This document shows positions 1-64,000 of a stretch of DNA of 64,000 nucleotides, piece after piece. The translations under genes and the position numbers were made by a program. The notes under the pieces are model-generated. The model worked only from the letters and a program-made list of their open reading frames with translations. It was not told the origin of the DNA and ran no database searches. Source of the DNA: an uncultured delta proteobacterium. GTDB taxonomy: Bacteria; Desulfobacterota; RBG-13-43-22. The stretch is taken from assembly GCA_963790475.1 (NCBI GenBank), contig CAWBOS010000011.1, positions 128,001-192,000 of the forward strand, given 5' to 3'. Position 1 is the stretch's first letter. Every line of letters starts with the position of its first letter.

Positions 1-2
1 AA

Positions 3-224
3 ATCATTTCCGGTCCGGCCCAGGACAAGGTTCAGACCAAAGGGGTTCTACAGGATTCTAAGATTTGCGACCTGGTGTCCCGCCGGCCCTGTACGGCCGA
101 AGATATCGCCCGATTTCTGGGCCTTTCCCTGGAAGAAACGGTTCCTATCTTGGACCGGCTGATTCAGGAAAAAAAAATTAATTATGACCTGTTTAATCGA
201 CAAGGCTTCTACCGGGGCAAATAG
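3..224 (+). CDS. 3' end of a gene entering the window (C-terminal wHTH-like tail, possibly of a radical SAM protein)
   Basis: Open frame ...RPCTAEDIARFLGLSLEETVPILDRLIQEKKI...GFYRGK* ending at TAG 222-224, just upstream of the next RBS (ggagg); product is a guess. Confidence 0.4.
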   Translation: MISGPAQDKVQTKGVLQDSKICDLVSRRPCTAEDIARFLGLSLEETVPILDRLIQEKKINYDLFNRQGFYRGK

Positions 225-250
225 CCCCGTATAATTTTTGGAGGAGATGA

Positions 251-3200
251 ATGAAGGATTTACATCTGGGAATGGATATCGGCTCGGTGAGCGTCAACAC
301 CATTATAATAAGCAGCCAAGGAGAGATCCTCAAAGATGATTATCGCCGCACCAAGGGCCAGCCAATGGAAACCGCTCTGGAGGCTTTTAATGAATTTTTT
401 TCAGAATTCCCTCCGGAGCAGATCCGGTCCATCGCCCTGACCGGGACGGCCGGGAAAAAAGTGGCCGACCTGCTCAGGGTCCCTTTTGTCAACGAGATCA
501 TTGCCCAGGCCCGGGCCATAGAACGGTTTCACCCTCAGGTCCGAACTATTATTGAAATGGGCGGGGAGGACTCCAAGCTGATCCTGCTTTCTCCGGAAGA
601 TGGGGGCCGCCTGGTCATCCAGGATTTCGCCATGAACACCCTTTGTGCCGCGGGTACCGGCTCATTTTTAGACCAGCAGGCCCATCGTCTGGGCCTGACT
701 ATTGAAGAATTCAGCCAACTGGCCTTAAAGTCCCAGACACCTCCCCGGATCGCCGGCCGCTGCACGGTTTTTGCCAAAACCGACATGATCCACCTCCAGC
801 AGGAGGCCACCCCGGATTACGACATCATCGCCGGGTTATGTTTTGCCGTGGCCAGGAACCTCAAGAGTAATATCGCCAAAGGTAAGAACATCCTCAAACC
901 CGTTTCCTTCCAGGGGGGGGTGGCGGCCAACCGGGGGGTGCGGCGGGCCTTTTCCGAGGTCCTGGAGCTTAAAGAAGGGGAATTGGTCATCCCGGATCAC
1001 TTTTTTTCCATGGGGGCCATTGGGGCCTCTTTGATCGTTCAGGAAGACCCGGCCGCCCTCAATCAATTTAAGGGGTTGGAGCCTCTCAAAGATTATTTAA
1101 AAACTCAAACCTCAGAGGCCCGGCGGCTGGATGCTTTAAAATTAAGAGACGATTATATCCAGCCATTTTTCACCGGGCAGGCCCCGGTTCCGACGCAGGG
1201 GAAAAAGGTCGAAGCCTATCTGGGGGTCGATGTCGGGTCCATCAGCACCAACGTGGTGGTCATCGATAAGGAGATGCGGGTTTTATCCAAACAATATCTG
1301 ATGACCGCCGGCCGGCCGCTGGAAGCCATTCGACAAGGGTTGGAGGCGGCCGGGAAAGAAGTGGGGGACCGGGTCATCATCAAGGGGGCGGCTACCACCG
1401 GTTCAGGCCGGTATCTGACCGGGGATTTCATCGGAGCTGATATCGTCCGCAATGAGATCACGGCCCAGGCTACGGCAGCGGCGGCCATCGATCCTCTGGT
1501 AGATACCATTTTTGAAATCGGCGGCCAGGATTCAAAGTATATCAGTTTGGAAAACGGGGCCATCGTGGATTTTATGATGAATAAAGTCTGCGCCGCCGGA
1601 ACCGGTTCTTTTCTGGAGGAACAGGCCGAGAAGCTGGGCATCTCCATCAAAGATGAATTCGGGGCCCTGGCCCTGGATTCGGAGAGCCCGATCCGTTTGG
1701 GAGAACGCTGCACGGTCTTTATGGAATCCGACCTGGTCCACCACCAACAGAAGGGCCTGGATAAGAAGGACCTGGTGGCGGGCTTAAGTTATTCGATTGT
1801 CGAAAATTATCTCAACAAGGTCGTAGAAGACCGCCGGATCGGCAAACGGATCTTTTACCAGGGAGCCACGGCCTTCAACAAGGGGATTGTAGCCGCCTTT
1901 GAAAAAATCGTCGGCAAACCCATCACCGTACCCGAGCATAATGATGTGACCGGGGCCATCGGCGTGGCCATCCTGGCCATGCGGGAGCGAACCTGGGAGG
2001 AAAGCCGGTTCAAGGGGTTTGACTTGGCCCGGATCCATTATGAAATTTCCTCTTTTGAATGCAAAGGATGCCCCAATCAATGTGACATCAATAAGGTCAG
2101 CATTGAAGGAGAGAAACCCCTCTTCTACGGAAGCCGTTGTGACAAATATGATGTGGACACCAAAAAAACCGTCCAAAAGCCCATGCCCGACCTCTTTGCC
2201 GAGAGGGAGGCCTGGATGGCAGGGCAGTCCGAAGACTTGAATCCAGGAGGGAAACGGGGAAAAATCGGTATTCCCAGGGCTATGTTTTTCAGGGAGCTTC
2301 TGCCTTTTTTCCGTACTTTTTTCACCCAGCTTGGGTTTGAAGTGGTCATCTCCGGTGTAACCAACAAATCGATCATCCATCAGGGCGTGGAAAGCATGGC
2401 CGCCGAGACCTGCCTGCCCGTCAAGGTGGTCAACGGGCATATCCTGGAACTGATCCAGCAGGGAGTGGACCGGATTTTCCTGCCCAGCATCGTCGATTTG
2501 AAAACCGACAACCCGGATTATCCGCAGGGTGTGGTCTGTCCCCTGGCCCAAACCCTGGCCTACACAGTTCATTCTTCCTTCAACTTTCAGGATAAAGGGG
2601 TCCAAGTTTATTCACCGGTTCTCTATTTCGGAAGAGGAGAAAGGATCTTAAGACAGGGACTGATGAAAATGGGCCGTTCCCTGGGGATTATCAATCCATT
2701 TCTGATTTCCGGGGCCATGAAAAAAGGACTAACCGCCCAGGAAGATTTTTACAAAAAAATGCAGGATCGTGGCCGGGAGGTCATGGCCGCCTTAGGGCCG
2801 GAGGAGATCGCCATGATGGTCGTCAGCCGTCCCTATAACGGTGTTGATCCCGGCATTAACTTGAATATCCCCAAAAAACTGCGGGATCTCGGGGTCCTGG
2901 CCATCCCCATGGATTTTTTCCCCCTGGATCAAAAAAACGAGACCGAGGACCCTAAATACCACTACTGGCGGTTCGGTCAGAAGATCATGGGGGCTGCGGA
3001 AATACTCATCAAAGATCCAAGACTATATGGAATTTACGTCACTAATTTTAGCTGCGGCCCCGATTCCTTCATTCTTCATTTTTTCCGCGACGTTTTGAAA
3101 GGGAAACCCTATCTGGAAATCGAGATCGACGAACATAGCGCCGACGCCGGCGTGGTGACCAGATTGGAGGCCTTTTTGGATAGTCTAAGAAACAGTAAGA

Positions 3201-4456
3201 CCGCAGCCCTCCCGCTCCTGAAAAAACGAACGGACTTCCGTCTTCCATCCGGGAACCACCGAAAAATTTATATCCCGCCCATGACCGATCACACCCTGGC
3301 TGTGGCCGCGGCCTTTAAGGCCTGCGGCGTGGAGGCCGAGGTCCTGCCTGATTCGGATCAGGAAACACTGATCTGGGGCCGGAAATTGACCTCCGGTAAA
3401 GAATGTTATCCCTGCATCCTGACCACCGGAGACATGGTCAAGTTGATCAACCGAAAGAACTTTGATCCCGACCGTTCGGCTTTTTTTATGCCTTCGGGAA
3501 CGGGTCCCTGCCGGTTCGGGCAATACCACCGTTTTCATCGTCTGGTCCTGGACGACTTAGGTTTTCCTCAGGTGCCGGTCTATGCCCCGGATCAGAGCGA
3601 AACCCTTTATCGGGAATTGGGTATGGTCGGGGGTAGTGACTTTACCCGTCTCGGCTGGCAGGGAGTCGTAGCGGTGGATTGTTTGGAAAAGAAACTTCGG
3701 GAGACTAGGCCCTATGAAAAAAATCCGGGGAAGACTAACGGGGTTTACCACACCTATTTAAGTAAAGTTGCGGAGACCATTGCCTCCCGAGGGGATCTGG
3801 TGGAAGTCCTGCAGGCGGCAAGAACAGCCTTTGATGCCATTCCTGTAGAAAACCCCGGTTCCAAGCCGGTCATCGGCATGGTCGGAGAAATCTATACCCG
3901 GGCCAACAAATTTGCCAATGAAGATGTGGTCCTGGAGGTCGAGGCCCTGGGAGGAGAAGCCTGGCTGCCTCCGATTGCCGAATGGATTCTCTATACCAAT
4001 CACACCGCGATCTGGAGAGCTATTTGGCTTCGAAAGTATTCCAATCTCCTTGAACTCCTTTTAACTCACAGGATTCAGGTCAAACTGGAGCACGAACTGG
4101 AACATACTTTTAAAGGATCGATTCGTAACTACGGTGAGCCCCCCATTCGGACCACCCTGAAGAACGCCCATCCTTATCTGCATCCTTCCTTTGAGGGTGA
4201 GGCCATCCTGAGTCTGGGCAAGTCCAAGGACTACTGGTCCAAAGGGGCTTGCGGATTGATCAACATCATGCCCTTCACCTGTATGCCGGGGACCATCGTT
4301 AATGCCCTGCTGAAGCGGTTTCGGGAGGATCATCAGAACATTCCCTTCCTGAATCTTTCCTATGACGGACAGGAACAAACCAATACCCGTACTCGTCTTG
4401 AGGCATTCATGTATCAGGTGCAGCAGGTTAAGGCCGGAAAAGAAAAAGTGAGGTAA
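251..4456 (+). CDS. 2-hydroxyacyl-CoA dehydratase activase-type ATPase fusion (two BcrAD/BadFG ASKHA domains plus DUF2229-like C-terminal domains)
   Basis: Two GxDxGSxS / GGxDSK / CAAGTGSFL / RCTVF repeats; CKGCPNQC; ETCLPVK, NFSCGPDS, MPFTCMPG motifs; RBS ggagg. Confidence 0.9.
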   Translation: MKDLHLGMDIGSVSVNTIIISSQGEILKDDYRRTKGQPMETALEAFNEFFSEFPPEQIRSIALTGTAGKKVADLLRVPFVNEIIAQARAIERFHPQVRTIIEMGGEDSKLILLSPEDGGRLVIQDFAMNTLCAAGTGSFLDQQAHRLGLTIEEFSQLALKSQTPPRIAGRCTVFAKTDMIHLQQEATPDYDIIAGLCFAVARNLKSNIAKGKNILKPVSFQGGVAANRGVRRAFSEVLELKEGELVIPDHFFSMGAIGASLIVQEDPAALNQFKGLEPLKDYLKTQTSEARRLDALKLRDDYIQPFFTGQAPVPTQGKKVEAYLGVDVGSISTNVVVIDKEMRVLSKQYLMTAGRPLEAIRQGLEAAGKEVGDRVIIKGAATTGSGRYLTGDFIGADIVRNEITAQATAAAAIDPLVDTIFEIGGQDSKYISLENGAIVDFMMNKVCAAGTGSFLEEQAEKLGISIKDEFGALALDSESPIRLGERCTVFMESDLVHHQQKGLDKKDLVAGLSYSIVENYLNKVVEDRRIGKRIFYQGATAFNKGIVAAFEKIVGKPITVPEHNDVTGAIGVAILAMRERTWEESRFKGFDLARIHYEISSFECKGCPNQCDINKVSIEGEKPLFYGSRCDKYDVDTKKTVQKPMPDLFAEREAWMAGQSEDLNPGGKRGKIGIPRAMFFRELLPFFRTFFTQLGFEVVISGVTNKSIIHQGVESMAAETCLPVKVVNGHILELIQQGVDRIFLPSIVDLKTDNPDYPQGVVCPLAQTLAYTVHSSFNFQDKGVQVYSPVLYFGRGERILRQGLMKMGRSLGIINPFLISGAMKKGLTAQEDFYKKMQDRGREVMAALGPEEIAMMVVSRPYNGVDPGINLNIPKKLRDLGVLAIPMDFFPLDQKNETEDPKYHYWRFGQKIMGAAEILIKDPRLYGIYVTNFSCGPDSFILHFFRDVLKGKPYLEIEIDEHSADAGVVTRLEAFLDSLRNSKTAALPLLKKRTDFRLPSGNHRKIYIPPMTDHTLAVAAAFKACGVEAEVLPDSDQETLIWGRKLTSGKECYPCILTTGDMVKLINRKNFDPDRSAFFMPSGTGPCRFGQYHRFHRLVLDDLGFPQVPVYAPDQSETLYRELGMVGGSDFTRLGWQGVVAVDCLEKKLRETRPYEKNPGKTNGVYHTYLSKVAETIASRGDLVEVLQAARTAFDAIPVENPGSKPVIGMVGEIYTRANKFANEDVVLEVEALGGEAWLPPIAEWILYTNHTAIWRAIWLRKYSNLLELLLTHRIQVKLEHELEHTFKGSIRNYGEPPIRTTLKNAHPYLHPSFEGEAILSLGKSKDYWSKGACGLINIMPFTCMPGTIVNALLKRFREDHQNIPFLNLSYDGQEQTNTRTRLEAFMYQVQQVKAGKEKVR

Positions 4457-4458
4457 GC

Positions 4459-6147
4459 ATGCCCCCAGTCAAAAAACTCCTGATCAATGCCGTCGATCCG
4501 GAAGAGTATCGGATCGCTCTGATCGAAGACGGCATCCTGGAAGAATTTTATATCGAGACCACGGCCAAAGAACAGATTCGAGGCAACATTTATAAGGGCG
4601 TGGTGGCCCATATCGAACCCGCCTTGCAGGCCGCCTTTGTGGATTACGGGAGCGAAAAAAACGGATTTCTCCAAGCGGACGAGATCCATCCGGAGTATCA
4701 CCTCGAACCTTCGGAACCCTCCGATTCCCACAAACACGGCCGACTCCCTATTCAGAAAATAATCCATCGCGGGCAGGAAATTCTGGTTCAGGTGACCAAG
4801 GAAGAGTCCGGGACCAAAGGGGTGGCCTTGACCACCTATATCTCTCTTCCGGGGCGGGATCTGGTTTTAACACCCGGCCAACCCGGCATAGGCGTTTCCC
4901 GCAAAATAGAAGATGAAGCCGAACGGGAACGACTGAAAACCATTCTGACCCAATTGAAAGCACCCGGAGAAATCGGCACCATTGTACGAACGGCCGGAGC
5001 GGGAAAGAAAAAGCAGGAACTGGCTGCCAACATGGAATCCCTGATGCGCCTGTGGGAAGAGATCCGGAGCCGGGCCATGGAACAACCGGCCCCTTCTCTG
5101 GTTTATAAGGAAATGGATCTGGCTATCCGGACCATCCGGGATCTTTTTACTCCCGACATCCAGGAGATACTGATCGACAATAAAGACATTTATAAACAGG
5201 TCCGGGATTTTCTGGGAATTATCGCCCCCCGCCAACGCAACCAGGTCAAACTCTACAAAGAGACCCGGCCGATCTTTTCCAAACACCAGATTGAAAACCA
5301 GATTGAAACCATTTTTCAAAACCGAGTCAAATTAAAATCCGGCGGGCAGATTGTTATCGATTCCACCGAAGCCCTGGTGGCGGTGGATGTCAATTCCGGG
5401 CGTTCAATCAAAGAACGACAGATCGAAGAAACGGCCTTCAAAACCAATCTGGAAGCAGCCGAAGAGATCGCCCGGCAATTGCGGTTAAGAGATTTGGGCG
5501 GATTGATCGTCATTGATTTCATCGATATGAAGGGGACCAAAAATCAAAACGAAGTGGTCAAGGTCATCAAGAATCACCTTAAAAGGGATAAGGCCCGAAC
5601 CACGGTCTCCAGGATTTCAAAATTCGGATTGCTGGAACTTTCGCGTCAGCGAATCCGGCCTCCGATCCAGTTCGGCACCTATTATACCTGTCCCGCCTGT
5701 CAAGGGAAAGGCCAGGTCCGGTCCATAGAAACCCTGGCCCTGATGTACCTTAGAAAGATTTCGCTGGGGATTTCCAAAGGAACTGTGGCCTCGGTCCATG
5801 GAGACCTTCCTCTGGAAGTAGCCAATTATCTGTTGAACCGGAAACGGGAAGAGCTGGCCCGTTTGGAAGAACGGCACCGGGTATCCATTTTTCTGGAAGG
5901 TCGTCCCCATCTGATGCCTGAAGAAGGGAAACTGGAGTTTTTGAAAAAGAAAAAAGAGGAACCCAAGGAGCCTGAGCCTCGAGGCAGGAGGCCGGGGCCG
6001 GAACTGGAGCCGGGGCCGGAAGGCCACGGGCATGAGGCCCGAGGAGGGAGGCTGGAGGAGGAAGGCGAAAAATACGACACCCAGGATATAAAAGTAGAAG
6101 AGGAAAAGGAAGAGGAAAATCAAAGCACCCTTGGTTGGACGGATTAA
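4459..6147 (+). CDS. Rne/Rng family ribonuclease (RNase E/G)
   Basis: GNIYKG, AAFVDYG, DVNSG, TNLEAA, DLGGLIVIDFIDM, CPACQGKG; acidic disordered tail. Confidence 0.93.
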   Translation: MPPVKKLLINAVDPEEYRIALIEDGILEEFYIETTAKEQIRGNIYKGVVAHIEPALQAAFVDYGSEKNGFLQADEIHPEYHLEPSEPSDSHKHGRLPIQKIIHRGQEILVQVTKEESGTKGVALTTYISLPGRDLVLTPGQPGIGVSRKIEDEAERERLKTILTQLKAPGEIGTIVRTAGAGKKKQELAANMESLMRLWEEIRSRAMEQPAPSLVYKEMDLAIRTIRDLFTPDIQEILIDNKDIYKQVRDFLGIIAPRQRNQVKLYKETRPIFSKHQIENQIETIFQNRVKLKSGGQIVIDSTEALVAVDVNSGRSIKERQIEETAFKTNLEAAEEIARQLRLRDLGGLIVIDFIDMKGTKNQNEVVKVIKNHLKRDKARTTVSRISKFGLLELSRQRIRPPIQFGTYYTCPACQGKGQVRSIETLALMYLRKISLGISKGTVASVHGDLPLEVANYLLNRKREELARLEERHRVSIFLEGRPHLMPEEGKLEFLKKKKEEPKEPEPRGRRPGPELEPGPEGHGHEARGGRLEEEGEKYDTQDIKVEEEKEEENQSTLGWTD

Positions 6148-6162
6148 ATAGAGAGCCCCCTC

Positions 6163-7041
6163 ATGCCTCACCCTTCATCCCTCAGGCCTTTAATCATCGA
6201 CATCCATACCCACATTTTCCCCCCTGAAATCTGCCGGGGCAGGCAATCTTTTTTTCCCGGAGAGCCGGCCTTCGAGCTTCTGTATAAGGATGAAAAAAAG
6301 GCCCCCTTATCGACTGCCGGGGGGCTCATTAGAGCCATGGACCGGGATGGCATCCAGGGCTCGGTAACCTTCGGGTTTCCCTGGAGGCAACAGGAATTGG
6401 TGCGTCGATCCAATGACTATGTCCTGGAGGCCATGGCCAGGTATCCGGAGCGTTTGTTGGGCTTTGCCTGTTTGAATCCGGAACTGCCCGAGGCCCTTGA
6501 AGAAGGGGAACGCTGTCTAAAGGCGGGGATGAAGGGTCTGGGAGAGATTGCCCTTTATTCTCCTTTGACCGGAGGTTCCTGGCGGGAAAGAATGAGTCCT
6601 TTGGTCGAACTGGCCCAGGGGTGGGAAGTCCCGATCCTGCTCCATATTAACGAACCGGTGGGACACCAGTATCCTGGGAAGGGGCAGCAGCCCTTCGGGG
6701 AGCTTTATGATTTAATCAAGGCCTTTCCGAAAACCCTTTTTATCCTGGCCCATTGGGGTGGAGGTCTGTGGTGGTATCAGTTGATGAAACGGGAAGTCAA
6801 AGAGGTCCTGGCCAACACCTATTTCGATACCGCCGCTTCCCCTTTCCTTTACCGGCCGGAGATTTACGAATTTGCAGTCAAAATCATCGGTACGGAAAAG
6901 ATCCTCTACGGCAGCGATTACCCGCTCCTGGGCCTTCAAAGGTATTTGAAAGAATTGGATCAGACCGGGTTGACCCCGGAACAACGAGGGGCCATTTTGG
7001 GCGGGAACAGTCAAAGGGTTCTGGGATGGCCTGTTTTATAA
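6163..7041 (+). CDS. Amidohydrolase family protein (Amidohydro_2-like)
   Basis: IIDIHTH, GLGEI, LAHWGGG, YGSDYP metal-binding motifs. Confidence 0.88.
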   Translation: MPHPSSLRPLIIDIHTHIFPPEICRGRQSFFPGEPAFELLYKDEKKAPLSTAGGLIRAMDRDGIQGSVTFGFPWRQQELVRRSNDYVLEAMARYPERLLGFACLNPELPEALEEGERCLKAGMKGLGEIALYSPLTGGSWRERMSPLVELAQGWEVPILLHINEPVGHQYPGKGQQPFGELYDLIKAFPKTLFILAHWGGGLWWYQLMKREVKEVLANTYFDTAASPFLYRPEIYEFAVKIIGTEKILYGSDYPLLGLQRYLKELDQTGLTPEQRGAILGGNSQRVLGWPVL

Positions 7042-7104
7042 CTTAATCTTTTGACCAAGGGCCTCGTGCGGGTGCATTTTCAATTGATGAATTAAGATTT
7101 TACA

Positions 7105-7151
7105 TGGTGGGCGATGCGGGACTTGAACCCACGGCCTTTGGTTCCGGAGAC
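7105..7151 (-). repeat. att site: 47-bp duplicate of the 3' part of tRNA-Arg(CCG)
   Basis: tggtgggcgatgcgggacttgaacccacggcctttggttccggagac is identical to 61918-61964. Confidence 0.95.
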
Positions 7152-7186
7152 TCTCCTGAAGAATCAGATAATATAAAGGAACAAAC

Positions 7187-7239
7187 AAAAAAAGAAGGGA
7201 ACTCAACCCCTTAACTAATAAGGGGGGTTCCCTTTTTTT
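7187..7239. terminator. Bidirectional hairpin next to att (terminator-like)
   Basis: aaaaaaagaagggaac..cccctta/taagggg..gttcccttttttt inverted repeat with A and T tails. Confidence 0.55.
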
Positions 7240-7447
7240 ATGTTGTTTTTGGGTATTTGATAATGGTCCGTTAGAAAACCGTTAGAAAATCTATTCCTAT
7301 GGGAGGCGGTTACCTCTTATCCGGCGGCCCCACTTATTGATAGAGTTCGACGAGTCAAGTTTTCGGATCTGGGGACAACCCTTCCATCCGGCATAAGAAA
7401 AATGAGAGGCATCAAAAATAAAAGTCCCACACCAAAGGCAATCCTAA

Positions 7448-7590
7448 GAGAACTTTGAAAAATGTTCAATTTTGTTTAAGTTCAAGAAAGACGAAAATTT
7501 TAACCACAGGAATACATTTAGTATTTCGAGAATTAAAATTTGAGCCTCACACAGAAATAGGGGCAAAAGGGGACGTTTTTCAAAGCTCTC
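7448..7590. mobile_element. ~142-bp MITE copy 1 (IS5-type ends), inverted relative to copies 2 and 3
   Basis: Ends gagaactttgaaaaa...tttttcaaagctctc; reverse-complement homologue of 11786-11927 and 50333-50475. Confidence 0.8.
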
Positions 7591-7619
7591 TTTAAAGCGT
7601 TGGCGGGAGTGAAACTCAA

Positions 7620-8306
7620 ATGGAGCGAAGAAGATTTTACTTCTTATTATTGGGTGGACTTCTGGTCCTGGGACTGTTGGTTTTTTCTCCGCCGGTCTTG
7701 AGGGGGTTGGGCCGTTTTATGGCCCCCCAAGGAACAGGAAAAGCCGATGCGGTGGTGGTGGAAGGGGACCAAGTGGTCCGGGAGGGGGCGGTGCGGGCCG
7801 GGGTGGCGCTTATTAAAGAGGGCCGGGCGAAGCAGCTCATTCTGGTGCTTCACCGATATTCCGAAAATGAAAAACTTTTCGCTATCCAGGATAAATACCA
7901 GGGGTGGTTGGAAGCGGAATTAGAACAGGGGGGATTGAGAAAAAACCAATACCATATTTGGATATTACCCATCAACGGTCATCCCATAACCCTCAGCGAA
8001 GCCCGTTACGTGGTGTCCAGGCTTTCTCTGGCAGGCATCCATAAAGCACTTCTCCTTTGCCTGAGCTTTCATACCCGGCGCAGCCTGCTGGTCTATCAAA
8101 ATCAGGGGGATGCTTTGGGGGTCCGTTTTATCCCCTATCCCTACTTCCCTTCCTACGGCCGGGATAACTGGTGGAAGGATACGGAAGGTATTAAGGACTT
8201 CGGTTCCGAGGCTATAAAACTGGGATATTATCTGATAAAGGGATATATTTCTTTCTATAAACTTTTCAGGGGATGCCCGGGTGGTCTGTCGGCTGCACTA
8301 TTGTAG
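7620..8306 (+). CDS. YdcF/ElyC-like (DUF218) envelope protein
   Basis: N-terminal TM helix, KADAVVVEG, TLSEA, FHTRRS, WW..E.IKLGYY. Confidence 0.7.
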   Translation: MERRRFYFLLLGGLLVLGLLVFSPPVLRGLGRFMAPQGTGKADAVVVEGDQVVREGAVRAGVALIKEGRAKQLILVLHRYSENEKLFAIQDKYQGWLEAELEQGGLRKNQYHIWILPINGHPITLSEARYVVSRLSLAGIHKALLLCLSFHTRRSLLVYQNQGDALGVRFIPYPYFPSYGRDNWWKDTEGIKDFGSEAIKLGYYLIKGYISFYKLFRGCPGGLSAALL

Positions 8307-8553
8307 GTTTGACCAGACCTCAAATATATGGCGCTCGATATTATAGGGAGAAAGATCAAAAACTGAAAAAGTTGCTAAGCTGTGTCGAGCAGAAATGTCA
8401 ACAACGAAGATTTGACCGCATGAAATTCTGCAGAAAAGAGATTTCTCCTCTCTACCCCTTTACTACTGTTGGTAAGAAAAAAGTATTGACAAATTCTTAC
8501 TCTTTCCCTTAAGCTGACTCTCAGCAACCAAAAAGACCAGACGGAGGAAACAG

Positions 8554-8814
8554 GTGGAGGCAGGTAAATCCAGGGTAACATCAAAAGGTCAGATTGTGAT
8601 CCCAAAGAGATTACGGGAAAAGTACGCCATTGCTCCGGCAATGACGATTCGGTGGATCCCCAAGGAGGAAGGCTTGTTAATGGTTCCTGAAAAGGATGAT
8701 GCCATCAAAGCCGCTAGGGGAATGCTAAAGAGGTCGGGCCTACTGAAGACCTATCTGAAAGAGAAGCAACTGGAAAAAAGGAGGGAGAACAGAAGGCTTG
8801 GCAAAAGGCACTAA
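8554..8814 (+). CDS. AbrB/MazE-type antitoxin
   Basis: VTSKGQIVIPKRLREKY motif; overlaps the PIN toxin. Confidence 0.88.
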   Translation: MEAGKSRVTSKGQIVIPKRLREKYAIAPAMTIRWIPKEEGLLMVPEKDDAIKAARGMLKRSGLLKTYLKEKQLEKRRENRRLGKRH

Positions 8815-9217
8815 TTATGTGTTGGACAGTTTTGCCCTCATAGGCTATCTCGAAAATGAACCATTCGCCCAAGAAATAGAAGACCTTCTCCATCAGGCCG
8901 AGAAGGGAGTTTGCCGTCTCTATTTACATGCCCTTCATCTGGGAGAGGTTTACTATATTACCCTTCGAGAACAGGGTCAAGATGTGGCGGATCTGGCTTA
9001 TGCCCGGATCAAGAGATTTCCAATAAAATTCGTCGAAACTATAAATGAGGAACTTCTCTTGACCGCAGCGGCACTTAAAGCCATCTATCCGATCTCTTAT
9101 GCGGATTCCTTTGCAGCGGCCCTGGCCAAGGTTAACAACGCCTTGCTCCTAACTGGAGACCCCGAATTTCGTACCCTTGAAGAAGATAGAATCCTGGAAA
9201 TCACTTGGCTCACATAA
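8798..9217 (+). CDS. vapC: VapC PIN-domain toxin
   Basis: YVLDSFAL, GEVYY, SYADSFAAALA, TGDPEF. Confidence 0.88.
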   Translation: MAKGTNYVLDSFALIGYLENEPFAQEIEDLLHQAEKGVCRLYLHALHLGEVYYITLREQGQDVADLAYARIKRFPIKFVETINEELLLTAAALKAIYPISYADSFAAALAKVNNALLLTGDPEFRTLEEDRILEITWLT

Positions 9218-9648
9218 CTAGGATGTTGCCCCAGGCTGTGCCTGTTTTCATTGCGGTCTCTCTCGACCGCGCTGAAAAATTCAATTCTTCTCCGTGTCCT
9301 CCGCGATCTCGAGCGTAGCGGACGAGAGGCAATAACTGAATGGAGTGGACAACGTCCCGCGATTCATAAAACAGAAATGAGAATCGAACTTCCAATTATT
9401 CCTGTAGAGTTTTGAACCCCATTTTTATCTCAAAAAAAAGCGCCTGTCGGGCCGGCCGATGGGCGCTCTGCTGCATAGGGTGTTCGGAGAGACTATGTCT
9501 TTGCCTTTTTCGTCTTTCTGAAAAGGACCAGACTAAAAAGCCCTGCATAATCAGGGGCCGCGATGTTTGCAACGCCTCCAGTTAAGACAATGCCGATGTC
9601 CCACGTGTCTCAATCGTGGTCCACGTTCTGGCCCGGAGAGTGGTTATC

Positions 9649-9888
9649 CTACTTATCTTTACGTTGCTTCCCTTCCCTCTTGCCGGTCAGCATTAAGACA
9701 CCGCCTACAAGAAGGCCGATCGCGCCTGAGGCCAGACCCGGGTCGATCTCCGGAACGCAGCCACCACCACCATTTCCACCTCCGTTACCTCCGCCGTTGC
9801 CCCCTCCGTTACCTGCTAAGGCCAGCGGTACCACCACCATAAAAAGGATACAGACAACCACTGCCATAATTCTTAAGAAATTTTTCAT
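9649..9888 (-). CDS. VPEID-CTERM sorting-signal protein (79 aa)
   Basis: RBS aaggagg, then MKNFLRI signal peptide, (GGGN)n linker, VPEIDPG, TM helix and basic tail; adjacent to exosortase E/protease. Confidence 0.88.
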   Translation of the reverse strand: MKNFLRIMAVVVCILFMVVVPLALAGNGGGNGGGNGGGNGGGGCVPEIDPGLASGAIGLLVGGVLMLTGKREGKQRKDK

Positions 9889-9952
9889 TCTTCCCTCCTT
9901 TGACGGTTGTTGTTTGTTGATCATGAACTGCTATAACCATGAAAAGAATTTT

Positions 9953-10138
9953 ATTGGCACGGATTTCACGGGTTGCCACGGTTAAAGGGCATTGGGTTTT
10001 CAGGAAATCTAACATCCGATTTCCCGACCACTTCCGTCCGCCCACCGGCTGAGGGATTTTTATTCATCAATCAGAGGCCTGATTGATGGATAATCAATTT
10101 GTCTTACCGTGTCATCCGTGTCCATCCGTGCCAAAAAA
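9953..10138. repeat. Complete inverted-arm copy of the GGCACGGAT repeat element
   Basis: ttggcacggatttcacggg... paired with ...ccgtgtccatccgtgccaaaaa; two internal hairpins. Confidence 0.7.
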
Positions 10139-10162
10139 TATTCAGGTGGTAAAAAAAAGCAA

Positions 10163-11934
10163 TTAACTCCACAAGTTCCAATTTCCCAAAATTAGAACAT
10201 CCGCGGCAATAAGTGCGTTAGTGGTGGCGTGGGCCATGACGGCATCAGCCATCCTCCCGCGCCGGACCATCGCCAAGGCATAGCACATACCGGCTATAGT
10301 TCCGGCCAGCCAGCGCCCATGCAGGGCCCCGAAAAGGACCGAGGAAACGAGAAACGAAAGCCAGGTAAACCTCACTGAAGAGAGTTGATCGAAGTCGGCC
10401 GAGATGAGCCGTCGGAGCAGGTAGCCGCGAAAGGCGAGTTCCTCGGCTATGGGCGTGGTCACTACAGAACCGGCCACACGGAACAATACCCAGGTCATTG
10501 CCAGGCCAACCGGCATCTCCCCCAGTCCTTTGGCCATGGAGGAGCCTGCGCCCGCTCTGCCTGTTACCTTTTCCAACCCTATCCAGATGGCGAAGACCAC
10601 CACGCCGATCGCGATTGCACCCCATGACCAGCTACCCGCCGGATTGCGCCACAAAGACCGTCGCCAGAAGAGCCAGATTACCGCCGCCGTTCCCAGCACA
10701 CGCGCCGGATACAGCCAGTCAAACCCGCTCGAAAAAAGGCCGGTTATCATGCTGAGGGCCAGCAAAGGCCATCAGGGGCGCCAGGTAGGCGATTGTCGGG
10801 TTGCCCTCCTGGCCCTTATCCTCGAAACCGGATTGGCTCGCAGCGAAAAGGGGCAGGCGCTGGGTCAGTGCCACCATACCTAAGGCGATTCCGATAAAGC
10901 CAAGCCAGCCAAGCTGGGAGTGAAAGCCTCCCATCGCAATCTGAGGGGAAACGTAAGTACCGACCAGGACCAGCAGGGCCATCCTTAGCGCGTTGATGAG
11001 CCAGATGGCGAGGGACAGCGCCGGGTAGAAGAAGGTAAGCCTGAGGAAACCTTAGTCTGCGCCAGAAAAGCCATAGGTAGACGCCTGCAAACAAGACCAT
11101 CAGGCCTATGCCCTCATATCCGGCACAGGCGGGGTAGATGCCCACGCTGAACTGCTTCGTGCCAAGCTCGTAATGAGCCGGTTGGCTGACGACGTCCTGC
11201 CCGAAGGCCGTAAGCAGCCAGCGCACCAGCAGGAACGTCGGCCCACGGAGCGGCCTCCAGGCCCTGCCGGCAAAGAACCCCCAGACCACGGATGCCGTTA
11301 CGATGATGAACCCGGCCGAGACGACAGAGACATTGGTGCGGATAAGGCGTATCCAGGCCCGCGCCGGCATTGCGGCCAGCAGCCAGAAAACACCCGTAGC
11401 CAAGCCGGCCGCGGCCCAGGTGAGAAACCAAAACAGGGGAGCAGTCGAAGAGGCCCCTTCACCTTCGAACACCCAAATGGTGAGCCAGAAGAACGTGGCG
11501 AAGCCACCTAAATGGGCCAGGACCATCAACCAGGATGCCAGCCCTGCCTCATGGAAGACCGAAAGCTCGCGCACTCTGCCGTAGGAACGCGCCCAGCCCA
11601 AGATCAAGGCGACCGCTAGAGAAGTAATAAAAATGGAAGGAAAGCCCTTAGTGTAAGTAAGGAGCCCAGTGGAAGGCGCCTCGATCCGGATGGCCAGCCA
11701 GGTCACTTCCCCCAAGGCAATTACTACCAACCCAGCCCATCGCATCAGGGGGGAGGTTATGATTCCACTATTCACAGTCTTCTTCGAGACCTTTGAAAAA
11801 CACCCCTTTTTGCCCAATCTCTGCGTCAGACTCAAATTTTAATCCTCGAAATACTAAATGTATTCCTGTGGTTAAAATTTTCGTCTTCCTTGACCTTGGA
11901 CAAAATTGAACATTTTTCAAAGGTCTCTCTTCAT
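10163..11934 (-). pseudogene. Exosortase E/CAAX protease fusion (VPEID-CTERM system), disrupted by two frameshifts and a MITE
   Basis: Exosortase ACAGYEG, NALR and FHSQLGW, and CAAX EELAFRGY, FGALH and AHATTN, in three frames (10816-11835, 10719-10982, 10163-10765); native ATG 11932-11934 separated from the body by the MITE. Confidence 0.85.
11786..11927. mobile_element. ~142-bp MITE copy 2 with 5-bp TSD TCTTC
   Basis: gagacctttgaaaaa...tttttcaaaggtctc; tcttc on both sides. Confidence 0.88.
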
Positions 11935-12132
11935 TGAATAAATGCTGGCAATGAAAAACCAGTCAGGTGCTTCGCGTGCCCTGTGCGAAGCCGGAGGTTG
12001 CCCTTGGGGAATATCGCCCAAGGGCAAATATCCCCATAACCCAGGTAATCAAACAACGGAGGAGGGAGCGGTTTAATAAAATTATTACCGATTTTGTCTT
12101 TGAGTGGAAATCGGGATCTTATGATTCAAGAC

Positions 12133-13047
12133 CTAACCCCGGACATTGTTGTAAACTGTCTTCACCGAAACTCCCAGCCGGTCTGCAATCTCATTTCTTT
12201 TAAATCCTCTGGCTATCAACTGCTCAATTAAGTATTTCCGGGCTTGCCGGCTTTCGGCCTGACCCAGGCGGCTTTTCCGGTTTAGGGTTTCAATCCTTCG
12301 AGATAATTCCTCGCTATCCAATAGGTCGATCCCCTTCGGGTTTCTCAACCGGCCCAGGGTGATTCCATTCCAAACGGTTGGAACCAACCTTTTCAGCTTT
12401 TCCTGCAGTCGGTTGATGGCCCCTTCCACCTCCAGGACTTCGTCTACTTTCAAGCCGGAAGCTTGCTGCAAGAGTAGCTTATAGGTCCGTCGGGCAGTGG
12501 CGTAATTGTCCGAAATCAACCCCAGGATAAACGAGCTGTCGACAAAAGAGTTGGCCGTCATCCTATCACTATACAATCGGTCGGAAGACCAGCGATAGGC
12601 ATCGGGGCTTGCGGCCAGGCCGGCTCGGACAGGGTTCAGATGAATATAAACGGAGGCGGCCAGCAGGTATTTCTCATCCATACAAACCGATTGTCGGTAG
12701 GGGCTCCCAAAAAGATGGCCTTTTCTTTCATATTTTCGGTTAAAGTATCGGGCATATCGGGAGAAGAGATCCCGCATGGCCCCGTAGAGGTTGTCCTGCT
12801 GGGGACTGATCAGTAGATGGACATGGTTGGGCATGAAGCAGAAGGCATAGAGGACGACCTCTGCCTGTTGAACCCAGTCTTTCAGCCAGCCGAGCAGGAA
12901 CAGATAATCCTGATCCTCGACAAACAGCGGTTCCCGACCGGCAGCACGTTGGGTAATGTGGGAGACCAATTGGGCCTGGTTGAGTTTCCGGGTGGACCGG
13001 AAGAAGCGACTCTTCCCACTCCGTTTACTAATATCCTCCAAAGCCAT
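12133..13047 (-). CDS. REP-associated tyrosine transposase (RAYT, Y1/HUH) with C-terminal HTH
   Basis: HITQR, MPNHVHLL (HUH), YFNRKYERKGHLF, YIHLNPVRAGL, YRWSS; EIADRLGVSVKTVYN HTH. Confidence 0.88.
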   Translation of the reverse strand: MALEDISKRSGKSRFFRSTRKLNQAQLVSHITQRAAGREPLFVEDQDYLFLLGWLKDWVQQAEVVLYAFCFMPNHVHLLISPQQDNLYGAMRDLFSRYARYFNRKYERKGHLFGSPYRQSVCMDEKYLLAASVYIHLNPVRAGLAASPDAYRWSSDRLYSDRMTANSFVDSSFILGLISDNYATARRTYKLLLQQASGLKVDEVLEVEGAINRLQEKLKRLVPTVWNGITLGRLRNPKGIDLLDSEELSRRIETLNRKSRLGQAESRQARKYLIEQLIARGFKRNEIADRLGVSVKTVYNNVRG

Positions 13048-13501
13048 ACTGGATACCCCTTTCCTGAATCTAACACCGGGTGTTAATCAGGTGAGATTAA
13101 CTATGGGCGGATCGGCCTTCCGGATTAGGTCCTTGAGAACCTATAGCCAGACTTCCTTTCTTAATTTACCATAAATTGCTTTAAGAAAAAATGGGAAGGA
13201 TCAGGCTTGCCGGAGAGGGATGACGGCCTTTTTACCGATTTTATCTTTGAGTAAAAATCGGTAAAAACCCTAAGGTTCGCTGCCTGAGTTGGAATAAGCC
13301 GCGGATAGAGCGAATTTACCGATTTTGTCTTTGAGTGGAAATCGGTAAAGCAACTTAAAGCCAATGTTCCCTGCTTCTCTTTTTCTTGACGACAGGATGG
13401 AAACTCTGATAGTGGCATCATCTGGCTCTATCGTGAATCCCATTACCGATTTTGTCCTTGAGTGCAATTCGGTAAAGATGATGTCATGGTGAAGATATAA
13501 A

Positions 13502-14321
13502 TCATGAGGGTATTCATTTTTTTGTCTGAACTGCCTTTTTTTGCAAGGATTTCTATGGCCCAAGGTATTTCTGCCATTGCTTATAAAGATAACCAATATA
13601 AATCATCGAGATATATTATTTCCTTTGTTCTTGGCTTAAAAATTGCTTCATAATATATTATAAAATAAGGTCGTTTTCCGATAAGATAGTTATAATAGGT
13701 CGTGAAGCTCAACCGAGGTGCCTAAATGCCAACTTCCACCATGAACAAAATTAGGAATTAAGGGAAGGAAGCTTTGATAGGGCCATCATCAGGCTTCAGC
13801 GCAAATGATTTTGCCGATTTCGTCTTTGAGTGGAAATCGGTAGAACCAATGTTTTCTAATTTTTGGCACGGATTACACGGATGGCCACGGATGGCGGGCA
13901 TAGAGCATAAAGCATAAGGCCAAGAAACCGGCATTGGGGTAATCAGGAAATCGGAGAGCCGATTTCTTGAGGACTGCCGTCCGCCTGGGCGGAAAGAGAA
14001 TGCAAAAGACTAGGGCTTCTCTTTGGCACGGATTGCACGGATGACACGGATGTAATATTTATTCTCCTGCCGATAAAACGCAGGGGAATAAATCATTCTG
14101 CCCACCGGGGGCGGAACAAAAGAAAACAAAAAGACAAAGGTTTTTACCGATTTCGTCCTTGAGTGGAAATCGGTAAAGGGATAAGTGAATCTTGAAGGAC
14201 AACTTAGGTGCTAAAATGTCAATTCCCAATTTAGAAATAGTCAAAAAGCCAGGGCAAGTAATCCCAGTTTTAATCGGCTTGCTCTTTTTGCTTGCCTTCT
14301 CCCCAGCCCTTTATGCCGCAA
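13502..14321 (+). repeat. ~820-bp segment duplicated near-identically at 15642-16461 (partial diverged third copy 16690-16910)
   Basis: Direct sequence identity by inspection; the ORF track gives identical peptides at 14059 and 16199. Confidence 0.9.
13632..13646 (+). promoter_or_regulatory. Putative sigma54 promoter (also at 15772-15786 and 16833-16847)
   Basis: TGGC-N7-TTGC: tggcttaaaaattgc; diverged copy tggcatcaaatttgc keeps the motif and spacing; AT-rich upstream region. Confidence 0.6.
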
Positions 14322-14473
14322 CTTATTACGTCGATGCAACAAGCGGGCAGGACAACAATGAGGGCCTTTCGGACGCCACCCCCTGGAAAACCATCGCTAA
14401 AGTTAATGCTTCAAGGTTTGCACCGGGAGATCAGATACTCTTCAAACGGGGGAGACTTGGAGGGAAACTTTGA
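14216..14473 (+). pseudogene. 5' fragment of a secreted beta-helix-type surface protein, truncated
   Basis: Signal peptide plus ATYYVDATSGQDNNEGLS..TPWKTIAKVN..PGDQILFKRG; frameshift, then ends at REP 14505. Confidence 0.72.
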
Positions 14474-14686
14474 TAGTGCCATCATTTGTCTCCGGCGCAA
14501 ATCATTTTACTGATTTCGTCCTTGAGTGGTAATCAGGAATCTTATAATTCAAGGCCCATTTCCCACAAAGGTGCAAACCTAAAAAATCGGGCCGCCGGTA
14601 ACCAGAATGCGTTTGTTTTGATGCAGGTTCAACTGTCTGCCTCCGGGAATGTGGTTAATTAGGAAGATCGGCTGTCCTGAGCGATT

Positions 14687-15013
14687 TTAGGCGGGATCTG
14701 GCTCTACTGCAGCAATCCCGGAAAGAATGACCGGCTTCCGGTCGGGGAATTCGGCGACGAGGGACAGGTTGCCTCCCATGGCCTCAACGCTCTTTCTCAT
14801 GGTCGAAAGCAGAAGGTCACTTCGCTTTTCGAGACGGGATACGCCGTCCTGGCTGATGCCGAGGGCTTTTGCCAGGTGTACCTGAGTGATCTTACGCGCT
14901 CGTCGAAGTTCCTGAAGGGTCATCTCCTCCCCAATGAGAGCAGTGGCGCGGGCCTCGATCTTCTTCCGACGCCTGGCGCTGAGGCTTTTCATCTTCTGGT
15001 TTATGGTCTTCAT
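14687..15013 (-). CDS. XRE-HTH antitoxin (HigA-like)
   Basis: LQELRRARKITQVHLAKALGISQDGVSRLEKRSDLLLST. Confidence 0.85.
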   Translation of the reverse strand: MKTINQKMKSLSARRRKKIEARATALIGEEMTLQELRRARKITQVHLAKALGISQDGVSRLEKRSDLLLSTMRKSVEAMGGNLSLVAEFPDRKPVILSGIAAVEPDPA

Positions 15014-15378
15014 GGTTTATGCTTCCTTTCCTTAAAACGGGCCAGGTGGCTGTCAAATCGTTTGTCGGCTTTTGCGATGAGATTTCTGTAGAATCTTTTT
15101 TCGCTGACCCCTGATTTATCCCCGGCGACAAGCAGAATAGCTTGCCTTCTCGGATCGAACGCGAAGGCAACCCGCCATACCCCATCAGCGGCGGCGAAAC
15201 GCAGTTCCTTCATGTTCGCATGGCGGGAATCGTTTAGGGTATCGCCGCGGGGGCGGCCCAGCTGAGGCCCAAAATGTCCGAGTAATTTGGCATGAGCCAG
15301 CAATTCATCCTGCACTTCTTCCGGCAAGGCATCAAACTCCGGTTCAAAATCCTCATGAAACAGAATTCTCCAATTCAT
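15010..15378 (-). CDS. RelE/HigB (Gp49-like) toxin
   Basis: GPQLGRP, MKELRF, WRVAFAFDPRRQAILLVAGDK; toxin-first order. Confidence 0.87.
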   Translation of the reverse strand: MNWRILFHEDFEPEFDALPEEVQDELLAHAKLLGHFGPQLGRPRGDTLNDSRHANMKELRFAAADGVWRVAFAFDPRRQAILLVAGDKSGVSEKRFYRNLIAKADKRFDSHLARFKERKHKP

Positions 15379-16355
15379 GGTAATATTATGTCTCTTAATA
15401 CATATGTTGTCAAGTACATATTCGGGACTCCCCTAAACCCGAAATCCGATTGATTTCCAATGTTATCCGCTCCGGCCGCCGTTTGCCCTCCCTGGAACCA
15501 GCAATCTTCTGATTGAACGGTCCATCTTTCAGAACAAATTCCAACGCTTATGAATGGTGCCTATCAATCCAAGACTACTATGGTGTCACCGGAATTACTA
15601 GTAATTTTACCGGTTTCGTCCTTGAGTGAAAATCAGTAGATTCATGAGGGTATTCATTTTTTTGTCTGAACTGCCTTTTTTTGCAAGGATTTCTATGGCC
15701 CAAGGTATTTCTGCCATTGCTTATAAAGATAACCAATATAAATCATCGAGATATATTATTTCCTTTGTTCTTGGCTTAAAAATTGCTTCATAATATATTA
15801 TAAAATAAGGTCGTTTTCCGATAAGATAGTTATAATAGGTCGTGAAGCTCAACCGAGGTGCCTAAATGCCAACTTCCACCATGAACAAAATTAGGAATTA
15901 AGGGAAGGAAGCTTTGATAGGGCCATCATCAGGCTTCAGCGCAAATGATTTTGCCGATTTCGTCTTTGAGTGGAAATCGGTAGAACCAATGTTTTCTAAT
16001 TTTTGGCACGGATTACACGGATGGCCACGGATGGCGGGCATAGAGCATAAAGCATAAGGCCAAGAAACCGGCATTGGGGTAATCAGGAAATCGGAGAGCC
16101 GATTTCTTGAGGACTGCCGTCCGCCTGGGCGGAAAGAGAATGCAAAAGACTAGGGCTTCTCTTTGGCACGGATTGCACGGATGACACGGATGTAATATTT
16201 ATTCTCCTGCCGATAAAACGCAGGGGAATAAATCATTCTGCCCACCGGGGGCGGAACAAAAGAAAACAAAAAGACAAAGGTTTTTACCGATTTCGTCCTT
16301 GAGTGGAAATCGGTAAAGGGATAAGTGAATCTTGAAGGACAACTTAGGTGCTAAA

Positions 16356-16595
16356 ATGTCAATTCCCAATTTAGAAATAGTCAAAAAGCCAGGGCAAGTA
16401 ATCCCAGTTTTAATCGGCTTGCTCTTTTTGCTTGCCTTCTCCCCAGCCCTTTATGCCGCAACCTACTACGTCTCTGCCATAAATGGGCAAGATACCAATG
16501 ATGGCCTGTCGCAGACTACCCCCTGGAAAACCATCGCCAAAGTGAATGGGTCAACTTTCCAGCCGAGTGATCAGATTCTGTTCAAGGGGTGGTAG
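16356..16595 (+). pseudogene. Second 5' fragment of the same surface-protein family
   Basis: Identical signal peptide, diverged mature part (ATYYVSAINGQDTNDGLSQTTPWKTIAKVN); ends before REP 16647. Confidence 0.7.
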
Positions 16596-17346
16596 ATTTG
16601 AAGGAAAATTTCGGTAGAGCCGTCATCCCGCTCCAGGGCAAATGATTTTACCGATTTTGTCCTTGAGTGGAAATCGGTAAAGCAACTTGGTGAAGATATA
16701 AATCATGAGGGTATTCATTTTTTTGTCTGAACTGCCTTTTTTTGCAGGGATTTCCACGACCCAAAGTCTTTCTGCCCTTGGTTATAAAGATAACCAATAT
16801 AAATCATTTAGATATATTATTTCCTTGGGCCTTGGCATCAAATTTGCGTAATAATTAGTAAAATTAGTTTTCCCCCCGATGAGATAGTTATAATTAGGTC
16901 GTGAAGCTCCACTTGGGATGGAGGAGAGTTGGAGGGAAACTTTGATTTTGCTACACTCTGCCTCCAACACAAATAAACTTACCGATTTCGTCCTTGAGTG
17001 AAAATCGGTAAAGGTACCTAAAGGCTAATTTCCCCCATGAAAAAAATTAGAAATTCTGGTCAAGTAATCATAGTTTTAATTGGCTTACTCTTTTTTCTTG
17101 CCTTCTTTGCCGTCGAACCATTACCTTGGGCCGCAACTAATACCGCGCAAAACATACTCACACGTTCAACTGATGATATTGTTCCCCCAACTTTCTTTGG
17201 GATGCACATTCATAATGCTACTACAAACACGCCTTGGCCCGCTATTCCATTCGGCATGTTGCGGTTGTGGGATGCAGATGTCATCTGGGCCACTCTGGAA
17301 TCGAATAAGGGGGAATTGATCTGGTCAAGTAAAAATAGACACCTGG

Positions 17347-18165
17347 TTAAGCAATTTTTTCCAAAGCAAGGTTCATTTCAAAATCATTCGGAGCCATATA
17401 GCCCAGGGAGGAATGAAGTCGGTAGCTGTTGTAATACATCTCGATGTAATCAACAACCTCCTGACGGGCTTCTTCCCGGGTGGGATATGCTTGGTCCTCC
17501 CATTGGTCATATTTTAGGGTATGGAAGAAACTTTCTACTACGGCGTTATCATAGCAGTTCCCTTTGTCGCTCATACTGGGGATCATGCCGAAGGTTTTTA
17601 ACTGCTGTTGGTAATCAGAGGCAGCATATTGGCTACCCCGATCGGAATGATGGATTAACCCCTTGGCCGGTTTTCGACGCCAATAAGCCATACGGAGGGC
17701 CTCCAGGACCAAGGAAGTCTTGAGATGGCTGTCCAAGGCCCAACCGACCACCTTGCGCGAATACAGGTCGATAATGACGGCCAGATACAGCCATCCTTCC
17801 CGGGTCCAGAGATAGGTGATGTCCCCACACCAGATAGAATCCGGTTGATCTACCTGAAACTGCTGGTTCAACCGATTGGGAGCCACAGGCAACTGATGAT
17901 GACTATCGGTCGTTTTCTTAAATTTCTTAGGCCATTTGACCGAAAGACCCGCTTTCTTCATCAGACTCCTGGCTCGAAAGCGGCCAATGTTGTATCCCTC
18001 ATCCCGGAGGCCTTTCGACATCCGGCGGGATCCATAGGTCCTTCTGGATCTTTGATGAATATGGCGGACCAGAGATAACAATTTAAAATCCTTATCAACT
18101 TGCTTATGGCTTTTTTTCAAATACTTATAATATCCGCTCCGGCTAACTTCCATAACCCGGCACAA
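17347..18165 (-). CDS. IS3 transposase OrfB (DDE)
   Basis: WCGDITYL, HHSDRGSQY, DNAVVESFF. Confidence 0.92.
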   Translation of the reverse strand: MCRVMEVSRSGYYKYLKKSHKQVDKDFKLLSLVRHIHQRSRRTYGSRRMSKGLRDEGYNIGRFRARSLMKKAGLSVKWPKKFKKTTDSHHQLPVAPNRLNQQFQVDQPDSIWCGDITYLWTREGWLYLAVIIDLYSRKVVGWALDSHLKTSLVLEALRMAYWRRKPAKGLIHHSDRGSQYAASDYQQQLKTFGMIPSMSDKGNCYDNAVVESFFHTLKYDQWEDQAYPTREEARQEVVDYIEMYYNSYRLHSSLGYMAPNDFEMNLALEKIA

Positions 18166-18212
18166 AACGGTTATGGGATAGGCCTTCTGTTGCTGCCGGA
18201 CAAAGTCGTATC

Positions 18213-18509
18213 TTACCTCGACTCTTTGGCAAAGAAGGCCGTGGCCTTTTTTAAGATGTCACGCTCCATCCTAAGCCTTTGGTTTTCTTTGCGGAGTCTC
18301 TGTAGTTCTTCTTTTTCCGGGGTCAAACGGCCCTTGCCGGGAAAGGCGTTTCCCCCCTCCAAGGCCATTTCTTTTTTCCAACGATTCAATACACCGGGGT
18401 GGATGCCTAAATTCCGGGCAGCCTCGCTGGTCTTGTACCCCTGTTCGGTTACCAAGCGCACCGCATCCATTTTAAACTCGGGGGTATACTTCTTTTTCTC
18501 TTTGGTCAT
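18213..18509 (-). CDS. IS3 transposase OrfA
   Basis: YTPEFKMDAV HTH, LRMERDILKKATAFF. Confidence 0.92.
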   Translation of the reverse strand: MTKEKKKYTPEFKMDAVRLVTEQGYKTSEAARNLGIHPGVLNRWKKEMALEGGNAFPGKGRLTPEKEELQRLRKENQRLRMERDILKKATAFFAKESR

Positions 18510-20003
18510 GGGTCACCTCCAAAAGCTCTTTTATTTTATCACGCTTTTCTTGGTGTCCACAATTACTATACCAGTTCAAATGGCATTTTGAAAAATTGGA
18601 TACAAATGTCGACTTAGCCGAAGCCCATAACGTTGAAGTCCTCTTGACACTTGGCCAATCTCCTGCTTGGGCTTCGGCACGACCTTCAGAACCTTCTCCT
18701 TATAAGCCTGGAGCTGCAGCCGAACCGGCAAACATTGAAGATTGGAGAAATTACGTCCGATCAGTTGCTACACGCTATAAAGGGCGCATTCATTATTACG
18801 AAATTTGGAATGAACCTAATCTATCCGAATTCTATACTGGAACAGTAGACCAAATGGTCACACTGGCACGGGAAGCGTACGCAATTCTTAAGGAAGTAGA
18901 TCCCACAGTAAAAGTCGTCTCTCCTTCCGTCACCATGGCCGCGGGAATTCCGTGGCTGGGGCAATATTTCATTAAGGGGGGTGCTACCTATGCAGACATT
19001 ATTGGCTATCACTTTTACGTGTTTCCCGACCTACCCGAAGCAATGGTGCCGGTCATTAACAATGTTAGACAGACTATGACAAAATATGGTATTAGCAATA
19101 AACCTCTATGGGATACTGAGGCAGGTTGGAGCAGACCCAAGCTTTTTTCTTCGGATAGTGAGGCATCTGCGTACGTAGCCAGGTCATACATCCTTAACTG
19201 GGCTACCGGGGTAGATCGGTTATTTTGGTATGCATGGGATAACCATTGGTGGGTGACTTTGGAAATGACCCAGAGTGACAGTACAACTCTGAAGCCTGCT
19301 GCTATTGCCTACAGAGAGGTCCAGAAGTGGATCGTTGGTGCCAAGTTACTGTCATGTGACTTAGACAGCCAAGGAACCTGGCTTGCCCAGATAGCACGAG
19401 ACAACGGTTACAAAGGTTTCATCATCTGGAACCCAGATAAGACTATAAACTTTGCAATCCCAACAGAATACAACGTTAGACAGATGAAGGACTTGGCAGG
19501 TACTATAACCAATATCACGGGAGCGAGTCTATTGAGCGTAGGCATGGAACCCATTTTGCTGGAAAATGCTTCAACTAAGCCGCCCCGGAACGTACATTTG
19601 ATCTATTGACGGATCATAAAATTAATCTTATCATGTTAGCAACTCATAAATCAAGCGAAATGTTCTTATGAATTATAGGAGTTAGGTCTCTGCTATAGTA
19701 AAATGTGTTGCCACGCGCATCGTGCAGAGGAGACAGTTAGTATAGGGATTGGCTACAACACGCGTCTTGGTCTCTATGGCGACTATAGGGTTCGATATCA
19801 TCGTCCCGAAAACGCTGGTAGCGAGTAGGCTCATGAACCTATGGGTTAGAAGAAGAGAAAGTCCTATTGCGGGGGACCCGCATGATGGGTCGACGAGGTG
19901 GGGTCTGGAAACTAACACAGTTGAGATCGTGTGACATTCATATATAATAGCAAGAGGGTGAGACAACCGAGAATACAAACCTCAACCAAAACTGACGCGC
20001 TAA

Positions 20004-21986
20004 CCCATCTTCCGCAGTTTGGAGAAAAAATCAAGAAAAACGTGATGAATTTTCAGGAATTGTTAAATGATTTCAAGTCCTGATCTTTGAAAATTGGATG
20101 TAGTGAAGACCACCCCCTTGCCAGGTGCTGTGGGAACGGAGATAATGGGGTTATGTATCTCCGGCGTGCAACCAAAAAGAAAGGTGGAGCGGAGTACGAG
20201 AGCTGGCTTTTAGTTGAGTCGGTCCGTACTGCCCGAGGGCCCCGTCAGCGAGTAGTGGCGACGATAGGGAAACTTCCTGGCCTTGATCGGGAAGAGCGGA
20301 TAGGTTGGGAGGAGATCGGACGGATTCTTTCCGGAAAGCCTCTACCTGGACCTGAACTGTTTGAGCAGGGGGAAGACCCCCCATCTTGGGCCACGGTCAA
20401 TATCCATGGCGTAAGCGTCGAGCGACTCAGAGGCTTCGGCGATGTCTATTTGGGGTTGCTTTTGTGGAACAAACTGGGGCTTGCCAGGTTCTGCCGAGAT
20501 CATATTCCTTCCAACCGGGAAGAGATTCCTTGGTCGATCATGGCGTCTATTTTAGTTCTTGGACGCTTTTGCGCCCCATCGTCGGAATTACAGATGGCCG
20601 AGTTTTGGTATGGCCAGACGGCCTTAGACGATCTGCTGGGAGTGGCCGACTATAAGATCAATGAGGATCGGCTTTATCGTGCCCTGGATGCCTTGCTTCC
20701 CCACAAGGATGCCTTAAGCCGTCACCTTCAGGAGCGTTATGGGGAACTGTTCGGCAGTAGCTTTGATTTTTTGTTTTATGACATAACCTCCACCTATTTT
20801 GAGGGGACCGCCAAGGGCAATGCCCAGGCCAAGAGGGGTTACAGCCGGGACAGTCGTCCAGATTGTCCCCAGGTCTGCATCGGCCTGGTGGCCACCCGAG
20901 AGGGCTTTCCCATAGCCTTTGAGGTTTTTGACGGCAATCGACCGGATGTCACGACGACCCAAGAGATGGTTCAGATGATGGAGGCCAAATACGGCCAAGC
21001 CAACCGGATCTGGGTTATGGATCGCGGCATGGTGAGTGAGGAGAATCTGGAGTTTATGCGCAAAGTCGGTGCCCGCTATTTGGTCGGCACCCCAAAAGTG
21101 ATGCTGAAGAAGTTTGAGCAGCAGCTTTTCGAACAGAACTGGGAAGCGGTCCAACCTGGTGTTGAGGTCAAGCTCTGTTGCTCGCCGGAAGGAACGGATG
21201 AAATCTTTGTCCTGTGCCGGTCTCAAGGCCGGAAGGAGAAAGAAAACGCCATTCTAAACCACTTTTTGACCCGACTGGAAAGCCAACTGGATCACCTGGC
21301 CCGCCAGGCCGAAACCGGCAAGCTCCGAGACAAGCAGAAAGTCGAGCGGAGAATAGGGCGACTGCTGGAACAAAATAAACGTGCGGCCTCGTTGTTCAAT
21401 ATTACAGTCATAGAGACCGGTACCGGAAAAGACGCACCGCTTTCCCTAGAAGTCAAGAAGAACGAACAACGGCAACAGTGGGCCTTGGAGACCGGCGGTA
21501 GCTACATCCTGCGCACCAACTGGACCGAAAGTGACCCGAAAGTCCTATGGAATACCTACATCCAACTGACGGAAGTGGAAGATTCATTCCGTACCGAGAA
21601 ACATGATCTGGGAATGCGACCGATCTTCCATCAAAAACAGGAACGGACCCAGGCTCATATCCTGGTCTGCTTCTTGGCGCTGACTATGTGGCGAACGCTC
21701 CAGCAATGGATGAAAGCCTCGGGACTCGGTACCGCCCCAAGAAAGCTGTTGGAGGAGTTGCGGGAATTGAAATCTTTGGATGTGCTACTACCGGCGCGGG
21801 AGAGAACCCTCCGGCTCAGAATGGTGGCTACTCCCTCAAAGGAACTCAAAGTGCTGCTTCAGAGATTGAAAATTCTGCTCCCCAACAAACCAAAAATTAT
21901 TGAAAATGTAGTGAAGAAAATGCCCTAATTCTTGTCGTAACTATTTGATATCGCGTCTTCCATGCTTTCTAACTGCGGAAGATGGG
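20004..21986 (+). mobile_element. IS1634-family element
   Basis: 16-bp perfect IR cccatcttccgcagtt / aactgcggaagatggg. Confidence 0.88.
20153..21928 (+). CDS. IS1634-family transposase
   Basis: MYLRR..ESVRTARGPRQR, YDITSTYFEG, GYSRDSRPD, MDRGM, VEDSFR..K..LGMRPIFH. Confidence 0.9.
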   Translation: MYLRRATKKKGGAEYESWLLVESVRTARGPRQRVVATIGKLPGLDREERIGWEEIGRILSGKPLPGPELFEQGEDPPSWATVNIHGVSVERLRGFGDVYLGLLLWNKLGLARFCRDHIPSNREEIPWSIMASILVLGRFCAPSSELQMAEFWYGQTALDDLLGVADYKINEDRLYRALDALLPHKDALSRHLQERYGELFGSSFDFLFYDITSTYFEGTAKGNAQAKRGYSRDSRPDCPQVCIGLVATREGFPIAFEVFDGNRPDVTTTQEMVQMMEAKYGQANRIWVMDRGMVSEENLEFMRKVGARYLVGTPKVMLKKFEQQLFEQNWEAVQPGVEVKLCCSPEGTDEIFVLCRSQGRKEKENAILNHFLTRLESQLDHLARQAETGKLRDKQKVERRIGRLLEQNKRAASLFNITVIETGTGKDAPLSLEVKKNEQRQQWALETGGSYILRTNWTESDPKVLWNTYIQLTEVEDSFRTEKHDLGMRPIFHQKQERTQAHILVCFLALTMWRTLQQWMKASGLGTAPRKLLEELRELKSLDVLLPARERTLRLRMVATPSKELKVLLQRLKILLPNKPKIIENVVKKMP

Positions 21987-22122
21987 CTACTCTTTGCCCC
22001 TATTGAAAATGGGCAGTGGAAGCCCCCGACCACCATAGTTCTTGGTAGATGCGGTGTTCCGAAGGATTCAAAAACGGCCCAACTTTCCAGTCTAATCCGA
22101 ATTTACATACGCGTAGCAAATC

Positions 22123-22905
22123 TCATTTTCTTTTCAGTTTAAGGCGGTCGAAGATAACCTGCTTGCCAAGGTGATATAAAAATCTTGGATTGTTATAGAG
22201 GTATCTTTTCCACAGTCTCCGTTGTTCCACACACAATCTGAATACCCACTCCAAGCCGCGATTCTGCATCCATTGTGGTGCTTGTTTTACACGGCCAGCG
22301 TGGAAATCGAATGCCGCCCCGACCCCCACCATGACAGGTGTACTAATACGGCTGACGTGGCTTGCCATCCAGTACTCTTGTTTCGGCGCCCCGAGGCCGA
22401 CCCAAAGAATGTTTGCTCCGCTTGCGTTTATTGTTTTCACCACCTGCTCGTCCTCAATGTCTGTCAGGGACCTAAACGGAGGCGAGTACCAACCAGCGAT
22501 TCTAATGCCAGGGAAACGACTAGACAGGTTTTCCGCGAGCCGTTCCGGTACACCCTGCCCGCCGCCGTAGAAAAAGTGAGAGTAGCCTTTCTCAACACTC
22601 CTTTCGCAAACGGTCAAAAGCAAATCGGGACCATAGACTCTCTCCCGTTGGTCAAAGCCAAGCAGTCTCGCAGCCCATACTAATGGCATTCCATCCGGCA
22701 CCGCCAAGGTGGCATTATTGTTGATTTGCTGAAACTTTTTATCATCCACTCCTGTCATAACAGTATGCACGTTACACACACAAAGATAATGCTTGCCCCC
22801 GGAGACGATCAGGCTTTCAATAGATTGCGCCGTTTGTTCGAGTGTAAGAAGGTTAATCTTCATATTTAGTATAGATACACTAATCGGTATGATAGGAGTC
22901 TTCAA
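22123..22905 (-). CDS. WecB/TagA/CpsF family glycosyltransferase
   Basis: PDGMPLVW, RVYGPDL, VGLGAPKQE, GVGAAFDF, GLEW. Confidence 0.92.
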   Translation of the reverse strand: MKTPIIPISVSILNMKINLLTLEQTAQSIESLIVSGGKHYLCVCNVHTVMTGVDDKKFQQINNNATLAVPDGMPLVWAARLLGFDQRERVYGPDLLLTVCERSVEKGYSHFFYGGGQGVPERLAENLSSRFPGIRIAGWYSPPFRSLTDIEDEQVVKTINASGANILWVGLGAPKQEYWMASHVSRISTPVMVGVGAAFDFHAGRVKQAPQWMQNRGLEWVFRLCVEQRRLWKRYLYNNPRFLYHLGKQVIFDRLKLKRK

Positions 22906-23083
22906 GATACATCCTTTTTAGAGTGTCGTTCTAGTGCCAACCGGGATAAGGCTAAAGAACCCACACGAAACACATCCCCTTACTCATTTCTCGCCGCCAT
23001 CAGTTAAAGCTGAGTCTATTTACATAAGATGTTTGAAACTCATCACAGAAACAGTCAAGATAAAAACTCGTGAGTTTATCAAT

Positions 23084-24058
23084 TCAACCTCTCAAGCCAG
23101 TCATTTTGGGTTGATTCGATTCTGTGCTCCTTTTAAAAGTCCGTCCTATTCGTTGAAAGGTCATCTTAGGTGAACAGAGGCTGGAATAAATTAAACGGGT
23201 AATACCTCTGGCCAGCTTGGCATTAAGAATGTCGATAAGAGCCATTCGGTATTGGATACTGGCGTAAACTTCCATGGCCTCAGCCAACCGAATCAACCAA
23301 GGCCGTTTCTGATACACAGCGTGAAACTCATCAAAAGTTATTTCTGACTCATGAAGCTGTCTTCTCACAGCACACCCAGTTGCGTAAGCGTATTGCTCTT
23401 TGACTTCACCTAATTTTCTGGAGTTAATGCTATTCGAATGCAGCCGATAGCAATGAAGCACATCTCTTAAATTGTGAAGTTCCGCCACCTCGCCCACGCG
23501 TAGAAAAAAATCTAGGTCCTCTCCTACACCATCCGTTCGGTAGCCTCCGACTTTTTTTGCCAAAACTGTCCGAAACATTATACTGGGATGACAAATTCCG
23601 TGCCTACCACTGAGAAGATTTGAATAAATCCGTCCATGATTTAGAGCAAGCGGCGGTGAAAATCCACTTCTTCCTGACCCCGTGAAATACTTTATCTGCG
23701 TGCCCACCAACCCTACATGTGGATGTTCCAATAAGAAGCCTAATTGTGTTTCCAACATGGTCGATAGTGCTATGTCATCTGCATCCATTCGCGCTATAAA
23801 TTCCGTGCTACAAAGCTCCAAGCCGACGTTTAATACAGCACCAAGACCTCGTTTCGGCTGTGTCACAACTTGAACTCGTTTATCGGTCAAATTGCTAAGG
23901 TAAATGGCGGATCCATCCGTCGAGCCATCGTTAATTATCAAGAAAAGAAAATCCTGTAACGTCTGTGATAAAATAGAGTCAACTGCTTCAATCAAATAGG
24001 GCATGCCATTATAAACGGGCATAAGCACAGTTACTATTGGGCGCAATCTCTTGACCAA
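23084..24058 (-). CDS. Glycosyltransferase family 2
   Basis: VLMPVYNG, INDGSTD, ARMDADD, EDLDF. Confidence 0.9.
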   Translation of the reverse strand: MVKRLRPIVTVLMPVYNGMPYLIEAVDSILSQTLQDFLFLIINDGSTDGSAIYLSNLTDKRVQVVTQPKRGLGAVLNVGLELCSTEFIARMDADDIALSTMLETQLGFLLEHPHVGLVGTQIKYFTGSGRSGFSPPLALNHGRIYSNLLSGRHGICHPSIMFRTVLAKKVGGYRTDGVGEDLDFFLRVGEVAELHNLRDVLHCYRLHSNSINSRKLGEVKEQYAYATGCAVRRQLHESEITFDEFHAVYQKRPWLIRLAEAMEVYASIQYRMALIDILNAKLARGITRLIYSSLCSPKMTFQRIGRTFKRSTESNQPKMTGLRG

Positions 24059-24201
24059 TTAGCCCTTCAACGATGCATAGTCCTTAATGGCCAATTTCTT
24101 TTTCCGATGTGAAAGATAGGCTTTGTGATTTCTCATTTGGATCCAGTGTACGAGTTCCAAGGTGGTCTGGATGGTAAATTTCCGCAAAGTCAACACATAT
24201 T

Positions 24202-25624
24202 GAGAGCTTTGAATTTATAGTTTATGATAGTCCTATTTCAATAAGTGCAATTTTAAAAAATTTGATTTAAATTTTTGACTCAACGGCCACTAAATGGGCT
24301 AATAACAATAGTCAAGAGGGTTATTTTAGGACTCTGAGAGCCCCCGGAGACCCTCTTGGGTCGCCCTGGTCCTGCCTTGGGCGAACCCTCTCCCCCGATT
24401 TAGGTAGCCAGTATGATCTTTGAACCTCGAAAAAGATTAAAGGCCATCTGCCGGAACATCGCGTCCATTGCATTCTTGAACAGGGTGGTAAACCGAGCCC
24501 GGTAAGCTCTTTGATGTAAATGGCTTAAACCAAAGTACTGCTCAACGATATAGCGTTTTTGAGATATCTTCTTATTTCGTTCTTTCTCATATGCGGTTAA
24601 TTTGGCCGTGATCGTATCTTTCCGCATAATCCCGTCTTTGATCTGATTCAGACTGAGAAAGCTGCGGTTCGGTCCTCCGAAGTAACCCTTATCCGCATAA
24701 ATGATTTTAATCGGCTGATCCGTATGGCAACTGGCTTCGGCACAAAGAGGCAGATAGGGAGAATCGTGATGGGATGCCGGCGTAAGCTCCGTGGCCAAGA
24801 CAAACCCATTATCAACATCCACTGAGGCATGTTCTTTAAGACCATAATGGGGAATATCATTCTTAACCATCCAATCGGATTCTATATCTCGGAAGAATTT
24901 AAGCGGCTTCCCATTTTTATCCCGTTGACCCTCGGCAGTCTCTTTCTTTTCCTTTTGTTCCTTCAGTTCTTCAGCGCTAAGAGGATGGCTGGCCGATTGG
25001 ATCAACCGGGCATCTATGGCGATCCCTTCATTGATGGTTAATCCCTGCCGGGAAAACTGTTGCAACACTTCATTGTTAACCCAGGTCATCGCTTCTTTCG
25101 ACAGCCGACTCCGAAATCGGGAAAACGTAGAATGATCGGGAGAGGAATGATCAAAGGGTAAGCCTAAAACTTCTTAAAGGATAGACGATCGTTGATCTGG
25201 TTCTCTAATTCAGGATCTGACGGAATGTGAAACCATTTCTGCAGTAATAAAGCTTTCAAAAGCATTAATGGCGGGTAGGCATCGGCCCCTTCTTCCTGCC
25301 TTCCAACCACGTAATAGTCCATCAGCCGTTCTTCTACTTTAGTCCAGTCGATTACTCTGTTGATCCATTCCATGGTTTTCAGGCTTCGGTTTTTCTCCAT
25401 CGACCTGCTCAACCCGATATCCCCAAAGCTGACATTCTGATTCCACTTTTTATAGCCCATTTCTCCCCCTTGTAATGCCTTCGGTGGAGAAATCTTATTC
25501 TTTTTATGCATCTTTGTAAAGTTATTTCAGTTAGTTATTTTATATCTTGACTGTTTTTTGCTTCCTATTAAAGCTTTTTCAAATCCTCTTTTCACTCACT
25601 TTGGCATGGTTGTGCAAAGGTCTC
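24202..25624 (-). mobile_element. IS5-family element copy 1 (transposase frameshifted: 25164-25511 plus 24400-25089), TSD ATATT
   Basis: Ends gagagctttgaa / tgcaaaggtctc; DAYPPL..LLQKWF..SD, IDARLI, YADKGY, RYIVEQYFG. Confidence 0.9.
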
Positions 25625-25631
25625 ATATTGT

Positions 25632-27071
25632 GAGAGCTTTGAATTTATAGGTTATGAGAGTCTTATTTCAAAAAGGGCCATTTTAAAAAAATTCTAATTT
25701 AAATTTTCAACTCAACGGCCACTAAATGGGCCAATAACAATAACCACGAGGTTGTTTTAGGACTCTGAGAACTCCCGGAGCCCCTCTTGGGTCGCCCTGA
25801 CCCTGCCTTGGGCGAACCCTCTCCCCCGATTTAGGTAGCCAGTATGATCTTTGAACCCCGAAAGAGATTAAAGGCCATTTGCCTAAACATGGCATCCATT
25901 ACATTTTTAAAGATCGTTGTAAATCGAGCTCGTTTCGCTCCCGTATGTAAATGGCTCAAACCAAAATACTGCTCAACGATGTATCGCTTTTGGGATATCT
26001 TCTTGTTTCGGTCTATCTCATATTCGGTCAGCTTGGCCGTGGTCGTATCCTTCCGCATAATCCCATCTTTGATGTGATTCAGGCTAAGAAAGCTGCGATT
26101 GGGTTCCCCGAAGTAACCCTTATCAGCATAAATTATTTTAATCGGTTCTTCCGTATGATCACGCCTCGGCGTGACTGCACAAAGAGGCAGATAGGGGGAA
26201 TCGTGATGGGAGGCCGGGGTTAGTTCCGTAGCCAAAACCAGTCCGTTATTGATATCTACTGAAGCATGTTCTTTTAGCCCATAATGGGGAATATCATTCT
26301 TAACGGTCCAATCGGATTCTATATCTCTCCCAAATTTAAGCGGCTTCCCATTCTTATCCACTTGACCTTCAGGGGAGATTCTTTTTTCTTTTTGCTTTTC
26401 CAGTTCATCATTGCTTAAAGGATGACTGGCCGATTGGATCAACCGAGCATCTATGGCGATCCCTTCATTGATAGTTAATCCCTGCCGGGAAAACTGTTGT
26501 AACACTTCATTGTTTATCCAGGTCATCGCTTCTTTCGACAGCCGACTCCGAAACCGGGAAAATGTGGAATGATCGGGAGAGATATGATCAAAGGGTAAGC
26601 TTAAAAACTTCTTAAAGGACAGACGATCGTTAATCTGGTTCTCCAATTCAGGATCAGAGGGAATATGAAACCATTTCTGCAGCAGTAAGGCCTTCAAAAG
26701 CATCAAGGGCGGGTAGGCATCGGCCCCTTCCTCCTGCCTTCCAACCTCGTAATAGTCCATCAACCGTTCTTCCACTTTAGTCCAGTCAATCACTCGGTTG
26801 ATACGATCCATGGTTTTCAGGCTTCGGTTTTTCTCCATCGATCTGCTTAACCCGATATCTACGAAACTGACATTCTGATTCCACTTTTTATAACCCATTT
26901 CTCCCCCTGGTATTGATTTCAGTGGAGAAATTATATTCTTTTTATGCTTCTTTGTCAAGTTATTCCAATTAGTTAATTAATTCTTTTAATTGTTTTTCTG
27001 CTTCCTTTTAATCTTTTTCCGGCTTCTCTATCTTCTTTCCACAAACTTTGGCACGGTTATGCAAAGGTCTC
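25632..27071 (-). mobile_element. IS5-family element copy 2, TSD ATTGT
   Basis: Same ends as copy 1; intact transposase ORF. Confidence 0.92.
25831..26958 (-). CDS. IS5-family transposase (intact)
   Basis: PDHSTFSRFR, IDARLIQSA, HYGLKEH, YADKGY, VEQYFG; true start may be the internal MGYKK. Confidence 0.9.
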   Translation of the reverse strand: MTKKHKKNIISPLKSIPGGEMGYKKWNQNVSFVDIGLSRSMEKNRSLKTMDRINRVIDWTKVEERLMDYYEVGRQEEGADAYPPLMLLKALLLQKWFHIPSDPELENQINDRLSFKKFLSLPFDHISPDHSTFSRFRSRLSKEAMTWINNEVLQQFSRQGLTINEGIAIDARLIQSASHPLSNDELEKQKEKRISPEGQVDKNGKPLKFGRDIESDWTVKNDIPHYGLKEHASVDINNGLVLATELTPASHHDSPYLPLCAVTPRRDHTEEPIKIIYADKGYFGEPNRSFLSLNHIKDGIMRKDTTTAKLTEYEIDRNKKISQKRYIVEQYFGLSHLHTGAKRARFTTIFKNVMDAMFRQMAFNLFRGSKIILAT

Positions 27072-27308
27072 ATTGTATCAGAGCCCTAAGCTGCGAAAGC
27101 TTAATAGACGGCGCTTTTTCCCCCAACCAGGGTGTGTGATAAGGTTGGCTCGGCGTCAGTCGGTGTTATCTTAATGATTCCTGACCGCCCAGTGGTCACC
27201 GGATGTCCCCTAAGGAACTATTTACCTTCTCGTCTGCCTTGAAATGGTAAAGTAATTGTGGACACCAAGAAAAGCGTGATAAAATAAAAGAGCTTTTGGA
27301 GGTGACCC

Positions 27309-27605
27309 ATGATCAAAGAGAAAAAGAAGTATACCCCCGAGTTTAAGATGGATGCCGTACGTTTGGTAACCGAGCAGGGGTACAAAACGACAGAAGCCGC
27401 CCGGAATTTAGGAATCCATCCCGGTGTATTGAACCGCTGGAAACAACAATTGGCCTCTGATGGGAAGAATGCCTTCCCCGGCAAGGGGCATCTGATCCCG
27501 GAAAAGGAAGAACTGCAGCGACTCCGGAAGGAAAACCAGCGGCTGAGAATGGAGCGTGACATCTTAAAAAAGGCCACGGCCTTCTTTGCCAAAGAGTCGA
27601 GGTAA
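27309..27605 (+). CDS. IS3 transposase OrfA
   Basis: Highly similar to 18213-18509. Confidence 0.92.
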   Translation: MIKEKKKYTPEFKMDAVRLVTEQGYKTTEAARNLGIHPGVLNRWKQQLASDGKNAFPGKGHLIPEKEELQRLRKENQRLRMERDILKKATAFFAKESR

Positions 27606-27652
27606 GATACGACTTTGTCCGGCAGCAACAGAAGGCCTATCCCGTAACCGTT

Positions 27653-28471
27653 TTGTGCCGGGTTATGGAAGTCAGCCGGAGTGGATATTATAAGTTTTTG
27701 AAAAAAAGCCATAAGCAAGTTGATAAGGATTTTAAATTGTTATCCCTGGTTCGCCATATCCATCAAAAATATCGAGGGACCTATGGTTCCCGCCGAATGT
27801 CCAAAGAGCTTCGAGCCAGGGGATACGATGTGGGGCGTTCCCGGGCCGGGAGTCTAATGAAGAAAGCCGGTTTGGAAGTGAACCGTCCCAAGAAATTCAA
27901 AAGAACGACCGATAGTCGTCATCATCTGCCAGTGGCCCCCAATTTGGTGAACCAGCAGTTCCAGGTCGATCAACCGGATTCTATCTGGTGTGGCGACATC
28001 ACCTATCTCTGGACCCTGGAGGGATGGTTGTATCTGGCTGTCATTATTGACCTGTATTCACGCAAAGTAGTCGGTTGGGCCTTGGATAGTCATTTGAAGA
28101 CGACCTTGGTTCTGGAGGCCCTCCGCATGGCTTATTGGCGTCGAAAACCGGCCAAAGGGTTAATCCATCATTCCGATCGGGGCAGCCAATATGCTGCCTA
28201 TGAATACCAACAACAATTAAAAACCTTCGGCATGATCCCCAGTATGAGCCGAAAAGGGGACTGTTATGATAATGCCGTGGTAGAAAGTTTTTTTCACACC
28301 TTAAAAAATGAACAGTTGGGGGATCAGGTCTATCCAACCCGTGAAGAAGCCCGTCGGGAAGTTATCGACTATATCGAGATGTTTTACAACAGCTACCGGC
28401 TCCATTCGTCCCTGGGTTACCTGGCCCCTAATGATTTTGAACTGACCTTTGTTTCGAAAAAAATTGCTTAA
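27653..28471 (+). CDS. IS3 transposase OrfB
   Basis: DDE motifs as in copy 1. Confidence 0.92.
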   Translation: MCRVMEVSRSGYYKFLKKSHKQVDKDFKLLSLVRHIHQKYRGTYGSRRMSKELRARGYDVGRSRAGSLMKKAGLEVNRPKKFKRTTDSRHHLPVAPNLVNQQFQVDQPDSIWCGDITYLWTLEGWLYLAVIIDLYSRKVVGWALDSHLKTTLVLEALRMAYWRRKPAKGLIHHSDRGSQYAAYEYQQQLKTFGMIPSMSRKGDCYDNAVVESFFHTLKNEQLGDQVYPTREEARREVIDYIEMFYNSYRLHSSLGYLAPNDFELTFVSKKIA

Positions 28472-28498
28472 CCCAGTGTCCATTTTTACTTGACCAGA

Positions 28499-29581
28499 TC
28501 ACCTTACAACTTGAAGCGGATTGATGCCCATACTCTCTACACATGATTTACAGGGCAAAAACAGATCACCTTCCAAATGTCTTCTCCTTAAATCCTTGTA
28601 ATACTCATTATTCCAAGGGTCGTCATCGTAAACCTTTCCATTGTCGTGCATATTAAGCACCTGCATGGGGCAGCCTCCAACGTTTCCATCCCCATCAACC
28701 TGCAATATGCTAAACGGCCATCTGCAGACGACTCTTTCTTTATCAGCACCTTTCAGGAGATAAGGCCACGTTACATCGCAACGATATTTCCTCGACATAA
28801 GTCCCTTGAATGTGTCAAGTACCCCAGCATCATCGAGACAAACGCATCGCTCTTCTGGGAAAAAACCAGGGTAGGGTGCCGGCTGGATATGGAGGAACAC
28901 AACTTCATCAACCCCCAAGTCCTCTGCAAAAGCAATCATATCTGCCATGTACCAGAAGTTGCACTTGTCCACGATAAATGAGACTTCAATCCGAATGGCA
29001 GTTTTGTTTCGACGTTTACCATGAACCAAAGCCTCAATATTACTTACTATTTTCGAATGAGACTCTTTTGCATTCCCAGTCATACGGTGGAATTCTTGAG
29101 ACGTATGTCCATTGAGGCTTACAGATATCCTGTCAAGTCCGCTGCCCACAATATCCTTGACAAAATTATCCAGGATAAGTCCATTGGAAATCGTATTCAC
29201 CACCATTCGCCGTTTGGTGGCTTCACTTATCATGTCAAATAGGCAAGCATTGAGGAGAGGTTCCCCGGTACCGATCAAGCTCAGTCTTACGGTCCGGGGA
29301 TAACGATCCAAAACAAAACGCAATAGTTCAACAGACGCGTCTTGGCTTGGGCGGTGACGATGCAAATAATTCTCTGGAATCTTGCCGGAATGAGTCGGAC
29401 ACATATCGCAGCGCAAATTGCAGCTGTCAGTCGCAAAAATTGATATGTGAGTGGGCATCCAAGATACCAGCTCGGTTCGAGGAGAAAAACGACTGTGCGC
29501 TAGATTCGCGAGCTGGCCGAGGCCCACCCTTCCTGCAAGCACTCTCAAAGTATAATCCAAGTATCTGCTTCGTATTCCCAT
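28499..29581 (-). CDS. Radical SAM / SPASM(twitch) domain protein
   Basis: CNLRCDMC, GTGEPLL, CRWPFS...GGC...CKSC; IS3 removes only the last 4 residues (QTRR* at 27222-27236). Confidence 0.88.
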   Translation of the reverse strand: MGIRSRYLDYTLRVLAGRVGLGQLANLAHSRFSPRTELVSWMPTHISIFATDSCNLRCDMCPTHSGKIPENYLHRHRPSQDASVELLRFVLDRYPRTVRLSLIGTGEPLLNACLFDMISEATKRRMVVNTISNGLILDNFVKDIVGSGLDRISVSLNGHTSQEFHRMTGNAKESHSKIVSNIEALVHGKRRNKTAIRIEVSFIVDKCNFWYMADMIAFAEDLGVDEVVFLHIQPAPYPGFFPEERCVCLDDAGVLDTFKGLMSRKYRCDVTWPYLLKGADKERVVCRWPFSILQVDGDGNVGGCPMQVLNMHDNGKVYDDDPWNNEYYKDLRRRHLEGDLFLPCKSCVESMGINPLQVVR

Positions 29582-29714
29582 TGTTACCTTCCTTTATGCA
29601 AGCCACTTGCAATCATTACATTGGCCCTGTGATCTTGGCTATCTGTCTTCACCTTGAGAATTACCACGCCCTGAAAATCCTATATTCCACCATTTTGATC
29701 GTGAACCAACAGCT

Positions 29715-30065
29715 TTGTGGCAATACCTCGGGTTATTCCCGCGTGCCCTGAGATGGCGGAATAAGTTTTCCAGAAGACTTGGACGGGGCTCTCATCTTAA
29801 CCATTTAGTCATACTCGGGCTCATCGCACAGGGCTTGCTTCAGATTCTCTCGGTCACGGTTACGGAGTTGATCTGCCGCTCGTTCGGCTCCTGGATTCGC
29901 ACCATCAGACTCGGTCTCGCCCCCTCCGAACAGGTCGCGGTCATCGCCCTGCGACATAGCCTTCCGCCTTTTCATGCGGATGATGAAAATGCCTCGATCT
30001 TTACGAAATTCCTGCGGGCGAGGATCGATGACACTCGATTCGAGGGAATCCGACTGATCACGTAA
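29715..30065 (+). pseudogene. C-terminal remnant of a transposase
   Basis: SFGSWIRTIRLGLAPSEQVAVIALRHSLP..FLRARID resembles transposase C-termini (recall); antisense to the operon. Confidence 0.45.
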
Positions 30066-30117
30066 CAACCTTCTCCGCAGAAAGCGGTACTCTCAAGATG
30101 CTAACATTTCTCCTGGA

Positions 30118-31422
30118 TCAGATTGCGTGGGTCAGGGCAACCGTGAGTGACGCATAGAAACCTGCACTCGTACGGGCAATCGAGGGCCAAGAAAAAGCCA
30201 TAGCCGCTTTCAGCGCCCTTACCTTCATTTGTTCCTTCAGCTCCTCCGACATTAGGACGCCCTTAAGACATGTGCTTAGGGCCAACACATTCTGAGCCGG
30301 AACTAACGCGACCCCGAATTGTTCGTCGAACCCGTCTGGTGTATCCACGCCACGCGTTGTGACCACTGGAAGCCCATGAGCGATCGCTGTAAGAAGACTC
30401 GAACGATTGGATCTAGCACCGCGGATAAACGGGAACACGGCTACATCTGACGCGTGGAGGTACTGCGAGACGACACTGGGAGATGACTTCTCCACTAACT
30501 TCACCCAACCCGTCTCAACCCCTCCCATAAGGACCTCACTCTCATAATGCGACTTCCATCTATACCACGGTTCAAAACGTCCGATAACCAGAAGACACAG
30601 TGGCAAGTCGGCTTCTCGCAGATTCTTCACACTTTTGAGGAGATCAAAGAAACCTTTGCCTGGCTCAATACTCCCAAAGAAAACGACAATCGGGCGGTCA
30701 TCTACCACGCCCAGGTTTTGTCGCCATGTTCTACGCTGAGCACTGGTGACCGGTACGGGGGGAATGGTCGGCGCAATCGGAATGCACTTGATTCTAGGTC
30801 GTCTCAAAGTAGTCCAGCGCGCCAGGAGTTTCCTGTCGGGGGGATCAACGAAAATCAGTCCATGGGCCGCGAGAGGCATCGGCACAGTCCACATCCGCCA
30901 ACGGAGGCGCTGTCCCCGGAATTCATGCAGCGTAACGACGACACGACAGTGCGGTCGCAGTAATCTTAAGATTGCCGGAAGCAAAGTCACCATTGGGCGC
31001 CGTTGAGTCGCATAGCCTCCATACTGCAGGTTGACTATCGTGCCTGGGCCCATTTCGTCAATGATGTTGAGGATGAATCTAACTTCCCGCATCCGCCACT
31101 TTGACATGATACGTCGCACATCCACGCCTTCATCGAACGATTCCCTGGCAAAACTGTTCACTTTTGTAGTCACAACCACGACTCGAATCCCAAGCTTTAC
31201 AAACTCCTTGGCAAGGAAGGCCGTGTAGTCAGAAATTCCCCCAAACAGGGGAGGAAATTCACCGACCACCATCACGACCTTTATCTGAGTCTGGCAGGCG
31301 AAGGAACCGTCGCTTGGACACTCTTCGTTTATCATTATTGTGCTCTTTCTCCGATTGATTGGACAGAAAACAGCCTGGACTAAGCCAAAGAAGTCGTGTC
31401 GCTTCTTCTCCTTCCTCTGCAT
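30118..31422 (-). CDS. Glycosyltransferase family 4 (true start probably ~31337)
   Basis: GEFPPLFGGISDY, FFGSIEPGKG, SDVAVFPF, AIAHGLPVV, FSW. Confidence 0.85.
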   Translation of the reverse strand: MQRKEKKRHDFFGLVQAVFCPINRRKSTIMINEECPSDGSFACQTQIKVVMVVGEFPPLFGGISDYTAFLAKEFVKLGIRVVVVTTKVNSFARESFDEGVDVRRIMSKWRMREVRFILNIIDEMGPGTIVNLQYGGYATQRRPMVTLLPAILRLLRPHCRVVVTLHEFRGQRLRWRMWTVPMPLAAHGLIFVDPPDRKLLARWTTLRRPRIKCIPIAPTIPPVPVTSAQRRTWRQNLGVVDDRPIVVFFGSIEPGKGFFDLLKSVKNLREADLPLCLLVIGRFEPWYRWKSHYESEVLMGGVETGWVKLVEKSSPSVVSQYLHASDVAVFPFIRGARSNRSSLLTAIAHGLPVVTTRGVDTPDGFDEQFGVALVPAQNVLALSTCLKGVLMSEELKEQMKVRALKAAMAFSWPSIARTSAGFYASLTVALTHAI

Positions 31423-32705
31423 ATTCCGTTCGTGCGGGCTTGGGGAAAAGTAAACCCCAGGTGCGCCAAAGCAACCATGGTTACGAATGAAAACATGCCT
31501 GGGTGGGCGGCCGCTGACTCCAAAATCCCGTCCAGTAAGCAGAAGACGAATATCGCAACAAAGGACGCAAAGCCGGGATTCAACGAGGCTCTATAGTGGA
31601 CAATGGAGCGTTTAATGCCGAGAACCAGAATCAGCACGAAGGAAACCATCCCAACCAGCCCTGTGCCTAATAGGAGTTCAAGATAAGCCGAGTGAGCCTC
31701 ACCTATGGCCCATCCCTCAGTCGCCGAGATTTTGGCTATGTGGGTTGGGGTGAAGAAACTATTGTATCCGTAACCTCCAAGCGGACGCCTTGCTGCATAG
31801 TCCAGACATTCTTTCCATAAAGGGATACGGCCAGTAAAGCTGGACATGTCGGAGTCTGTCCTTCCAAGCAGGACGCCCTGCCAGAGGCCCGTAAAGAAGT
31901 CGTTTTCGACAAACAGAACGAGAAGGCACACACCTGCAGCTATACTGAGACCGAGAAGCCAGGCCAGCTTGGGGGAGCGTGATAATACCAAAACCCAGTA
32001 AACGAGAAGGGCGGCAATGCCAGATCCAAAGGCTGTCCTCGATCCTGTGAGAACGATGAAAACGAGCCCCACGAACACGCACACAATGAAAAACCAGCGG
32101 CCGCACTTTGCGACCCTGCCGGCGGCGATACCCGTAAGCAGAAACAGAACGCAATTTATCCCTTGATGATTGGGAGAAAGCGTCCCCGCAAACCGATAGC
32201 CAGGGACCCAGGGCCGAAACGTGCCGAGGCCGATCTCGCAGGCGATTCCTATCAGGAGAAAGGAAGCGGTAGCAAAGAACACCCAGAGGATTATGTCGCG
32301 AAGGGAAAAGTGTTTGCACACGGCCAGAGTACCCAGGCAAAGCATCAACGGTGTCCCCAACCTTCTTAGCGTAAAAGCGGCATCATCTGCCCACGCGACG
32401 CTTAAAGACGACCAAACGAGGTTAGACAGAATAAGCCAGCCCAGAACTCCTTTGATTCCAAGACGATTTTGGCCTCTCCGCGTCAGACCAACTACTCCCA
32501 AAAGACCCAGCAACGAGAAAACTATGTGGGGGTTGAAATTTCTTTCCATCGACTCGGGAGACCATAAGAGGCCCTCCCGAAGAGAAAACAATAAGTCATG
32601 CTGCGCTACGAAAAACACTGCCGCAAGGAGGATATATGTAATCCACCGCACCTTTGCGTTGTGGAGTAATGAGCGCGAGCGTACTACCGTAACATTGCTC
32701 ATCCC
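31380..32705 (-). CDS. O-antigen ligase / Wzy-like polymerase
   Basis: Multiple TM helices, TGSRT, TGRIPLW, GYGY, AHSAYLE; start taken at MSNVT. Confidence 0.85.
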   Translation of the reverse strand, partial: GMSNVTVVRSRSLLHNAKVRWITYILLAAVFFVAQHDLLFSLREGLLWSPESMERNFNPHIVFSLLGLLGVVGLTRRGQNRLGIKGVLGWLILSNLVWSSLSVAWADDAAFTLRRLGTPLMLCLGTLAVCKHFSLRDIILWVFFATASFLLIGIACEIGLGTFRPWVPGYRFAGTLSPNHQGINCVLFLLTGIAAGRVAKCGRWFFIVCVFVGLVFIVLTGSRTAFGSGIAALLVYWVLVLSRSPKLAWLLGLSIAAGVCLLVLFVENDFFTGLWQGVLLGRTDSDMSSFTGRIPLWKECLDYAARRPLGGYGYNSFFTPTHIAKISATEGWAIGEAHSAYLELLLGTGLVGMVSFVLILVLGIKRSIVHYRASLNPGFASFVAIFVFCLLDGILESAAAHPGMFSFVTMVALAHLGFTFPQARTNGICRGRRRSDTTSLA

Positions 32706-32707
32706 AT

Positions 32708-34066
32708 TTACCGCCGATCCGGGGAGCGGGTGAGCACGGCACACATCACAACCCTCGATACTGATGCCGCGATGTTCGCTATCAGGAGGCCATAGGCTGC
32801 CCCGAGAGGTCCCCAAGCCCTTACCAGCCAAAGTCCCAGCGTAAGCAGGACGAATAGAGCGGCGAAGTTAGCCATGAAGTCCACATCCGCCCGCCCCATG
32901 GCAAAGAGGGCCCGTGAAAAGGTGAAAGCCGCGGCTGAGACCAGAACGCTCACCGCCAGCACGGCGACCACCATGCCGTTGCCGGCATACTTGGCGCCGT
33001 AAAGGCGGGCCATCAGCGAACCGCCGAAGACCAGTAGTATCAGGCAAAGCGGAATAACTAGAACAGAGTAGGCCATGCTCCCCCTGAGGGCGAACCGCCG
33101 CAGCGCACTACGTCCGCCTTCCGCAAATGAATGCGCTATTCTTGGGCCAAGAAAATTCTGAGCGCCAATCAGCAGCGGATTACCGATAGCAACGATTCCG
33201 AGGCATGCCGCCCACACTCCAGCGGACGCAGTCCCATGAAAACCTGCCAGGAACCATGGGTAGAGGCTCATGCTTAGAGTCCATAGCAAGCCGCTTGCGA
33301 AGACCCACTTCCCGAATGACCAGCCACGACCGAGGTCCAGTACGGCCGTGCTGATTCTCAACGTGAATTCCGTGCGAATCCAGATGAGCCAGGCCAAGGC
33401 GGCCAGGCCGCAGGCGGTGCCAATCACCCAATATGCCCGACTGGCAGACAACACGCCAAGGTAGGCCAGGAGCAAGATTCCGCCGATTTGCCCTACAGCT
33501 ACGCATGAATCCAACAGGAGGGCGGTCCTCATTCGGAGCTGCGCGAAACATATTTGCCGGGCGTAGTCCCGGAGCAGAATAAATGCAATTACCACAGCCA
33601 GTGCCCACACGACAGGCGCCAGCCCTTGGGGCCCCATGCCGAGAGAGAGCACAACTCCCCCTACCGCCAAACAGAGTATTGCCAGGGCAGACATGGCCAA
33701 TTGGTGGATCAGAGTGCTGCCAGTGTAGAGTGCCTGTGCATTCCCCTTCAGCCGAGGGCTGAAAATCATGTACGGCGTCAATATAAGTGACGTCTGCAAG
33801 TTCGTCACATAAAGCATTATGGTCAAGCTGAGCATATAGAGGCCAAATTCCTCTTTTGTGCATGCCCGGCCGATAATGACACCAGTCACGAAGTTAGTCG
33901 TGCTGGCTACGGCTTGGTCAGCCAGCGTGACCAACGCTTTACGCGGTGTTGCCCCTGATAATAAGCCAATACCCATCTGCATCCAATTTTGACGCCGAAT
34001 TTTTGTCCCAGTGCCTTCAAGAATTGGACTTCTTGCCTCCTCAGCGGAATTGCAATCCTCAGTCAA
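32708..34066 (-). CDS. Polysaccharide flippase (Wzx-like)
   Basis: About 12 TM helices, LADQAVAS, FGLY, WGPLGAAYG; true start probably ~33982. Confidence 0.8.
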   Translation of the reverse strand: MTEDCNSAEEARSPILEGTGTKIRRQNWMQMGIGLLSGATPRKALVTLADQAVASTTNFVTGVIIGRACTKEEFGLYMLSLTIMLYVTNLQTSLILTPYMIFSPRLKGNAQALYTGSTLIHQLAMSALAILCLAVGGVVLSLGMGPQGLAPVVWALAVVIAFILLRDYARQICFAQLRMRTALLLDSCVAVGQIGGILLLAYLGVLSASRAYWVIGTACGLAALAWLIWIRTEFTLRISTAVLDLGRGWSFGKWVFASGLLWTLSMSLYPWFLAGFHGTASAGVWAACLGIVAIGNPLLIGAQNFLGPRIAHSFAEGGRSALRRFALRGSMAYSVLVIPLCLILLVFGGSLMARLYGAKYAGNGMVVAVLAVSVLVSAAAFTFSRALFAMGRADVDFMANFAALFVLLTLGLWLVRAWGPLGAAYGLLIANIAASVSRVVMCAVLTRSPDRR

Positions 34067-34186
34067 GTCTGAAATCCTAAATTGTCTCTGCAGGAACCAG
34101 GGGCGTTGTTGAATTAGTTGAATTGTGACAAACGGCGTAGAGCTGTTTGGTCTATCTAGTCTGTTGGTTGATCTAATTGATCCAGG

Positions 34187-34306
34187 CTATTGGGTTTGGG
34201 TCAGATACCAAGCGTAGGTATCTTTGATGCCGTTAACAAAATCTACTTTGGGAATCCAGCCTAAATCACGAATCTTCCCAATATCCAACAATTTTTGAGG
34301 GGTACC
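34187..34306 (-). pseudogene. Orphan second 3' end of a GDP-fucose synthase
   Basis: [39 protein letters not shown]. Confidence 0.75.
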
Positions 34307-34577
34307 GTGTAATCCGGGACATCGGTTATAAGTTGCATAACTCGTACTTGGCGCCTTGGTTAGGAGAAAGCTTGAACCGCTAAGGCGCTAAGGGCGCGAA
34401 GGGGGCGCTAAGTTAGCCTGCGGATTCTGATCTGATTATGATAAAGAACTTTTTGGCACGGATTACACGGATGGACACGGCTACTCTCTGTCATTTCTCA
34501 ATAAAACGGGTACTCGTTTTATTGAGACCGGCTGTCCGCCAAGGGGCGGAGACAGAAAAAAGACTTGCAACTGCCCG

Positions 34578-35649
34578 TTCACGTGGTCTGGGAGAGATAC
34601 CAGGCATAGGTGCTTTTTATACCTTCTTCAAAATTTAATTTAGGGGTCCAGCCTAATTCTTTGAGTTTACTTATATCCAAAAGTTTTTGAGGGGTGCCAT
34701 CGGGTTTGGTGGAATCAAAGACAATTTCAGCTTCGGGATAGAACTATATCCCGGACCATTTCGGCCAATTCTTTAATGGTTTGATCTTCTCCTATTCCCA
34801 CATTGATATGATTCGCATCTTCCCAGTTTTCCATAATAAATGTACATGCATCGGCTAAATCATCCACATGAAGGAATTCGCGGCGGGCGGAGCCGGTGCC
34901 CCAAATAGTGACCTTAGGTCCGTCTTTTTGGTTCATTTGGTTTATTGGGTTTATTTTGTCATTTGATCGTGTTGAATTATTTACTGTTTGAAGTTTTCGG
35001 GAAGAGGGCCAAAAATTGCTTCGTCCCGCTGGAGGCCTTCCCAGTCACTCTGGGCAGCAAGTTTAGCCAGGTGAAATTTACGGATCAGGGCCGGGAGCAC
35101 GTGGGAACTGATCAGGTCAAAATTATCGTTCGGCCCGTAGAGATTGGTGGGCATGGCTGAAATAAAATTACAGCCATACTGTTTTCGATAAGCCTGACAG
35201 AGTTTGATTCCGGCTATTTTAGCTATGGCATAAGGTTCATTGGTCGGCTCGAGGTAATTGCCGAGAAGGTATTCCTCCCGCATGGGTTGAGGGCACTCCC
35301 GGGGATAAATGCAGGAACTGCCCAGGTAAAGGAGTTTTTTTACTTTATAGAGATGGGCGGCATGAACCACAGTGGCATGGATCATCATGTTGTCGTAGAT
35401 AAACTCGGCCGGCCGGGTGGCGTTGGCCCAGATGCCGCCCACGGTCCCGGCCACCAGGAAGACGTATTCCGGGCGGTTGGCCTTGAACCAATAGTTGACG
35501 GCCGCCTGGTCGCGCAGATCAAGTTGGTCTCGGGAGGCGGTCAGCAGGTTGGTATGGCCGGCCTTCTCCAGGACGTGGAGGATGGCCGAGCCGACAAGGC
35601 CGCGATGGCCCGCAACATAGATGCGGGCGGATTTAGGGATGGAGGTCAT
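34578..35649 (-). pseudogene. fcl: GDP-L-fucose synthase, interrupted (stop at 34981, frameshift ~34740)
   Basis: [55 protein letters not shown]. Confidence 0.85.
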
Positions 35650-35729
35650 AACGCAATTCCTCTTTTCTGAATGGTCACTATTTATATTTCAAAGTTCAAT
35701 GCTAAAAATTCAAAGGTAAATCAAGTTCC

Positions 35730-36815
35730 TCAATATCCTCTTCGCTTCACTTTTTCAAGATCGGATCTGACCATCATGCGGGCTAATTGATCAAACTTTA
35801 CTTTGGGTTCCCAGCCCAACTTCTTTTTAGCTTTCATCGGGTTTCCCATGAGGATATCGACCTCCGTCGGCCGATAATAAATTGGGTCAATACGAATAAT
35901 AATGTCTCCTGGTTGAAGCTGAGATCCTGTTAGTTCAAGGTTGTCGGACATAAAACTGGTAATTATGCCGACCTCTTCGACACCGGAATTCTGCCACTCG
36001 ATTTCCATCCCCAATTCACTGAAGGCTACTGAAATAAATTCCCTAACGCTGTGACTCTCTCCGGTGGCAATCACATAGTCCTCGGGTTGATTCTGCTGTA
36101 GCATGAGCCACATGGCTTCTACATATTCAGGGGCATATCCCCAATCTCTCTTGGCATCCAGATTCCCCAGGGTTAAGCAGTCCTGAAAACCCGTCCGGAT
36201 TCGGGCTGCGGCACGGGTGATCTTTCGGGTAACAAAAGTTTCACCTCGACGAGGGGATTCGTGATTAAAGAGAATCCCGTTGCAGGCGAAAATATTATAG
36301 GCTTCCCTATAATTGATCACAATCCAGTAGCCATACACCTTGGCCACACCATAAGGAGATCTTGGATAAAAAGGAGTCGTCTCCGATTGTGGTATTTCCA
36401 AGACTTTGCCGAAAAGTTCACTGGTCGAGGCCTGGTAGAAACGGGTATTCAAACCAATTTCCTTTATAGCATCCAGAAATCTCAAAGTGCCCACGGCATC
36501 CACTTCTGCCGTGTATTCTGGAACTTCAAAGGAAACCCGGACATGACTTTGGGCGGCCAGATTATAAATCTCATCAGGCTGAACCCGCTCCAAGATACGA
36601 TTCAGATTGCTGGAATCAGTCAGATCCCCATAATGGGTAAACAGTTTTTTGTCGAAAATTTCAGGATTGTTGTAGAGATGGTCAATCCGGGCGGTATTGA
36701 AGGAGCTACTCCGGCGAATAATCCCGTGGACTTCATAGCCTTTATTAAGGAGCAGTTCGGTTAAATAGGACCCGTCTTGGCCGGTGATGCCGGTGATTAG
36801 AGCAACCTTAGGCAC
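35730..36815 (-). CDS. gmd: GDP-mannose 4,6-dehydratase
   Basis: [45 protein letters not shown]. Confidence 0.96.
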
Positions 36816-36922
36816 TTAGATTACCTCGGATTAGCATCAGGGGAAAGGGGGACGTTCTTTCCGAAATTGAATTTTATCTGTTCATGGTGTTTCATGAAAC
36901 TAACTTGAACCGCGAAGGTGGC

Positions 36923-37067
36923 TTAGGTCAATCGGGTGCGAAAATAGCCGATGGTCTCCTGCAGCCCTTCTTCCAACTCCACGTCAGGCCCCCAGCTCAA
37001 ATATTTTTGGGCGAGGGTAATGTCGGGTTTTCGTTGGATCGGGTCGTCCTGGGGCAGGGGCTTTTTT
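36923..37067 (-). pseudogene. 3' tail of UDP-glucuronate decarboxylase (uxs-like), copy 1; further copies at 41967-42108 and 44392-44543
   Basis: [41 protein letters not shown]; no 5' part in the window. Confidence 0.8.
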
Positions 37068-37234
37068 GAGCCCGGCCGTCCGCCGGGGGCGGAACTAAAA
37101 AAAAAGCAAAAGACAAAGACATTTTTGGCACGGATTACGCGGATGGACACGGTTACTACCTTTCAATTCTCAAGAAATCGGGGAAGCGATTTCTTGAGCA
37201 CTGCCGTCTGCAGGAGCGGAATATGAAATGTTCC

Positions 37235-37468
37235 TTAAGTATTAATAAGGAACGAGAGATACCTTTCAACCGATAGACCGATAACTTTCATGTTATTCCT
37301 TATGATGAATACCGGAATTTCTTTATATTTTGGGATGACGACCGGGCGTTTAGCGCCGGGGAAATGATAAACCAGATGATCGCCCTGGGTTCGAACATAG
37401 GAACAACCGGCCGCTTCAAATATTTTAACCTGCGTCCGGTAGTCGGTGGGTTTGATTCCAGACGTCAT
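37235..37468 (-). CDS. hicA: HicA-family toxin
   Basis: RTQGDHLVYH..RPVVIP. Confidence 0.8.
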   Translation of the reverse strand: MTSGIKPTDYRTQVKIFEAAGCSYVRTQGDHLVYHFPGAKRPVVIPKYKEIPVFIIRNNMKVIGLSVERYLSFLINT

Positions 37469-37734
37469 TATATGGCGACTTCTATCGGGGTAAAACCAAC
37501 CAGCTCTTTTCTAATAGAAAAAATTCCTTGATTTTCATCGAACCCGGCCTCCTGTAGGAGGTTTCCCAACGTTCCAATCTTTTGAGCCTCTTCCAGATTG
37601 ATTAATATAACTTCCCCCAGATTCTTTTTAGCCTGATCGATCGTTTCTCCGCAGGAGGCTATATCGAGCTCCGGACAATAGGAGACATACATATTTCCTT
37701 CTTTCCATAATTCTTCCGTCAGTTTAAGCTTCAT
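37468..37734 (-). CDS. hicB: HicB-family antitoxin
   Basis: YVSYCPELDIASCGETIDQAKKNL. Confidence 0.85.
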   Translation of the reverse strand: MKLKLTEELWKEGNMYVSYCPELDIASCGETIDQAKKNLGEVILINLEEAQKIGTLGNLLQEAGFDENQGIFSIRKELVGFTPIEVAI

Positions 37735-38251
37735 AGACCTCTCCTATTTCCTAAAATTCTTAGTCTATTATACTCCATTTAGGAACTAATGGGAAGAGAA
37801 CAGGTATTTTCTGTCTGGTCCATATGGTCGATTGGGTTCATTGAGTCCATTGAGTTGCTTGGGTTTGTCGGGTTGTTCAGATGCTCATAGCTGATAGCTC
37901 ATTGGAAAACCAGGAAACAATTTTTTGGCACGGGTCCGGCTGGGCCGGACACACGGATGGATACGGTTAGTGCTAAGCTTTTCTCCAGAAGTCAGGCAGG
38001 TGATTTCAGGAGACCGGCTGTCCGCCGGGGACGGAAAAGAGACAAATAGAAAAGATAGAATCTATTCTTGGCACGGATTTCACGGATGACACGGCCAACC
38101 ACTTGGCTAATCAAGAACTCGGGGAGCCGATTTCTTGAGGACTGCCGTCCACCGCGGACGGAAAAGAGACAAATACAAAAGCTAAAGGAATTTTTTGGCA
38201 CGGATTACGCGGATGGACACGGTTACCAACTCAAACTTCTTCAGAAATCGG

Positions 38252-38650
38252 CTAATCGATTTCTGAAGACCGGTTGTCTGCCGAAGCCGGAGTTAAGACT
38301 TTTCGTTTGATATCAGCTCGTTCCCCGAAGTTGATCAATAGCCCTACCTCCAGGCCGGTGGCCTTCAAGTAATTAACCAACTGGGTCTCATGGGCCGGAT
38401 GGAGTTCTTTAACTGATTTGAGTTCCAGGATTATCCGGTCTTCCACCAGGATATCAACTAAGTATTCCCCGACGACCATGCCGTCATAAGAAACTTGGAT
38501 GGGAGTTTCCCTGAATGCCTTCAGGCCGTTCTTTTCCAGTTCGATGAGAAGAGCATTCTGGTAGACATTTTCCAGAAAGCCAAAGCCCAGGGTTTTGTGG
38601 ACCTTATAGACGCATTGGATGATCCGGCCGGTTATGTCCTGGTGTTTCAT
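38252..38650 (-). CDS. GxxExxY protein (PD-(D/E)XK-like), copy 1
   Basis: LGFGFLENVY, DILVEDRIILELKS, QLVNYLKATG..GLLINFG. Confidence 0.9.
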   Translation of the reverse strand: MKHQDITGRIIQCVYKVHKTLGFGFLENVYQNALLIELEKNGLKAFRETPIQVSYDGMVVGEYLVDILVEDRIILELKSVKELHPAHETQLVNYLKATGLEVGLLINFGERADIKRKVLTPASADNRSSEID

Positions 38651-38821
38651 TTTATTGACAGGCAGTAAATTAAGTTAAAGAAATTTTGGCACGGATTACG
38701 CGGATGGACACGGCCAACTGGGCATGGAGCATAGAGCATAGGGCATGGAGCAACAAACCGGCAGAGGGCCTCTTGGCATAGAGCATAGAGCATGGAGCAT
38801 GGAGCAAAAAGCCAAGGGCAA

Positions 38822-38936
38822 CATCACTTGAGGGATCGTTGGAACATGGTGATCTGCCTACAAAGCCTGTCCAGTTCACTTAGAAGATTTTCCAACATTT
38901 CTTTGGACAAAAGGGATCTTCTTTCCAATAGGATCA
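38822..38936 (-). pseudogene. 3' tail of a four-helix-bundle (23S IVP-like) protein; second tail at 41045-41122
   Basis: ILLERRSLLSKEMLENLLSELDRLCRQITMFQRSLK*, followed by the 7-mer ctatgct tract; family assignment from recall. Confidence 0.55.
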
Positions 38937-38939
38937 ATA

Positions 38940-39257
38940 TCAATGTTCTTCCGATTTCATGGATAGAATTCTTTTCAGGGCGATTTGATAGACCTCCAGG
39001 TCTTCTCTCTTGTCGATAGCAATCACCCTGATAATGTTTTCAATTTCCTTATAAACAATCCTAATGCGCTTCTTGTCGGCGTATAATTTAAAATATCCTT
39101 CAAGGTTTATTCCAGCTTTGTTACCCAGAGGATTTCCGTACTTTGGATTCAGCTCCAGCTTGACAAGCTGTTTCAAAACTTGCTTTCTTACACTGCCTTC
39201 CAGCCGGTTAAAGTCTGCCTGGGCCTCCAGTGTCAGTTCAACCTTCCAGGTCGGCAC
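38940..39257 (-). CDS. RelE/ParE-family toxin
   Basis: WKVELTLEAQADF, GNPLG, RIRIVY, IAIDKREDLEVY. Confidence 0.85.
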   Translation of the reverse strand: MPTWKVELTLEAQADFNRLEGSVRKQVLKQLVKLELNPKYGNPLGNKAGINLEGYFKLYADKKRIRIVYKEIENIIRVIAIDKREDLEVYQIALKRILSMKSEEH

Positions 39258-39456
39258 GAGTCAATCCCTCAGCCTTTAATAAGTCGTCAAGATTTACTGT
39301 TGATTCACCGTCTTTGCGTTCTTCAATGATTCCGGCCAAGTAGGCGTGTTCAAGAATGTCCTTCGCTTTCTCAGTCCGTTCCCACTCATCGAAAGGTATA
39401 ATTGCCGCAGTCCTCTTGCCTTGTTGATCTGTGATAAATTGTATTTCCATTACCAA
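39238..39456 (-). CDS. Antitoxin partner of RelE
   Basis: QFITDQQGKRTAAIIP (Phd-like); overlaps the toxin start. Confidence 0.7.
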   Translation of the reverse strand: MVMEIQFITDQQGKRTAAIIPFDEWERTEKAKDILEHAYLAGIIEERKDGESTVNLDDLLKAEGLTRADLEG

Positions 39457-39586
39457 CCTCCATCTAATTAAACGGTGTCCTGTTTACCTCGAATTTGTAT
39501 AAAAGTTGATCGAGCATAGGAACAACCGGCCGCTTCAAATATTTTAACCTGCGTCCGGTAGTCGGTGGGTTTGATTCCAGACGTCA

Positions 39587-39853
39587 TTATATGGCGACTT
39601 CTATCGGGGTAAAACCAACCAGCTCTTTTCTAATAGAAAAAATTCCTTGATTTTCATCGAACCCGGCCTCCTGTAGGAGGTTTCCCAACGTTCCAATCTT
39701 TTGAGCCTCTTCCAGATTGATTAATATAACTTCCCCCAGATTCTTTTTAGCCTGATCGATCGTTTCTCCGCAGGAGGCTATATCGAGCTCCGGACAATAG
39801 GAGACATACATATTTCCTTCTTTCCATAATTCTTCCGTCAGTTTAAGCTTCAT
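39587..39853 (-). CDS. hicB: HicB-family antitoxin, identical duplicate (its HicA is truncated at ~39516)
   Basis: Identical to 37468-37734 within the ~650-bp duplication 37397-38046 / 39516-40165. Confidence 0.85.
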   Translation of the reverse strand: MKLKLTEELWKEGNMYVSYCPELDIASCGETIDQAKKNLGEVILINLEEAQKIGTLGNLLQEAGFDENQGIFSIRKELVGFTPIEVAI

Positions 39854-40474
39854 AGACCTCTCCTATTTCCTAAAATTCTTAGTCTATTATACTCCATTTA
39901 GGAACTAATGGGAAGAGAACAGGTATTTTCTGTCTGGTCCATATGGTCGATTGGGTTCATTGAGTCCATTGAGTTGCTTGGGTTTGTCGGGTTGTTCAGA
40001 TGCTCATAGCTGATAGCTCATTGGAAAACCAGGAAACAATTTTTTGGCACGGGTCCGGCTGGGCCGGACACACGGATGGATACGGTTAGTGCTAAGCTTT
40101 TCTCCAGAAGTCAGGCAGGTGATTTCAGGAGACCGGCTGTCCGCCGGGGACGGAAAAGAGACAAATACAAAAGCTAAAGGAATTTTTTGGCACGGATTGC
40201 ACGGATGGACACGGTTACTGCCTTTCAATTTCTCAAGAAATCGGAACTCGATTTCTTGAGGACTATACTGTCCCCGAGTACCCGGAAAAAATCTAATACA
40301 AAAGCTAATAAACATTTTAGGCACGGGTCCGCTGGGCCGGACACACGGATGGACACGGTTAATGCCAAGCTTTTCTCCAGAAATCAGGAAGCTGATTTCA
40401 GGAGACCGGCTGCCCGCCGGGAGCGGAAAAAAATGCAAAAGACAAGGGTTTCCTTTTGGCACGGATGACGCGGG

Positions 40475-40861
40475 TTACACGGTTAAAGGATCTTGGGACG
40501 GAGTTAAGACTTTTCGTTTGATATCAGCTCGTTCCCCGAAGTTGATCAATAGCCCTACCTCCAGGCCGGTGGCCTTCAAGTAATTAACCAACTGGGTCTC
40601 ATGGGCCGGATGGAGTTCTTTAACTGATTTGAGTTCCAGGATTATCCGGTCTTCCACCAGGATATCAACTAAGTATTCCCCGACGACCATGCCGTCATAA
40701 GAAACTTGGATGGGAGTTTCCCTGAATGCCTTCAGGCCGTTCTTTTCCAGTTCGATGAGAAGAGCATTCTGGTAGACATTTTCCAGAAAGCCAAAGCCCA
40801 GGGTTTTGTGGACCTTATAGACGCATTGGATGATCCGGCCGGTTATGTCCTGGTGTTTCAT
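40475..40861 (-). CDS. GxxExxY protein, copy 2
   Basis: Identical core, different C-terminal tail. Confidence 0.9.
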   Translation of the reverse strand: MKHQDITGRIIQCVYKVHKTLGFGFLENVYQNALLIELEKNGLKAFRETPIQVSYDGMVVGEYLVDILVEDRIILELKSVKELHPAHETQLVNYLKATGLEVGLLINFGERADIKRKVLTPSQDPLTV

Positions 40862-41123
40862 TTTATTGACAGGCAGTAAATTAAGTTAAAGAAATTTTGG
40901 CACGGATTGCACGGATGGACACGGATACTGGGGGCATAGAGCATAGAGTATAGGGCTAACAAACCGGCAGAGGGCCTATTGGCAAAGAGCATGGAGCAGA
41001 GGGCCTATTGGCATAGGGCAGAGAGCATAGGGCAAAGAGCAAAATCATTTAAGGGACCGTTGGAACATGGTGATCTGTCTGCAAAGCCTGTCCAGTTCAG
41101 TTAGAAGATTTTCAGACTTCCAG

Positions 41124-41555
41124 TTATTCAATATTTTTGGCCCTATCGGACAATCCCCCACTAAACGGGGTTTGATTCTCCCATCTCCCGGCCTCTTCGA
41201 TAACTTCCCGGATTGAAGGTTTTTCAGAGGCAACCACCTTTGTTTGTGTATGCTTGTGGTGGGGAAATGTTTCAAATTCTGCGAAATGAGGTGTGTTATC
41301 ATAACGAAATAAAGTATGATTATCTAAATTCTGAAAATGATATCGATAACCCAAGGGGGATATTGATTCCTCGATCACGACAACCGCCTCGCTTATCTCT
41401 ATCGTTGCCCCACTCTTAAAGCGGATCCGTAAACGAAGGTTAATCCTCTTTGAACTTAAAACCTCCTCCTCATATCTTTCAACATAAACACCTGCCAAAC
41501 GAGAAACAACATCCTCAATCTCCCTCAAATATTGTTTAAGAGAATCATGCAGCAT
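41124..41555 (-). CDS. DUF6516 (TumE-like) putative toxin
   Basis: YRYHFQ, FRYDNTPHF..TFPHHKH. Confidence 0.75.
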   Translation of the reverse strand: MLHDSLKQYLREIEDVVSRLAGVYVERYEEEVLSSKRINLRLRIRFKSGATIEISEAVVVIEESISPLGYRYHFQNLDNHTLFRYDNTPHFAEFETFPHHKHTQTKVVASEKPSIREVIEEAGRWENQTPFSGGLSDRAKNIE

Positions 41556-41775
41556 GCTGTAGCCGCTCTTCTATCTCCCCGCGCATTGCCAAGTAATGCT
41601 GATAGTCATTTGACCACTCAACAAATTTTTCGGAATCCTCCAGATTCCCCTTGGTGTATTGATCAAAGAAATCCTCGGAATCCATTCCATATCCACTTTC
41701 AAATATCGCTAGACGCTTTGCCAATGCCACTAGCGCATCGACTCCCGTACTGTATTGGATGGTCTTTTTTTTCAT
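41545..41775 (-). CDS. Putative antitoxin (TumA-like) partner
   Basis: FESGYGMDSEDFFDQY..G.L.D..KFVEW. Confidence 0.7.
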   Translation of the reverse strand: MKKKTIQYSTGVDALVALAKRLAIFESGYGMDSEDFFDQYTKGNLEDSEKFVEWSNDYQHYLAMRGEIEERLQHAA

Positions 41776-42222
41776 GTCCCCGATCTTTCTTTTAAAATTT
41801 ATTCAATTTTCCCTATCCTAATAAATTGTAGATCAGTTCTCCTGAAAGGTCAAAGGGAAAAGCGGCTGGGCACGGTCACCTGGCAGAAAAGGGGGACGTT
41901 CATTCCGAAATTGGATTGTATATGTTCATGGTGTTTCATGAAACTAACTTGAACCGCGAAGGTGGCTTAGGTCAATCGGGTGCGAAAATAGCCGATGGTC
42001 TCCTGCCCTTCTTCCAACTCCACGTCAGGCCCCCAGCTCAAATATTTTTGGGCGAGGGTAATGTCAGGTTTTCGTTGGATCGGGGCGTCCTGGGGCAGGG
42101 GCTTTTTTGAGCCCGGCCGTCCGCCGGGGGCGGAACTAAAAAAAAAGCAAAAGACAAAAACATTTTTGGCACGGATTACGCGGATGGACACGGTTACCAA
42201 CTCAAACTTCTTCAGAAATCGG

Positions 42223-42621
42223 CTAATCGATTTCTGAAGACCGGTTGTCTGCCGAAGCCAGAGTTAAGACTTTTCGTTTGATATCAGCTCGTTCCCCGAA
42301 GTTGATCAATAGCCCTACCTCCAGGCCGGTGGCCTTCAAGTAATTAACCAACTGGGCCTCATGGGCCGGATGGAGTTCTTTAACTGATTTGAGTTCCAGG
42401 ATTATCCGGTCTTCCACCAGGATATCAACTAAGTATTCCCCGACGACCATGCCGTCATAAGAAACTTGGATGGGAGTTTCCCTGAATGCCTTCAGGCCGT
42501 TCTTTTCCAGTTCGATGAGAAGAGCATTCTGGTAGACATTTTCCAGAAAGCCAAAGCCCAGGATTTTGTGGACCTTATAGACGCATTGGATAATCCGGCC
42601 GGTTATGTCCTGGTGTTTCAT
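42223..42621 (-). CDS. GxxExxY protein, copy 3
   Basis: Three substitutions relative to copy 1. Confidence 0.9.
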   Translation of the reverse strand: MKHQDITGRIIQCVYKVHKILGFGFLENVYQNALLIELEKNGLKAFRETPIQVSYDGMVVGEYLVDILVEDRIILELKSVKELHPAHEAQLVNYLKATGLEVGLLINFGERADIKRKVLTLASADNRSSEID

Positions 42622-42935
42622 TTTATTGACAGGCAGTAAATTAAGTTAAAGAAATTTTGGCACGGATTGCACGGATGGACACGGCCAATCGGCATAGAGC
42701 AAAGGGCATAGAGCATAAAGTATAGGGCTAACAAACCGGCATAGGGTTTCTCAAGAACTCGGGGAGCCGATTTCTTGAGCCCGGCGATCCTCCGGGGGCG
42801 GAACAAAAAAAATGCAAAAGACAAGAGCTTATTTTTGGCACGGGTCCGGATGGCCGGACACGCGGATGGACACGGTTAACCACTGGGTCACTTTTGTCAG
42901 TGGGCGGAGCCTCTGATCCTCGGGACGGCGGCCAG

Positions 42936-43196
42936 TTAAACCCCCACTTTTTCTTTTAACCAGTCGTTGATCAAACTGTCTTCATTGATCCGTAATTTTT
43001 TGGCCTGTTTTTTAATTATTTCATACAATCCATTCTCAATTCCTACATACTTCTTCTTTTTTAATTTAAATCGAAGCCCTTTTACTTCCTCAGTATCTGG
43101 AAATTCAGTAAAATCATGGCGGTCCCAAAATTCCGAGGCCTGATCTATTGACATGTTCTCCATTTTTTTACTTTTTTGCATATCTTTTTCTTTCAT
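42936..43196 (-). CDS. CopG/BrnA-like antitoxin; upstream BrnT reduced to its last ~20 codons (43168-43227)
   Basis: ASEFWDRHDFTEF..LINDWLKEK; overlapping remnant IVTARDMNKNERKRYAKK*. Confidence 0.7.
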   Translation of the reverse strand: MKEKDMQKSKKMENMSIDQASEFWDRHDFTEFPDTEEVKGLRFKLKKKKYVGIENGLYEIIKKQAKKLRINEDSLINDWLKEKVGV

Positions 43197-43495
43197 TTTT
43201 GTTCATATCCCTGGCGGTCACAATCAAGATTACACGGATTGCACGGTTCTTTCAAAATTAAGGCTGTCTCTCGCCCGCTTCCTTCGTTCGCTCAAGCGCG
43301 CAGAGGGCGCAGAGCGGGACCTTTTATCTTGGCCTGAATCTTTGAGAAGGAGATTCCGGCAAGCCGGCTCAGCCTTCGGCGGCTAACCGGGTTAAGATAA
43401 AAAAACCTTTTGGCACGGATTACACGGATAGACACGGTTAACCACTTGGGTAATCAAGAACTCGGGGAGCCGATTTCTTGAGGACTGCTGTCAAG

Positions 43496-43870
43496 TCAAG
43501 TCCGCATGCTGACACTTCCGGGTTGCGGCTTCCGGACACGAAATTTCGTACTCAAGGCAATAACAATCGCTCCGGATTCCAAATCCCGGCTATGCCGATC
43601 CATGACATCACGCAAAAGCTTTATTCTCTCAAAGCGCGGCAAGTTTTCCAAACGTAGGACACCACAATGAGGCTCACCTTGTCGCCATATCATTTCCTCG
43701 AAATCGTTATCTGTCGTAATAATAATCCGGTGTTCCTTTATGGCCCAATTCAAAATCTCATTGTCACTCATCTTGGGGTCCTTCTGACCGACTTCGACTA
43801 TGTCATGCCCCTGGTGAATCAACCATTGAGCCACAACCCCACTTGCGTTAACATCCAACAAGAAGTTCAT
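43496..43870 (-). CDS. DUF5615 PIN-like toxin
   Basis: FLLDVN, GHDI, SDNEIL, RIIITTDNDF, HCGVLRL. Confidence 0.85.
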   Translation of the reverse strand: MNFLLDVNASGVVAQWLIHQGHDIVEVGQKDPKMSDNEILNWAIKEHRIIITTDNDFEEMIWRQGEPHCGVLRLENLPRFERIKLLRDVMDRHSRDLESGAIVIALSTKFRVRKPQPGSVSMRT

Positions 43871-43875
43871 GAAGA

Positions 43876-44115
43876 TTAGCCAACTGCGACACGATCAAAA
43901 ACATCTTCTCGGGCAACCATATGATGCGCATAGAGCAAAACAGCACGGAAATCATCCGGCTCCAGTTGGGGATAGTCTTGAAGGATCTCTTCTTGTGTAG
44001 CTCCTTTGGCCAATAGCTCCAACACCATTTCGACAGATATCCTCAGACCTCGAATAAGAGGTTTTCCACAAAGAACCTCCTTATTAAAGGTGATACGATT
44101 TAATAGATCCTGCAT
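43876..44115 (-). CDS. DUF433 antitoxin
   Basis: RITFNKEVLCGKPLIRGLRISV..EEILQDYPQL; start MQDLL after RBS gggagg. Confidence 0.88.
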   Translation of the reverse strand: MQDLLNRITFNKEVLCGKPLIRGLRISVEMVLELLAKGATQEEILQDYPQLEPDDFRAVLLYAHHMVAREDVFDRVAVG

Positions 44116-44900
44116 TGTTGCCCTCCCAAAATATTTATTATTTGAAAGTTTATAGGGGTACAACCAAATTGTCAAGGAAGGCTTCTTTTTGTCACGGGTC
44201 CGGATGGGCCGGACACTAGGATGGACACGATTAATCACTCAGACTTCTACAGAAATCGGCTAATCGATTTCTGTAGACCACGTTCTTCATTCTGTTCAGT
44301 TATTCTGTTCGTCTGTGCGGTCTATTTGGTTTGTTTCGTCAGGGCCTAAGTCAAAGACAATCATATTGAATCGGGAGATGGTCGTCAAAAATCAGGCCCA
44401 AGCAGTCAATCGGGTGCGAAAATAGTCGATGGTCTCCTGCAGCCCTTCTTCCAACTCTACGCCAGGCCACCAATTTAAATATTTTTGGGCCAGGGTAATG
44501 TCGGGTTTTCGTTGGATCGGGTCGTCCTGGGGCAGGGGCTTTTTTGAGCCCGGCCGTCCGCCGGGGGCGGAACTAAAAAAAAAGCAAAAGACAAAGACAT
44601 TTTTGGCACGGATTGCACGGATGGACACGGCCAATCGGCATAGAGCAAAGGGCATAGAGCATAGAGTATAGGGCTAACATACCGGCATAGGGTTTCTCAA
44701 GAACTCGGGGAGCCGATTTCTTGAGCCCGGCGATCCTCCGGGGGCGGAAAAGAGGCAAATACAAAAGCTAAAGGAATTTTTTGGCACGGATTGCACGGAT
44801 GGACACGGTTAAAGGCCCTTGAGTTTCTTCTGAAATCGGGCTTCCGATTTCAGAAGAAAAATCCCCCTCCTGGCGGAGGAACGCAATAAAAGGATTTTCT

Positions 44901-45110
44901 TTAAGCGTAGGCCAGCTTTCCTTTGGGTTCCGGGGTTTCTCTCCCCAATTCCTGAGCTGTTTTAAGCCATTCGGGAATTACTCCCTGGGCATTTTCTACT
45001 GCTTCCCCGTAGGTTTTTCCATCGGCCATACACCCGGGAAGCTCAGGAACTTCCACAATAAAGCACCCATCCTCAGCGCTCCAATAAACAACCAGTTCGT
45101 ACTTAAACAT
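44901..45110 (-). CDS. hicB: HicB-family antitoxin
   Basis: YWSAEDGCFIVEVPELPGCMADGKTY. Confidence 0.88.
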   Translation of the reverse strand: MFKYELVVYWSAEDGCFIVEVPELPGCMADGKTYGEAVENAQGVIPEWLKTAQELGRETPEPKGKLAYA

Positions 45111-45364
45111 CTATGACCTCACTGTGAATTTTATATTGGAGAATGATCTTTCTAATTTGTTTGACCTGATAAGCCTTTGCCTTGCCGTCCCTCAAAGGTT
45201 GGAGGTTAATGATCTCGGGAATTCCGCTTCGATAAAAGATATAAAGGTCACCATTTATTCTCTCGAAGAATCCCAAACCGGTCAAGAGCCTTCTGATATC
45301 ATTTAAATCGTATGTTGTTATCGGCTAACCCGGAGAGAACGCTGTTCAATAGTTTTGTTTCCAT
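45103..45364 (-). pseudogene. HicA-family toxin, frameshifted
   Basis: METKLLNSVLSGLADNNIRF / DIRRLLTGLGF..EIINLQP..KAKAYQVKQ; +1 shift near 45303. Confidence 0.7.
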
Positions 45365-45952
45365 CAATCCTACCTTAATATTTTAGGCTACTGGATTGGG
45401 ATAGGTACCAATTATAAGTGTTTTTGATCCCTTCTGCAAAACTTATTTTCGGCTATCCTTGTCCCTGTGGGTTTGGGGTCAAATCTTTATGCTTACATTT
45501 GCTTAGCGTCATAGGAAGGGACGCTCGTTCTGAACGTGCTTGAACCAGGGACAGGTCTATTTTCTTGGCATTGAATGATCTTAGCTCATAGCTCATTACT
45601 GATAGATCATTGGAAAAACAGGAAACAATACTCAAAGGTCTGTTCGGTCTATCTGGTCTATTTGGTTTGTTGGGTCTGTTTGGTCAGTTAAAAGACTGCA
45701 AAGATAAGCGCTTCTTTTTGGCACGGATTACACGGATTTCACGGTTCTTTCAAAATCAAAACTTTCTCTCGCCCGCTTCCTTCGGTCGCTCAAGCGCGCA
45801 GAGGGCGCTGAGAGGGGCGGGGTTTTCTTTTTCATTGCGGTTGAGAGGGACCGCAATGAAAAGCAAGCTCGGCCTGCGGCATTTTCCAGTCAGTTTTGTC
45901 TGTTTGGTTGATCTGGCTTGTTTTGGTCTAAACGAACCAGGATATGGAATAA

Positions 45953-46090
45953 TTATTTCCTGGATTTTGCTTTCTTATATATTCCCTCCCGTGAACCAAT
46001 AACCGTAACCGTTATCGTCCTCCCCTCAATGCAATAGACAATTCTATATTCCGGCCGTCGTCCAAAATGATAAGAGATATCCCTCCATGG
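45953..46090 (-). pseudogene. RelE-like toxin C-terminal remnant
   Basis: YHFGRRPEYRIVYCIEGRTITVTVIGSREGIYKK; N-terminal half missing. Confidence 0.55.
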
Positions 46091-46092
46091 AG

Positions 46093-46308
46093 TTATCGAT
46101 ATTCCTTCTGCAACTCTGCCAGACTTATAAATTTTTTCCCGGCTTTTCTATCCTCGCCGGCCTCCCGGCCTCTTTGGTTGACATAGCGGATGAACCACTC
46201 ATCCTCTTTAAGCTTTAAATATTCGACAAAATCGAAAACCTCTTTAATCTTCTTCTCCGGGAGGTCCTGGATATCATTTATAAGCTTTTGTTTTAAAGAA
46301 TAAGCCAT
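46093..46308 (-). CDS. DUF2281-like antitoxin
   Basis: IQDLPEKKIKEVFDFVEYLK; RBS aaggag. Confidence 0.7.
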   Translation of the reverse strand: MAYSLKQKLINDIQDLPEKKIKEVFDFVEYLKLKEDEWFIRYVNQRGREAGEDRKAGKKFISLAELQKEYR

Positions 46309-46702
46309 GGCTTATCTCTCCTTAGTTTTTCTTCTAATTTATCATATTCTTTTTAATTTTTCCAGTTGTCCATTTCATTCAGTTATTGTCTCTCCTGCCC
46401 TATCTCGTCTGGTTGGCATAGGGCAAAGGGCGATCTAATCTGTTTGGTCTATCTGGTTTGTTGGGTTGCTTTGGTTTATTGGGTTTATTGGGTTTGTCGG
46501 CTTGTTCATAAGTTCATAACTGATAGCTGTGAATAGCTCATAGCTGATAGCTCATAGCGTAAAAGTCAAATGTTTTTTGGCACGGATTACGCAGATGGAC
46601 ACGGTTTAATTCTGGTCTGGTCTGTTTGGTCGATTAGGTTCATTGGGTTTGTTGGGTTTGTCGGGTTGTTCCGGGGAAAGACGGCATGGTCGGGGGTGAA
46701 CC

Positions 46703-46912
46703 TTAGGCTGCTTGGAGTTTTTTATCCATCTGTTTAATGACGTCTTTAAATAGTTGGGAGGCTTGAAAAACCTCAACCCCGATCAGGTTACCGGCCTTGT
46801 CTAATTCCATATTTACGTTCGGACTAAGCTCCACTACTTCCTCTTCCTGTCCTTCCCTGCCCAGATACAAGATATCCTCTCGATCATCATAAAAAACCTT
46901 AAATCCTTCCAT
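46703..46912 (-). CDS. DUF2283 protein (putative antitoxin)
   Basis: YDDREDILYL..ELDKAGNLIGVEVFQAS. Confidence 0.8.
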   Translation of the reverse strand: MEGFKVFYDDREDILYLGREGQEEEVVELSPNVNMELDKAGNLIGVEVFQASQLFKDVIKQMDKKLQAA

Positions 46913-47189
46913 TACAGACTCCTCCATCTACCGCTGGTTATCCTCTTCCCTTTTTGCCCTTCTTTTAAGGGATGAATGGTTATAATTTTAATCCAGCTTT
47001 CTTCTTCTTTATAAGCTATCATAATTTCCCTTTACCATAAAGTTCTTCCGAGGCCACGGCAACATGATGCCCGCTCAAAATATCCAGATACTTTTCTTTT
47101 GAACTTTCAAAAACTTTTCGGGGAAGGTTTTTATCTATTTTCCTTAAAACCAGTCTGTTTTCAAGGTGTTTAGAATATCTTATTTCCAT
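46912..47189 (-). pseudogene. DUF4258-like putative toxin, frameshifted
   Basis: MEIRYSKHLENRLVLRKI... / IMIAY..KIITIHPLK..SGRW; shift near 47030. Confidence 0.6.
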
Positions 47190-47443
47190 TTTTTGTACGG
47201 CGCTTCAAAAATATGGTTTAGGGTCAAATCTTTATCCTTTGCATTTGCTCAGCGTCACAGGAAGGGACGTTCGGTCTGAACGTGGTCTATTCAGTCTGTT
47301 TCGTCGCATAGGGCAGAGAGCATAGATCAAAGGGCACAGGGCATAGAGCATAGGGCCAACAAACCGGCATTGGGGTTATCAAGAATCGAGCAATCGATTT
47401 CTTGTGGACTGATGTCCGCCGGGGGCGGAACAAAAAGAAAGGG

Positions 47444-47620
47444 TTATAATAGTGAGAGAAATTCTTCTCGTGACAATCCTGCCTGCTCCAGAATTGCCCT
47501 TAAGGTTCCTTTCGGTAATACTTTTCTACTTCCCTTACCTCTTTTGGGGGCATCCAGGAAGCCTCCTTTTCGTAAAGCCTGAATGACCTCCCTTGAAGAA
47601 AGGGATGGCATTCTGGTCAT
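47444..47620 (-). pseudogene. HicA-family toxin with in-frame internal deletion
   Basis: MPSLSSREVIQALRKGGF..RGKGS|RKVLPKGTLRAILEQAGL; the GSH histidine and following strands are missing. Confidence 0.65.
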
Positions 47621-47856
47621 TAAACAACAGCCTCCAAATGAGCCGTAAATTTTTCTTTAGTTGTCAGGCTTTCTTCGATATCCTCAATCAGATCGAGTTC
47701 TTTGGCGTTGTCCAGATATAATTCCACCGCTTCTTTTAAATTATTGACCGCCTCTTCAAACGTATCCCCACAACTGGCCACCCCTAGTTCAGGACACTTG
47801 GAAACAAACCCTTCCGTCTCTTTCCAGACGACGGCTGTATATTCAAAAATTTTCAT
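47620..47856 (-). CDS. hicB: HicB-family antitoxin
   Basis: FVSKCPELGVASCGDTFEEAVNNLKEAVELY. Confidence 0.87.
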   Translation of the reverse strand: MKIFEYTAVVWKETEGFVSKCPELGVASCGDTFEEAVNNLKEAVELYLDNAKELDLIEDIEESLTTKEKFTAHLEAVV

Positions 47857-48282
47857 AGGGATTCCTTTTACCTATTAATTGGGGTTGTTGGATTTGTTTT
47901 GTTTGATCAATGTTTTTTATATTCAAGATAAAGTCACATAACTAATTATAATAACATAGATTGAGTCTGGTTTCAAGTGTTCCTTTGTTGAGGCTGTTCG
48001 GTCAATCTAGTCTATTTGGTCTGTTTAGTCTGTATGGTCTATAGGGTTCCTTGGGTCCATTGGGTTTGTTGGGTTTGTTGGGTTGTTCAGAAGCTCAAAG
48101 CTGATAGCTGGATTTAGCTCATAGTGCAAAGTCGATAGCGCACAGGAAAAATCAAAGAAGCGGAAAGGTTTCTTTTTGGCACGGATGACATGGATAGCAC
48201 GGTTCTTTCAAAATCAAAACTTTCTCTCGCCCGCTTCCTTCCGTCGCTCAAGCGCGCGGAGGGCGCAGAGAGGACCCATTCT

Positions 48283-48413
48283 CAGACCTTTGAAAAAGTC
48301 TCCTATTACGTCATACCGGCGAAAGCCGGTATCCAGAACCAATTAAAAACACTGGATTCCGTGTCAAGCACGGAATGACGAAAAGGAAGTTGGCATAATA
48401 ATTCAAAGGTCTC
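48283..48413. mobile_element. 131-bp MITE with IS5-type ends carrying a palindromic core, TSD ATTCT
   Basis: cagacctttgaa...ttcaaaggtctc; internal gtcataccggcgaaagccggtatccag..ctggattcc. Confidence 0.82.
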
Positions 48414-48877
48414 ATTCTCTTGGCCTGAATCTTTGAAAAGAAGATTCAAACCAACCGGCTCAGCCTTCGGCGGCTAACCGGGTTAAGATAAAAAAACCTT
48501 TTGGCACGAATGAGTTTAGCTCATAGCTCAAAGCTGATAGGCTCATTGGAAAAGTCAGAAAAGCTTAACGACTTTTTTGGCACGGATTTCACGGATGGAC
48601 ACGGTTAACCTCTGGTCTGTTTGGTGATTTGGTCTATCTGGTCTGCCGGGTCTATTCGGAAGCTCATTGCTGATAGCTCAAAGCTCATAGAAAAACCAGG
48701 GCTTCAGGGCAAGCTACCGCTCCTTCGATTCCGGGAAAGTAAGACCGGTCGATATGGAAGCTCATAGCAAGATAGCTCATAACAAGAAACAGGATTCAAG
48801 GATTCAAGGGGTCGAGGATTCAAGATCACAGAAAAACAGAATCCCCATTCATCTTGTTCAACTCACAGTGAAACCGA

Positions 48878-50315
48878 TCAAACGGCGCCTAAACCTCTTA
48901 AAGCCGCAGGAATAGTCAATACCAGAATCTTGAGATCCAGCCAGAATGACCACTGATCAATATATTGCATATCCATTTTCATCCACTCGGAAAAAGAGAC
49001 ACTGCAGCGGCCGTTGATCTGCCAGAGGCATGTCATTCCGGGTCGGACGCTGAAGCGGCGGCGCTGTCAGTCCTGGTCGAAACCGTTGTAATCTCGAACG
49101 GGCAGGGGTCTCGGGCCGACCAGGCTCATCTCCCCCTTCAGCACGTTGATCAACTGGGGCAGTTCGTCGATACTGGTTTTCCGTAAAAATTTCCCGATGC
49201 CTGTGATCCGGGGATCGTCCTTGATCTTGAAGGCCGGCCCGTCTACCTCGTTCAATGTTTCCAGGGCCGCGATCCTGGCCTCCGCGTCGGCCACCATGGT
49301 CCGGAATTTATAGAGCCGGAAGATCCTCTTGTGGAGCCCGACCCGGTCCTGGACGAAAAAAACAGGCCCCGGGCGAGGTCAGTTTGATCAACAGGGCTGC
49401 AGCCAGGAAAAACGGCGAGAGCACAATCAGCAGGAGCAGAGAGCCGATGAAATCCAGCATATACTTAACCACCACGGGAGTCCCCTCCATCCGCCCGGTG
49501 GAGACGGTGATAAAAGCATCCTCCTCGTTCTCTTCCGGCCGGACCCGGCCCAGTTTCAGGTTGAAGAAGTCCGAAGGGAAGCGGACCAGGATGCCCTGCT
49601 TTTCGCAGTCGGACACGATCTGAGAGATCTGCTGGTAATAGGACTTGATGGGCAGGCAGATGACCACTTCGTCGATAACCGCGGTGCGGAGCAGGGCCGG
49701 CAGGCTGTTGAAGTCGGCCACCAGGTGGTGGCCCGATTTCTCGAAACCCTTCATCCCGGGGCCTTCGTCCACAAAGCCCATGATCCGGTAACCGAACTCC
49801 GGGGTATTCAAAACCTTGTCCACAAAGCGCAGGGCCCGGGAACTGGTGCCGACGAGAAGTATATTTCGCAGGTTCCGTCCCCGGTTCCTGATCTTTTTCA
49901 GCCCGTACTTCAGTATAAGGCGAGCGGCAATGGTCCCCAGGGCAGAGGACCCCCAGAAAACGTCCAGGAAGAGACCGTTGATCAGCCGTATATTGAAGAA
50001 GATTGAGGCGAGCAGCAACACCAAGGTCCCGAGGCTGACGGCCTTGAAGATCTGCCGCATATCTTCCTGACGGGTTGTGAGCCGACGGGAATGGTAGAGC
50101 TTGAAAAAAGAGAAAAGGCCGTGCCAGACCAGAAGGAAGGCCACGCAGATCAGCAGGTTCGAAGCCTTGATCCGCATGGCCAGGACCCGTTCAAAGGAGA
50201 CCCCCTTCATCTCCTGGGAGGTGACCCAGGTGGCGAAAAGGAAATAGCCGGCCAAGGCTGCCAGGTCAAACAGCTTGAGAGCTTTTAAAAGGATTTTACG
50301 GCGGAATGTGCCCAT
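48878..50315 (-). pseudogene. Priming undecaprenyl-phosphate glycosyltransferase (WcaJ/CpsE-like), frameshift plus nonsense
   Basis: [35 protein letters not shown]; extra base ~49368; TGA in place of Trp at 49067. Confidence 0.88.
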
Positions 50316-50332
50316 GGGTTAGCTCATAATTC

Positions 50333-50475
50333 GAGAGCTTTGAAAAAAATCCCCTTTTGCCCAATCTCAGTGTCAGACTCAAATTTTAATCCTCGAAATA
50401 CTAAATGTATTACTGTGGTTAAAATTTTCATCTTCCTTGACCTTGAACAAAGATTGAACATTTTTCAAAGCTCCC
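50333..50475. mobile_element. ~142-bp MITE copy 3, just upstream of the priming transferase start
   Basis: Close homologue of 11786-11927; near-TSD aattc/agttc. Confidence 0.82.
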
Positions 50476-50586
50476 AGTTCATTATAGGTTTATTTCAAAG
50501 CACGTTTCGCTCAAGAAGCCAAGAGCTCAAGGTTTACTTTTTCTTTTTTCCTTCGTGTCCCTTATGCCTTGGCAGTAAAACAGGCC

Positions 50587-50955
50587 TTAAGATGATTTAG
50601 AGACGTTAAGTCCCGCTACCACCTTATGAGGAAAATTATTAATCCAGGCCACTTTCCCCGCTCGGGGAAGTTCTTCAAGGGTAAAGTTTAGACTTTGTCC
50701 AACAGTCAGAGGCAGCGGCTTGAAAACCTCAATTCCTAAACCCCGGTGGGAGCAATCGAAGGTTTGGGCTTCTACAGGCCTTCCTCTCCATATAAAATTA
50801 AAAAGGATTTGGCGTTTTTCCCGGTGTTCTCTCCTTTTTTCAGGACCATATTTCCCGCTGAATATTTTTCCACAATAGCTACAGGGGGAGAAAGCTTCTA
50901 CCGAAGCAGAATAGGTATATTGACCACAGGCTGGACAGTTAATCCGCAGCATCAT
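50587..50955 (-). CDS. Zn-ribbon plus PilZ-domain protein
   Basis: CPAC..CSYC, then EKRREHR (RxxxR) and DCSHRG (D/NxSxxG). Confidence 0.72.
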   Translation of the reverse strand: MMLRINCPACGQYTYSASVEAFSPCSYCGKIFSGKYGPEKRREHREKRQILFNFIWRGRPVEAQTFDCSHRGLGIEVFKPLPLTVGQSLNFTLEELPRAGKVAWINNFPHKVVAGLNVSKSS

Positions 50956-51251
50956 CTTCCTTTCCTTTCCACTGAGAAAGTATGTTAAGGAAATATGCCT
51001 TGCTTTTTTGAACTTAGATATTCCCCGGATCGCTTCCGGGTTTTTTGTGATGAGATGTTATCGGCCACTAAAGTAGAACGCAGGAGGAATGTCAAGGAGG
51101 CAAAGGTATGCAGAACCTTACAACCAAAGTACTAAATCAATGAAATGACCTTGTGTTTATTGAGGGATTGGAAGACAGAAGACAAGTGTCAGGAGAAAAA
51201 ATTCAGAAGATTAGTTCTTTAATATTATAAGGGGCAGATATTAGATTACTT

Positions 51252-51428
51252 CCACCGCAGAGCCGCAAAGGTCGCAGAGAAAGAACATTTTTTTGCTTTC
51301 CATTGAGAGGACGGAAAGCAAAAAGAGCTTTTTTCATTTGCCGCCTCTCACCGGCAAATGAAAATCTTATCTCAGCGTTCTTCGCGTCTCGAACGAGTCT
51401 CTCTTTTATCCGGACGAGTGCGCGGTGA
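51252..51428. repeat. CACCGCAGAG-type palindromic repeat; inverted copy 56432-56610, relatives at 62049-62237, 9237-9330 and 45766-45862
   Basis: Shared ttttgctttcc-N8-ggaaagcaaaa and catttgcc-N-ggcaaatg hairpins; terminal caccgc/gcggtg. Confidence 0.72.
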
Positions 51429-51511
51429 AAAAATGTTTCTGTGACGTAACCTATTTTATACTCTCGTTAATAATTCTTACAGGGCGGCCTTTCAATCCAG
51501 CCCATGACTTC

Positions 51512-52177
51512 TCACTTGCTGATTCCTGAACTCTTAGCGGATAGAATCTGGTGCCCCCATTCAGGCCGCAATTTATAGGCATAAATGGCCAGTTGCAGGC
51601 GATCCGTCAGACCGGTTTTCTTATAAATTCGGTTGCAATGGGATTTAACCGTCTGTTCGCTAACCTGCAGTTCCTGGGCAATCTCTTTATTTCGGAATCC
51701 GCGGCAGAGAAGGGAAATGACCTTTTCTTCGGCCTTGGTAAAATGAACCATCGGCTCGGACGAAGCGTGTTTATTGGCCAGGAGCGAACTCAAAGTCTTG
51801 CGGTCAAACCAGAGCTCTCCCGAAGAAACGGCTTTAAGGGCCTTTTTGAGGACCGAGATATCCTCTCCGGTGGGAATGATCCCCACCAAACCCTTTTCAA
51901 TCAGGTCGGTCATTTTTCTTGCATCCAGGTCTCCTAAATTTCCAACATCCAGGATCAGTATTTTTAACCCTCGCGCGATTAGAATTTCCCCTTCGTTGTC
52001 CTGAAAAAGGGTGGAGTTAACGATAAGGACCTGGGGATTCATTTTGAGGGCTTCCGTTAAGTCCCTTTTCTCGGTAAAAATCCCGATAACCTTCATTTCC
52101 GGGTCGTCTTCGAGGAATTTTTTCAGGGCCTCGCCCAGGAGGTAGCTGGAACAGCCTATGGCAATTTTTATTGGCAT
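51512..52177 (-). CDS. NarL/LuxR-type regulator (degenerate receiver plus HTH)
   Basis: GFRNKEIAQELQVSEQTVKSHCNRIYKK; start MPIKIAI. Confidence 0.85.
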   Translation of the reverse strand: MPIKIAIGCSSYLLGEALKKFLEDDPEMKVIGIFTEKRDLTEALKMNPQVLIVNSTLFQDNEGEILIARGLKILILDVGNLGDLDARKMTDLIEKGLVGIIPTGEDISVLKKALKAVSSGELWFDRKTLSSLLANKHASSEPMVHFTKAEEKVISLLCRGFRNKEIAQELQVSEQTVKSHCNRIYKKTGLTDRLQLAIYAYKLRPEWGHQILSAKSSGISK

Positions 52178-52357
52178 GATGTCAGGATAGTACGAAAATA
52201 GAAAACAGGTTTCAAGGGTTCGAGGGTTCGAGGATTCTAGGGTTTTATATTCCAAGCCTTTTTCTCGAAACCTGGACCCCTTGATTCCTTAACCCTTAGA
52301 ACAATTTTCATGCCTCGTGGAGCCTCAACGAGGCATGACGGTTTTGTTTAATGTCGG

Positions 52358-53092
52358 CTAAAGCCTTTTATAAATGAACTTCGGGATGTAATACTGCCGT
52401 TTATTGAAAACCACCCCGATGATCTTCCCCCCATTCTTGATGATCTCTTCTTTGACCTTTAAGGCCACCGGCCAGCGGGTGGTTTCGGCCTCCATGACCA
52501 GGACCACCCCGTCCACCTTTCGGCAAACGGTCAGGGTGTCCTGGGATTCGGTAACTGGGGGTGAATCGATCAGGACGTATTCGAAGAGGCCCTTCAATTG
52601 GTCCATTAGACCGTAGATTTCCGGGGAATCGAAGATCTTCGTCGTCGCCCCGTTATTCCCGGCTATCAGGCTCAGGGCCGGCCGCGATTCTCCCTGCCGG
52701 TAGATGGCCTTTTCTACAGCCAAACCGTTCTTCAGGACTTCTTCCAGATAGTGCCGGGGGGTCACGCCCAGGAACAGATGCTGGGTGGGATGGGATTGGT
52801 CGGCGTCGAGAACCAGCACCGATTTCCCAAACTTTTCGGTAACGACCCGGGAAAACTCCTTGACGATCGTTGAGGTCCCCTCGCCCCGGCAGGAGGCCGC
52901 AAACTGCAGCACCTTATGGCCCCGGTCCGGCAGGGTGTTCTCCAAACCCTGATAGAGGCTGATCATGGACTCCTCGAGGTCGGAACCCGGACCTTGTTTC
53001 GGGTTCGTTTCGTTCCTTATTTCCGGCAGCCGGGTAAATATCCGGGCTTCTTCCCGGGGCTGCTGTTTGAGGGCTTCAAAAATTTTGGTCAT
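52358..53092 (-). CDS. CpsD/CapB-type polysaccharide tyrosine autokinase
   Basis: MTKIFEAL, GEGTST, VLDAD, IDSPP, DGVVLV, GVVFN. Confidence 0.88.
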   Translation of the reverse strand: MTKIFEALKQQPREEARIFTRLPEIRNETNPKQGPGSDLEESMISLYQGLENTLPDRGHKVLQFAASCRGEGTSTIVKEFSRVVTEKFGKSVLVLDADQSHPTQHLFLGVTPRHYLEEVLKNGLAVEKAIYRQGESRPALSLIAGNNGATTKIFDSPEIYGLMDQLKGLFEYVLIDSPPVTESQDTLTVCRKVDGVVLVMEAETTRWPVALKVKEEIIKNGGKIIGVVFNKRQYYIPKFIYKRL

Positions 53093-53305
53093 GGGAACTC
53101 CTTAAATAGGGGTCTTCTCCCAGTTAATTTCCTTTTAAATAAACCCCCGGATTTGCCAGGGGATACCCAAAGTTTGACAATTCCGGGAGCAGGATTGGAC
53201 AATATTCAATAAAGGAGTATTCATTATTTTTCCAATACCCCGTCAGAGATATTTTTCAAAAATGAATTAACCTCTGGATTGTCATTCCGGCGAAAGCCGG
53301 AATCC

Positions 53306-54837
53306 GATATGGCTGACAGTTGTCAAGAGGAAAAGATTTTTCCTGGCCCTAGTAGAGGGTTAGACTGTCAGTTTAATCCAGGGCACAAGCAGAGACGGGA
53401 CCGATTTAGCGACGTTTGATCATTCTGATATTCGCGTATTTTGAACGCCTGACTTGACTTCGTCACAGGAGCTGCCTCGCTCTAGGATCGGAAATTCGGA
53501 TGACCTTATTCCTTGGATTCCTCGAGGATTCTCCCAACGGGGTCGCGTCTCTGCTGGTCCCCTGGATAGGATATAATGGGTGGTCTCTATACTCCTTTAA
53601 GAAGGTTTGTTTTTTGACCTAGGCTACACGTTTCGCAACTGAACTTCCCTGGCAATCGCCCATATGAAGCCGGAGAGCTCGCGGGCGATGGCGGTTACCA
53701 CTTTGGTTTTCATTTTTCCTTGGGCCATAAGCCTACGGAACCGGCCGCAGAGTCTAACCTGGGCCTTCCAGGCGATCTCCCGGATGGGCTGCGGCAGTCC
53801 CTGTTGTCGTTTGAGCAGAAACCTGCTTATCCGGGCCGGATAGCTATAAGCATGCGCCGCTTCAACGAGAACGCGCCTTACGTGGCCATTGCCGGTTTTG
53901 GTGATGCTGCCCCGTTTGACGGACTGGCCGCTGGAGTGTTCCGAGGGAACCAGACCCAGATAGGCCATGAACTGCCGGGGGTTCTCAAAACGAGTGATAT
54001 CGCCGATCTCAGAGACGGTGGTTATAGCCACAGTAGGAGCCACCCCTCTGAGGGCCTGGAGGGCTTCAACCACTGGGGCCAGGCTCCATTGGGGCAACAG
54101 CTTCAGACTCTGGTCAACTAAACGACCGACTCGCAGGGTGCCCTCGTTTACCGTGTGGATATATTCCTGAAGGGTAATCTGCTGGGCGGGGTGGGGCATG
54201 GTGACGTCCGATAGCCAACGCCTATGAGCAGGCGTCCAGGATGTTTTACCGGGGTACCTATGGCCATACCGAAGCAGAAAAGCCCCTAAGTGTTGACGAG
54301 CAGTGCGCAAGGCCTTGACCGCATCTTCCCGGGCGCGGGTCAAATCTCTCATGGCTTCGTCGTCCGGTCGAGGGACATAGACCGGGGTTAACTCCCCGGC
54401 CCGATAAAGCCGGGCCAGTGTCTGGGCATCGCGATGGTCGTTCTTGACTCGGTCGCCGCTCCGTCTGGGAGTCTTCGAGGGGGCAACGACCACACAAGTA
54501 AACCCCTGCGAGGATAGGTGACGGTAAATCTCATAGCCGCATGGCCCAGCTTCATAGACAAAGTGCAGTTCCCTACTGGTGCTTTTGAGTTTTCTGACTG
54601 CTTTGTCCAATGAGGCCATGTCGCCGTTAATTTTTCCGTAATGCCGAACTTCTTCAGTTCCCGTGGTTTCGGCGATTACAATCTCTATGGAATCTTTGTG
54701 TACATCCATACCGACAACTGTGATAAAATGTTTCATGACCTGCCTCCTTATTCTTGGCTCTGTATTGGGATCACTCCCTAATATAACCCACGACGATAAG
54801 GGGCAGGTCGCTTTTTTAATTGTCAGCCATTATGTCT
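53306..54837 (-). mobile_element. IS110-family element of the IS1111 subgroup
   Basis: Subterminal IR atggctgaca 3 nt and 7 nt inside the ends; no TSD; ~318-bp non-coding region downstream of tnp. Confidence 0.88.
53624..54736 (-). CDS. IS110-family transposase/recombinase
   Basis: GMDVHK, YEAG, KNDHRDA (DEDD), GLVPSEHSSG, GSITKTGN. Confidence 0.95.
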   Translation of the reverse strand: MKHFITVVGMDVHKDSIEIVIAETTGTEEVRHYGKINGDMASLDKAVRKLKSTSRELHFVYEAGPCGYEIYRHLSSQGFTCVVVAPSKTPRRSGDRVKNDHRDAQTLARLYRAGELTPVYVPRPDDEAMRDLTRAREDAVKALRTARQHLGAFLLRYGHRYPGKTSWTPAHRRWLSDVTMPHPAQQITLQEYIHTVNEGTLRVGRLVDQSLKLLPQWSLAPVVEALQALRGVAPTVAITTVSEIGDITRFENPRQFMAYLGLVPSEHSSGQSVKRGSITKTGNGHVRRVLVEAAHAYSYPARISRFLLKRQQGLPQPIREIAWKAQVRLCGRFRRLMAQGKMKTKVVTAIARELSGFIWAIAREVQLRNV

Positions 54838-54995
54838 AGAAACTTTCTATAGCCTTGGAAACCCCTGGACCCCGGCTTTCGCCGGGGAGACGTCTTTAAT
54901 GGGTTTGGGCTTTAGTTTTTGAGCCCCTTCGAGGGGCTAATATTTTCAACCCTCCAGCTCTGCCGGAGGTACGGGGACTAGTTGTAATAAAGGAT

Positions 54996-56341
54996 TCAAG
55001 GATTCAAGGGCCTGTTCTTTCCCCCTTTACCTGATTCCTCATTCAGCTCCGGGAAGACGATCGTCTTACCGGCGACGATCCGGTCGAGGTCCTTCAGTCC
55101 GGGGTTTTTCTCCCGGATCAGGCTGATCAGCCGACTCCGGCCGTATTGCCTTATTTCCTGGGGGCTGTATCTTTTCTCGATAAGAGAGTTCAGGGTATCC
55201 CCCTCTTCTATCTGCTGCGCAACCTCCTTGGCCTCGGTCTCCTCTTCCGAAACTTTTCCCGGCGGGGAAGACGCCTCAGGCCGGGCGCTGGTTTTCGGCT
55301 CCTTTGAGACCGTTGGATTCGTCGGCGGCAAAGTGACCGTGGGGGAAGGGGCCGGGAGGACCGGTGCAGCAGGGATCACGGCCACAACCGATTGCCCGGG
55401 ATGATTGTTTTTTTGCCCGAAGGAAGGCAGGTTCCCACGGAAAAAAAATAGCCCGCCGGCCAACAGAAGAACGGCCAGGGCCAGCCCATAGCCCAGGAGC
55501 GGTGTGCGCGCCGGCTTCTTGAATTCCGGCGCTTCCCTTCCTCTGAAATCCTTTATGATTTCCAAGGCAACTCCGATGTCAACGGGTTTCTTCCGATAGC
55601 CGAATCCGGTAATCAGGGCATTATCAAAAAGGATGTTTAAGATTCGGGGAATTCCCTGGGCCTCCTCGATGATCCGATGCAGGGCTTTCCTGGTGAAAAC
55701 GGACTTTTCACTCCCGCCGGCTTTGGCCAGCCGGTGTTTGATATAGGCCTCGCTTTCTTCAAAACTGAAGGGCCCGATGGCCAGGCGAATGAAGATCCGT
55801 TGCTTGAAGGCCCGCAGTTCGTCCCGGTCCAGGATTTCCGCCAATTCGGGCTGACCGATAAGGATAATCTGGATCAGCTTGTCCTTGACGGTTTCCAGGT
55901 TGGAGAGCATGCGCAGATTTTCCAAAGTCTCCACCGGCATGTTCTGGGCCTCGTCGATAATCAGGGCCACATTGATTCCTTGCTGGTAGGCTTCGATAAG
56001 GGCCAGATGGAGGCCGTTCACCAGTTCGGAGAGGTCATCGCTTTCGACCGCCAAACCCAGTTCCTGGTAGATGATCTTGACCAGCGCCGGGAAGGAAAGG
56101 TTCGAGTTAAAAACATAAACCACCTTAAGGGCCGAATCCCGGGATTCCTCCAGGTAGGAGCGAACCATAGTCGTCTTGCCCACGCCCACTTGACCCGTGA
56201 TGACCACACAGCCCTTCCGCTTTTCGATCCCGTAAATGAGAGAGGCCAGGGCCTGCTGGTTCTCTGCCCCCAGGAAAAAAACTCCGGGTCGGGGGTGAGA
56301 TTGAAGGGTTCTTTATGCAGTCCGTAGAACTGGAGATACAT
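54996..56341 (-). pseudogene. ExeA/PrsA-type AAA ATPase with C-terminal LysM-like region; -1 frameshift in a T7 run at ~56278
   Basis: MYLQFYGLHKEPFNLTPDPEF / GQVGVGKTT, IIDEAQ, GQPEL, GIPR..N. Confidence 0.82.
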
Positions 56342-56632
56342 AGGATCAATCAGCCTATTGGTAATGGGCCATAGTTGCCAGCGATATTTATTACCGAGAG
56401 CATAAAATGGGTTTCATCACAAAAATATTTTCTCACCGCCCACTCGTCCCGAGAAAAGCGGGACTCGTTCGAGACGCGAAGAACGCTAAGATAAGGTTTT
56501 TCATTTGCCGGTAAGAAGCAGGCAAATGGAAAAAGCTCTTTTTGCTTTCCGTCCGCTCAACGGAAAGCAAAAAATGTTCTTCTTTGCGTCCTTTGGGACT
56601 TTGCGGTAAAAGCAATCTATAATCTGCTCCTC

Positions 56633-58105
56633 TTAATAAATCTTTTCCTGTAAAGAAACGGTGGCCAGAACAGGCAAGCCGAGTTTCTCTTCCGCCGTCT
56701 CGGGAGTCGAAATGCCCTGCCCCATATATTCCGATAAGAAGGCGAACCCCAGTCCGGAGACGGCCCCCAGGATGATGCTCAGCAGGATATTCAGGCGCTT
56801 TTTGGGTTTGACGGGTTTGGAAGGGACCACGGCGGCCTGGATGACGCTGATGTTGGCCAGCTTCTGGCGGTTCATCTCGTCGGAAATATGGGCCTCCTCC
56901 TTCTTTTCCTGGTAGGTTTTGTAATTCATTTCGTTGGTGCTGACCTTCCGATTCAGATCCTTAAGCTCATTTCCCCGGAGATCCAGGGTCTTGATCTCAC
57001 TGTCCAGATTACCGATCTGCAACTGGAGCGTGGCGGCCTTGGTCCGCAGGGAGGCTTCTTCGGCCTCGGCGTTCATGGCTTCCTTCTCCGCCTCCTGATA
57101 GACGGGGTTGGAGGTCTGCACCTTGACGCCAATAACGTCTTCCTGCTCTTTCAAGAAATCCTTTATGATCTGGATCTCTTTGCGGGCATTGACCAGCAGC
57201 CGGTTAGTGTCCGGGTATTTCGAGGCCAGCTCCTGCTCGCTCAACTGCAGGGTGAGCAGCTTGGCCCGGGCCTCGACGATGATTTTGTCTTGCTCGGTCT
57301 GGGTATAGCGGCCTTTGTCGGCCAGAAGGGTCTTCATCTGGCCCCGCAGGGAGGCCAGTTTTTTGCCCACCTCATCGATCCGGTTCCGGGTGTTCTTAAA
57401 GGTGGTATCCAGCTCAGTCCGCTGTTTCAGGAGTAGGCTGCGCTGCTCGTCAATAGAGAAAACCCGGTTCTTCTGCTTGAAGTCTTCCAGGCGGTTTTCC
57501 GAGTTTTTAAGTTCCTGGTCATACAGGTTCGTCTGGCTTTCGAGAAAATTCGATTCCGTCCCGCCGTGGACCTGAAGGTGCTTTTCCTTAAAAAAGTCTA
57601 CCAGCACGTTGACGGCCCGGGCGGCTACCTTCGGGTCCTTATGTTGAAAGGAGACGTCGATAACGCTGGACTTCTTGACCCCCTCGACCGTCAGCTTCTT
57701 CTGGAAGGTGATGACCGCGGCCTCCAGGGGCGTCATCCGGGAAGGGGGATTCTTCACCAGGTCGGGGTAGATATTTTCCAGCTTGATGGTTTTGATCACT
57801 TGCTCGATGATGTCCCGGCTGGTGAGGATGTTGATCTCGGAGTTGATGGCCTCTTCCTCGTTGAAGGTGATCATGGGGGCCTTATCCCCCACCTCGGGCC
57901 GATAGATGAATTCCCGCCCGAACTTGACCAGCAGGCTGGACTCGGCCTCGTAGGTAGGGGACATGAGAAAGGAGCCGGCGGTGACGGTGATGACCACGGC
58001 CAGGAAGATGGTCAGAATGGCGGCCTTTCGTTTGAAGAGGATGGAGATGAAATCGCGGAGGCTGCTGCCGTTGGGTTCCTGAATTATGCCCTCATCAGAT
58101 AGCAT
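56633..58105 (-). CDS. Polysaccharide chain-length determinant (GumC/Wzc N-terminal type)
   Basis: Two TM helices flanking a coiled coil, PSKPVKPK, LGLPVLA. Confidence 0.9.
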   Translation of the reverse strand: MLSDEGIIQEPNGSSLRDFISILFKRKAAILTIFLAVVITVTAGSFLMSPTYEAESSLLVKFGREFIYRPEVGDKAPMITFNEEEAINSEINILTSRDIIEQVIKTIKLENIYPDLVKNPPSRMTPLEAAVITFQKKLTVEGVKKSSVIDVSFQHKDPKVAARAVNVLVDFFKEKHLQVHGGTESNFLESQTNLYDQELKNSENRLEDFKQKNRVFSIDEQRSLLLKQRTELDTTFKNTRNRIDEVGKKLASLRGQMKTLLADKGRYTQTEQDKIIVEARAKLLTLQLSEQELASKYPDTNRLLVNARKEIQIIKDFLKEQEDVIGVKVQTSNPVYQEAEKEAMNAEAEEASLRTKAATLQLQIGNLDSEIKTLDLRGNELKDLNRKVSTNEMNYKTYQEKKEEAHISDEMNRQKLANISVIQAAVVPSKPVKPKKRLNILLSIILGAVSGLGFAFLSEYMGQGISTPETAEEKLGLPVLATVSLQEKIY

Positions 58106-58307
58106 GGATACACCTTATGTTTTCTTGGTTCACAGTAACAACAGAAAGCTCATAGCCCATAGGTCATAGCCCATAAGTCATGAGAAAAAAAGGCGACGCA
58201 TCGACTAAGGATATCCCATTTCAAATTTCAAATTGACGCCGATCGATTCGCCGTCTATGAGATAACTTCCTATGACCTATTTTTCATGCTATGAGCTATC
58301 AGCCAAT

Positions 58308-59006
58308 TTATGGTGCTAAATTATAATAAAACCCGAAGGGGATCGGGATGTTCTTCCGGATGTACTGGTCCACCCAGGTGTTGACGTTGGCGATCGGGGA
58401 CTTGGGGACATACACGATGTCCGACGCTTGCAGGGAGAGATCCTGGGAGAGGTCGCTACCGTCGATCGCCTTTCCCACGTTCACCAGCATTGAGGCCGGC
58501 CGGTTTTCCGGACCCCGGCGGATGATGATGATCTCGTTGGTTCGGGCGGTATCTTTCAATCCCCCGGCCGAGGCGATGGACTGGAGGACCGTCATTTGGC
58601 CGGTCAGGGGGATCAGCCCTGGCTTGGCCACCTCCCCGTCCACATAGACCTTTTGGGCACTGAAGGACCGGACGATGACCGCGATCTCCGGTTGGCTGAT
58701 CTGGGATCCATACCCATTCTGGAGAGAGTTCCGCAGTTGTTCCGGGGTCAGGCCCGAGGCCTGGACCTCGTGGACCAATTGGAGGGAAATCCGGCCGTCC
58801 GGCCGAACAATCACCGACTCGTTCAATTCGGGGTGATAGAAGAACTTGATATCCAGGGCATCGCCGACCTGGATCTGGTAATCCCCGACCGAAGAGGCCG
58901 TCTCTGCCTGGGTATTCAGAGCCCCCGTCGTCCTGACAGCCGCCGAGCAAGAAGTGAACAGCGCACAGATGCCGAGAATCCAAAGGGGGATAAAGATCTT
59001 TTTCAT
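58308..59006 (-). CDS. Polysaccharide export lipoprotein (Wza-like)
   Basis: Lipobox FTSC, VRPDGRISL, GEVAKPG, AGGL, DIVYVPK. Confidence 0.92.
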   Translation of the reverse strand: MKKIFIPLWILGICALFTSCSAAVRTTGALNTQAETASSVGDYQIQVGDALDIKFFYHPELNESVIVRPDGRISLQLVHEVQASGLTPEQLRNSLQNGYGSQISQPEIAVIVRSFSAQKVYVDGEVAKPGLIPLTGQMTVLQSIASAGGLKDTARTNEIIIIRRGPENRPASMLVNVGKAIDGSDLSQDLSLQASDIVYVPKSPIANVNTWVDQYIRKNIPIPFGFYYNLAP

Positions 59007-59501
59007 GGCTTTTTTCTTTAAATTTGGTTTTTAAATCTGTTTAAGTATCGCAACAGTTTGGGGGAGATATTTTTTATATATCTCCCGGTCAGACCGACTT
59101 TTGTTTAGCAGTGGTGGCAATGGCGATGAATGCTCTTCGCTATCCGACGTAGCGGGGATGGCCTGGCATAAATCATCCGCACACGGTAATGTAATAGGGA
59201 AACGTATTCACAGGCTTTGCCATCTTGGATTTGTCCCAATGAGTCAGAGCCGAATGAAGTCATTTCCTCTTTTTAATCCGCCAACGAATGCCGATTGATA
59301 AGTCGTTATGAGATGGATTAGGCCTGAATTGTCAGGTAACCTTTCCAGTTTTTTTATAAATTTTTATAAAAAAGGTGGGAAAAATGTTGTGGTTGCATTA
59401 ATATCACAAAAATTTATCGAGTTGCAATGCTTGAAAATTACTGGCAGAATACCAGCCCGACACCAGGTATTATGGGAAGGAAAGCAGACAGGTTCTAAGA
59501 T

Positions 59502-60941
59502 TTATCTTCTTACTGTTGAGGTTCTTGCAAATCTCCCAAATTTCGTCACACCGGCGAAAGCCGGTGTCCAGAATGCATTGAAAAGACTGGATTCCGGCTT
59601 TCGCCGGAATGACATCACTGGACTTTTGCAAGAGGCTCTGTTAATACCCATCTTATTTCTGATATTATTACGATGGAATTCTACAGTTCGTCTTGAAATA
59701 TTGATAAGTTGCGCTATCTCTTTAGAATTCTTTCCTTCCCTGATCAAGGTTGCTACAGCCACCTCACTCGGAGTAAAATTCATATGGTTAAACTTTATAG
59801 TTTGTACAAAAGGGGAGGTGATATCTTTTAAATGGGATTTTATGAGGTTAAGATATATATTTTGAACTTCATCCAGGGTTGTAGCTTTCAGTTTCTCGAC
59901 GTAAGGATTTACCATCTCCCGGATATTAGCGGTTATTTCATCCTCAAAGTCTTTCTTGGCCTTTTCTCTCTGTCTGATCAAAACATTCAGCGCCGCATTG
60001 GTTTCTTCGAGATGAACTGTTCTAACCTTTAACTCCTCCTCTCGTTTTCTCAACAAGGCTTCGGCCTCTTTTCGTGTTGTGATGTCACGGGCTATACCCA
60101 GAATCGCATAGGGTTTTTGATCCCTGTAGATAAGGGATACTTTGGTTTCTACATAGACCTGTTTGCTGTCTTTGCATCTTAATTGATATTCCATCAACGC
60201 TCTTTGATAACCTGCCTGTTTAATCTCTTCTACGGATTTCAGGGCTTTGGTGAGCTGGTTTTTGTCGAGGAGAGATGCAAAACTCAATGAAGATATCTCT
60301 TCCCTTTTGTATCCCAGGAGGTCAAGGGCAGCAGGATTGGCGTCTAGGAAATGACCTTCAAAATCGTGGACATATACACAGTCAAAAGAGCGGTTGAACA
60401 GGGCATTGAAGCGTTCTTCTTTCTCCTTGGACTCCTTATCCGCCCGCTTGCGTTCTGTAAGATCTATCCCATAGACAAGATAGGTCGTTCCGAAAGAAAC
60501 CGTCCGGAATTCAATGTCTTTCCGAGAGCCATCTTTGCAGGTAACCACCGTTTCCACCGGCCCAAATACAAATTGAGTGGTCGATCTCTCCAGATACTTT
60601 CTATTCTCCTTCGCCATAACCTCTTTACGATAAGCAGGATCAGGATAAGCCCGTAACCACCAGTGGTCAATATCCGGAATATCATCAACCGAATACCCAA
60701 ACAACCTGGGAAAAATAGGATTTAAAAATTTGGTTTGTGAAGGGGAGCCTTCCAGCAATGCCATGATGAACGGAGATGAGTCCACAAACCTTTTAAAAAG
60801 TTCTTCCGTCTGTTTGGTTTCTTCCAGGGATTTTTCCATTTTTGTAATCTGCCGGCGTGATGCCATAAGTTCATCAATAAGCTCTTCCTTTGTTTTCTCT
60901 TTATCTTTCATGGAAAAATCCTCCTCGTATAAATAAAACAA
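59502..60941 (-). CDS. PAS-PAS-LuxR transcriptional regulator with C-terminus replaced by a MITE
   Basis: PAS motifs, GKNSKEIAQLINISRRTVEFHRNNIRNK; native tail NSKKINLRTCLLSFP* ends at 59470. Confidence 0.85.
   Translation of the reverse strand: MFYLYEEDFSMKDKEKTKEELIDELMASRRQITKMEKSLEETKQTEELFKRFVDSSPFIMALLEGSPSQTKFLNPIFPRLFGYSVDDIPDIDHWWLRAYPDPAYRKEVMAKENRKYLERSTTQFVFGPVETVVTCKDGSRKDIEFRTVSFGTTYLVYGIDLTERKRADKESKEKEERFNALFNRSFDCVYVHDFEGHFLDANPAALDLLGYKREEISSLSFASLLDKNQLTKALKSVEEIKQAGYQRALMEYQLRCKDSKQVYVETKVSLIYRDQKPYAILGIARDITTRKEAEALLRKREEELKVRTVHLEETNAALNVLIRQREKAKKDFEDEITANIREMVNPYVEKLKATTLDEVQNIYLNLIKSHLKDITSPFVQTIKFNHMNFTPSEVAVATLIREGKNSKEIAQLINISRRTVEFHRNNIRNKMGINRASCKSPVMSFRRKPESSLFNAFWTPAFAGVTKFGRFARTSTVRR
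59518..59638. mobile_element. 121-bp MITE with palindromic core, TSD TGTT
   Basis: gaggttcttgcaaa...tttgcaagaggctc; core gtcacaccggcgaaagccggtgtccag..ctggattccggctttcgccggaatgac. Confidence 0.85.
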
Positions 60942-61444
60942 ATGAGGGCAAGCCTACTCTCCAGCTTTTTTTATCATTTATTCAATGGAACAATCTGGTT
61001 AAAACAAAAAAAGGCTGAATACTTATTTGTTCGAAATGGGATTATCTGTTCAGCTATCACTTCAACCGGCAATCAGGCCCGGAAACCTAATTCAGCAAAC
61101 AAAGAAATGCTAACTTCACAAATCACTGGCGGCTGGTACTCTGAAGGACGTTTGTCGCTTTTCGTTCGTCGTTGGGCGATAAAAAAAGCCTAAACCTCAA
61201 AGTTAAGAAACTCAAGGTAAAAGATAATATTATGTAAATAAAGGGGAAAAGGGGGGAAGTCAACAGATTTTTTGTCTAAGGACAAAAAATCAGCTCATAG
61301 CTGAGAGCCTATAGCTCATAGGAGGGAGAAAAAAGACGCGATGCAAGAGGGGGGAGGGGTGAGGCCAGTAAAAATTCAGAGTTCGAATTTGCCTATGCCT
61401 CAGTTTAGAACCAGAGGATCCCTCCTCGCCTCACTTCTTTTAAT

Positions 61445-61664
61445 AATAGGGCCTTTGCGCGGGTTGGATGGAAACTTGAGAGGCGGACAGGAAGCCATGT
61501 AATCCTGTCAAAAGAAGGATTATCCCGGTATATTGTCAATCCCCGTTCATAAGGGTGAACCGATCAAACAAGGATTATTGAGAAAGCAGATTGAATTGGC
61601 CGGGATGACGGTAGATGAATTCCTAAATCTCTACAAAGAAAATCATTTCAAATTCCTCCCTTAA
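61445..61664 (+). pseudogene. HicA-family toxin remnant
   Basis: RAFARVGWKLERRTGSHVILSK / ILSIPVHKGEPIKQGLLRKQIELAGMTVDEF; frameshifted, no start. Confidence 0.6.
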
Positions 61665-61917
61665 CCCTTTCAATTAAGAGGCCGCACAAAAAAAGGCAGG
61701 TGGTTTCCAGGTCCCATCAAAAAAACTTCTTAACCGGGACATTCAAGTATCCAGATTAGCCTTGATATTTATGGATATTTGTTTAATTATACGGATTTTA
61801 ATTGGCAACAAGTGGATCTTTTGGAGACTGCTTTAAATTCTGTTAGAAAATCGTTGGAAAATAATATAGAATCAATTAAGAATGATGGTTCTGAAGGAAT
61901 AACTGATTGTTTTTACT

Positions 61918-61994
61918 TGGTGGGCGATGCGGGACTTGAACCCACGGCCTTTGGTTCCGGAGACCAACGCTCTATCCACCTGAGCTAATCGCCC
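61918..61994 (-). tRNA. tRNA-Arg(CCG)
   Basis: gggcgattagctcaggtggatagagcgttggtctCCGgaaccaaaggccgtgggttcaagtcccgcatcgcccaCCA; full cloverleaf. Confidence 0.97.
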
Positions 61995-62307
61995 CTGCTT
62001 AACAATGTGTAAGAATCGTACCAGTTTAGCTTTTTGAAATTACTATTCTCACCGCGGAGACGCCGAGGGCGCAAAGAAAAAAATTTAGCGATTGCCGGTG
62101 AGGGGCCGGCAATCGCTAACCTTCGCTACCCTCCGGGTAATTATTGGGCCAAGGCCAAGGCTGGTTTGTTTAATCCCGCCTCTCAGGGGATTGAACAAGA
62201 ATGATTCTCTCCGCGTTCTTTGCGACTTTGCGGTGAAACAAAAGCTCTCTTTTTAATACCTAAATTGAGTCTATCAATCTAATATCAGAATAACGGATAA
62301 AATACAA

Positions 62308-63531
62308 ATGGAAAAAGAAGACCTCTCCCAACTCAAGATTGCCAGAACAGGGCCGGCTGCCGCCCCTTTGGGCCGACGGCGCAACAAAGGCCGAATATTC
62401 CTGATTTTTGTGATTTTATTCTTAGTGGTGATCGGCATCCTTTATTGGCAGGGTGTTTTGGAGCCCACCCGGGAAGTTGAAATAACCACGGTTTCCCTGA
62501 TCTATCCCTCTCAGGCCAACACGGTCCTAAACGCCAGCGGATACGTGGTGGCTCAGCGCAAAGCCGCCGTAGCCTCTAAGGGAACCGGGCGACTGGAAAC
62601 TCTGGCTGTGGAAGAGGGGACCCGGGTAAAAAAGGGGCAGATTATCGGCCGATTAGAAAACGCCGATCTTCAGGCGACCTTGAGCCAGGCTAAAGCCCAA
62701 GTGAACACCACCAAAGCCAACTTGGCCCAAGTCGAAGCGGAGATCAAAGATGCCCGGTTAAAGGTTGAAAGATTCGAACGGTTAATTCAATCCAAGGCCA
62801 TTGCCCAATCGGATTACGATACCGCCGATGCCAGGTTACAACAGCTTTTGGCCAATAAATCAGCCGCTCTGTCACAAATCAAAGCCGCTGAAGCCGGGGT
62901 CAGGGCCGGTCAGGTAGCCCTGGACTATACCTTAATCCGGGCTCCTTTTGATGGCGTTATTTTGACAAAAAATGCCGATGTCGGAGAAGTCGTGGCACCT
63001 TTTGGGTCTTCCATCAATGCCAAGGCGGCTGTGGTCACCATGGCCGACCTGGATTCCCTGATTGTGGAAGCCGATGTTTCGGAAACCAATCTGGAAAAGG
63101 TGAAAAAGGGGCAACCCTGTGAAATCCAACTGGACTCCCTGCCCGGAATGCGATTTGCCGGACAGGTTCATATGATCGTCCCCACAGCCGACCGTTCCAA
63201 GGCAACGGTCCTGACCAAGGTAAAGTTCCTGGAGAAAGACGAACGGGTTCTTCCTGAAATGAGCGCCAAGGTGGCCTTTCTCACCCGCCAGATCACTAAG
63301 GAAGAAAAACCGAAGGTTGCTATCCCCCCGTCAGCCCTCATCGATCAAAAAGGGAAGACCTGGGTTTACCGGGTGGAAAAAGATATAGTCCGCGAAATCC
63401 CGGTTCAAAAAGGACCTCCCCTGGCTGACTTTATTGAAATACTCCAGGGTCTCAAGCCCGGGGAGCGGATTGTTCTTAAGCCCAATCGGAATCTTCGGGA
63501 TGGGGCAAAAGTAAAAATTGCCGAGAAATAA
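62308..63531 (+). CDS. Efflux membrane-fusion (RND/MacA-type) adaptor
   Basis: TM helix, ASGYVVAQ, V.EG..VKKGQ, IRAPFDG, PEMSAKV. Confidence 0.9.
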   Translation: MEKEDLSQLKIARTGPAAAPLGRRRNKGRIFLIFVILFLVVIGILYWQGVLEPTREVEITTVSLIYPSQANTVLNASGYVVAQRKAAVASKGTGRLETLAVEEGTRVKKGQIIGRLENADLQATLSQAKAQVNTTKANLAQVEAEIKDARLKVERFERLIQSKAIAQSDYDTADARLQQLLANKSAALSQIKAAEAGVRAGQVALDYTLIRAPFDGVILTKNADVGEVVAPFGSSINAKAAVVTMADLDSLIVEADVSETNLEKVKKGQPCEIQLDSLPGMRFAGQVHMIVPTADRSKATVLTKVKFLEKDERVLPEMSAKVAFLTRQITKEEKPKVAIPPSALIDQKGKTWVYRVEKDIVREIPVQKGPPLADFIEILQGLKPGERIVLKPNRNLRDGAKVKIAEK

Positions 63532-64000
63532 TGAACCTCCCCTTCAGCTACAGCCTCAGAAATCTCTGGACCAGAAAGATGACAACCATCCTGACGGTAT
63601 CCGGGATGGCCCTGGTGGTCTATGTCTTTGCCGCCGTCCTGATGCTCTCCGAGGGCCTGCAAAAAACCTTACAAGATACGGGGTCTTTTCAAAATGCGAT
63701 CGTCGTTCGCCGCTCGGCCGATGCCGAGGTGATGAGTATCCTGGAACGCCGGGAGGCGGCCATTATTGAAACCCAGCCGGAAATCGCCCTCGATGATAAA
63801 GGAGAACCTTTACTCAGCCGGGAGGTAACAGTCCTGGTGGCCTTGCCTAAGACAGAAACCAATCAGGATGGGAATGTCACCATTCGCGGAGTCTCTGATA
63901 ACGCCCTGGTGCTGAGACCCCAAATCAAGTTAGTGTCCGGTCGATTGTTCAGACCGGGGACCTCGGAAATTATTGTCGGCAGCAATATCGCCAAACGATT
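63531..64000 (+). CDS. ABC transporter permease (MacB/FtsX-like), runs off the window
   Basis: MNLPFSYSLRNLWTRKMTTILTVSGMALVVYVF..; GRLFRPG..EIIVG. Confidence 0.8.
   Translation, partial: MNLPFSYSLRNLWTRKMTTILTVSGMALVVYVFAAVLMLSEGLQKTLQDTGSFQNAIVVRRSADAEVMSILERREAAIIETQPEIALDDKGEPLLSREVTVLVALPKTETNQDGNVTIRGVSDNALVLRPQIKLVSGRLFRPGTSEIIVGSNIAKR

Follow-up and report, generated by a model that had tools for sequence, protein, structure and literature searches.

Re-assortment of TA and GxxExxY cassettes at MITE-like repeat arms in a polysaccharide operon of an uncultured delta proteobacterium

In the 64-kb window, the whole stretch of DNA analysed here, an interval of about 12 kb inside a polysaccharide operon is filled with small modules, and the DNA on both sides of the repeat arms that separate them has been re-assorted, in this genome and between related genomes. 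The explanation that we prefer, to which we give an even chance, is that the interval is a recombination-scrambled TA/GxxExxY island, whose arms act as portable homology for the homology-driven duplication, loss and re-neighbouring of cassettes. The interval is bordered by a priming sugar transferase (stop at 48878) and gmd, and contains 10 TA-type modules, three GxxExxY (PDDEXK_3) genes and three copies of the tail of a dehydratase gene. All of them lie on the minus strand, and almost every module has one repeat arm on its 3' side. The initial annotation had described TA and GxxExxY cassettes on one strand, separated by a repeat, and profile searches, repeat counts and flank clustering bear this out; of its roughly 23 co-oriented units the orientation was confirmed (22/22 on the plus strand), while the count is 22. 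The genes and modules are as follows.

48878-50315, minus: priming sugar transferase (CoA_binding_3 + Bac_transf) in three frame pieces; upstream border
47444-47856, minus: HicB-like (47620-47856) and HicA-like (47444-47620) genes; PF15919/PF24113, PF07927
46703-47189, minus: orf56 (47019-47189, no family) and DUF2283 (46703-46927); PF10049
46093-46308, minus: solitary DUF2281 antitoxin-like gene; PF10047, 26.9 bits (cut-off 26.5)
44901-45285, minus: orf60 (45103-45285, no family) and HicB-like gene (44901-45110); PF15919, PF21748
44405-44560, minus: dehydratase ('uxs') tail, copy 3
43496-44238, minus: DUF433 (43876-44238) and DUF5615/PIN-like (43496-43870); PF04255, PF18480
42936-43196, minus: solitary CopG antitoxin-like gene; PF12441
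42261-42621, minus: GxxExxY/PDDEXK_3, copy 3
41967-42115, minus: dehydratase ('uxs') tail, copy 2
41124-41775, minus: TumA (41545-41775) and TumE (41124-41555); NF045776, 121.6 bits (cut-off 100), PF20126
40499-40861, minus: GxxExxY/PDDEXK_3, copy 2
39510-39853, minus: second HicB-like copy with the first ~26 HicA codons, cut at 39510
38940-39456, minus: RelB-like gene (39238-39456) and 105-aa partner (38940-39257, no family match); PF18506
38290-38650, minus: GxxExxY/PDDEXK_3, copy 1; PF13366 146.5 bits, TIGR04256 144.9 bits
37235-37734, minus: HicB-like gene (37468-37734, without Pfam match) and HicA (37235-37468); PF07927
36923-37075, minus: dehydratase ('uxs') tail, copy 1, directly upstream of gmd
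35730-36815, minus: gmd; PF16363, 507.5 bits; downstream border

The transferase frame pieces cover parts 1-38, 57-113 and 132-178 of the 179 of the Pfam profile, and four small partner ORFs of the array modules had no family match in the profile search. The 'uxs' label comes from a 44-aa match (68% identity) between the tail and the C-terminal end of an ORF of the SDR sugar-nucleotide dehydratase family that is located elsewhere in the same genome (L248, 1379-2311) and for which no NCBIfam model reached its cut-off. Promoter-like sites belong with the HicB/HicA-like module at 47444-47856 (site at 47976-47948) and with that at 37235-37734 (37795-37767).

The window contains 23 copies of the motif GGCACGGAT (22 on the plus strand, one on the minus strand), compared with 0.38 on average and never more than 2 in shuffles. 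Each arm spans about 110-130 nt: a GC-rich hairpin comes first, followed by a long one, a stretch of about 16 nt, three CACGGAT 9-mers (CCGTGTCC-ATCCGTGNA-ATCCGTGCC) and an A-run. Within 36845-48860 there are 16 exact cores, five variants with a small hairpin in place of the middle 9-mer, and one remnant with two 9-mers. For 22 cores, flanks of 60 nt on the left (L) and on the right (R) were clustered into types, indicated below where assigned.

48579-48604, plus: unit core, three 9-mers
48178-48202, plus: unit core
46579-46604, plus: unit core
45720-45744, plus: unit core
44783-44808, plus: unit core, L8/R17
44605-44630, plus: unit core, L6/R14
44191-44230, plus: variant core, inner hairpin
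43412-43437, plus: unit core, L15/R7
43225-43246, plus: two-9-mer remnant
42835-42875, plus: variant core, inner hairpin
42659-42684, plus: unit core, L9/R14
42168-42193, plus: unit core, L6/R8
40899-40924, plus: unit core, L9/R9
40458-40482, plus: unit core
40316-40358, plus: variant core, inner hairpin
40189-40214, plus: unit core, L8/R6
40040-40085, plus: variant core, inner hairpin
38688-38713, plus: unit core, L9/R9
38197-38222, plus: unit core, L8/R8, beginning a gene-free tandem of three ~127-nt units
38070-38094, plus: unit core, L8/R7
37921-37966, plus: variant core, inner hairpin
37127-37152, plus: unit core, L6/R6

Units that the initial annotation did not mention were also observed outside this interval.

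34442-34564, plus: unit with hairpins and core (34455-34480), between fcl and a flippase-like gene
13858-14145, plus: two units (cores 13865 and 14025), with a duplicate at 15998-16285 (cores 16005 and 16165)
9943-10141, both strands: inverted core pair (9956 plus, 10124 minus), the only one in the window, between a VPEID-CTERM-type gene and exosortase/CAAX-protease genes

When the whole 6.34-Mb genome was searched with a 34-nt profile, 26 matches were found on the contig of the window, all inside the window (9951-48605), and elsewhere only 5, all with E values of at least 1.4; neither the units nor any other intergenic module is present outside the window. A 129-position unit profile separated two modules, and in the window the gene-proximal parts begin at positions 53-74 and the gene-distal parts stop at 33-61. 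Among 135 uncut matches drawn from 39 metagenome contigs and one sister locus, 76 started at position 1 and 51 at positions 59-70, while 74 ended at positions 28-62 and 57 at 119-129; the arm ends are fairly fixed.

The re-assortment is most evident in the duplicated blocks. The tail block at 36844-37194 matches 41888-42235 (94.0% identity) and, in part, 44405-44630 (from 36927-37152, 95.6%), the HicB/HicA block at 37391-38094 matches 39510-40214 (98.4%), and the GxxExxY blocks share 92.8-96.3%; with identities of 92.8-98.4%, these blocks are therefore real paralogs of different ages. The tail flank L6 is paired with R6, R8 and R14, L8 with R7, R8, R6 and R17, and L9, upstream of GxxExxY, with R9 and R14. 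Furthermore, the cores at 37127 (L6R6), 42168 (L6R8), 38197 (L8R8) and 40189 (L8R6) make up a full four-gamete set, so that the proposed change of neighbours at the repeat holds. The mosaic first noticed at 41890-42800 was also recovered, with 41888-42235 similar to 36844-37194, 42103-42716 to 38131-38746, and 42648-42843 to 44593-44789. That all this is an assembly artefact of mis-joined repeats is highly improbable. It is true that frame breaks in the genome resemble indel errors, that base 49367 is missing in a contig of run X1 (its removal extends a frame from 336 to 416 aa and joins two transferase pieces), and that the stated genome contamination is 9.68. However, the divergence of 1.6-7% between the copies speaks against an artefact, and their junctions are distinct; in addition, joints of this kind between unit and cassette recur in independent metagenome contigs, and a 357-nt contig of run X1 is equal to 39883-40239 without difference, spanning the core at 40189.

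The initial annotation is also supported by related genomes and metagenome contigs, where these units accompany different cassettes in polysaccharide loci of this type. Copies of DUF433/DUF5615 with 83-91% identity are present in five metagenome contigs (L207, L210, L229, L231 and L234). In the two with ORF lists, the next neighbour of the pair, which is CopG here, is a DegT fragment and another TA pair (L207) or a PIN pair (L210). The orf56/DUF2283 cassette is also present in contigs from runs X3 and X5, where a unit core directly adjoins it at its position 46694. The metagenome-run contigs compared, short and of low depth, gave no direct evidence of ongoing recombination.

Under the preferred reading, single arms would serve as portable homology, and the cassettes would have been duplicated, deleted and re-neighboured when co-oriented arms recombined, be it by unequal crossing-over, by gene conversion or in a one-sided, homology-anchored manner. 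The exchange intervals, resolvable at the finest to the ~35-nt identical core, all span the boundary between the T-run and the first 9-mer, and may be compatible with one fixed crossover point. Several duplicated blocks end outside units, inside HicA (37391/39510) and at the tail blocks (36844/41888 and 36927/44405), which counts against purely unit-to-unit site-specific events. Of the cassette capture and shuffling system proposed initially, the cassette-like array and the swaps at the repeat remain, and these ends speak against breakpoints exclusive to the repeat. Against homology it should be noted that whole units (~127 nt) are roughly 78-90% identical and that the identity of the core, about 26-35 nt, is a short stretch for an exchange by RecA. 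Homologous exchange by itself also leaves unexplained the arms 3' of every module, their single orientation and defined ends, and the way in which each of the unrelated TA modules gained an adjoining arm.

The source of the arms in the window is a MITE-like family, which transposes in the form of inverted pairs in the sister genomes. There, inverted arm pairs 120-190 bp apart were observed at 17 of the 25 loci examined, with matching 8-bp flanks in 7 of 10 copies that keep both tips, as in MITEs with 8-bp target duplications; the units of the window are without these tips. The 9-mer triplet is present in several phyla, and in Bacteroidales and other phyla the family appears as palindromic elements of ~85 bp. 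The repeat is a place of neighbour change, as proposed, and not an undescribed site specific to this locus. All units are co-oriented in only 8 of 23 metagenome contigs with at least two units, and thus the strict co-orientation here still needs a cause.

One such cause could be strand-biased ssDNA transposition, which gives co-orientation in IS200/IS605 elements. The mobile thing would then be the ~110-nt unit itself, a REP/PATE-like ssDNA element moved by a RAYT-like HUH enzyme and inserted strand-specifically between the genes of a pre-existing TA island, with shuffling as a by-product. A candidate enzyme is encoded nearby.

12133-13047, minus: RAYT-like Y1 (HUH) protein with C-terminal HTH; PF01797 + HTH_23

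Units were found next to its orthologs (50-94% identity) in G001, G009, L219 and L237. Three ortholog loci (own genome, G001 and G009) adjoin units, compared with 0/8 loci of ~30% paralogs; at a fourth (G007, 52%), on a 2.2-kb contig end, no unit was seen. The defined ends across independent contigs, the hairpin conserved through compensatory variants (AAATCGG/CCGATTT here, AAAACGG/CCGTTTT in relatives) and the inverted doublets of relatives would also agree with a mobile unit. Nevertheless, we consider it unlikely: the long terminal inverted repeats of the copies in relatives, together with their 8-bp target duplications, point to a DDE-type transposase and not HUH, no GTAG or CGTC tag was consistently found beside the hairpin, the RAYT model NF047646 gave 67.6 bits, under its cut-off of 80, and the spread is limited to one locus in this genome.

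The other candidate enzyme is GxxExxY. Copy 1 scored 144.9 bits against a cut-off of 35, and D66, E76 and K78 are invariant in 26 sequences, an intact signature that agrees with the assignment to the PD-(D/E)XK superfamily. The folds nearest to the AF2 model of copy 1 (pLDDT 95.8) are Cas4 SSO0001, alkaline/lambda-type exonucleases and Hjc. Inverted tandem 8-9-mers bracket 15 of 25 GxxExxY genes compared with 0 of 1991 control placements, and the 9-mer triplet belongs to the type of repeat found in general on both sides of these genes. Units are also present without the gene: among the genomes of the order, 9 have both units and gene, 4 units only, 5 the gene only and 3 neither, and of five Bacteroidales genomes that carry the repeat, three are without GxxExxY.

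These data bear on an integrase-free, integron-like cassette system, in which a protein of the locus, GxxExxY or the RAYT-like Y1, would read the 9-mer triplet and cut and join at one fixed place ~15-30 nt beyond it, with insertion or excision of cassettes in one orientation. This is possible, albeit doubtful. The strict co-orientation, the tightly bounded unit on the 3' side of each module, and the gene-free tandems (38222-37908 and 40482-40027), which resemble empty sites, would fit it, as would the nuclease signature and fold, the bracketing and the RAYT-like loci; moreover, the GxxExxY cassette lies between unit positions ~44 and ~60 with no visible loss of unit. However, besides the block ends away from units, units exist without GxxExxY (also in the G009 array), close RAYT-like orthologs occur in only 4 of 13 unit-bearing genomes, the GxxExxY genes of the window lie between direct arms instead of the inverted arms of canonical loci, cassettes have their own promoter-like sites, and no circle or excision product was seen. 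In the homology-driven scrambling that we favour, either enzyme, acting on the arms as a nuclease, may raise the rate.

Compared with known systems, the array shares with integrons its architecture, its TA richness and a homogeneous ~120-nt repeat 3' of the cassettes. That it is a canonical cassette array (CALIN) with attC sites missed by recognition is nonetheless extremely improbable, and an integron-type integrase would play no part. As the initial annotation stated for the array, no integron integrase was detected, here in the whole genome (best TIGR02249 match 105 bits, cut-off 265), and the array contains 0 RYYYAAC-N35-130-GTTRRRY pairs on either strand (shuffle mean 2.3). The likeness to REPINs lies in the inverted doublets of the arm in relatives. 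Whereas attC folds as a bulged stem, the unit forms a perfect hairpin of 11-16 bp with an unpaired repeat next to it; and whereas integron cassettes need a common promoter, those of this array have promoter-like sites of their own and therefore do not.

The window corresponds to positions 128001-192000 of contig C11 of a 6.34-Mb source genome assembled in 20 contigs, and it carries a polysaccharide operon in which a long series of small gene modules separates the priming sugar transferase from gmd. Gene calls are our own readings of open reading frames (ORFs), and the relatives used for comparison are metagenome-assembled genomes (MAGs). The features needed to follow the description are these:

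Polysaccharide operon, minus strand: Wzz/GNVR, LuxR-type and PilZ genes, which precede the priming transferase
48878 (stop codon), minus strand: priming sugar transferase, upstream border of the array
Past the array, minus strand: gmd, split fcl, flippase-like gene, Wzy_C protein and glycosyltransferases of the same operon
34455, plus strand: repeat unit after fcl, outside the interval of the initial annotation (36845-48860)
13865, 14025, 16005 and 16165, plus strand: repeat units around a duplicated Gp49/XRE pair
9956/10124, plus/minus strand: inverted pair of unit cores, the sole one in the window
12133-13047: RAYT-like Y1 protein (PF01797)

From 48878 to 36815 the array comprises ten toxin-antitoxin (TA) type modules, three GxxExxY genes and three tails, each equivalent to the final ~45 codons of a gene for an SDR sugar-nucleotide dehydratase, all of them on the minus strand. 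This is the gene list that had been drawn up in the initial annotation, and it is correct. The modules have the organization of type II TA systems, in which small genes for a toxin and an antitoxin of recognized families lie side by side: HicA, HicB, RelB-like, TumE/TumA, CopG, DUF5615/DUF433, DUF2281 and DUF2283 were found over or near their cut-offs. Four partner ORFs had no family hit, and three modules are single genes. Promoter-like sites, which are consensus matches only, precede most of the modules (29 against 16.1 +/- 3.5 in shuffled sequences).

Several other features of the polysaccharide locus were recorded. The priming transferase (48878-50315) is split into three frame pieces; base 49367 is missing from a contig of sequencing run X1, and its removal extends the transferase frame to 416 aa (336 aa with the base in place), so that at least one of the breaks may be an assembly indel. 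The fcl-like gene (34727-35649) consists of a 222-aa and a 69-aa ORF separated by 44 nt with a heptamer-like tract, and no one-base deletion within 34900-35019 restored a single frame. Four transposase genes are present (20087-21928, 24400-25089, 25831-26958 and 53624-54736), three of the DDE_Tnp_1 type and one of the IS110 family; in this region 24196-25626 and 25624-27073 are 85.6% alike. In addition, 17317-18579 and 27239-28501 form an inverted duplication of 1.26 kb with 86.7% identity. At 9649-11835, a small ORF with a terminal VPEID-type sorting signal neighbours ORFs of exosortase-like and CAAX-protease (Rce1-like) type; the score against TIGR04162 is far under the cut-off (37 against 150 bits). 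Finally, a repeat of ~140 nt, 89-91% identical among its copies at 7447-7590, 11783-11935 and 50330-50483 and also present on a contig of a related genome (G001), is located directly upstream of gene starts, namely those of an unknown ORF (7620), of the exosortase-like ORF that ends at 11835 and of the priming transferase, for which it could be a common leader or promoter element.

The modules of the array alternate with a repeat unit, or arm, whose core is a triplet of CACGGAT-type 9-mers. The string GGCACGGAT has 23 copies in the window against 0.38 expected, and the interval holds 22 units, including five hairpin-bearing variants and one remnant, all 22 on the plus strand. In gene direction each unit presents a short GC hairpin, a second hairpin of 11-16 bp, about 16 nt, the 9-mers CCGTGTCC, ATCCGTGNA and ATCCGTGCC, and five or six A, followed in many copies by a T-rich stretch. 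The longer hairpin is variable in sequence with compensating changes, while the 7-mers are conserved and the two letters between them vary. Judged from the sequence, such kept 7-mers with varying spacers are the pattern of protein-binding repeats, beyond what recent copying alone would leave. A profile of the 34-nt core had no significant match outside the window in the whole source genome, and the hairpins, the heptamer tracts and the remaining intergenic modules likewise occur in this genome within the window only.

A 129-position profile was built from gene-free tandem units. It resolves into two separable modules, the 9-mers with about 15-30 nt on the one hand, and the hairpins with the spacer on the other. 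In the window, the unit part that follows a gene begins at profile positions 53-74 (58-60 for four cassettes), and the part that precedes a gene stops at positions 33-61 (43-46 in six cases). The same holds for 135 uncut hits from 39 metagenome contigs and one sister locus: their starts fall at position 1 (76 hits) or 59-70 (51 hits), and their ends at 28-62 (74 hits) or 119-129 (57 hits). This clustering of starts and ends indicates that the repeated item is a discrete piece of ~110 nt, composed of hairpins, 9-mers and a short tail, with the genes lying between pieces.

Two other identities for the unit were discarded. The core begins with TGGCAC, reminiscent of a sigma-54 promoter, but by eye its GG and GC lie two bases closer together than in the sigma-54 consensus, and the unit faces against the genes. 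Regarding known RNA families, Rfam at gathering thresholds gave only the tRNA at 61921-61994 in the window.

Further observations concern the surroundings of the units. A direct duplication of 1 kb (13502-14534 and 15642-16675, 95.1%) flanks the Gp49/XRE TA pair at 14687-15378, and each copy contains two units along with a 5' fragment from an ORF of the secreted beta-helix type. A module of ~90 nt with CACGGAT 9-mers and a CGCAGAG-like stretch adjoins three units (43228-43318, 45726-45816 and 48184-48276); the CGCAGAG motif type also flanks another GxxExxY gene of the source genome. At 47775-48876 there is an accumulation of contigs from runs X3 and X5.

The initial annotation had likened the array to an integron deprived of its integrase. 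The best match to the integron integrase model TIGR02249 in the whole genome reached 105 bits against a cut-off of 265, and 14 control genomes likewise gave matches under the cut-off only. Furthermore, neither strand of 36845-48860 contains an attC-type RYYYAAC...GTTRRRY pair (0 against a shuffle mean of 2.3), and the unit folds as a perfect hairpin plus unpaired repeat, whereas attC sites form an imperfect bulged hairpin. On the integrase score and the absence of core pairs, integron/attC identity was rejected.

The duplicated blocks that had been reported to change neighbours at the unit, as well as the mosaic 41890-42800, were all reproduced by self-comparison. Clustering of the 60-nt flanks of 22 cores revealed free re-assortment: the dehydratase tail was found with three right-flank types, a common leader flank with four, and the GxxExxY upstream flank with two, and a four-gamete set of left and right flanks was complete. 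The exchange interval could be bounded to the T-run and core, about 35 nt and no finer; in two comparisons (44605 with 42659, and 42168 with 38197) the bound is the T-run and the first 9-mer. The middle 9-mer variants TACG, TGCA, TACA and TTCA track neither flank, which may reflect gene conversion or ordinary divergence of 5-7%. Given these bounds and the flank-independent middle 9-mers, one fixed crossover point is compatible with the data but not demanded by them. Other ends of duplicated blocks lie away from units: a 706-nt HicB block stops within HicA, 26 codons in, and of the tail copies one ends at the stop codon and another ~80 nt beyond it. Logan contigs aligned to 34000-50500 are short and of low depth, and the joints from runs X3 and X5, with 90-95% likeness, belong to other organisms and serve only to illustrate that the same cassette can adjoin a unit.

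The units have a wide distribution outside the source genome. Within its order, 13 of the 21 genomes in the collection contain the triplet. In sister genomes it is spread over many contigs as inverted pairs (17 of the 25 loci examined), which lie in non-coding elements of 182-250 bp with longer terminal inverted repeats; 17 copies were examined, and in 7 of the 10 with both tips found the 8-bp flanks match. These inverted-pair elements thus have the features of transposed MITEs. Applied to the array, the same description finds single arms devoid of terminal tips, besides the lone inverted pair at 9956/10124. A scan of one genome per species found at least 120 triplet loci; among those listed most are from Bacteroides, Prevotella and Parabacteroides, and some belong to records titled as Acidobacteriota-, Chloroflexota- or Pseudomonadota-type MAGs, and there the triplet makes up palindromic elements of ~85 bp. 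The exact window-type core also occurs in 39 metagenome contigs, in co-oriented runs as well as in inverted pairs; of the 23 contigs with at least two units, 8 have all of them in one orientation. The TA pairs of these contigs are antiparallel to the units, beside DegT-like, fcl and gmd-region sequences, with one exception (contig L241), and the DUF5615/DUF433 pair appears in three contexts with three different downstream neighbours. In the related genome G009, three co-oriented units stand among Gp49/XRE, RelE/XRE-type and HicBA pairs, adjoining a truncated RAYT-like ortholog. Together with the metagenome contexts, this array indicates that the arrangement is heritable in the lineage and its content variable. 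Beside the tRNA at 61921-61994, the window also contains a MITE of ~235 bp (62018-62250) whose tip is that of the CACGGAT MITEs of the relatives, with CGCAGAG-type subterminal 9-mers and a different inner hairpin; its 22-nt tip motif has 59 matches genome-wide (up to 4 mismatches).

We propose, with middling confidence, that the arms are portable homology, and that homology-driven recombination between them would duplicate, drop and re-neighbour cassettes. Some of these events would be one-sided, which would be the reason why duplicated blocks also end away from units. The proposal is based on the co-oriented arms with defined ends, the re-assorted flanks, the variable content among relatives and the absence of integron machinery. 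It should be noted that homology does not account for the fact that the arms all point one way and lie 3' of the modules, and for this reason two other explanations stay live. One of them is a strand-specific insertion of the unit itself, from which the uniform direction would follow; a strand bias is known for IS200/IS605 elements. We regard it as quite improbable.

Insertion of this kind draws attention to the RAYT-like protein, one of the two agents that the initial annotation had put forward. It exceeds the PF01797 cut-off (40.1 against 23 bits) and remains under that of the RAYT model NF047646 (67.6 against 80 bits); HVH and YIHLNPV stretches are readable in its translation, and we take them to be the HUH and catalytic Tyr motifs. 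A search of solved structures by sequence gave no meaningful match. Orthologs with 50-94% identity are present in G001, G009, a third related genome (G007) and three metagenome contigs. Units adjoin the gene at 3 of the 4 genome loci (source genome, G001 and G009), the G007 locus being a short contig end, and in 2 of the 3 metagenome contigs (L219 and L237); they were found beside none of its ~30% paralogs (0 of 8 loci). No close ortholog was present in nine other unit-bearing genomes of the order, and no consistent GTAG/CGTC tag was observed beside the unit hairpin.

The second explanation is a dedicated, nuclease-driven cassette system, with GxxExxY as a candidate. Membership of this family is clear (TIGR04256, 144.9 against 35 bits; PF13366, 146.5 against 22 bits), and the residues of the GxxExxY and D...ExK motifs (G24, E27, Y30, D66, E76 and K78) show no variation among 26 sequences. 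The structural model (pLDDT 95.8) has as nearest folds Cas4 SSO0001, lambda-type exonucleases and the Holliday-junction resolvase Hjc, while a sequence search of solved structures gave no meaningful match. PDDEXK_3/GxxExxY is entered as 'Unknown' in the 2012 PD-(D/E)XK survey (PMC3424549). In the literature searched, PDDEXK_3, PF13366 and TIGR04256 appear as names in a few mentions, and no article naming GxxExxY addresses its function.

Tandem 8-9-mers surround all six GxxExxY genes of the source genome; at the three genes located elsewhere than in the window, the motifs are of the CGCAGAG, ACAGGAT and CACTAAG types. In related genomes, 15 of the 25 full-length genes have flanking inverted repeats scoring at least 30, against none of 1991 controls placed within these loci (maximum 26). 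Three-fold tandem 9-mers are found on both sides in most of 28 instances, mostly inward-inverted, in some cases direct or inside-out; the genes of the window are located between direct arms. CACGGAT triplets bracket the gene exactly in two Bacteroidales loci (L156 and L247), as another motif does in a third (L246), and by eye the motif type tracks the protein clade. Bracketing of GxxExxY by lineage-specific tandem 8-9-mers stands whatever the nature of the array. A metagenome locus (L230, 53-755) carries a GxxExxY gene 82% identical to that of the window, flanked inside-out by units, one upstream and one directly after the stop codon, followed by an IS110-like ORF.

A dedicated system would explain what homology leaves unaccounted for, namely arms facing one way and placed 3' of the modules. 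Against a necessary role of GxxExxY, the co-occurrence that the initial annotation had suggested examining showed no association in the order: of 21 genomes, which are related and partly incomplete MAGs, 9 have both units and gene, 4 units only, 5 the gene only and 3 neither. Moreover, GxxExxY is missing from 3 of the 5 repeat-bearing Bacteroidales genomes. The idea that the gene accompanies every CACGGAT element was also rejected, as only 2 of 120 triplet loci listed hold a GxxExxY ORF, none having appeared in an initial pass over 80 of them; the gene-less palindromes are far commoner (118 of 120). We consider a dedicated system unlikely. A broader version, equally doubtful in our opinion, is that GxxExxY proteins might be the nucleases of tiny cross-phylum elements, each arm of which consists of three tandem 8-9-mers with a consensus close to CRCRGAK, that the gene-less inverted pairs might be empty targets or derivatives, and that the nuclease, on single co-oriented arms, might drive integrase-free capture and shuffling of TA cassettes in the polysaccharide loci of this lineage.

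If the arms are only portable homology, the array would be a natural example of a repeat family that turns an operon into an integrase-free, cassette-like variable region, and its description would be useful to annotators, who could otherwise mistake it for an integron remnant or an assembly error. If instead the arms are acted on by a nuclease, a testable role and a defined DNA partner would emerge for a large family whose function is unknown, and bacteria would have another way of stockpiling and reordering TA and similar modules, in addition to integrons and Xer-site modules. None of four 16-nt strings of the repeat was found in the literature searched, mostly main texts outside subscription journals, and no description of such an array was found in the largely non-subscription literature searched on REPIN, RAYT, TA and cassettes and on TA, attC and CALIN.

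Several known systems resemble the array in part. CALINs and TA-carrying integrons are the subject of PMC4889954 and PMC13108822. Sedentary integron arrays and CALINs share with the array of the window a series of small, co-oriented, TA-rich cassettes, a structured repeat of ~120 nt that follows each cassette and is uniform along the series, and the lack of an adjoining integrase. Unlike them, the array has no IntI over the cut-off genome-wide, no R''/R' core pairs, a perfect hairpin with unpaired tandem 9-mers, cassettes with their own promoter-like sites, and a repeat that transposes in sister genomes as inverted-pair MITEs with 8-bp duplications. These sister elements are similar to DDE-type MITEs in being non-coding and dispersed, with long terminal inverted repeats and, in 7 of 10 copies, matching 8-bp flanks, whereas the window has single arms without tips, in one orientation and one locus, alternating with genes. 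REP sequences and RAYTs are the subject of PMC3733652 and PMC5581495. The likeness of the array to REP/REPIN with RAYT is a RAYT-like Y1 HUH gene adjoining hairpin-bearing repeats, with inverted doublets in relatives. However, the protein of the window is twice the usual length, has an HTH tail and falls under the NCBIfam cut-off; the GTAG/CGTC tag is absent, the copies of the source genome are in one locus instead of dispersed, and the target duplications of the relatives misfit HUH transposition. The loci L156, L247 and L246, with a small nuclease gene exactly between inverted arms and gene-less palindromes commoner than occupied ones, recall, from sequence alone, free-standing homing-endonuclease genes and the small ORFs of inverted-repeat intervening sequences, such as the 23S rRNA IVS ORFs, although the GxxExxY genes of the window lie between direct arms. 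Lastly, the pdif modules of Acinetobacter plasmids are flanked by XerC/XerD sites of 28 bp in alternating orientation, while the units of the array lack a palindromic, dif-like form and share a single orientation; in both cases, gene modules bounded by short sites, many of them TA pairs, are moved without a dedicated integrase.

Follow-up and report, generated by a model that had tools for sequence, protein, structure and literature searches.

What was found in the 64,000-nucleotide stretch of DNA analyzed here (the window) is very probably an IS1111-group insertion sequence that looks active, with a recombinase guided by an RNA encoded in the element's own right end. The anatomy of the element, the specificity of its insertion site and orientation, a conserved fold of the downstream non-coding region, and the covariation of guide segments with the target as well as with the donor ends were shown. 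The main parts of the element and of its target are listed below; a slash within a sequence marks the point of insertion.

53306-54837, reverse strand: complete insertion sequence, 1532 bp, without target duplication
53624-54736, reverse strand: gene for the transposase/recombinase (370 aa), which has a RuvC-like DEDD domain followed by a Transposase_20 domain containing GLVPSEHSSG
54821-54837, reverse strand: left end, a 7-nt terminal extension AGACATA followed by the subterminal inverted repeat ATGGCTGACA
53306-53318, reverse strand: right end, a 3-nt terminal extension (ATC, gene sense) and the subterminal inverted repeat TGTCAGCCAT
53281-53305, forward strand: left portion of the REP-like palindrome that the element interrupts (GTCATTCC-GGCGAAAGCC-GGAATCC), in gene sense the right target flank, GGATTCC...
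54838-54891, forward strand: rest of the target, AG completing GGAATCC/AG, followed by 26 nt of spacer and the palindrome's inverted partner

The insertion sequence interrupts GTCATTCCGGCGAAAGCCGGAATCC/.../AGAAAC at the site GGAATCC/AG of a REP-like palindrome, without target duplication and without an ambiguous base. Its borders were set by uninterrupted paralogues (...GGAATCC AGG...) of the flanks of two other copies in the genome. The original prediction had placed the element at 53281-54892; an insertion sequence was indeed present there, but that span also takes in the flanking palindrome and its inverted partner at 54865-54891.

The recombinase matched PF01548 (DEDD, N-terminal) at residues 8-157 with an E value of 6.2e-20 and the C-terminal PF02371 with an E value of 1.9e-23, and scored 266.9 bits against the NF033542 model "IS110 family RNA-guided transposase", for which the cut-off is 140. 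Residues D11, E62, D100 and D103 were invariant across the recombinase alignment, and the motif GLVPSEHSSG was located at residues 261-270, residue 269 being T in one relative (L012). Identity to IS5075-family transposases was 28% over residues 84-361. Reportedly, to judge by the title of Partridge and Hall 2003, IS5075 is itself an IS1111-family member.

The subterminal inverted repeats, ATGGCTGACA at 54821-54830 and TGTCAGCCAT at 53309-53318, are 10 bp long and perfect, or 13 bp long with one mismatch, and their right and left arms covary among relatives. In gene sense, the left repeat lies 7 nt and the right repeat 3 nt inside its end; the spacing first read from the sequence as that of the IS1111 subgroup was borne out by the borders fixed with empty sites. 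The non-coding region measures 318 nt downstream of the gene versus 102 nt upstream. According to the extracts of PMC11187229 drawn on here, a GL-P----S(t)G motif is typical of the C-terminal domain of the IS1111 group, the subterminal inverted repeats of which are usually 11-13 bp and perfect or nearly so, with extensions of 7 bp on the left and 3 bp on the right, and the longer non-coding region lies downstream of the transposase gene. The DEDD domain, the PF02371 motif, the subterminal repeats, the 7/3 extensions, the downstream non-coding region and the site- and orientation-specific insertion without duplication were all found, and by these sequence-level features the element would be assigned to the IS1111 group of the IS110 family.

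The downstream non-coding region contains a sequence that is predicted to fold into a bridge/seek RNA.

53378-53565, reverse strand: predicted bridge/seek RNA fold, a long basal stem with target-binding and donor-binding stem-loops

The 188-nt fold had a z-score of -5.11, and none of 200 shuffled sequences folded as well. The long stem that had been noticed in this region was confirmed and is formed by 53378-53403 with 53540-53565. When the sequences of 75 relatives were analyzed with RNAalifold, 40 pairs were obtained, 28 of them with compensatory changes; 94.8% of cells were paired, versus 84.9% in shuffles (0/500 reached the observed value) and 40-48% when the partners were slid. Thus a conserved secondary structure with two internal loops, which is characteristic of seekRNAs and bridge RNAs, was present. 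The RNA model R1 matched this genome only inside the three copies of the insertion sequence. An Rfam scan of 52800-55300 at E values up to 1 returned no matching family, hence there was no curated model against which the fold could be checked. As a side observation, contigs from a relative's RNA libraries span 53504-53759 as well as parts of the gene; being contigs, they have no bearing on transcription.

Four segments of the two loops were assigned to the reading of the target and of the element's own ends.

53514-53521, reverse strand: target guide GGAAUCCA (RNA) in the target loop's 5' strand, complementary to gene-sense T/GGATTCC
53480-53486, reverse strand: target guide, 3' strand of the target loop, RNA CCUAGAG, missed by the original prediction
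53424-53432, reverse strand: donor guide AAUAUCAGA (RNA) in the donor loop's 3' strand, equal to right end ATATC plus left end AGA (circle junction)
53448-53455, reverse strand: candidate second donor guide, 5' strand of the donor loop, RNA AAGUCAGG, tentative

Three short matches, at 53514, 53424 and 53570, had originally been proposed to link the RNA to the target and to the circle junction. All of them were found in place. However, an 8-nt word shared with the non-coding region arose in 266/2000 shuffles of that region for the target and in 252/2000 for the junction; since each arises in about 13% of shuffles, single 8-nt matches are by themselves not beyond chance. It was the data from relatives that made two of the three significant, as real guides, and left the third without support. 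The latter, gatataatgg at 53570-53579, was rejected as a donor guide because its place is outside the conserved fold and it lacks conservation itself, a junction word of at least 7 nt being found there in 2/58 relatives, one of which was the window itself. Related sequences are not independent, so that shuffle counts overstate significance; an analysis by target class (37 classes) lessens this effect without removing it.

The 5' target guide is complementary to the last flank base plus 7 nt past the insertion point. It was perfect (7/7) in 45 of 66 non-redundant insertions, and 5/7 or fewer positions matched in 8/66, one of these being a register shift. Relatives whose recombinases are 60-96% identical and whose ends are the same were located at 37 different right flanks (7 nt each), and the RNA segment changed accordingly. 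For the representatives of these 37 target classes, most of which are not palindromes, the mean match was 6.1/7 versus 3.0/7 for mismatched pairs, a difference reached in 0/10000 permutations. Guide-target covariation among homologues, which had been suggested as a check, was therefore obtained for GGAAUCCA. The RNA base next to the 7-nt guide paired with flank position -1 in 31/34 cases. Considering the insertions with the same guide as that of the window, 21 independent ones were collected from relatives and own copies; the target was GGATTCC in 19, AGATTCC in one and an unrelated sequence in one.

In the 3' strand of the target loop, CCU equals the last bases of the left flank, and the following AGAG agrees in three of its positions with AGAC, the start of the element. 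The identity to the flank was 57/64 at position -1, 60/64 at -2 (null 0.42) and 34/64 at -3 (null 0.26), with none beyond -3 (0/10000 permutations). The fourth base onward of this segment, AGAN, tracked the left-end variant in four elements (L042, L049, L061, L064) and did not do so in three (L063, L081, L087); from its sequence it may be regarded as a handshake-like extension. Loop segments complementary to both target strands and covarying with the target, as in seekRNAs and bridge RNAs, were thereby found.

The donor guide AAUAUCAGA was conserved in all relatives. The junction match at 53424 (RNA AUAUCAGA), already pointed out from the window alone, held up: the right-end variant ATATG was accompanied by AUAUG in 3/3 elements (L022, L023, L057), with one exception (L019). 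An AGC in the donor loop accompanied the left end AGC in 3/3, yet it also occurred in four elements with the left end AGA. A handshake of the donor-loop bases after AUAUC with the right flank was considered as well; depending on the element, the third of these bases agreed with the flank or with the left end. Among relatives, there is little variation in the ends. As for the other strand of the donor loop, 4/6 bases of AAGUCA pair with left-end positions +6 to +1, and the base opposite +6 was Watson-Crick in all three variants (T with A; G with C in L092; C with G in L010), this being the sole covarying position. In the AGCCAT clade, the RNA was changed at this place, but not in a complementary manner. 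We tentatively proposed that segment 53448-53455 may face the left end as a second donor guide. The idea that the RNA reads the subterminal repeat was dropped because the 5' strand of the donor loop (AAGUCAKGCGG) remained constant while the repeat changed.

It is unlikely, though the least so of the alternatives considered, that the downstream tail is a regulatory small RNA, controlling for instance transposase translation, instead of or besides being a guide. The Ssr9/Asr9 RNAs of ISPpu9, proposed as controllers of transposase translation in the extracts of PMC12288879 consulted, provide a precedent, and the tail parts 53306-53377 and 53566-53623 lie outside the fold, which does not account for them. 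On the other hand, the covariation with the target and with the ends would not be expected of a purely regulatory RNA.

Three near-identical copies of the insertion sequence are present in the genome. They are 100% identical, except for one with 2 nt differences, which include one T235I change, and all the reading frames are intact. Examination of the target in other insertions, as earlier proposed, showed all three at GGAATCC/AG in the same orientation. The flanks of the copies are unrelated outside the palindrome. In the order, the distribution was patchy (4/21 genomes, the window's own among these four), and relatives were found in MAGs labelled uncultured delta proteobacterium. The view that the element is an inactive relic, copied by duplication of larger segments rather than by transposition, would agree with there being three copies only, and with the observation that neither a circle junction nor an empty site for the window locus was seen in the four public runs compared, all of which consist of contigs, in which a circle could not show up. 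It was nevertheless judged highly improbable, given the unrelated flanks, the near identity and intact frames of the copies, the uninterrupted paralogues that exist for two of the insertion sites, and the patchy occurrence. Contig joints from 53305 to about 54865 were considered as an empty site and rejected: other letters lie between, and these are other REP pairs of metagenomes.

The target of the element is a dispersed repeat, as had been supposed. The family pattern of the palindrome had 309 matches in the genome, and GGAATCCAG was present in 132 family members, three of which are occupied by the insertion sequence. Inverted pairs within the window were located at 48309/48356-48379, 59544/59591-59613 and 53281/54865, the partner at 54865-54891 being a variant with arms GGGGTCC. 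The palindromes at 48309 and 59544, formerly described as uninterrupted members of the same family, do belong to it, but they are arm variants (GGTATCCAG, GGTGTCCAG); the exact GGAATCCAG is on the other strand at 48356-48379 and 59591-59613. A short imperfect palindrome with hundreds of dispersed copies and inverted pairs corresponds to a REP. The genome has 20 Y1_Tnp matches, and none of the 19 that were checked had a member of the palindrome family within 600 bp; the repeat was called REP-like because no RAYT flanked by repeats was seen.

The flanks of 7/17 insertions of relatives in the REP-targeting clade lacked a palindrome (predicted energy of -4.4 kcal/mol or weaker), therefore a sequence of about 10 nt, and not the hairpin, appears to be what the recombinase system reads. 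It is least probable of all that the recombinase reads the REP hairpin by protein-DNA or structure contacts, the RNA matches being coincidence and the tail a structured 3' untranslated region or terminator, for although 8-nt matches occur by chance as often as noted above and the target is a palindrome with all three local copies in hairpins, the RNA segment follows the flank over 37 mostly non-palindromic classes, the hairpin is absent from those 7/17 flanks, and a sequence scan revealed no terminator-like site inside the element.

Within the RNA-guided reading, the crossover bases deserve a separate description. The dinucleotide with which the element starts (gene-sense AG, or CT when read from the opposite strand) also opens the right flank in most relatives, and hence it acts like a crossover core common to both. 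Insertion is at target GG in the REP-targeting clade, to which the window element belongs, and at AA in five other target classes. That the target's two crossover bases differ from the element's own is mildly unusual. In the elements with a mismatched core, the 5' strand of the target loop matches the bases of the target (CC) and the 3' strand keeps those of the donor (AG). Among the 21 insertions with the window's guide, 19 had the junctions expected from exchange of a single strand and one had the other form. A natural recombination across a mismatched core is conceivable, though rather doubtful; if it takes place, the ends would be unlike each other after insertion, which could bias the element against re-excision.

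The two ends also carry the halves of a predicted promoter.

53321-53326, reverse strand: TTGACA, -35 half of the predicted junction promoter
54829-54834, reverse strand: CATAAT, -10 half of the predicted junction promoter

Abutted ends would give TTGACA-N18-CATAAT, both hexamers being present in 52/60 relatives, and a sequence scan of the integrated element revealed no sigma-70-like promoter. The following cycle was proposed. The element would excise as a circle with its ends abutting (...CCATATC/AGACAT...), whereby a strong promoter would be assembled, from which transcription would run through the recombinase gene and on into the tail of 318 nt. This would fold into an RNA of about 190 nt with two internal loops. 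The 5' strand of the target loop (GGAAUCC-A) would pair with the gene-sense strand of the site, T/GGATTCC. The 3' strand, which reads CCU and then AGAG, would pair with the strand opposite the left flank ...CCT; after the exchange, AGAG would pair with the element's first bases. In the donor loop there would be AAUAUC-AGA, the sequence of the right end abutting the left end, and probably also AAGUCA, placed opposite the left end. At this point, the recombinase, by its DEDD domain and the serine of GL-P----SG, would exchange the strands, and the element would land one way and without duplication at GGAATCC/AG, at the 3' edge of a REP-like palindrome, of which more than 130 suitable copies are in the genome. 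In this scheme, transcription and processing of the RNA, its binding by the protein, the circle and the chemistry would be as in published work on IS1111 elements and IS621. The original prediction of a programmable recombinase aimed at a dispersed repeat was supported by the conservation of the fold and the guide covariation, with the expression and binding of the RNA presumed by that analogy.

Several known systems resemble the window element, as far as the extracts of the cited papers describe them. ISPa11 of Pseudomonas aeruginosa is likewise of the IS1111 type, targets a REP and has 7/3-nt extensions with subterminal repeats, and its seekRNA likewise derives from the non-coding region downstream of the gene, with the top-strand match 5' of the bottom-strand match (PMC11187229); this order is the published rule for IS1111 seekRNAs, and the layout in the window agrees with it (PMC11187229). 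Compared by its published description, ISPa11 differs in its host lineage and in its REP. Its RNA co-purifies with the protein (Siddiquee et al. 2024, PMC11187229), whereas the window element is known from sequence alone. ISEc11 and ISXne4 of the IS1111 family have been reprogrammed both naturally and experimentally (PMC11187229), and show the same natural redirection, in which the stem is kept while the bases that match the target are exchanged (PMC11187229), that was seen 37 times in the window's clade. ISEc11 differs in having a linear non-repeat target and a protein of 339 aa, versus 370 aa in the window element.

The same applies to IS621 (IS110 group, with a REP target in E. coli), which likewise has a two-loop RNA with a target and a donor loop, in which both strands around a core of 2 nt are read by each loop and one guide is followed by handshake bases, and forms a circle-junction promoter, predicted in the window element (PMC11208160, PMC11208158). 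On the strand opposite the gene, the core of the window element is CT as in IS621, and the order of left guide, core, right guide and handshake agrees (PMC11208160, PMC11208158). In contrast to the extracts on IS621, the window RNA lies downstream and not upstream of the gene, the element has long subterminal repeats, its target guide on the short side spans only 2-3 nt, and the target core of the clade (CC, opposite strand) is not the same as the donor core (CT) (PMC11208160, PMC11208158). The closest named relative found was an ISSso6-family element on the Shigella sonnei plasmid NZ_CP023646.1, with 48.3% identity over residues 8-363; its downstream region gave a full-length match to the RNA model R1 (73.1 bits), the family name being that of the record annotation.

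The insertion sequence in the window is clearly a natural example of the seekRNA/bridge RNA mechanism described in 2024 and not a new mechanism; the element itself is ordinary because RNA-guided IS110/IS1111 DEDD recombinases have been in print since that year and REP-targeting members are known. Its value lies in the data, as one conserved protein and RNA scaffold at 37 natural targets gives position-by-position rules for this IS1111 subfamily: one strand is matched over 7 nt plus 1 and the opposite strand over only 2-3 nt, with a 3-4-nt extension matching the element's first bases. These guide rules and the natural cases in which the crossover bases of the target are not those of the donor could help both the design of IS1111-type bridge recombinases and the annotation of such RNAs, which were unrecognised by Rfam here.

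The seven RNA nucleotides lying one base after the CCUCG of a predicted guide-RNA arm were complementary to the first seven nucleotides of the right flank. This was established for an insertion sequence (the element) whose parts were as follows, the gene-sense strand being the minus strand.

53306-54837, IS1111-type insertion sequence, 1532 bp
53624-54736, minus strand, its single gene, 370 aa, with DEDD_Tnp_IS110 and Transposase_20 domains
53378-53565, minus strand, predicted guide-RNA fold, -74.4 kcal/mol, z -5.11
53514-53521, target guide GGAAUCCA, 5' strand of the target loop
53480-53486, second target guide CCUAGAG, 3' side of the target loop
53448-53455, candidate second donor guide AAGUCA, other strand of the donor loop

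The protein scored 266.9 bits against the NCBI model 'IS110 family RNA-guided transposase' (cut-off 140). Three copies of the element were found in the genome, all intact: that of the window, an identical one, and one with two base changes, of which one gave T235I and the other was silent. All three were inserted at the same point and in the same orientation in a palindromic repeat, GTCATTCC-loop-GGAATCC|AG, outside which their flanks were unrelated. For the two other copies, uninterrupted paralogues of the flanks had ...GGAATCC AGG... at the empty site, so that the borders of the element were known to the base and no target duplication was present.

In gene sense the layout was CCT | AGACATA-ATGGCTGACA ... 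gene ... TGTCAGCCAT-ATC | GGATTCC, with non-coding stretches of 102 nt upstream and 318 nt downstream of the gene. The subterminal inverted repeat (10 bp perfect, or 13 bp with one mismatch) lay 7 nt inside the left end and 3 nt inside the right, and the originally predicted spacing was thus confirmed with borders set by the empty-site paralogues. In the available text of Siddiquee et al. (PMC11187229), the subterminal repeat, its end spacing and the non-coding layout separate the IS1111 family from IS110. In the predicted minimum-energy fold of the whole tail, the guide RNA was followed by a second potential hairpin, between ACUGACAGU (53364-53372, RNA sense) and the subterminal repeat of the right end, ACUGUCAG (53309-53318).

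Relatives were collected from genome contigs (12 loci, 30-96% identity to the protein of the element) and from metagenome contigs (the best 80 of 529 confirmed, 60-96%), and the right end was located by its conserved sequence in 69 loci. The ends were nearly constant, AGACATAATGG... and ...CCATATC, while the arms of the subterminal repeat co-varied (GGCTGACA/TGTCAGCC, GGTTGACA/TGTCAACC, GTCTGTCA/TGACAGAC and others) and the flanks were highly diverse.

Separately, 10 copies of a second, different IS110-family element were present outside the window; their DEDD domains all scored 88.8 bits and lay within a 428-aa open frame. The same genome had another four DEDD transposase matches, which were more distant. 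Example copies of the second element, all on the contig of the window, were:

G000:C11:964-1437
G000:C11:35586-36059
G000:C11:90802-91275

None of 200 shuffles folded as well as 53378-53565. The consensus fold of 75 aligned, distinct homologous stretches had 40 pairs. Its basal stem was long and carried two arms: the first, GGAG/CUCC followed by CCUCG/CGAGG, closed a large loop that held a small hairpin, and the second, GCGACG/CGUCGC, closed a loop that also held a hairpin. Compensatory changes were recorded for 28 of the 40 pairs. Paired cells amounted to 94.8% versus 84.9% in column shuffles, none of 500 reaching the observed value, and fell to 40-48% when partners were slid by 1-3 columns. 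The covariance model built from this alignment had exactly three matches in the own genome, one inside each copy of the element. Across the order, with 122 candidates scored per genome, 4 of 21 genomes had matches, a count that includes the genome of the window. Full-length matches were obtained downstream of three more distant relatives (L013, 94.9 bits; an ISSso6-family gene on a Shigella plasmid, 73.1 bits; L011, 27.9 bits). An Rfam search returned no matching family for this RNA.

The match between guide and right flank was complete (7/7) in 45 of 66 non-redundant insertions; 6 positions matched in 13, 5 in 4 and fewer in 4, and one of the eight insertions with 5 or fewer was shifted in register by one base. 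When each of the 37 right flanks was represented once, the mean was 6.1/7 versus 3.0/7 for all mismatched pairs, and the observed sum was reached in 0 of 10000 permutations. Complementarity from +1 to +7 was 34, 36, 34, 37, 34, 28 and 23 of 37, and dropped to 7/36 at +8. In 31/34, the RNA base following the guide paired with left-flank position -1. Hence the proposed target match tggattcc (53514-53521) held, as this segment tracked the right flank across 37 different flanks. One metagenome relative (L021:2381-2765) carried a GGAAUCC guide, yet its right end was followed by AGATCAAGTCAG, matching at 3/7; an off-target insertion would explain this, as would a rearrangement of the flank.

The 3' side of the target loop, which the original prediction had not included, held a second guide. 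Immediately 5' of the closing CGAGG, the RNA was identical to the last bases of the left flank at -1 in 57/64, at -2 in 60/64 (0.42 expected) and at -3 in 34/64 (0.26 expected), with nothing beyond (0 of 10000 permutations). These bases were followed by AGAG or AGAC, equal to the first four of the element (AGAC) at three or four positions. The extension tracked left-end variants in the relatives L042 (AGT), L049 (AGAT), L061 and L064 (AGC), and failed to do so in L063, L081 and L087. Given the guide data for both strands, approximately 10-11 nt of target are therefore read, with an unequal split; target conservation on the short side, CT or CCT only, agreed with this.

The second loop of all relatives contained AAUAUC-AGA, which corresponds to the abutted ends, the right one followed by the left. 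AUAUG occurred in 3/3 elements with right end ...ATATG, and one ...ATATT element retained AUAUC; AGC occurred in 3/3 elements with left end AGC and also in four with AGA. The suggested junction match tctgatat (53424-53431) was accordingly common to the relatives and tracked the ATATG ends. A further match, gatataatgg (53570-53579), was abandoned, being situated 5' of the basal stem and lacking conservation. AAGUCA could form 4/6 pairs with left-end positions +6 to +1, and the RNA base opposite +6 was Watson-Crick in all three variants seen; tentatively, this segment may pair with the left end.

Abutted ends would give TTGACA-N18-CATAAT, with 11 of 12 consensus positions, and both hexamers were found in 52 of 60 relatives; a scan of the integrated element for a sigma-70-like promoter found none. 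Such a junction promoter is already described in the accessible parts of PMC11187229 and PMC12288879.

As far as the available text of the cited papers extends, the guide order (gene-sense strand first, other strand second) is that of IS1111 seekRNAs and the reverse of IS110 types (PMC11187229). The opposite-strand layout corresponds to the IS621 bridge RNA, with a left guide with a 2-nt core, a right guide with core, and handshake bases; the core is CT on the strand opposite the gene, as in IS621 (PMC11208160, PMC11208158), and AG in gene sense, as in the termini of ISPpu9 (PMC12288879). The reading as an RNA-guided recombinase was thus supported, with one of three matches dropped and one guide added. 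This kind of element, IS1111 type with guide RNA, is already known, and by its sequence the present one is a further member; its guide RNA, the expression, processing and protein binding of that RNA, the circle and the activity of the element are predicted.

The interrupted repeat belonged to a family with the pattern GTCAnnCC, 6-16 nt, GGnnTCC, matched 309 times in the 6.34-Mb genome; 132 matches ended in GGAATCCAG. Base composition predicted 47 occurrences of this 9-mer; 305 were counted, of which 142 stood in the context of a palindrome, and three sites were occupied by the element. The palindromes at 48309 and 59544, originally named as uninterrupted members of the family, had the arm variants GGTATCC and GGTGTCC. 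About 47 bp from each lay an exact GGAATCC member in inverted orientation, and an inverted partner of the interrupted palindrome was located at 54865-54891. In the inverted pairs 48309-48379 and 59544-59613, one member had the arm GGAATCC and the other a variant; such pairs were abundant in public metagenome contigs, with many different spacers. The Y1 transposase family PF01797 had 20 matches in the genome, among them one group of 6 and one of 3 near-identical copies, and one match was located in the window:

12640-12972 (G000:C11:140640-140972), minus strand, PF01797 match

The repeat was named REP-like because no member was found within 600 bp of a Y1 transposase at the 19 places checked of the 20 listed.

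The right flank started with AG, like the element, in 32 of 37 target classes, giving AG on both sides. The target core was AA in five classes and GG in the REP-targeting clade, the element included. In the target loop, the 5' strand fitted the target's own bases (CC in the element) and the 3' strand retained AG. Among 21 insertions with a GGAAUCC guide, AG left and GG right were observed in 19, AG on both sides in one and unrelated sequence in one. These counts agree with the available text of PMC13626964, which describes products whose bottom strand is unligated and in part mismatched, so that the outcome would be set by the top strand. The case may nevertheless be a natural mismatch between donor and target cores.

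Flanks of 17 insertions of relatives at GGATTCC/AGATTCC formed the REP hairpin in 10; the other 7, truncated repeats or unrelated sequence, were without it (predicted -4.4 kcal/mol or weaker). The required feature seems to be the target sequence rather than the palindrome, which simply supplies many copies of that sequence.
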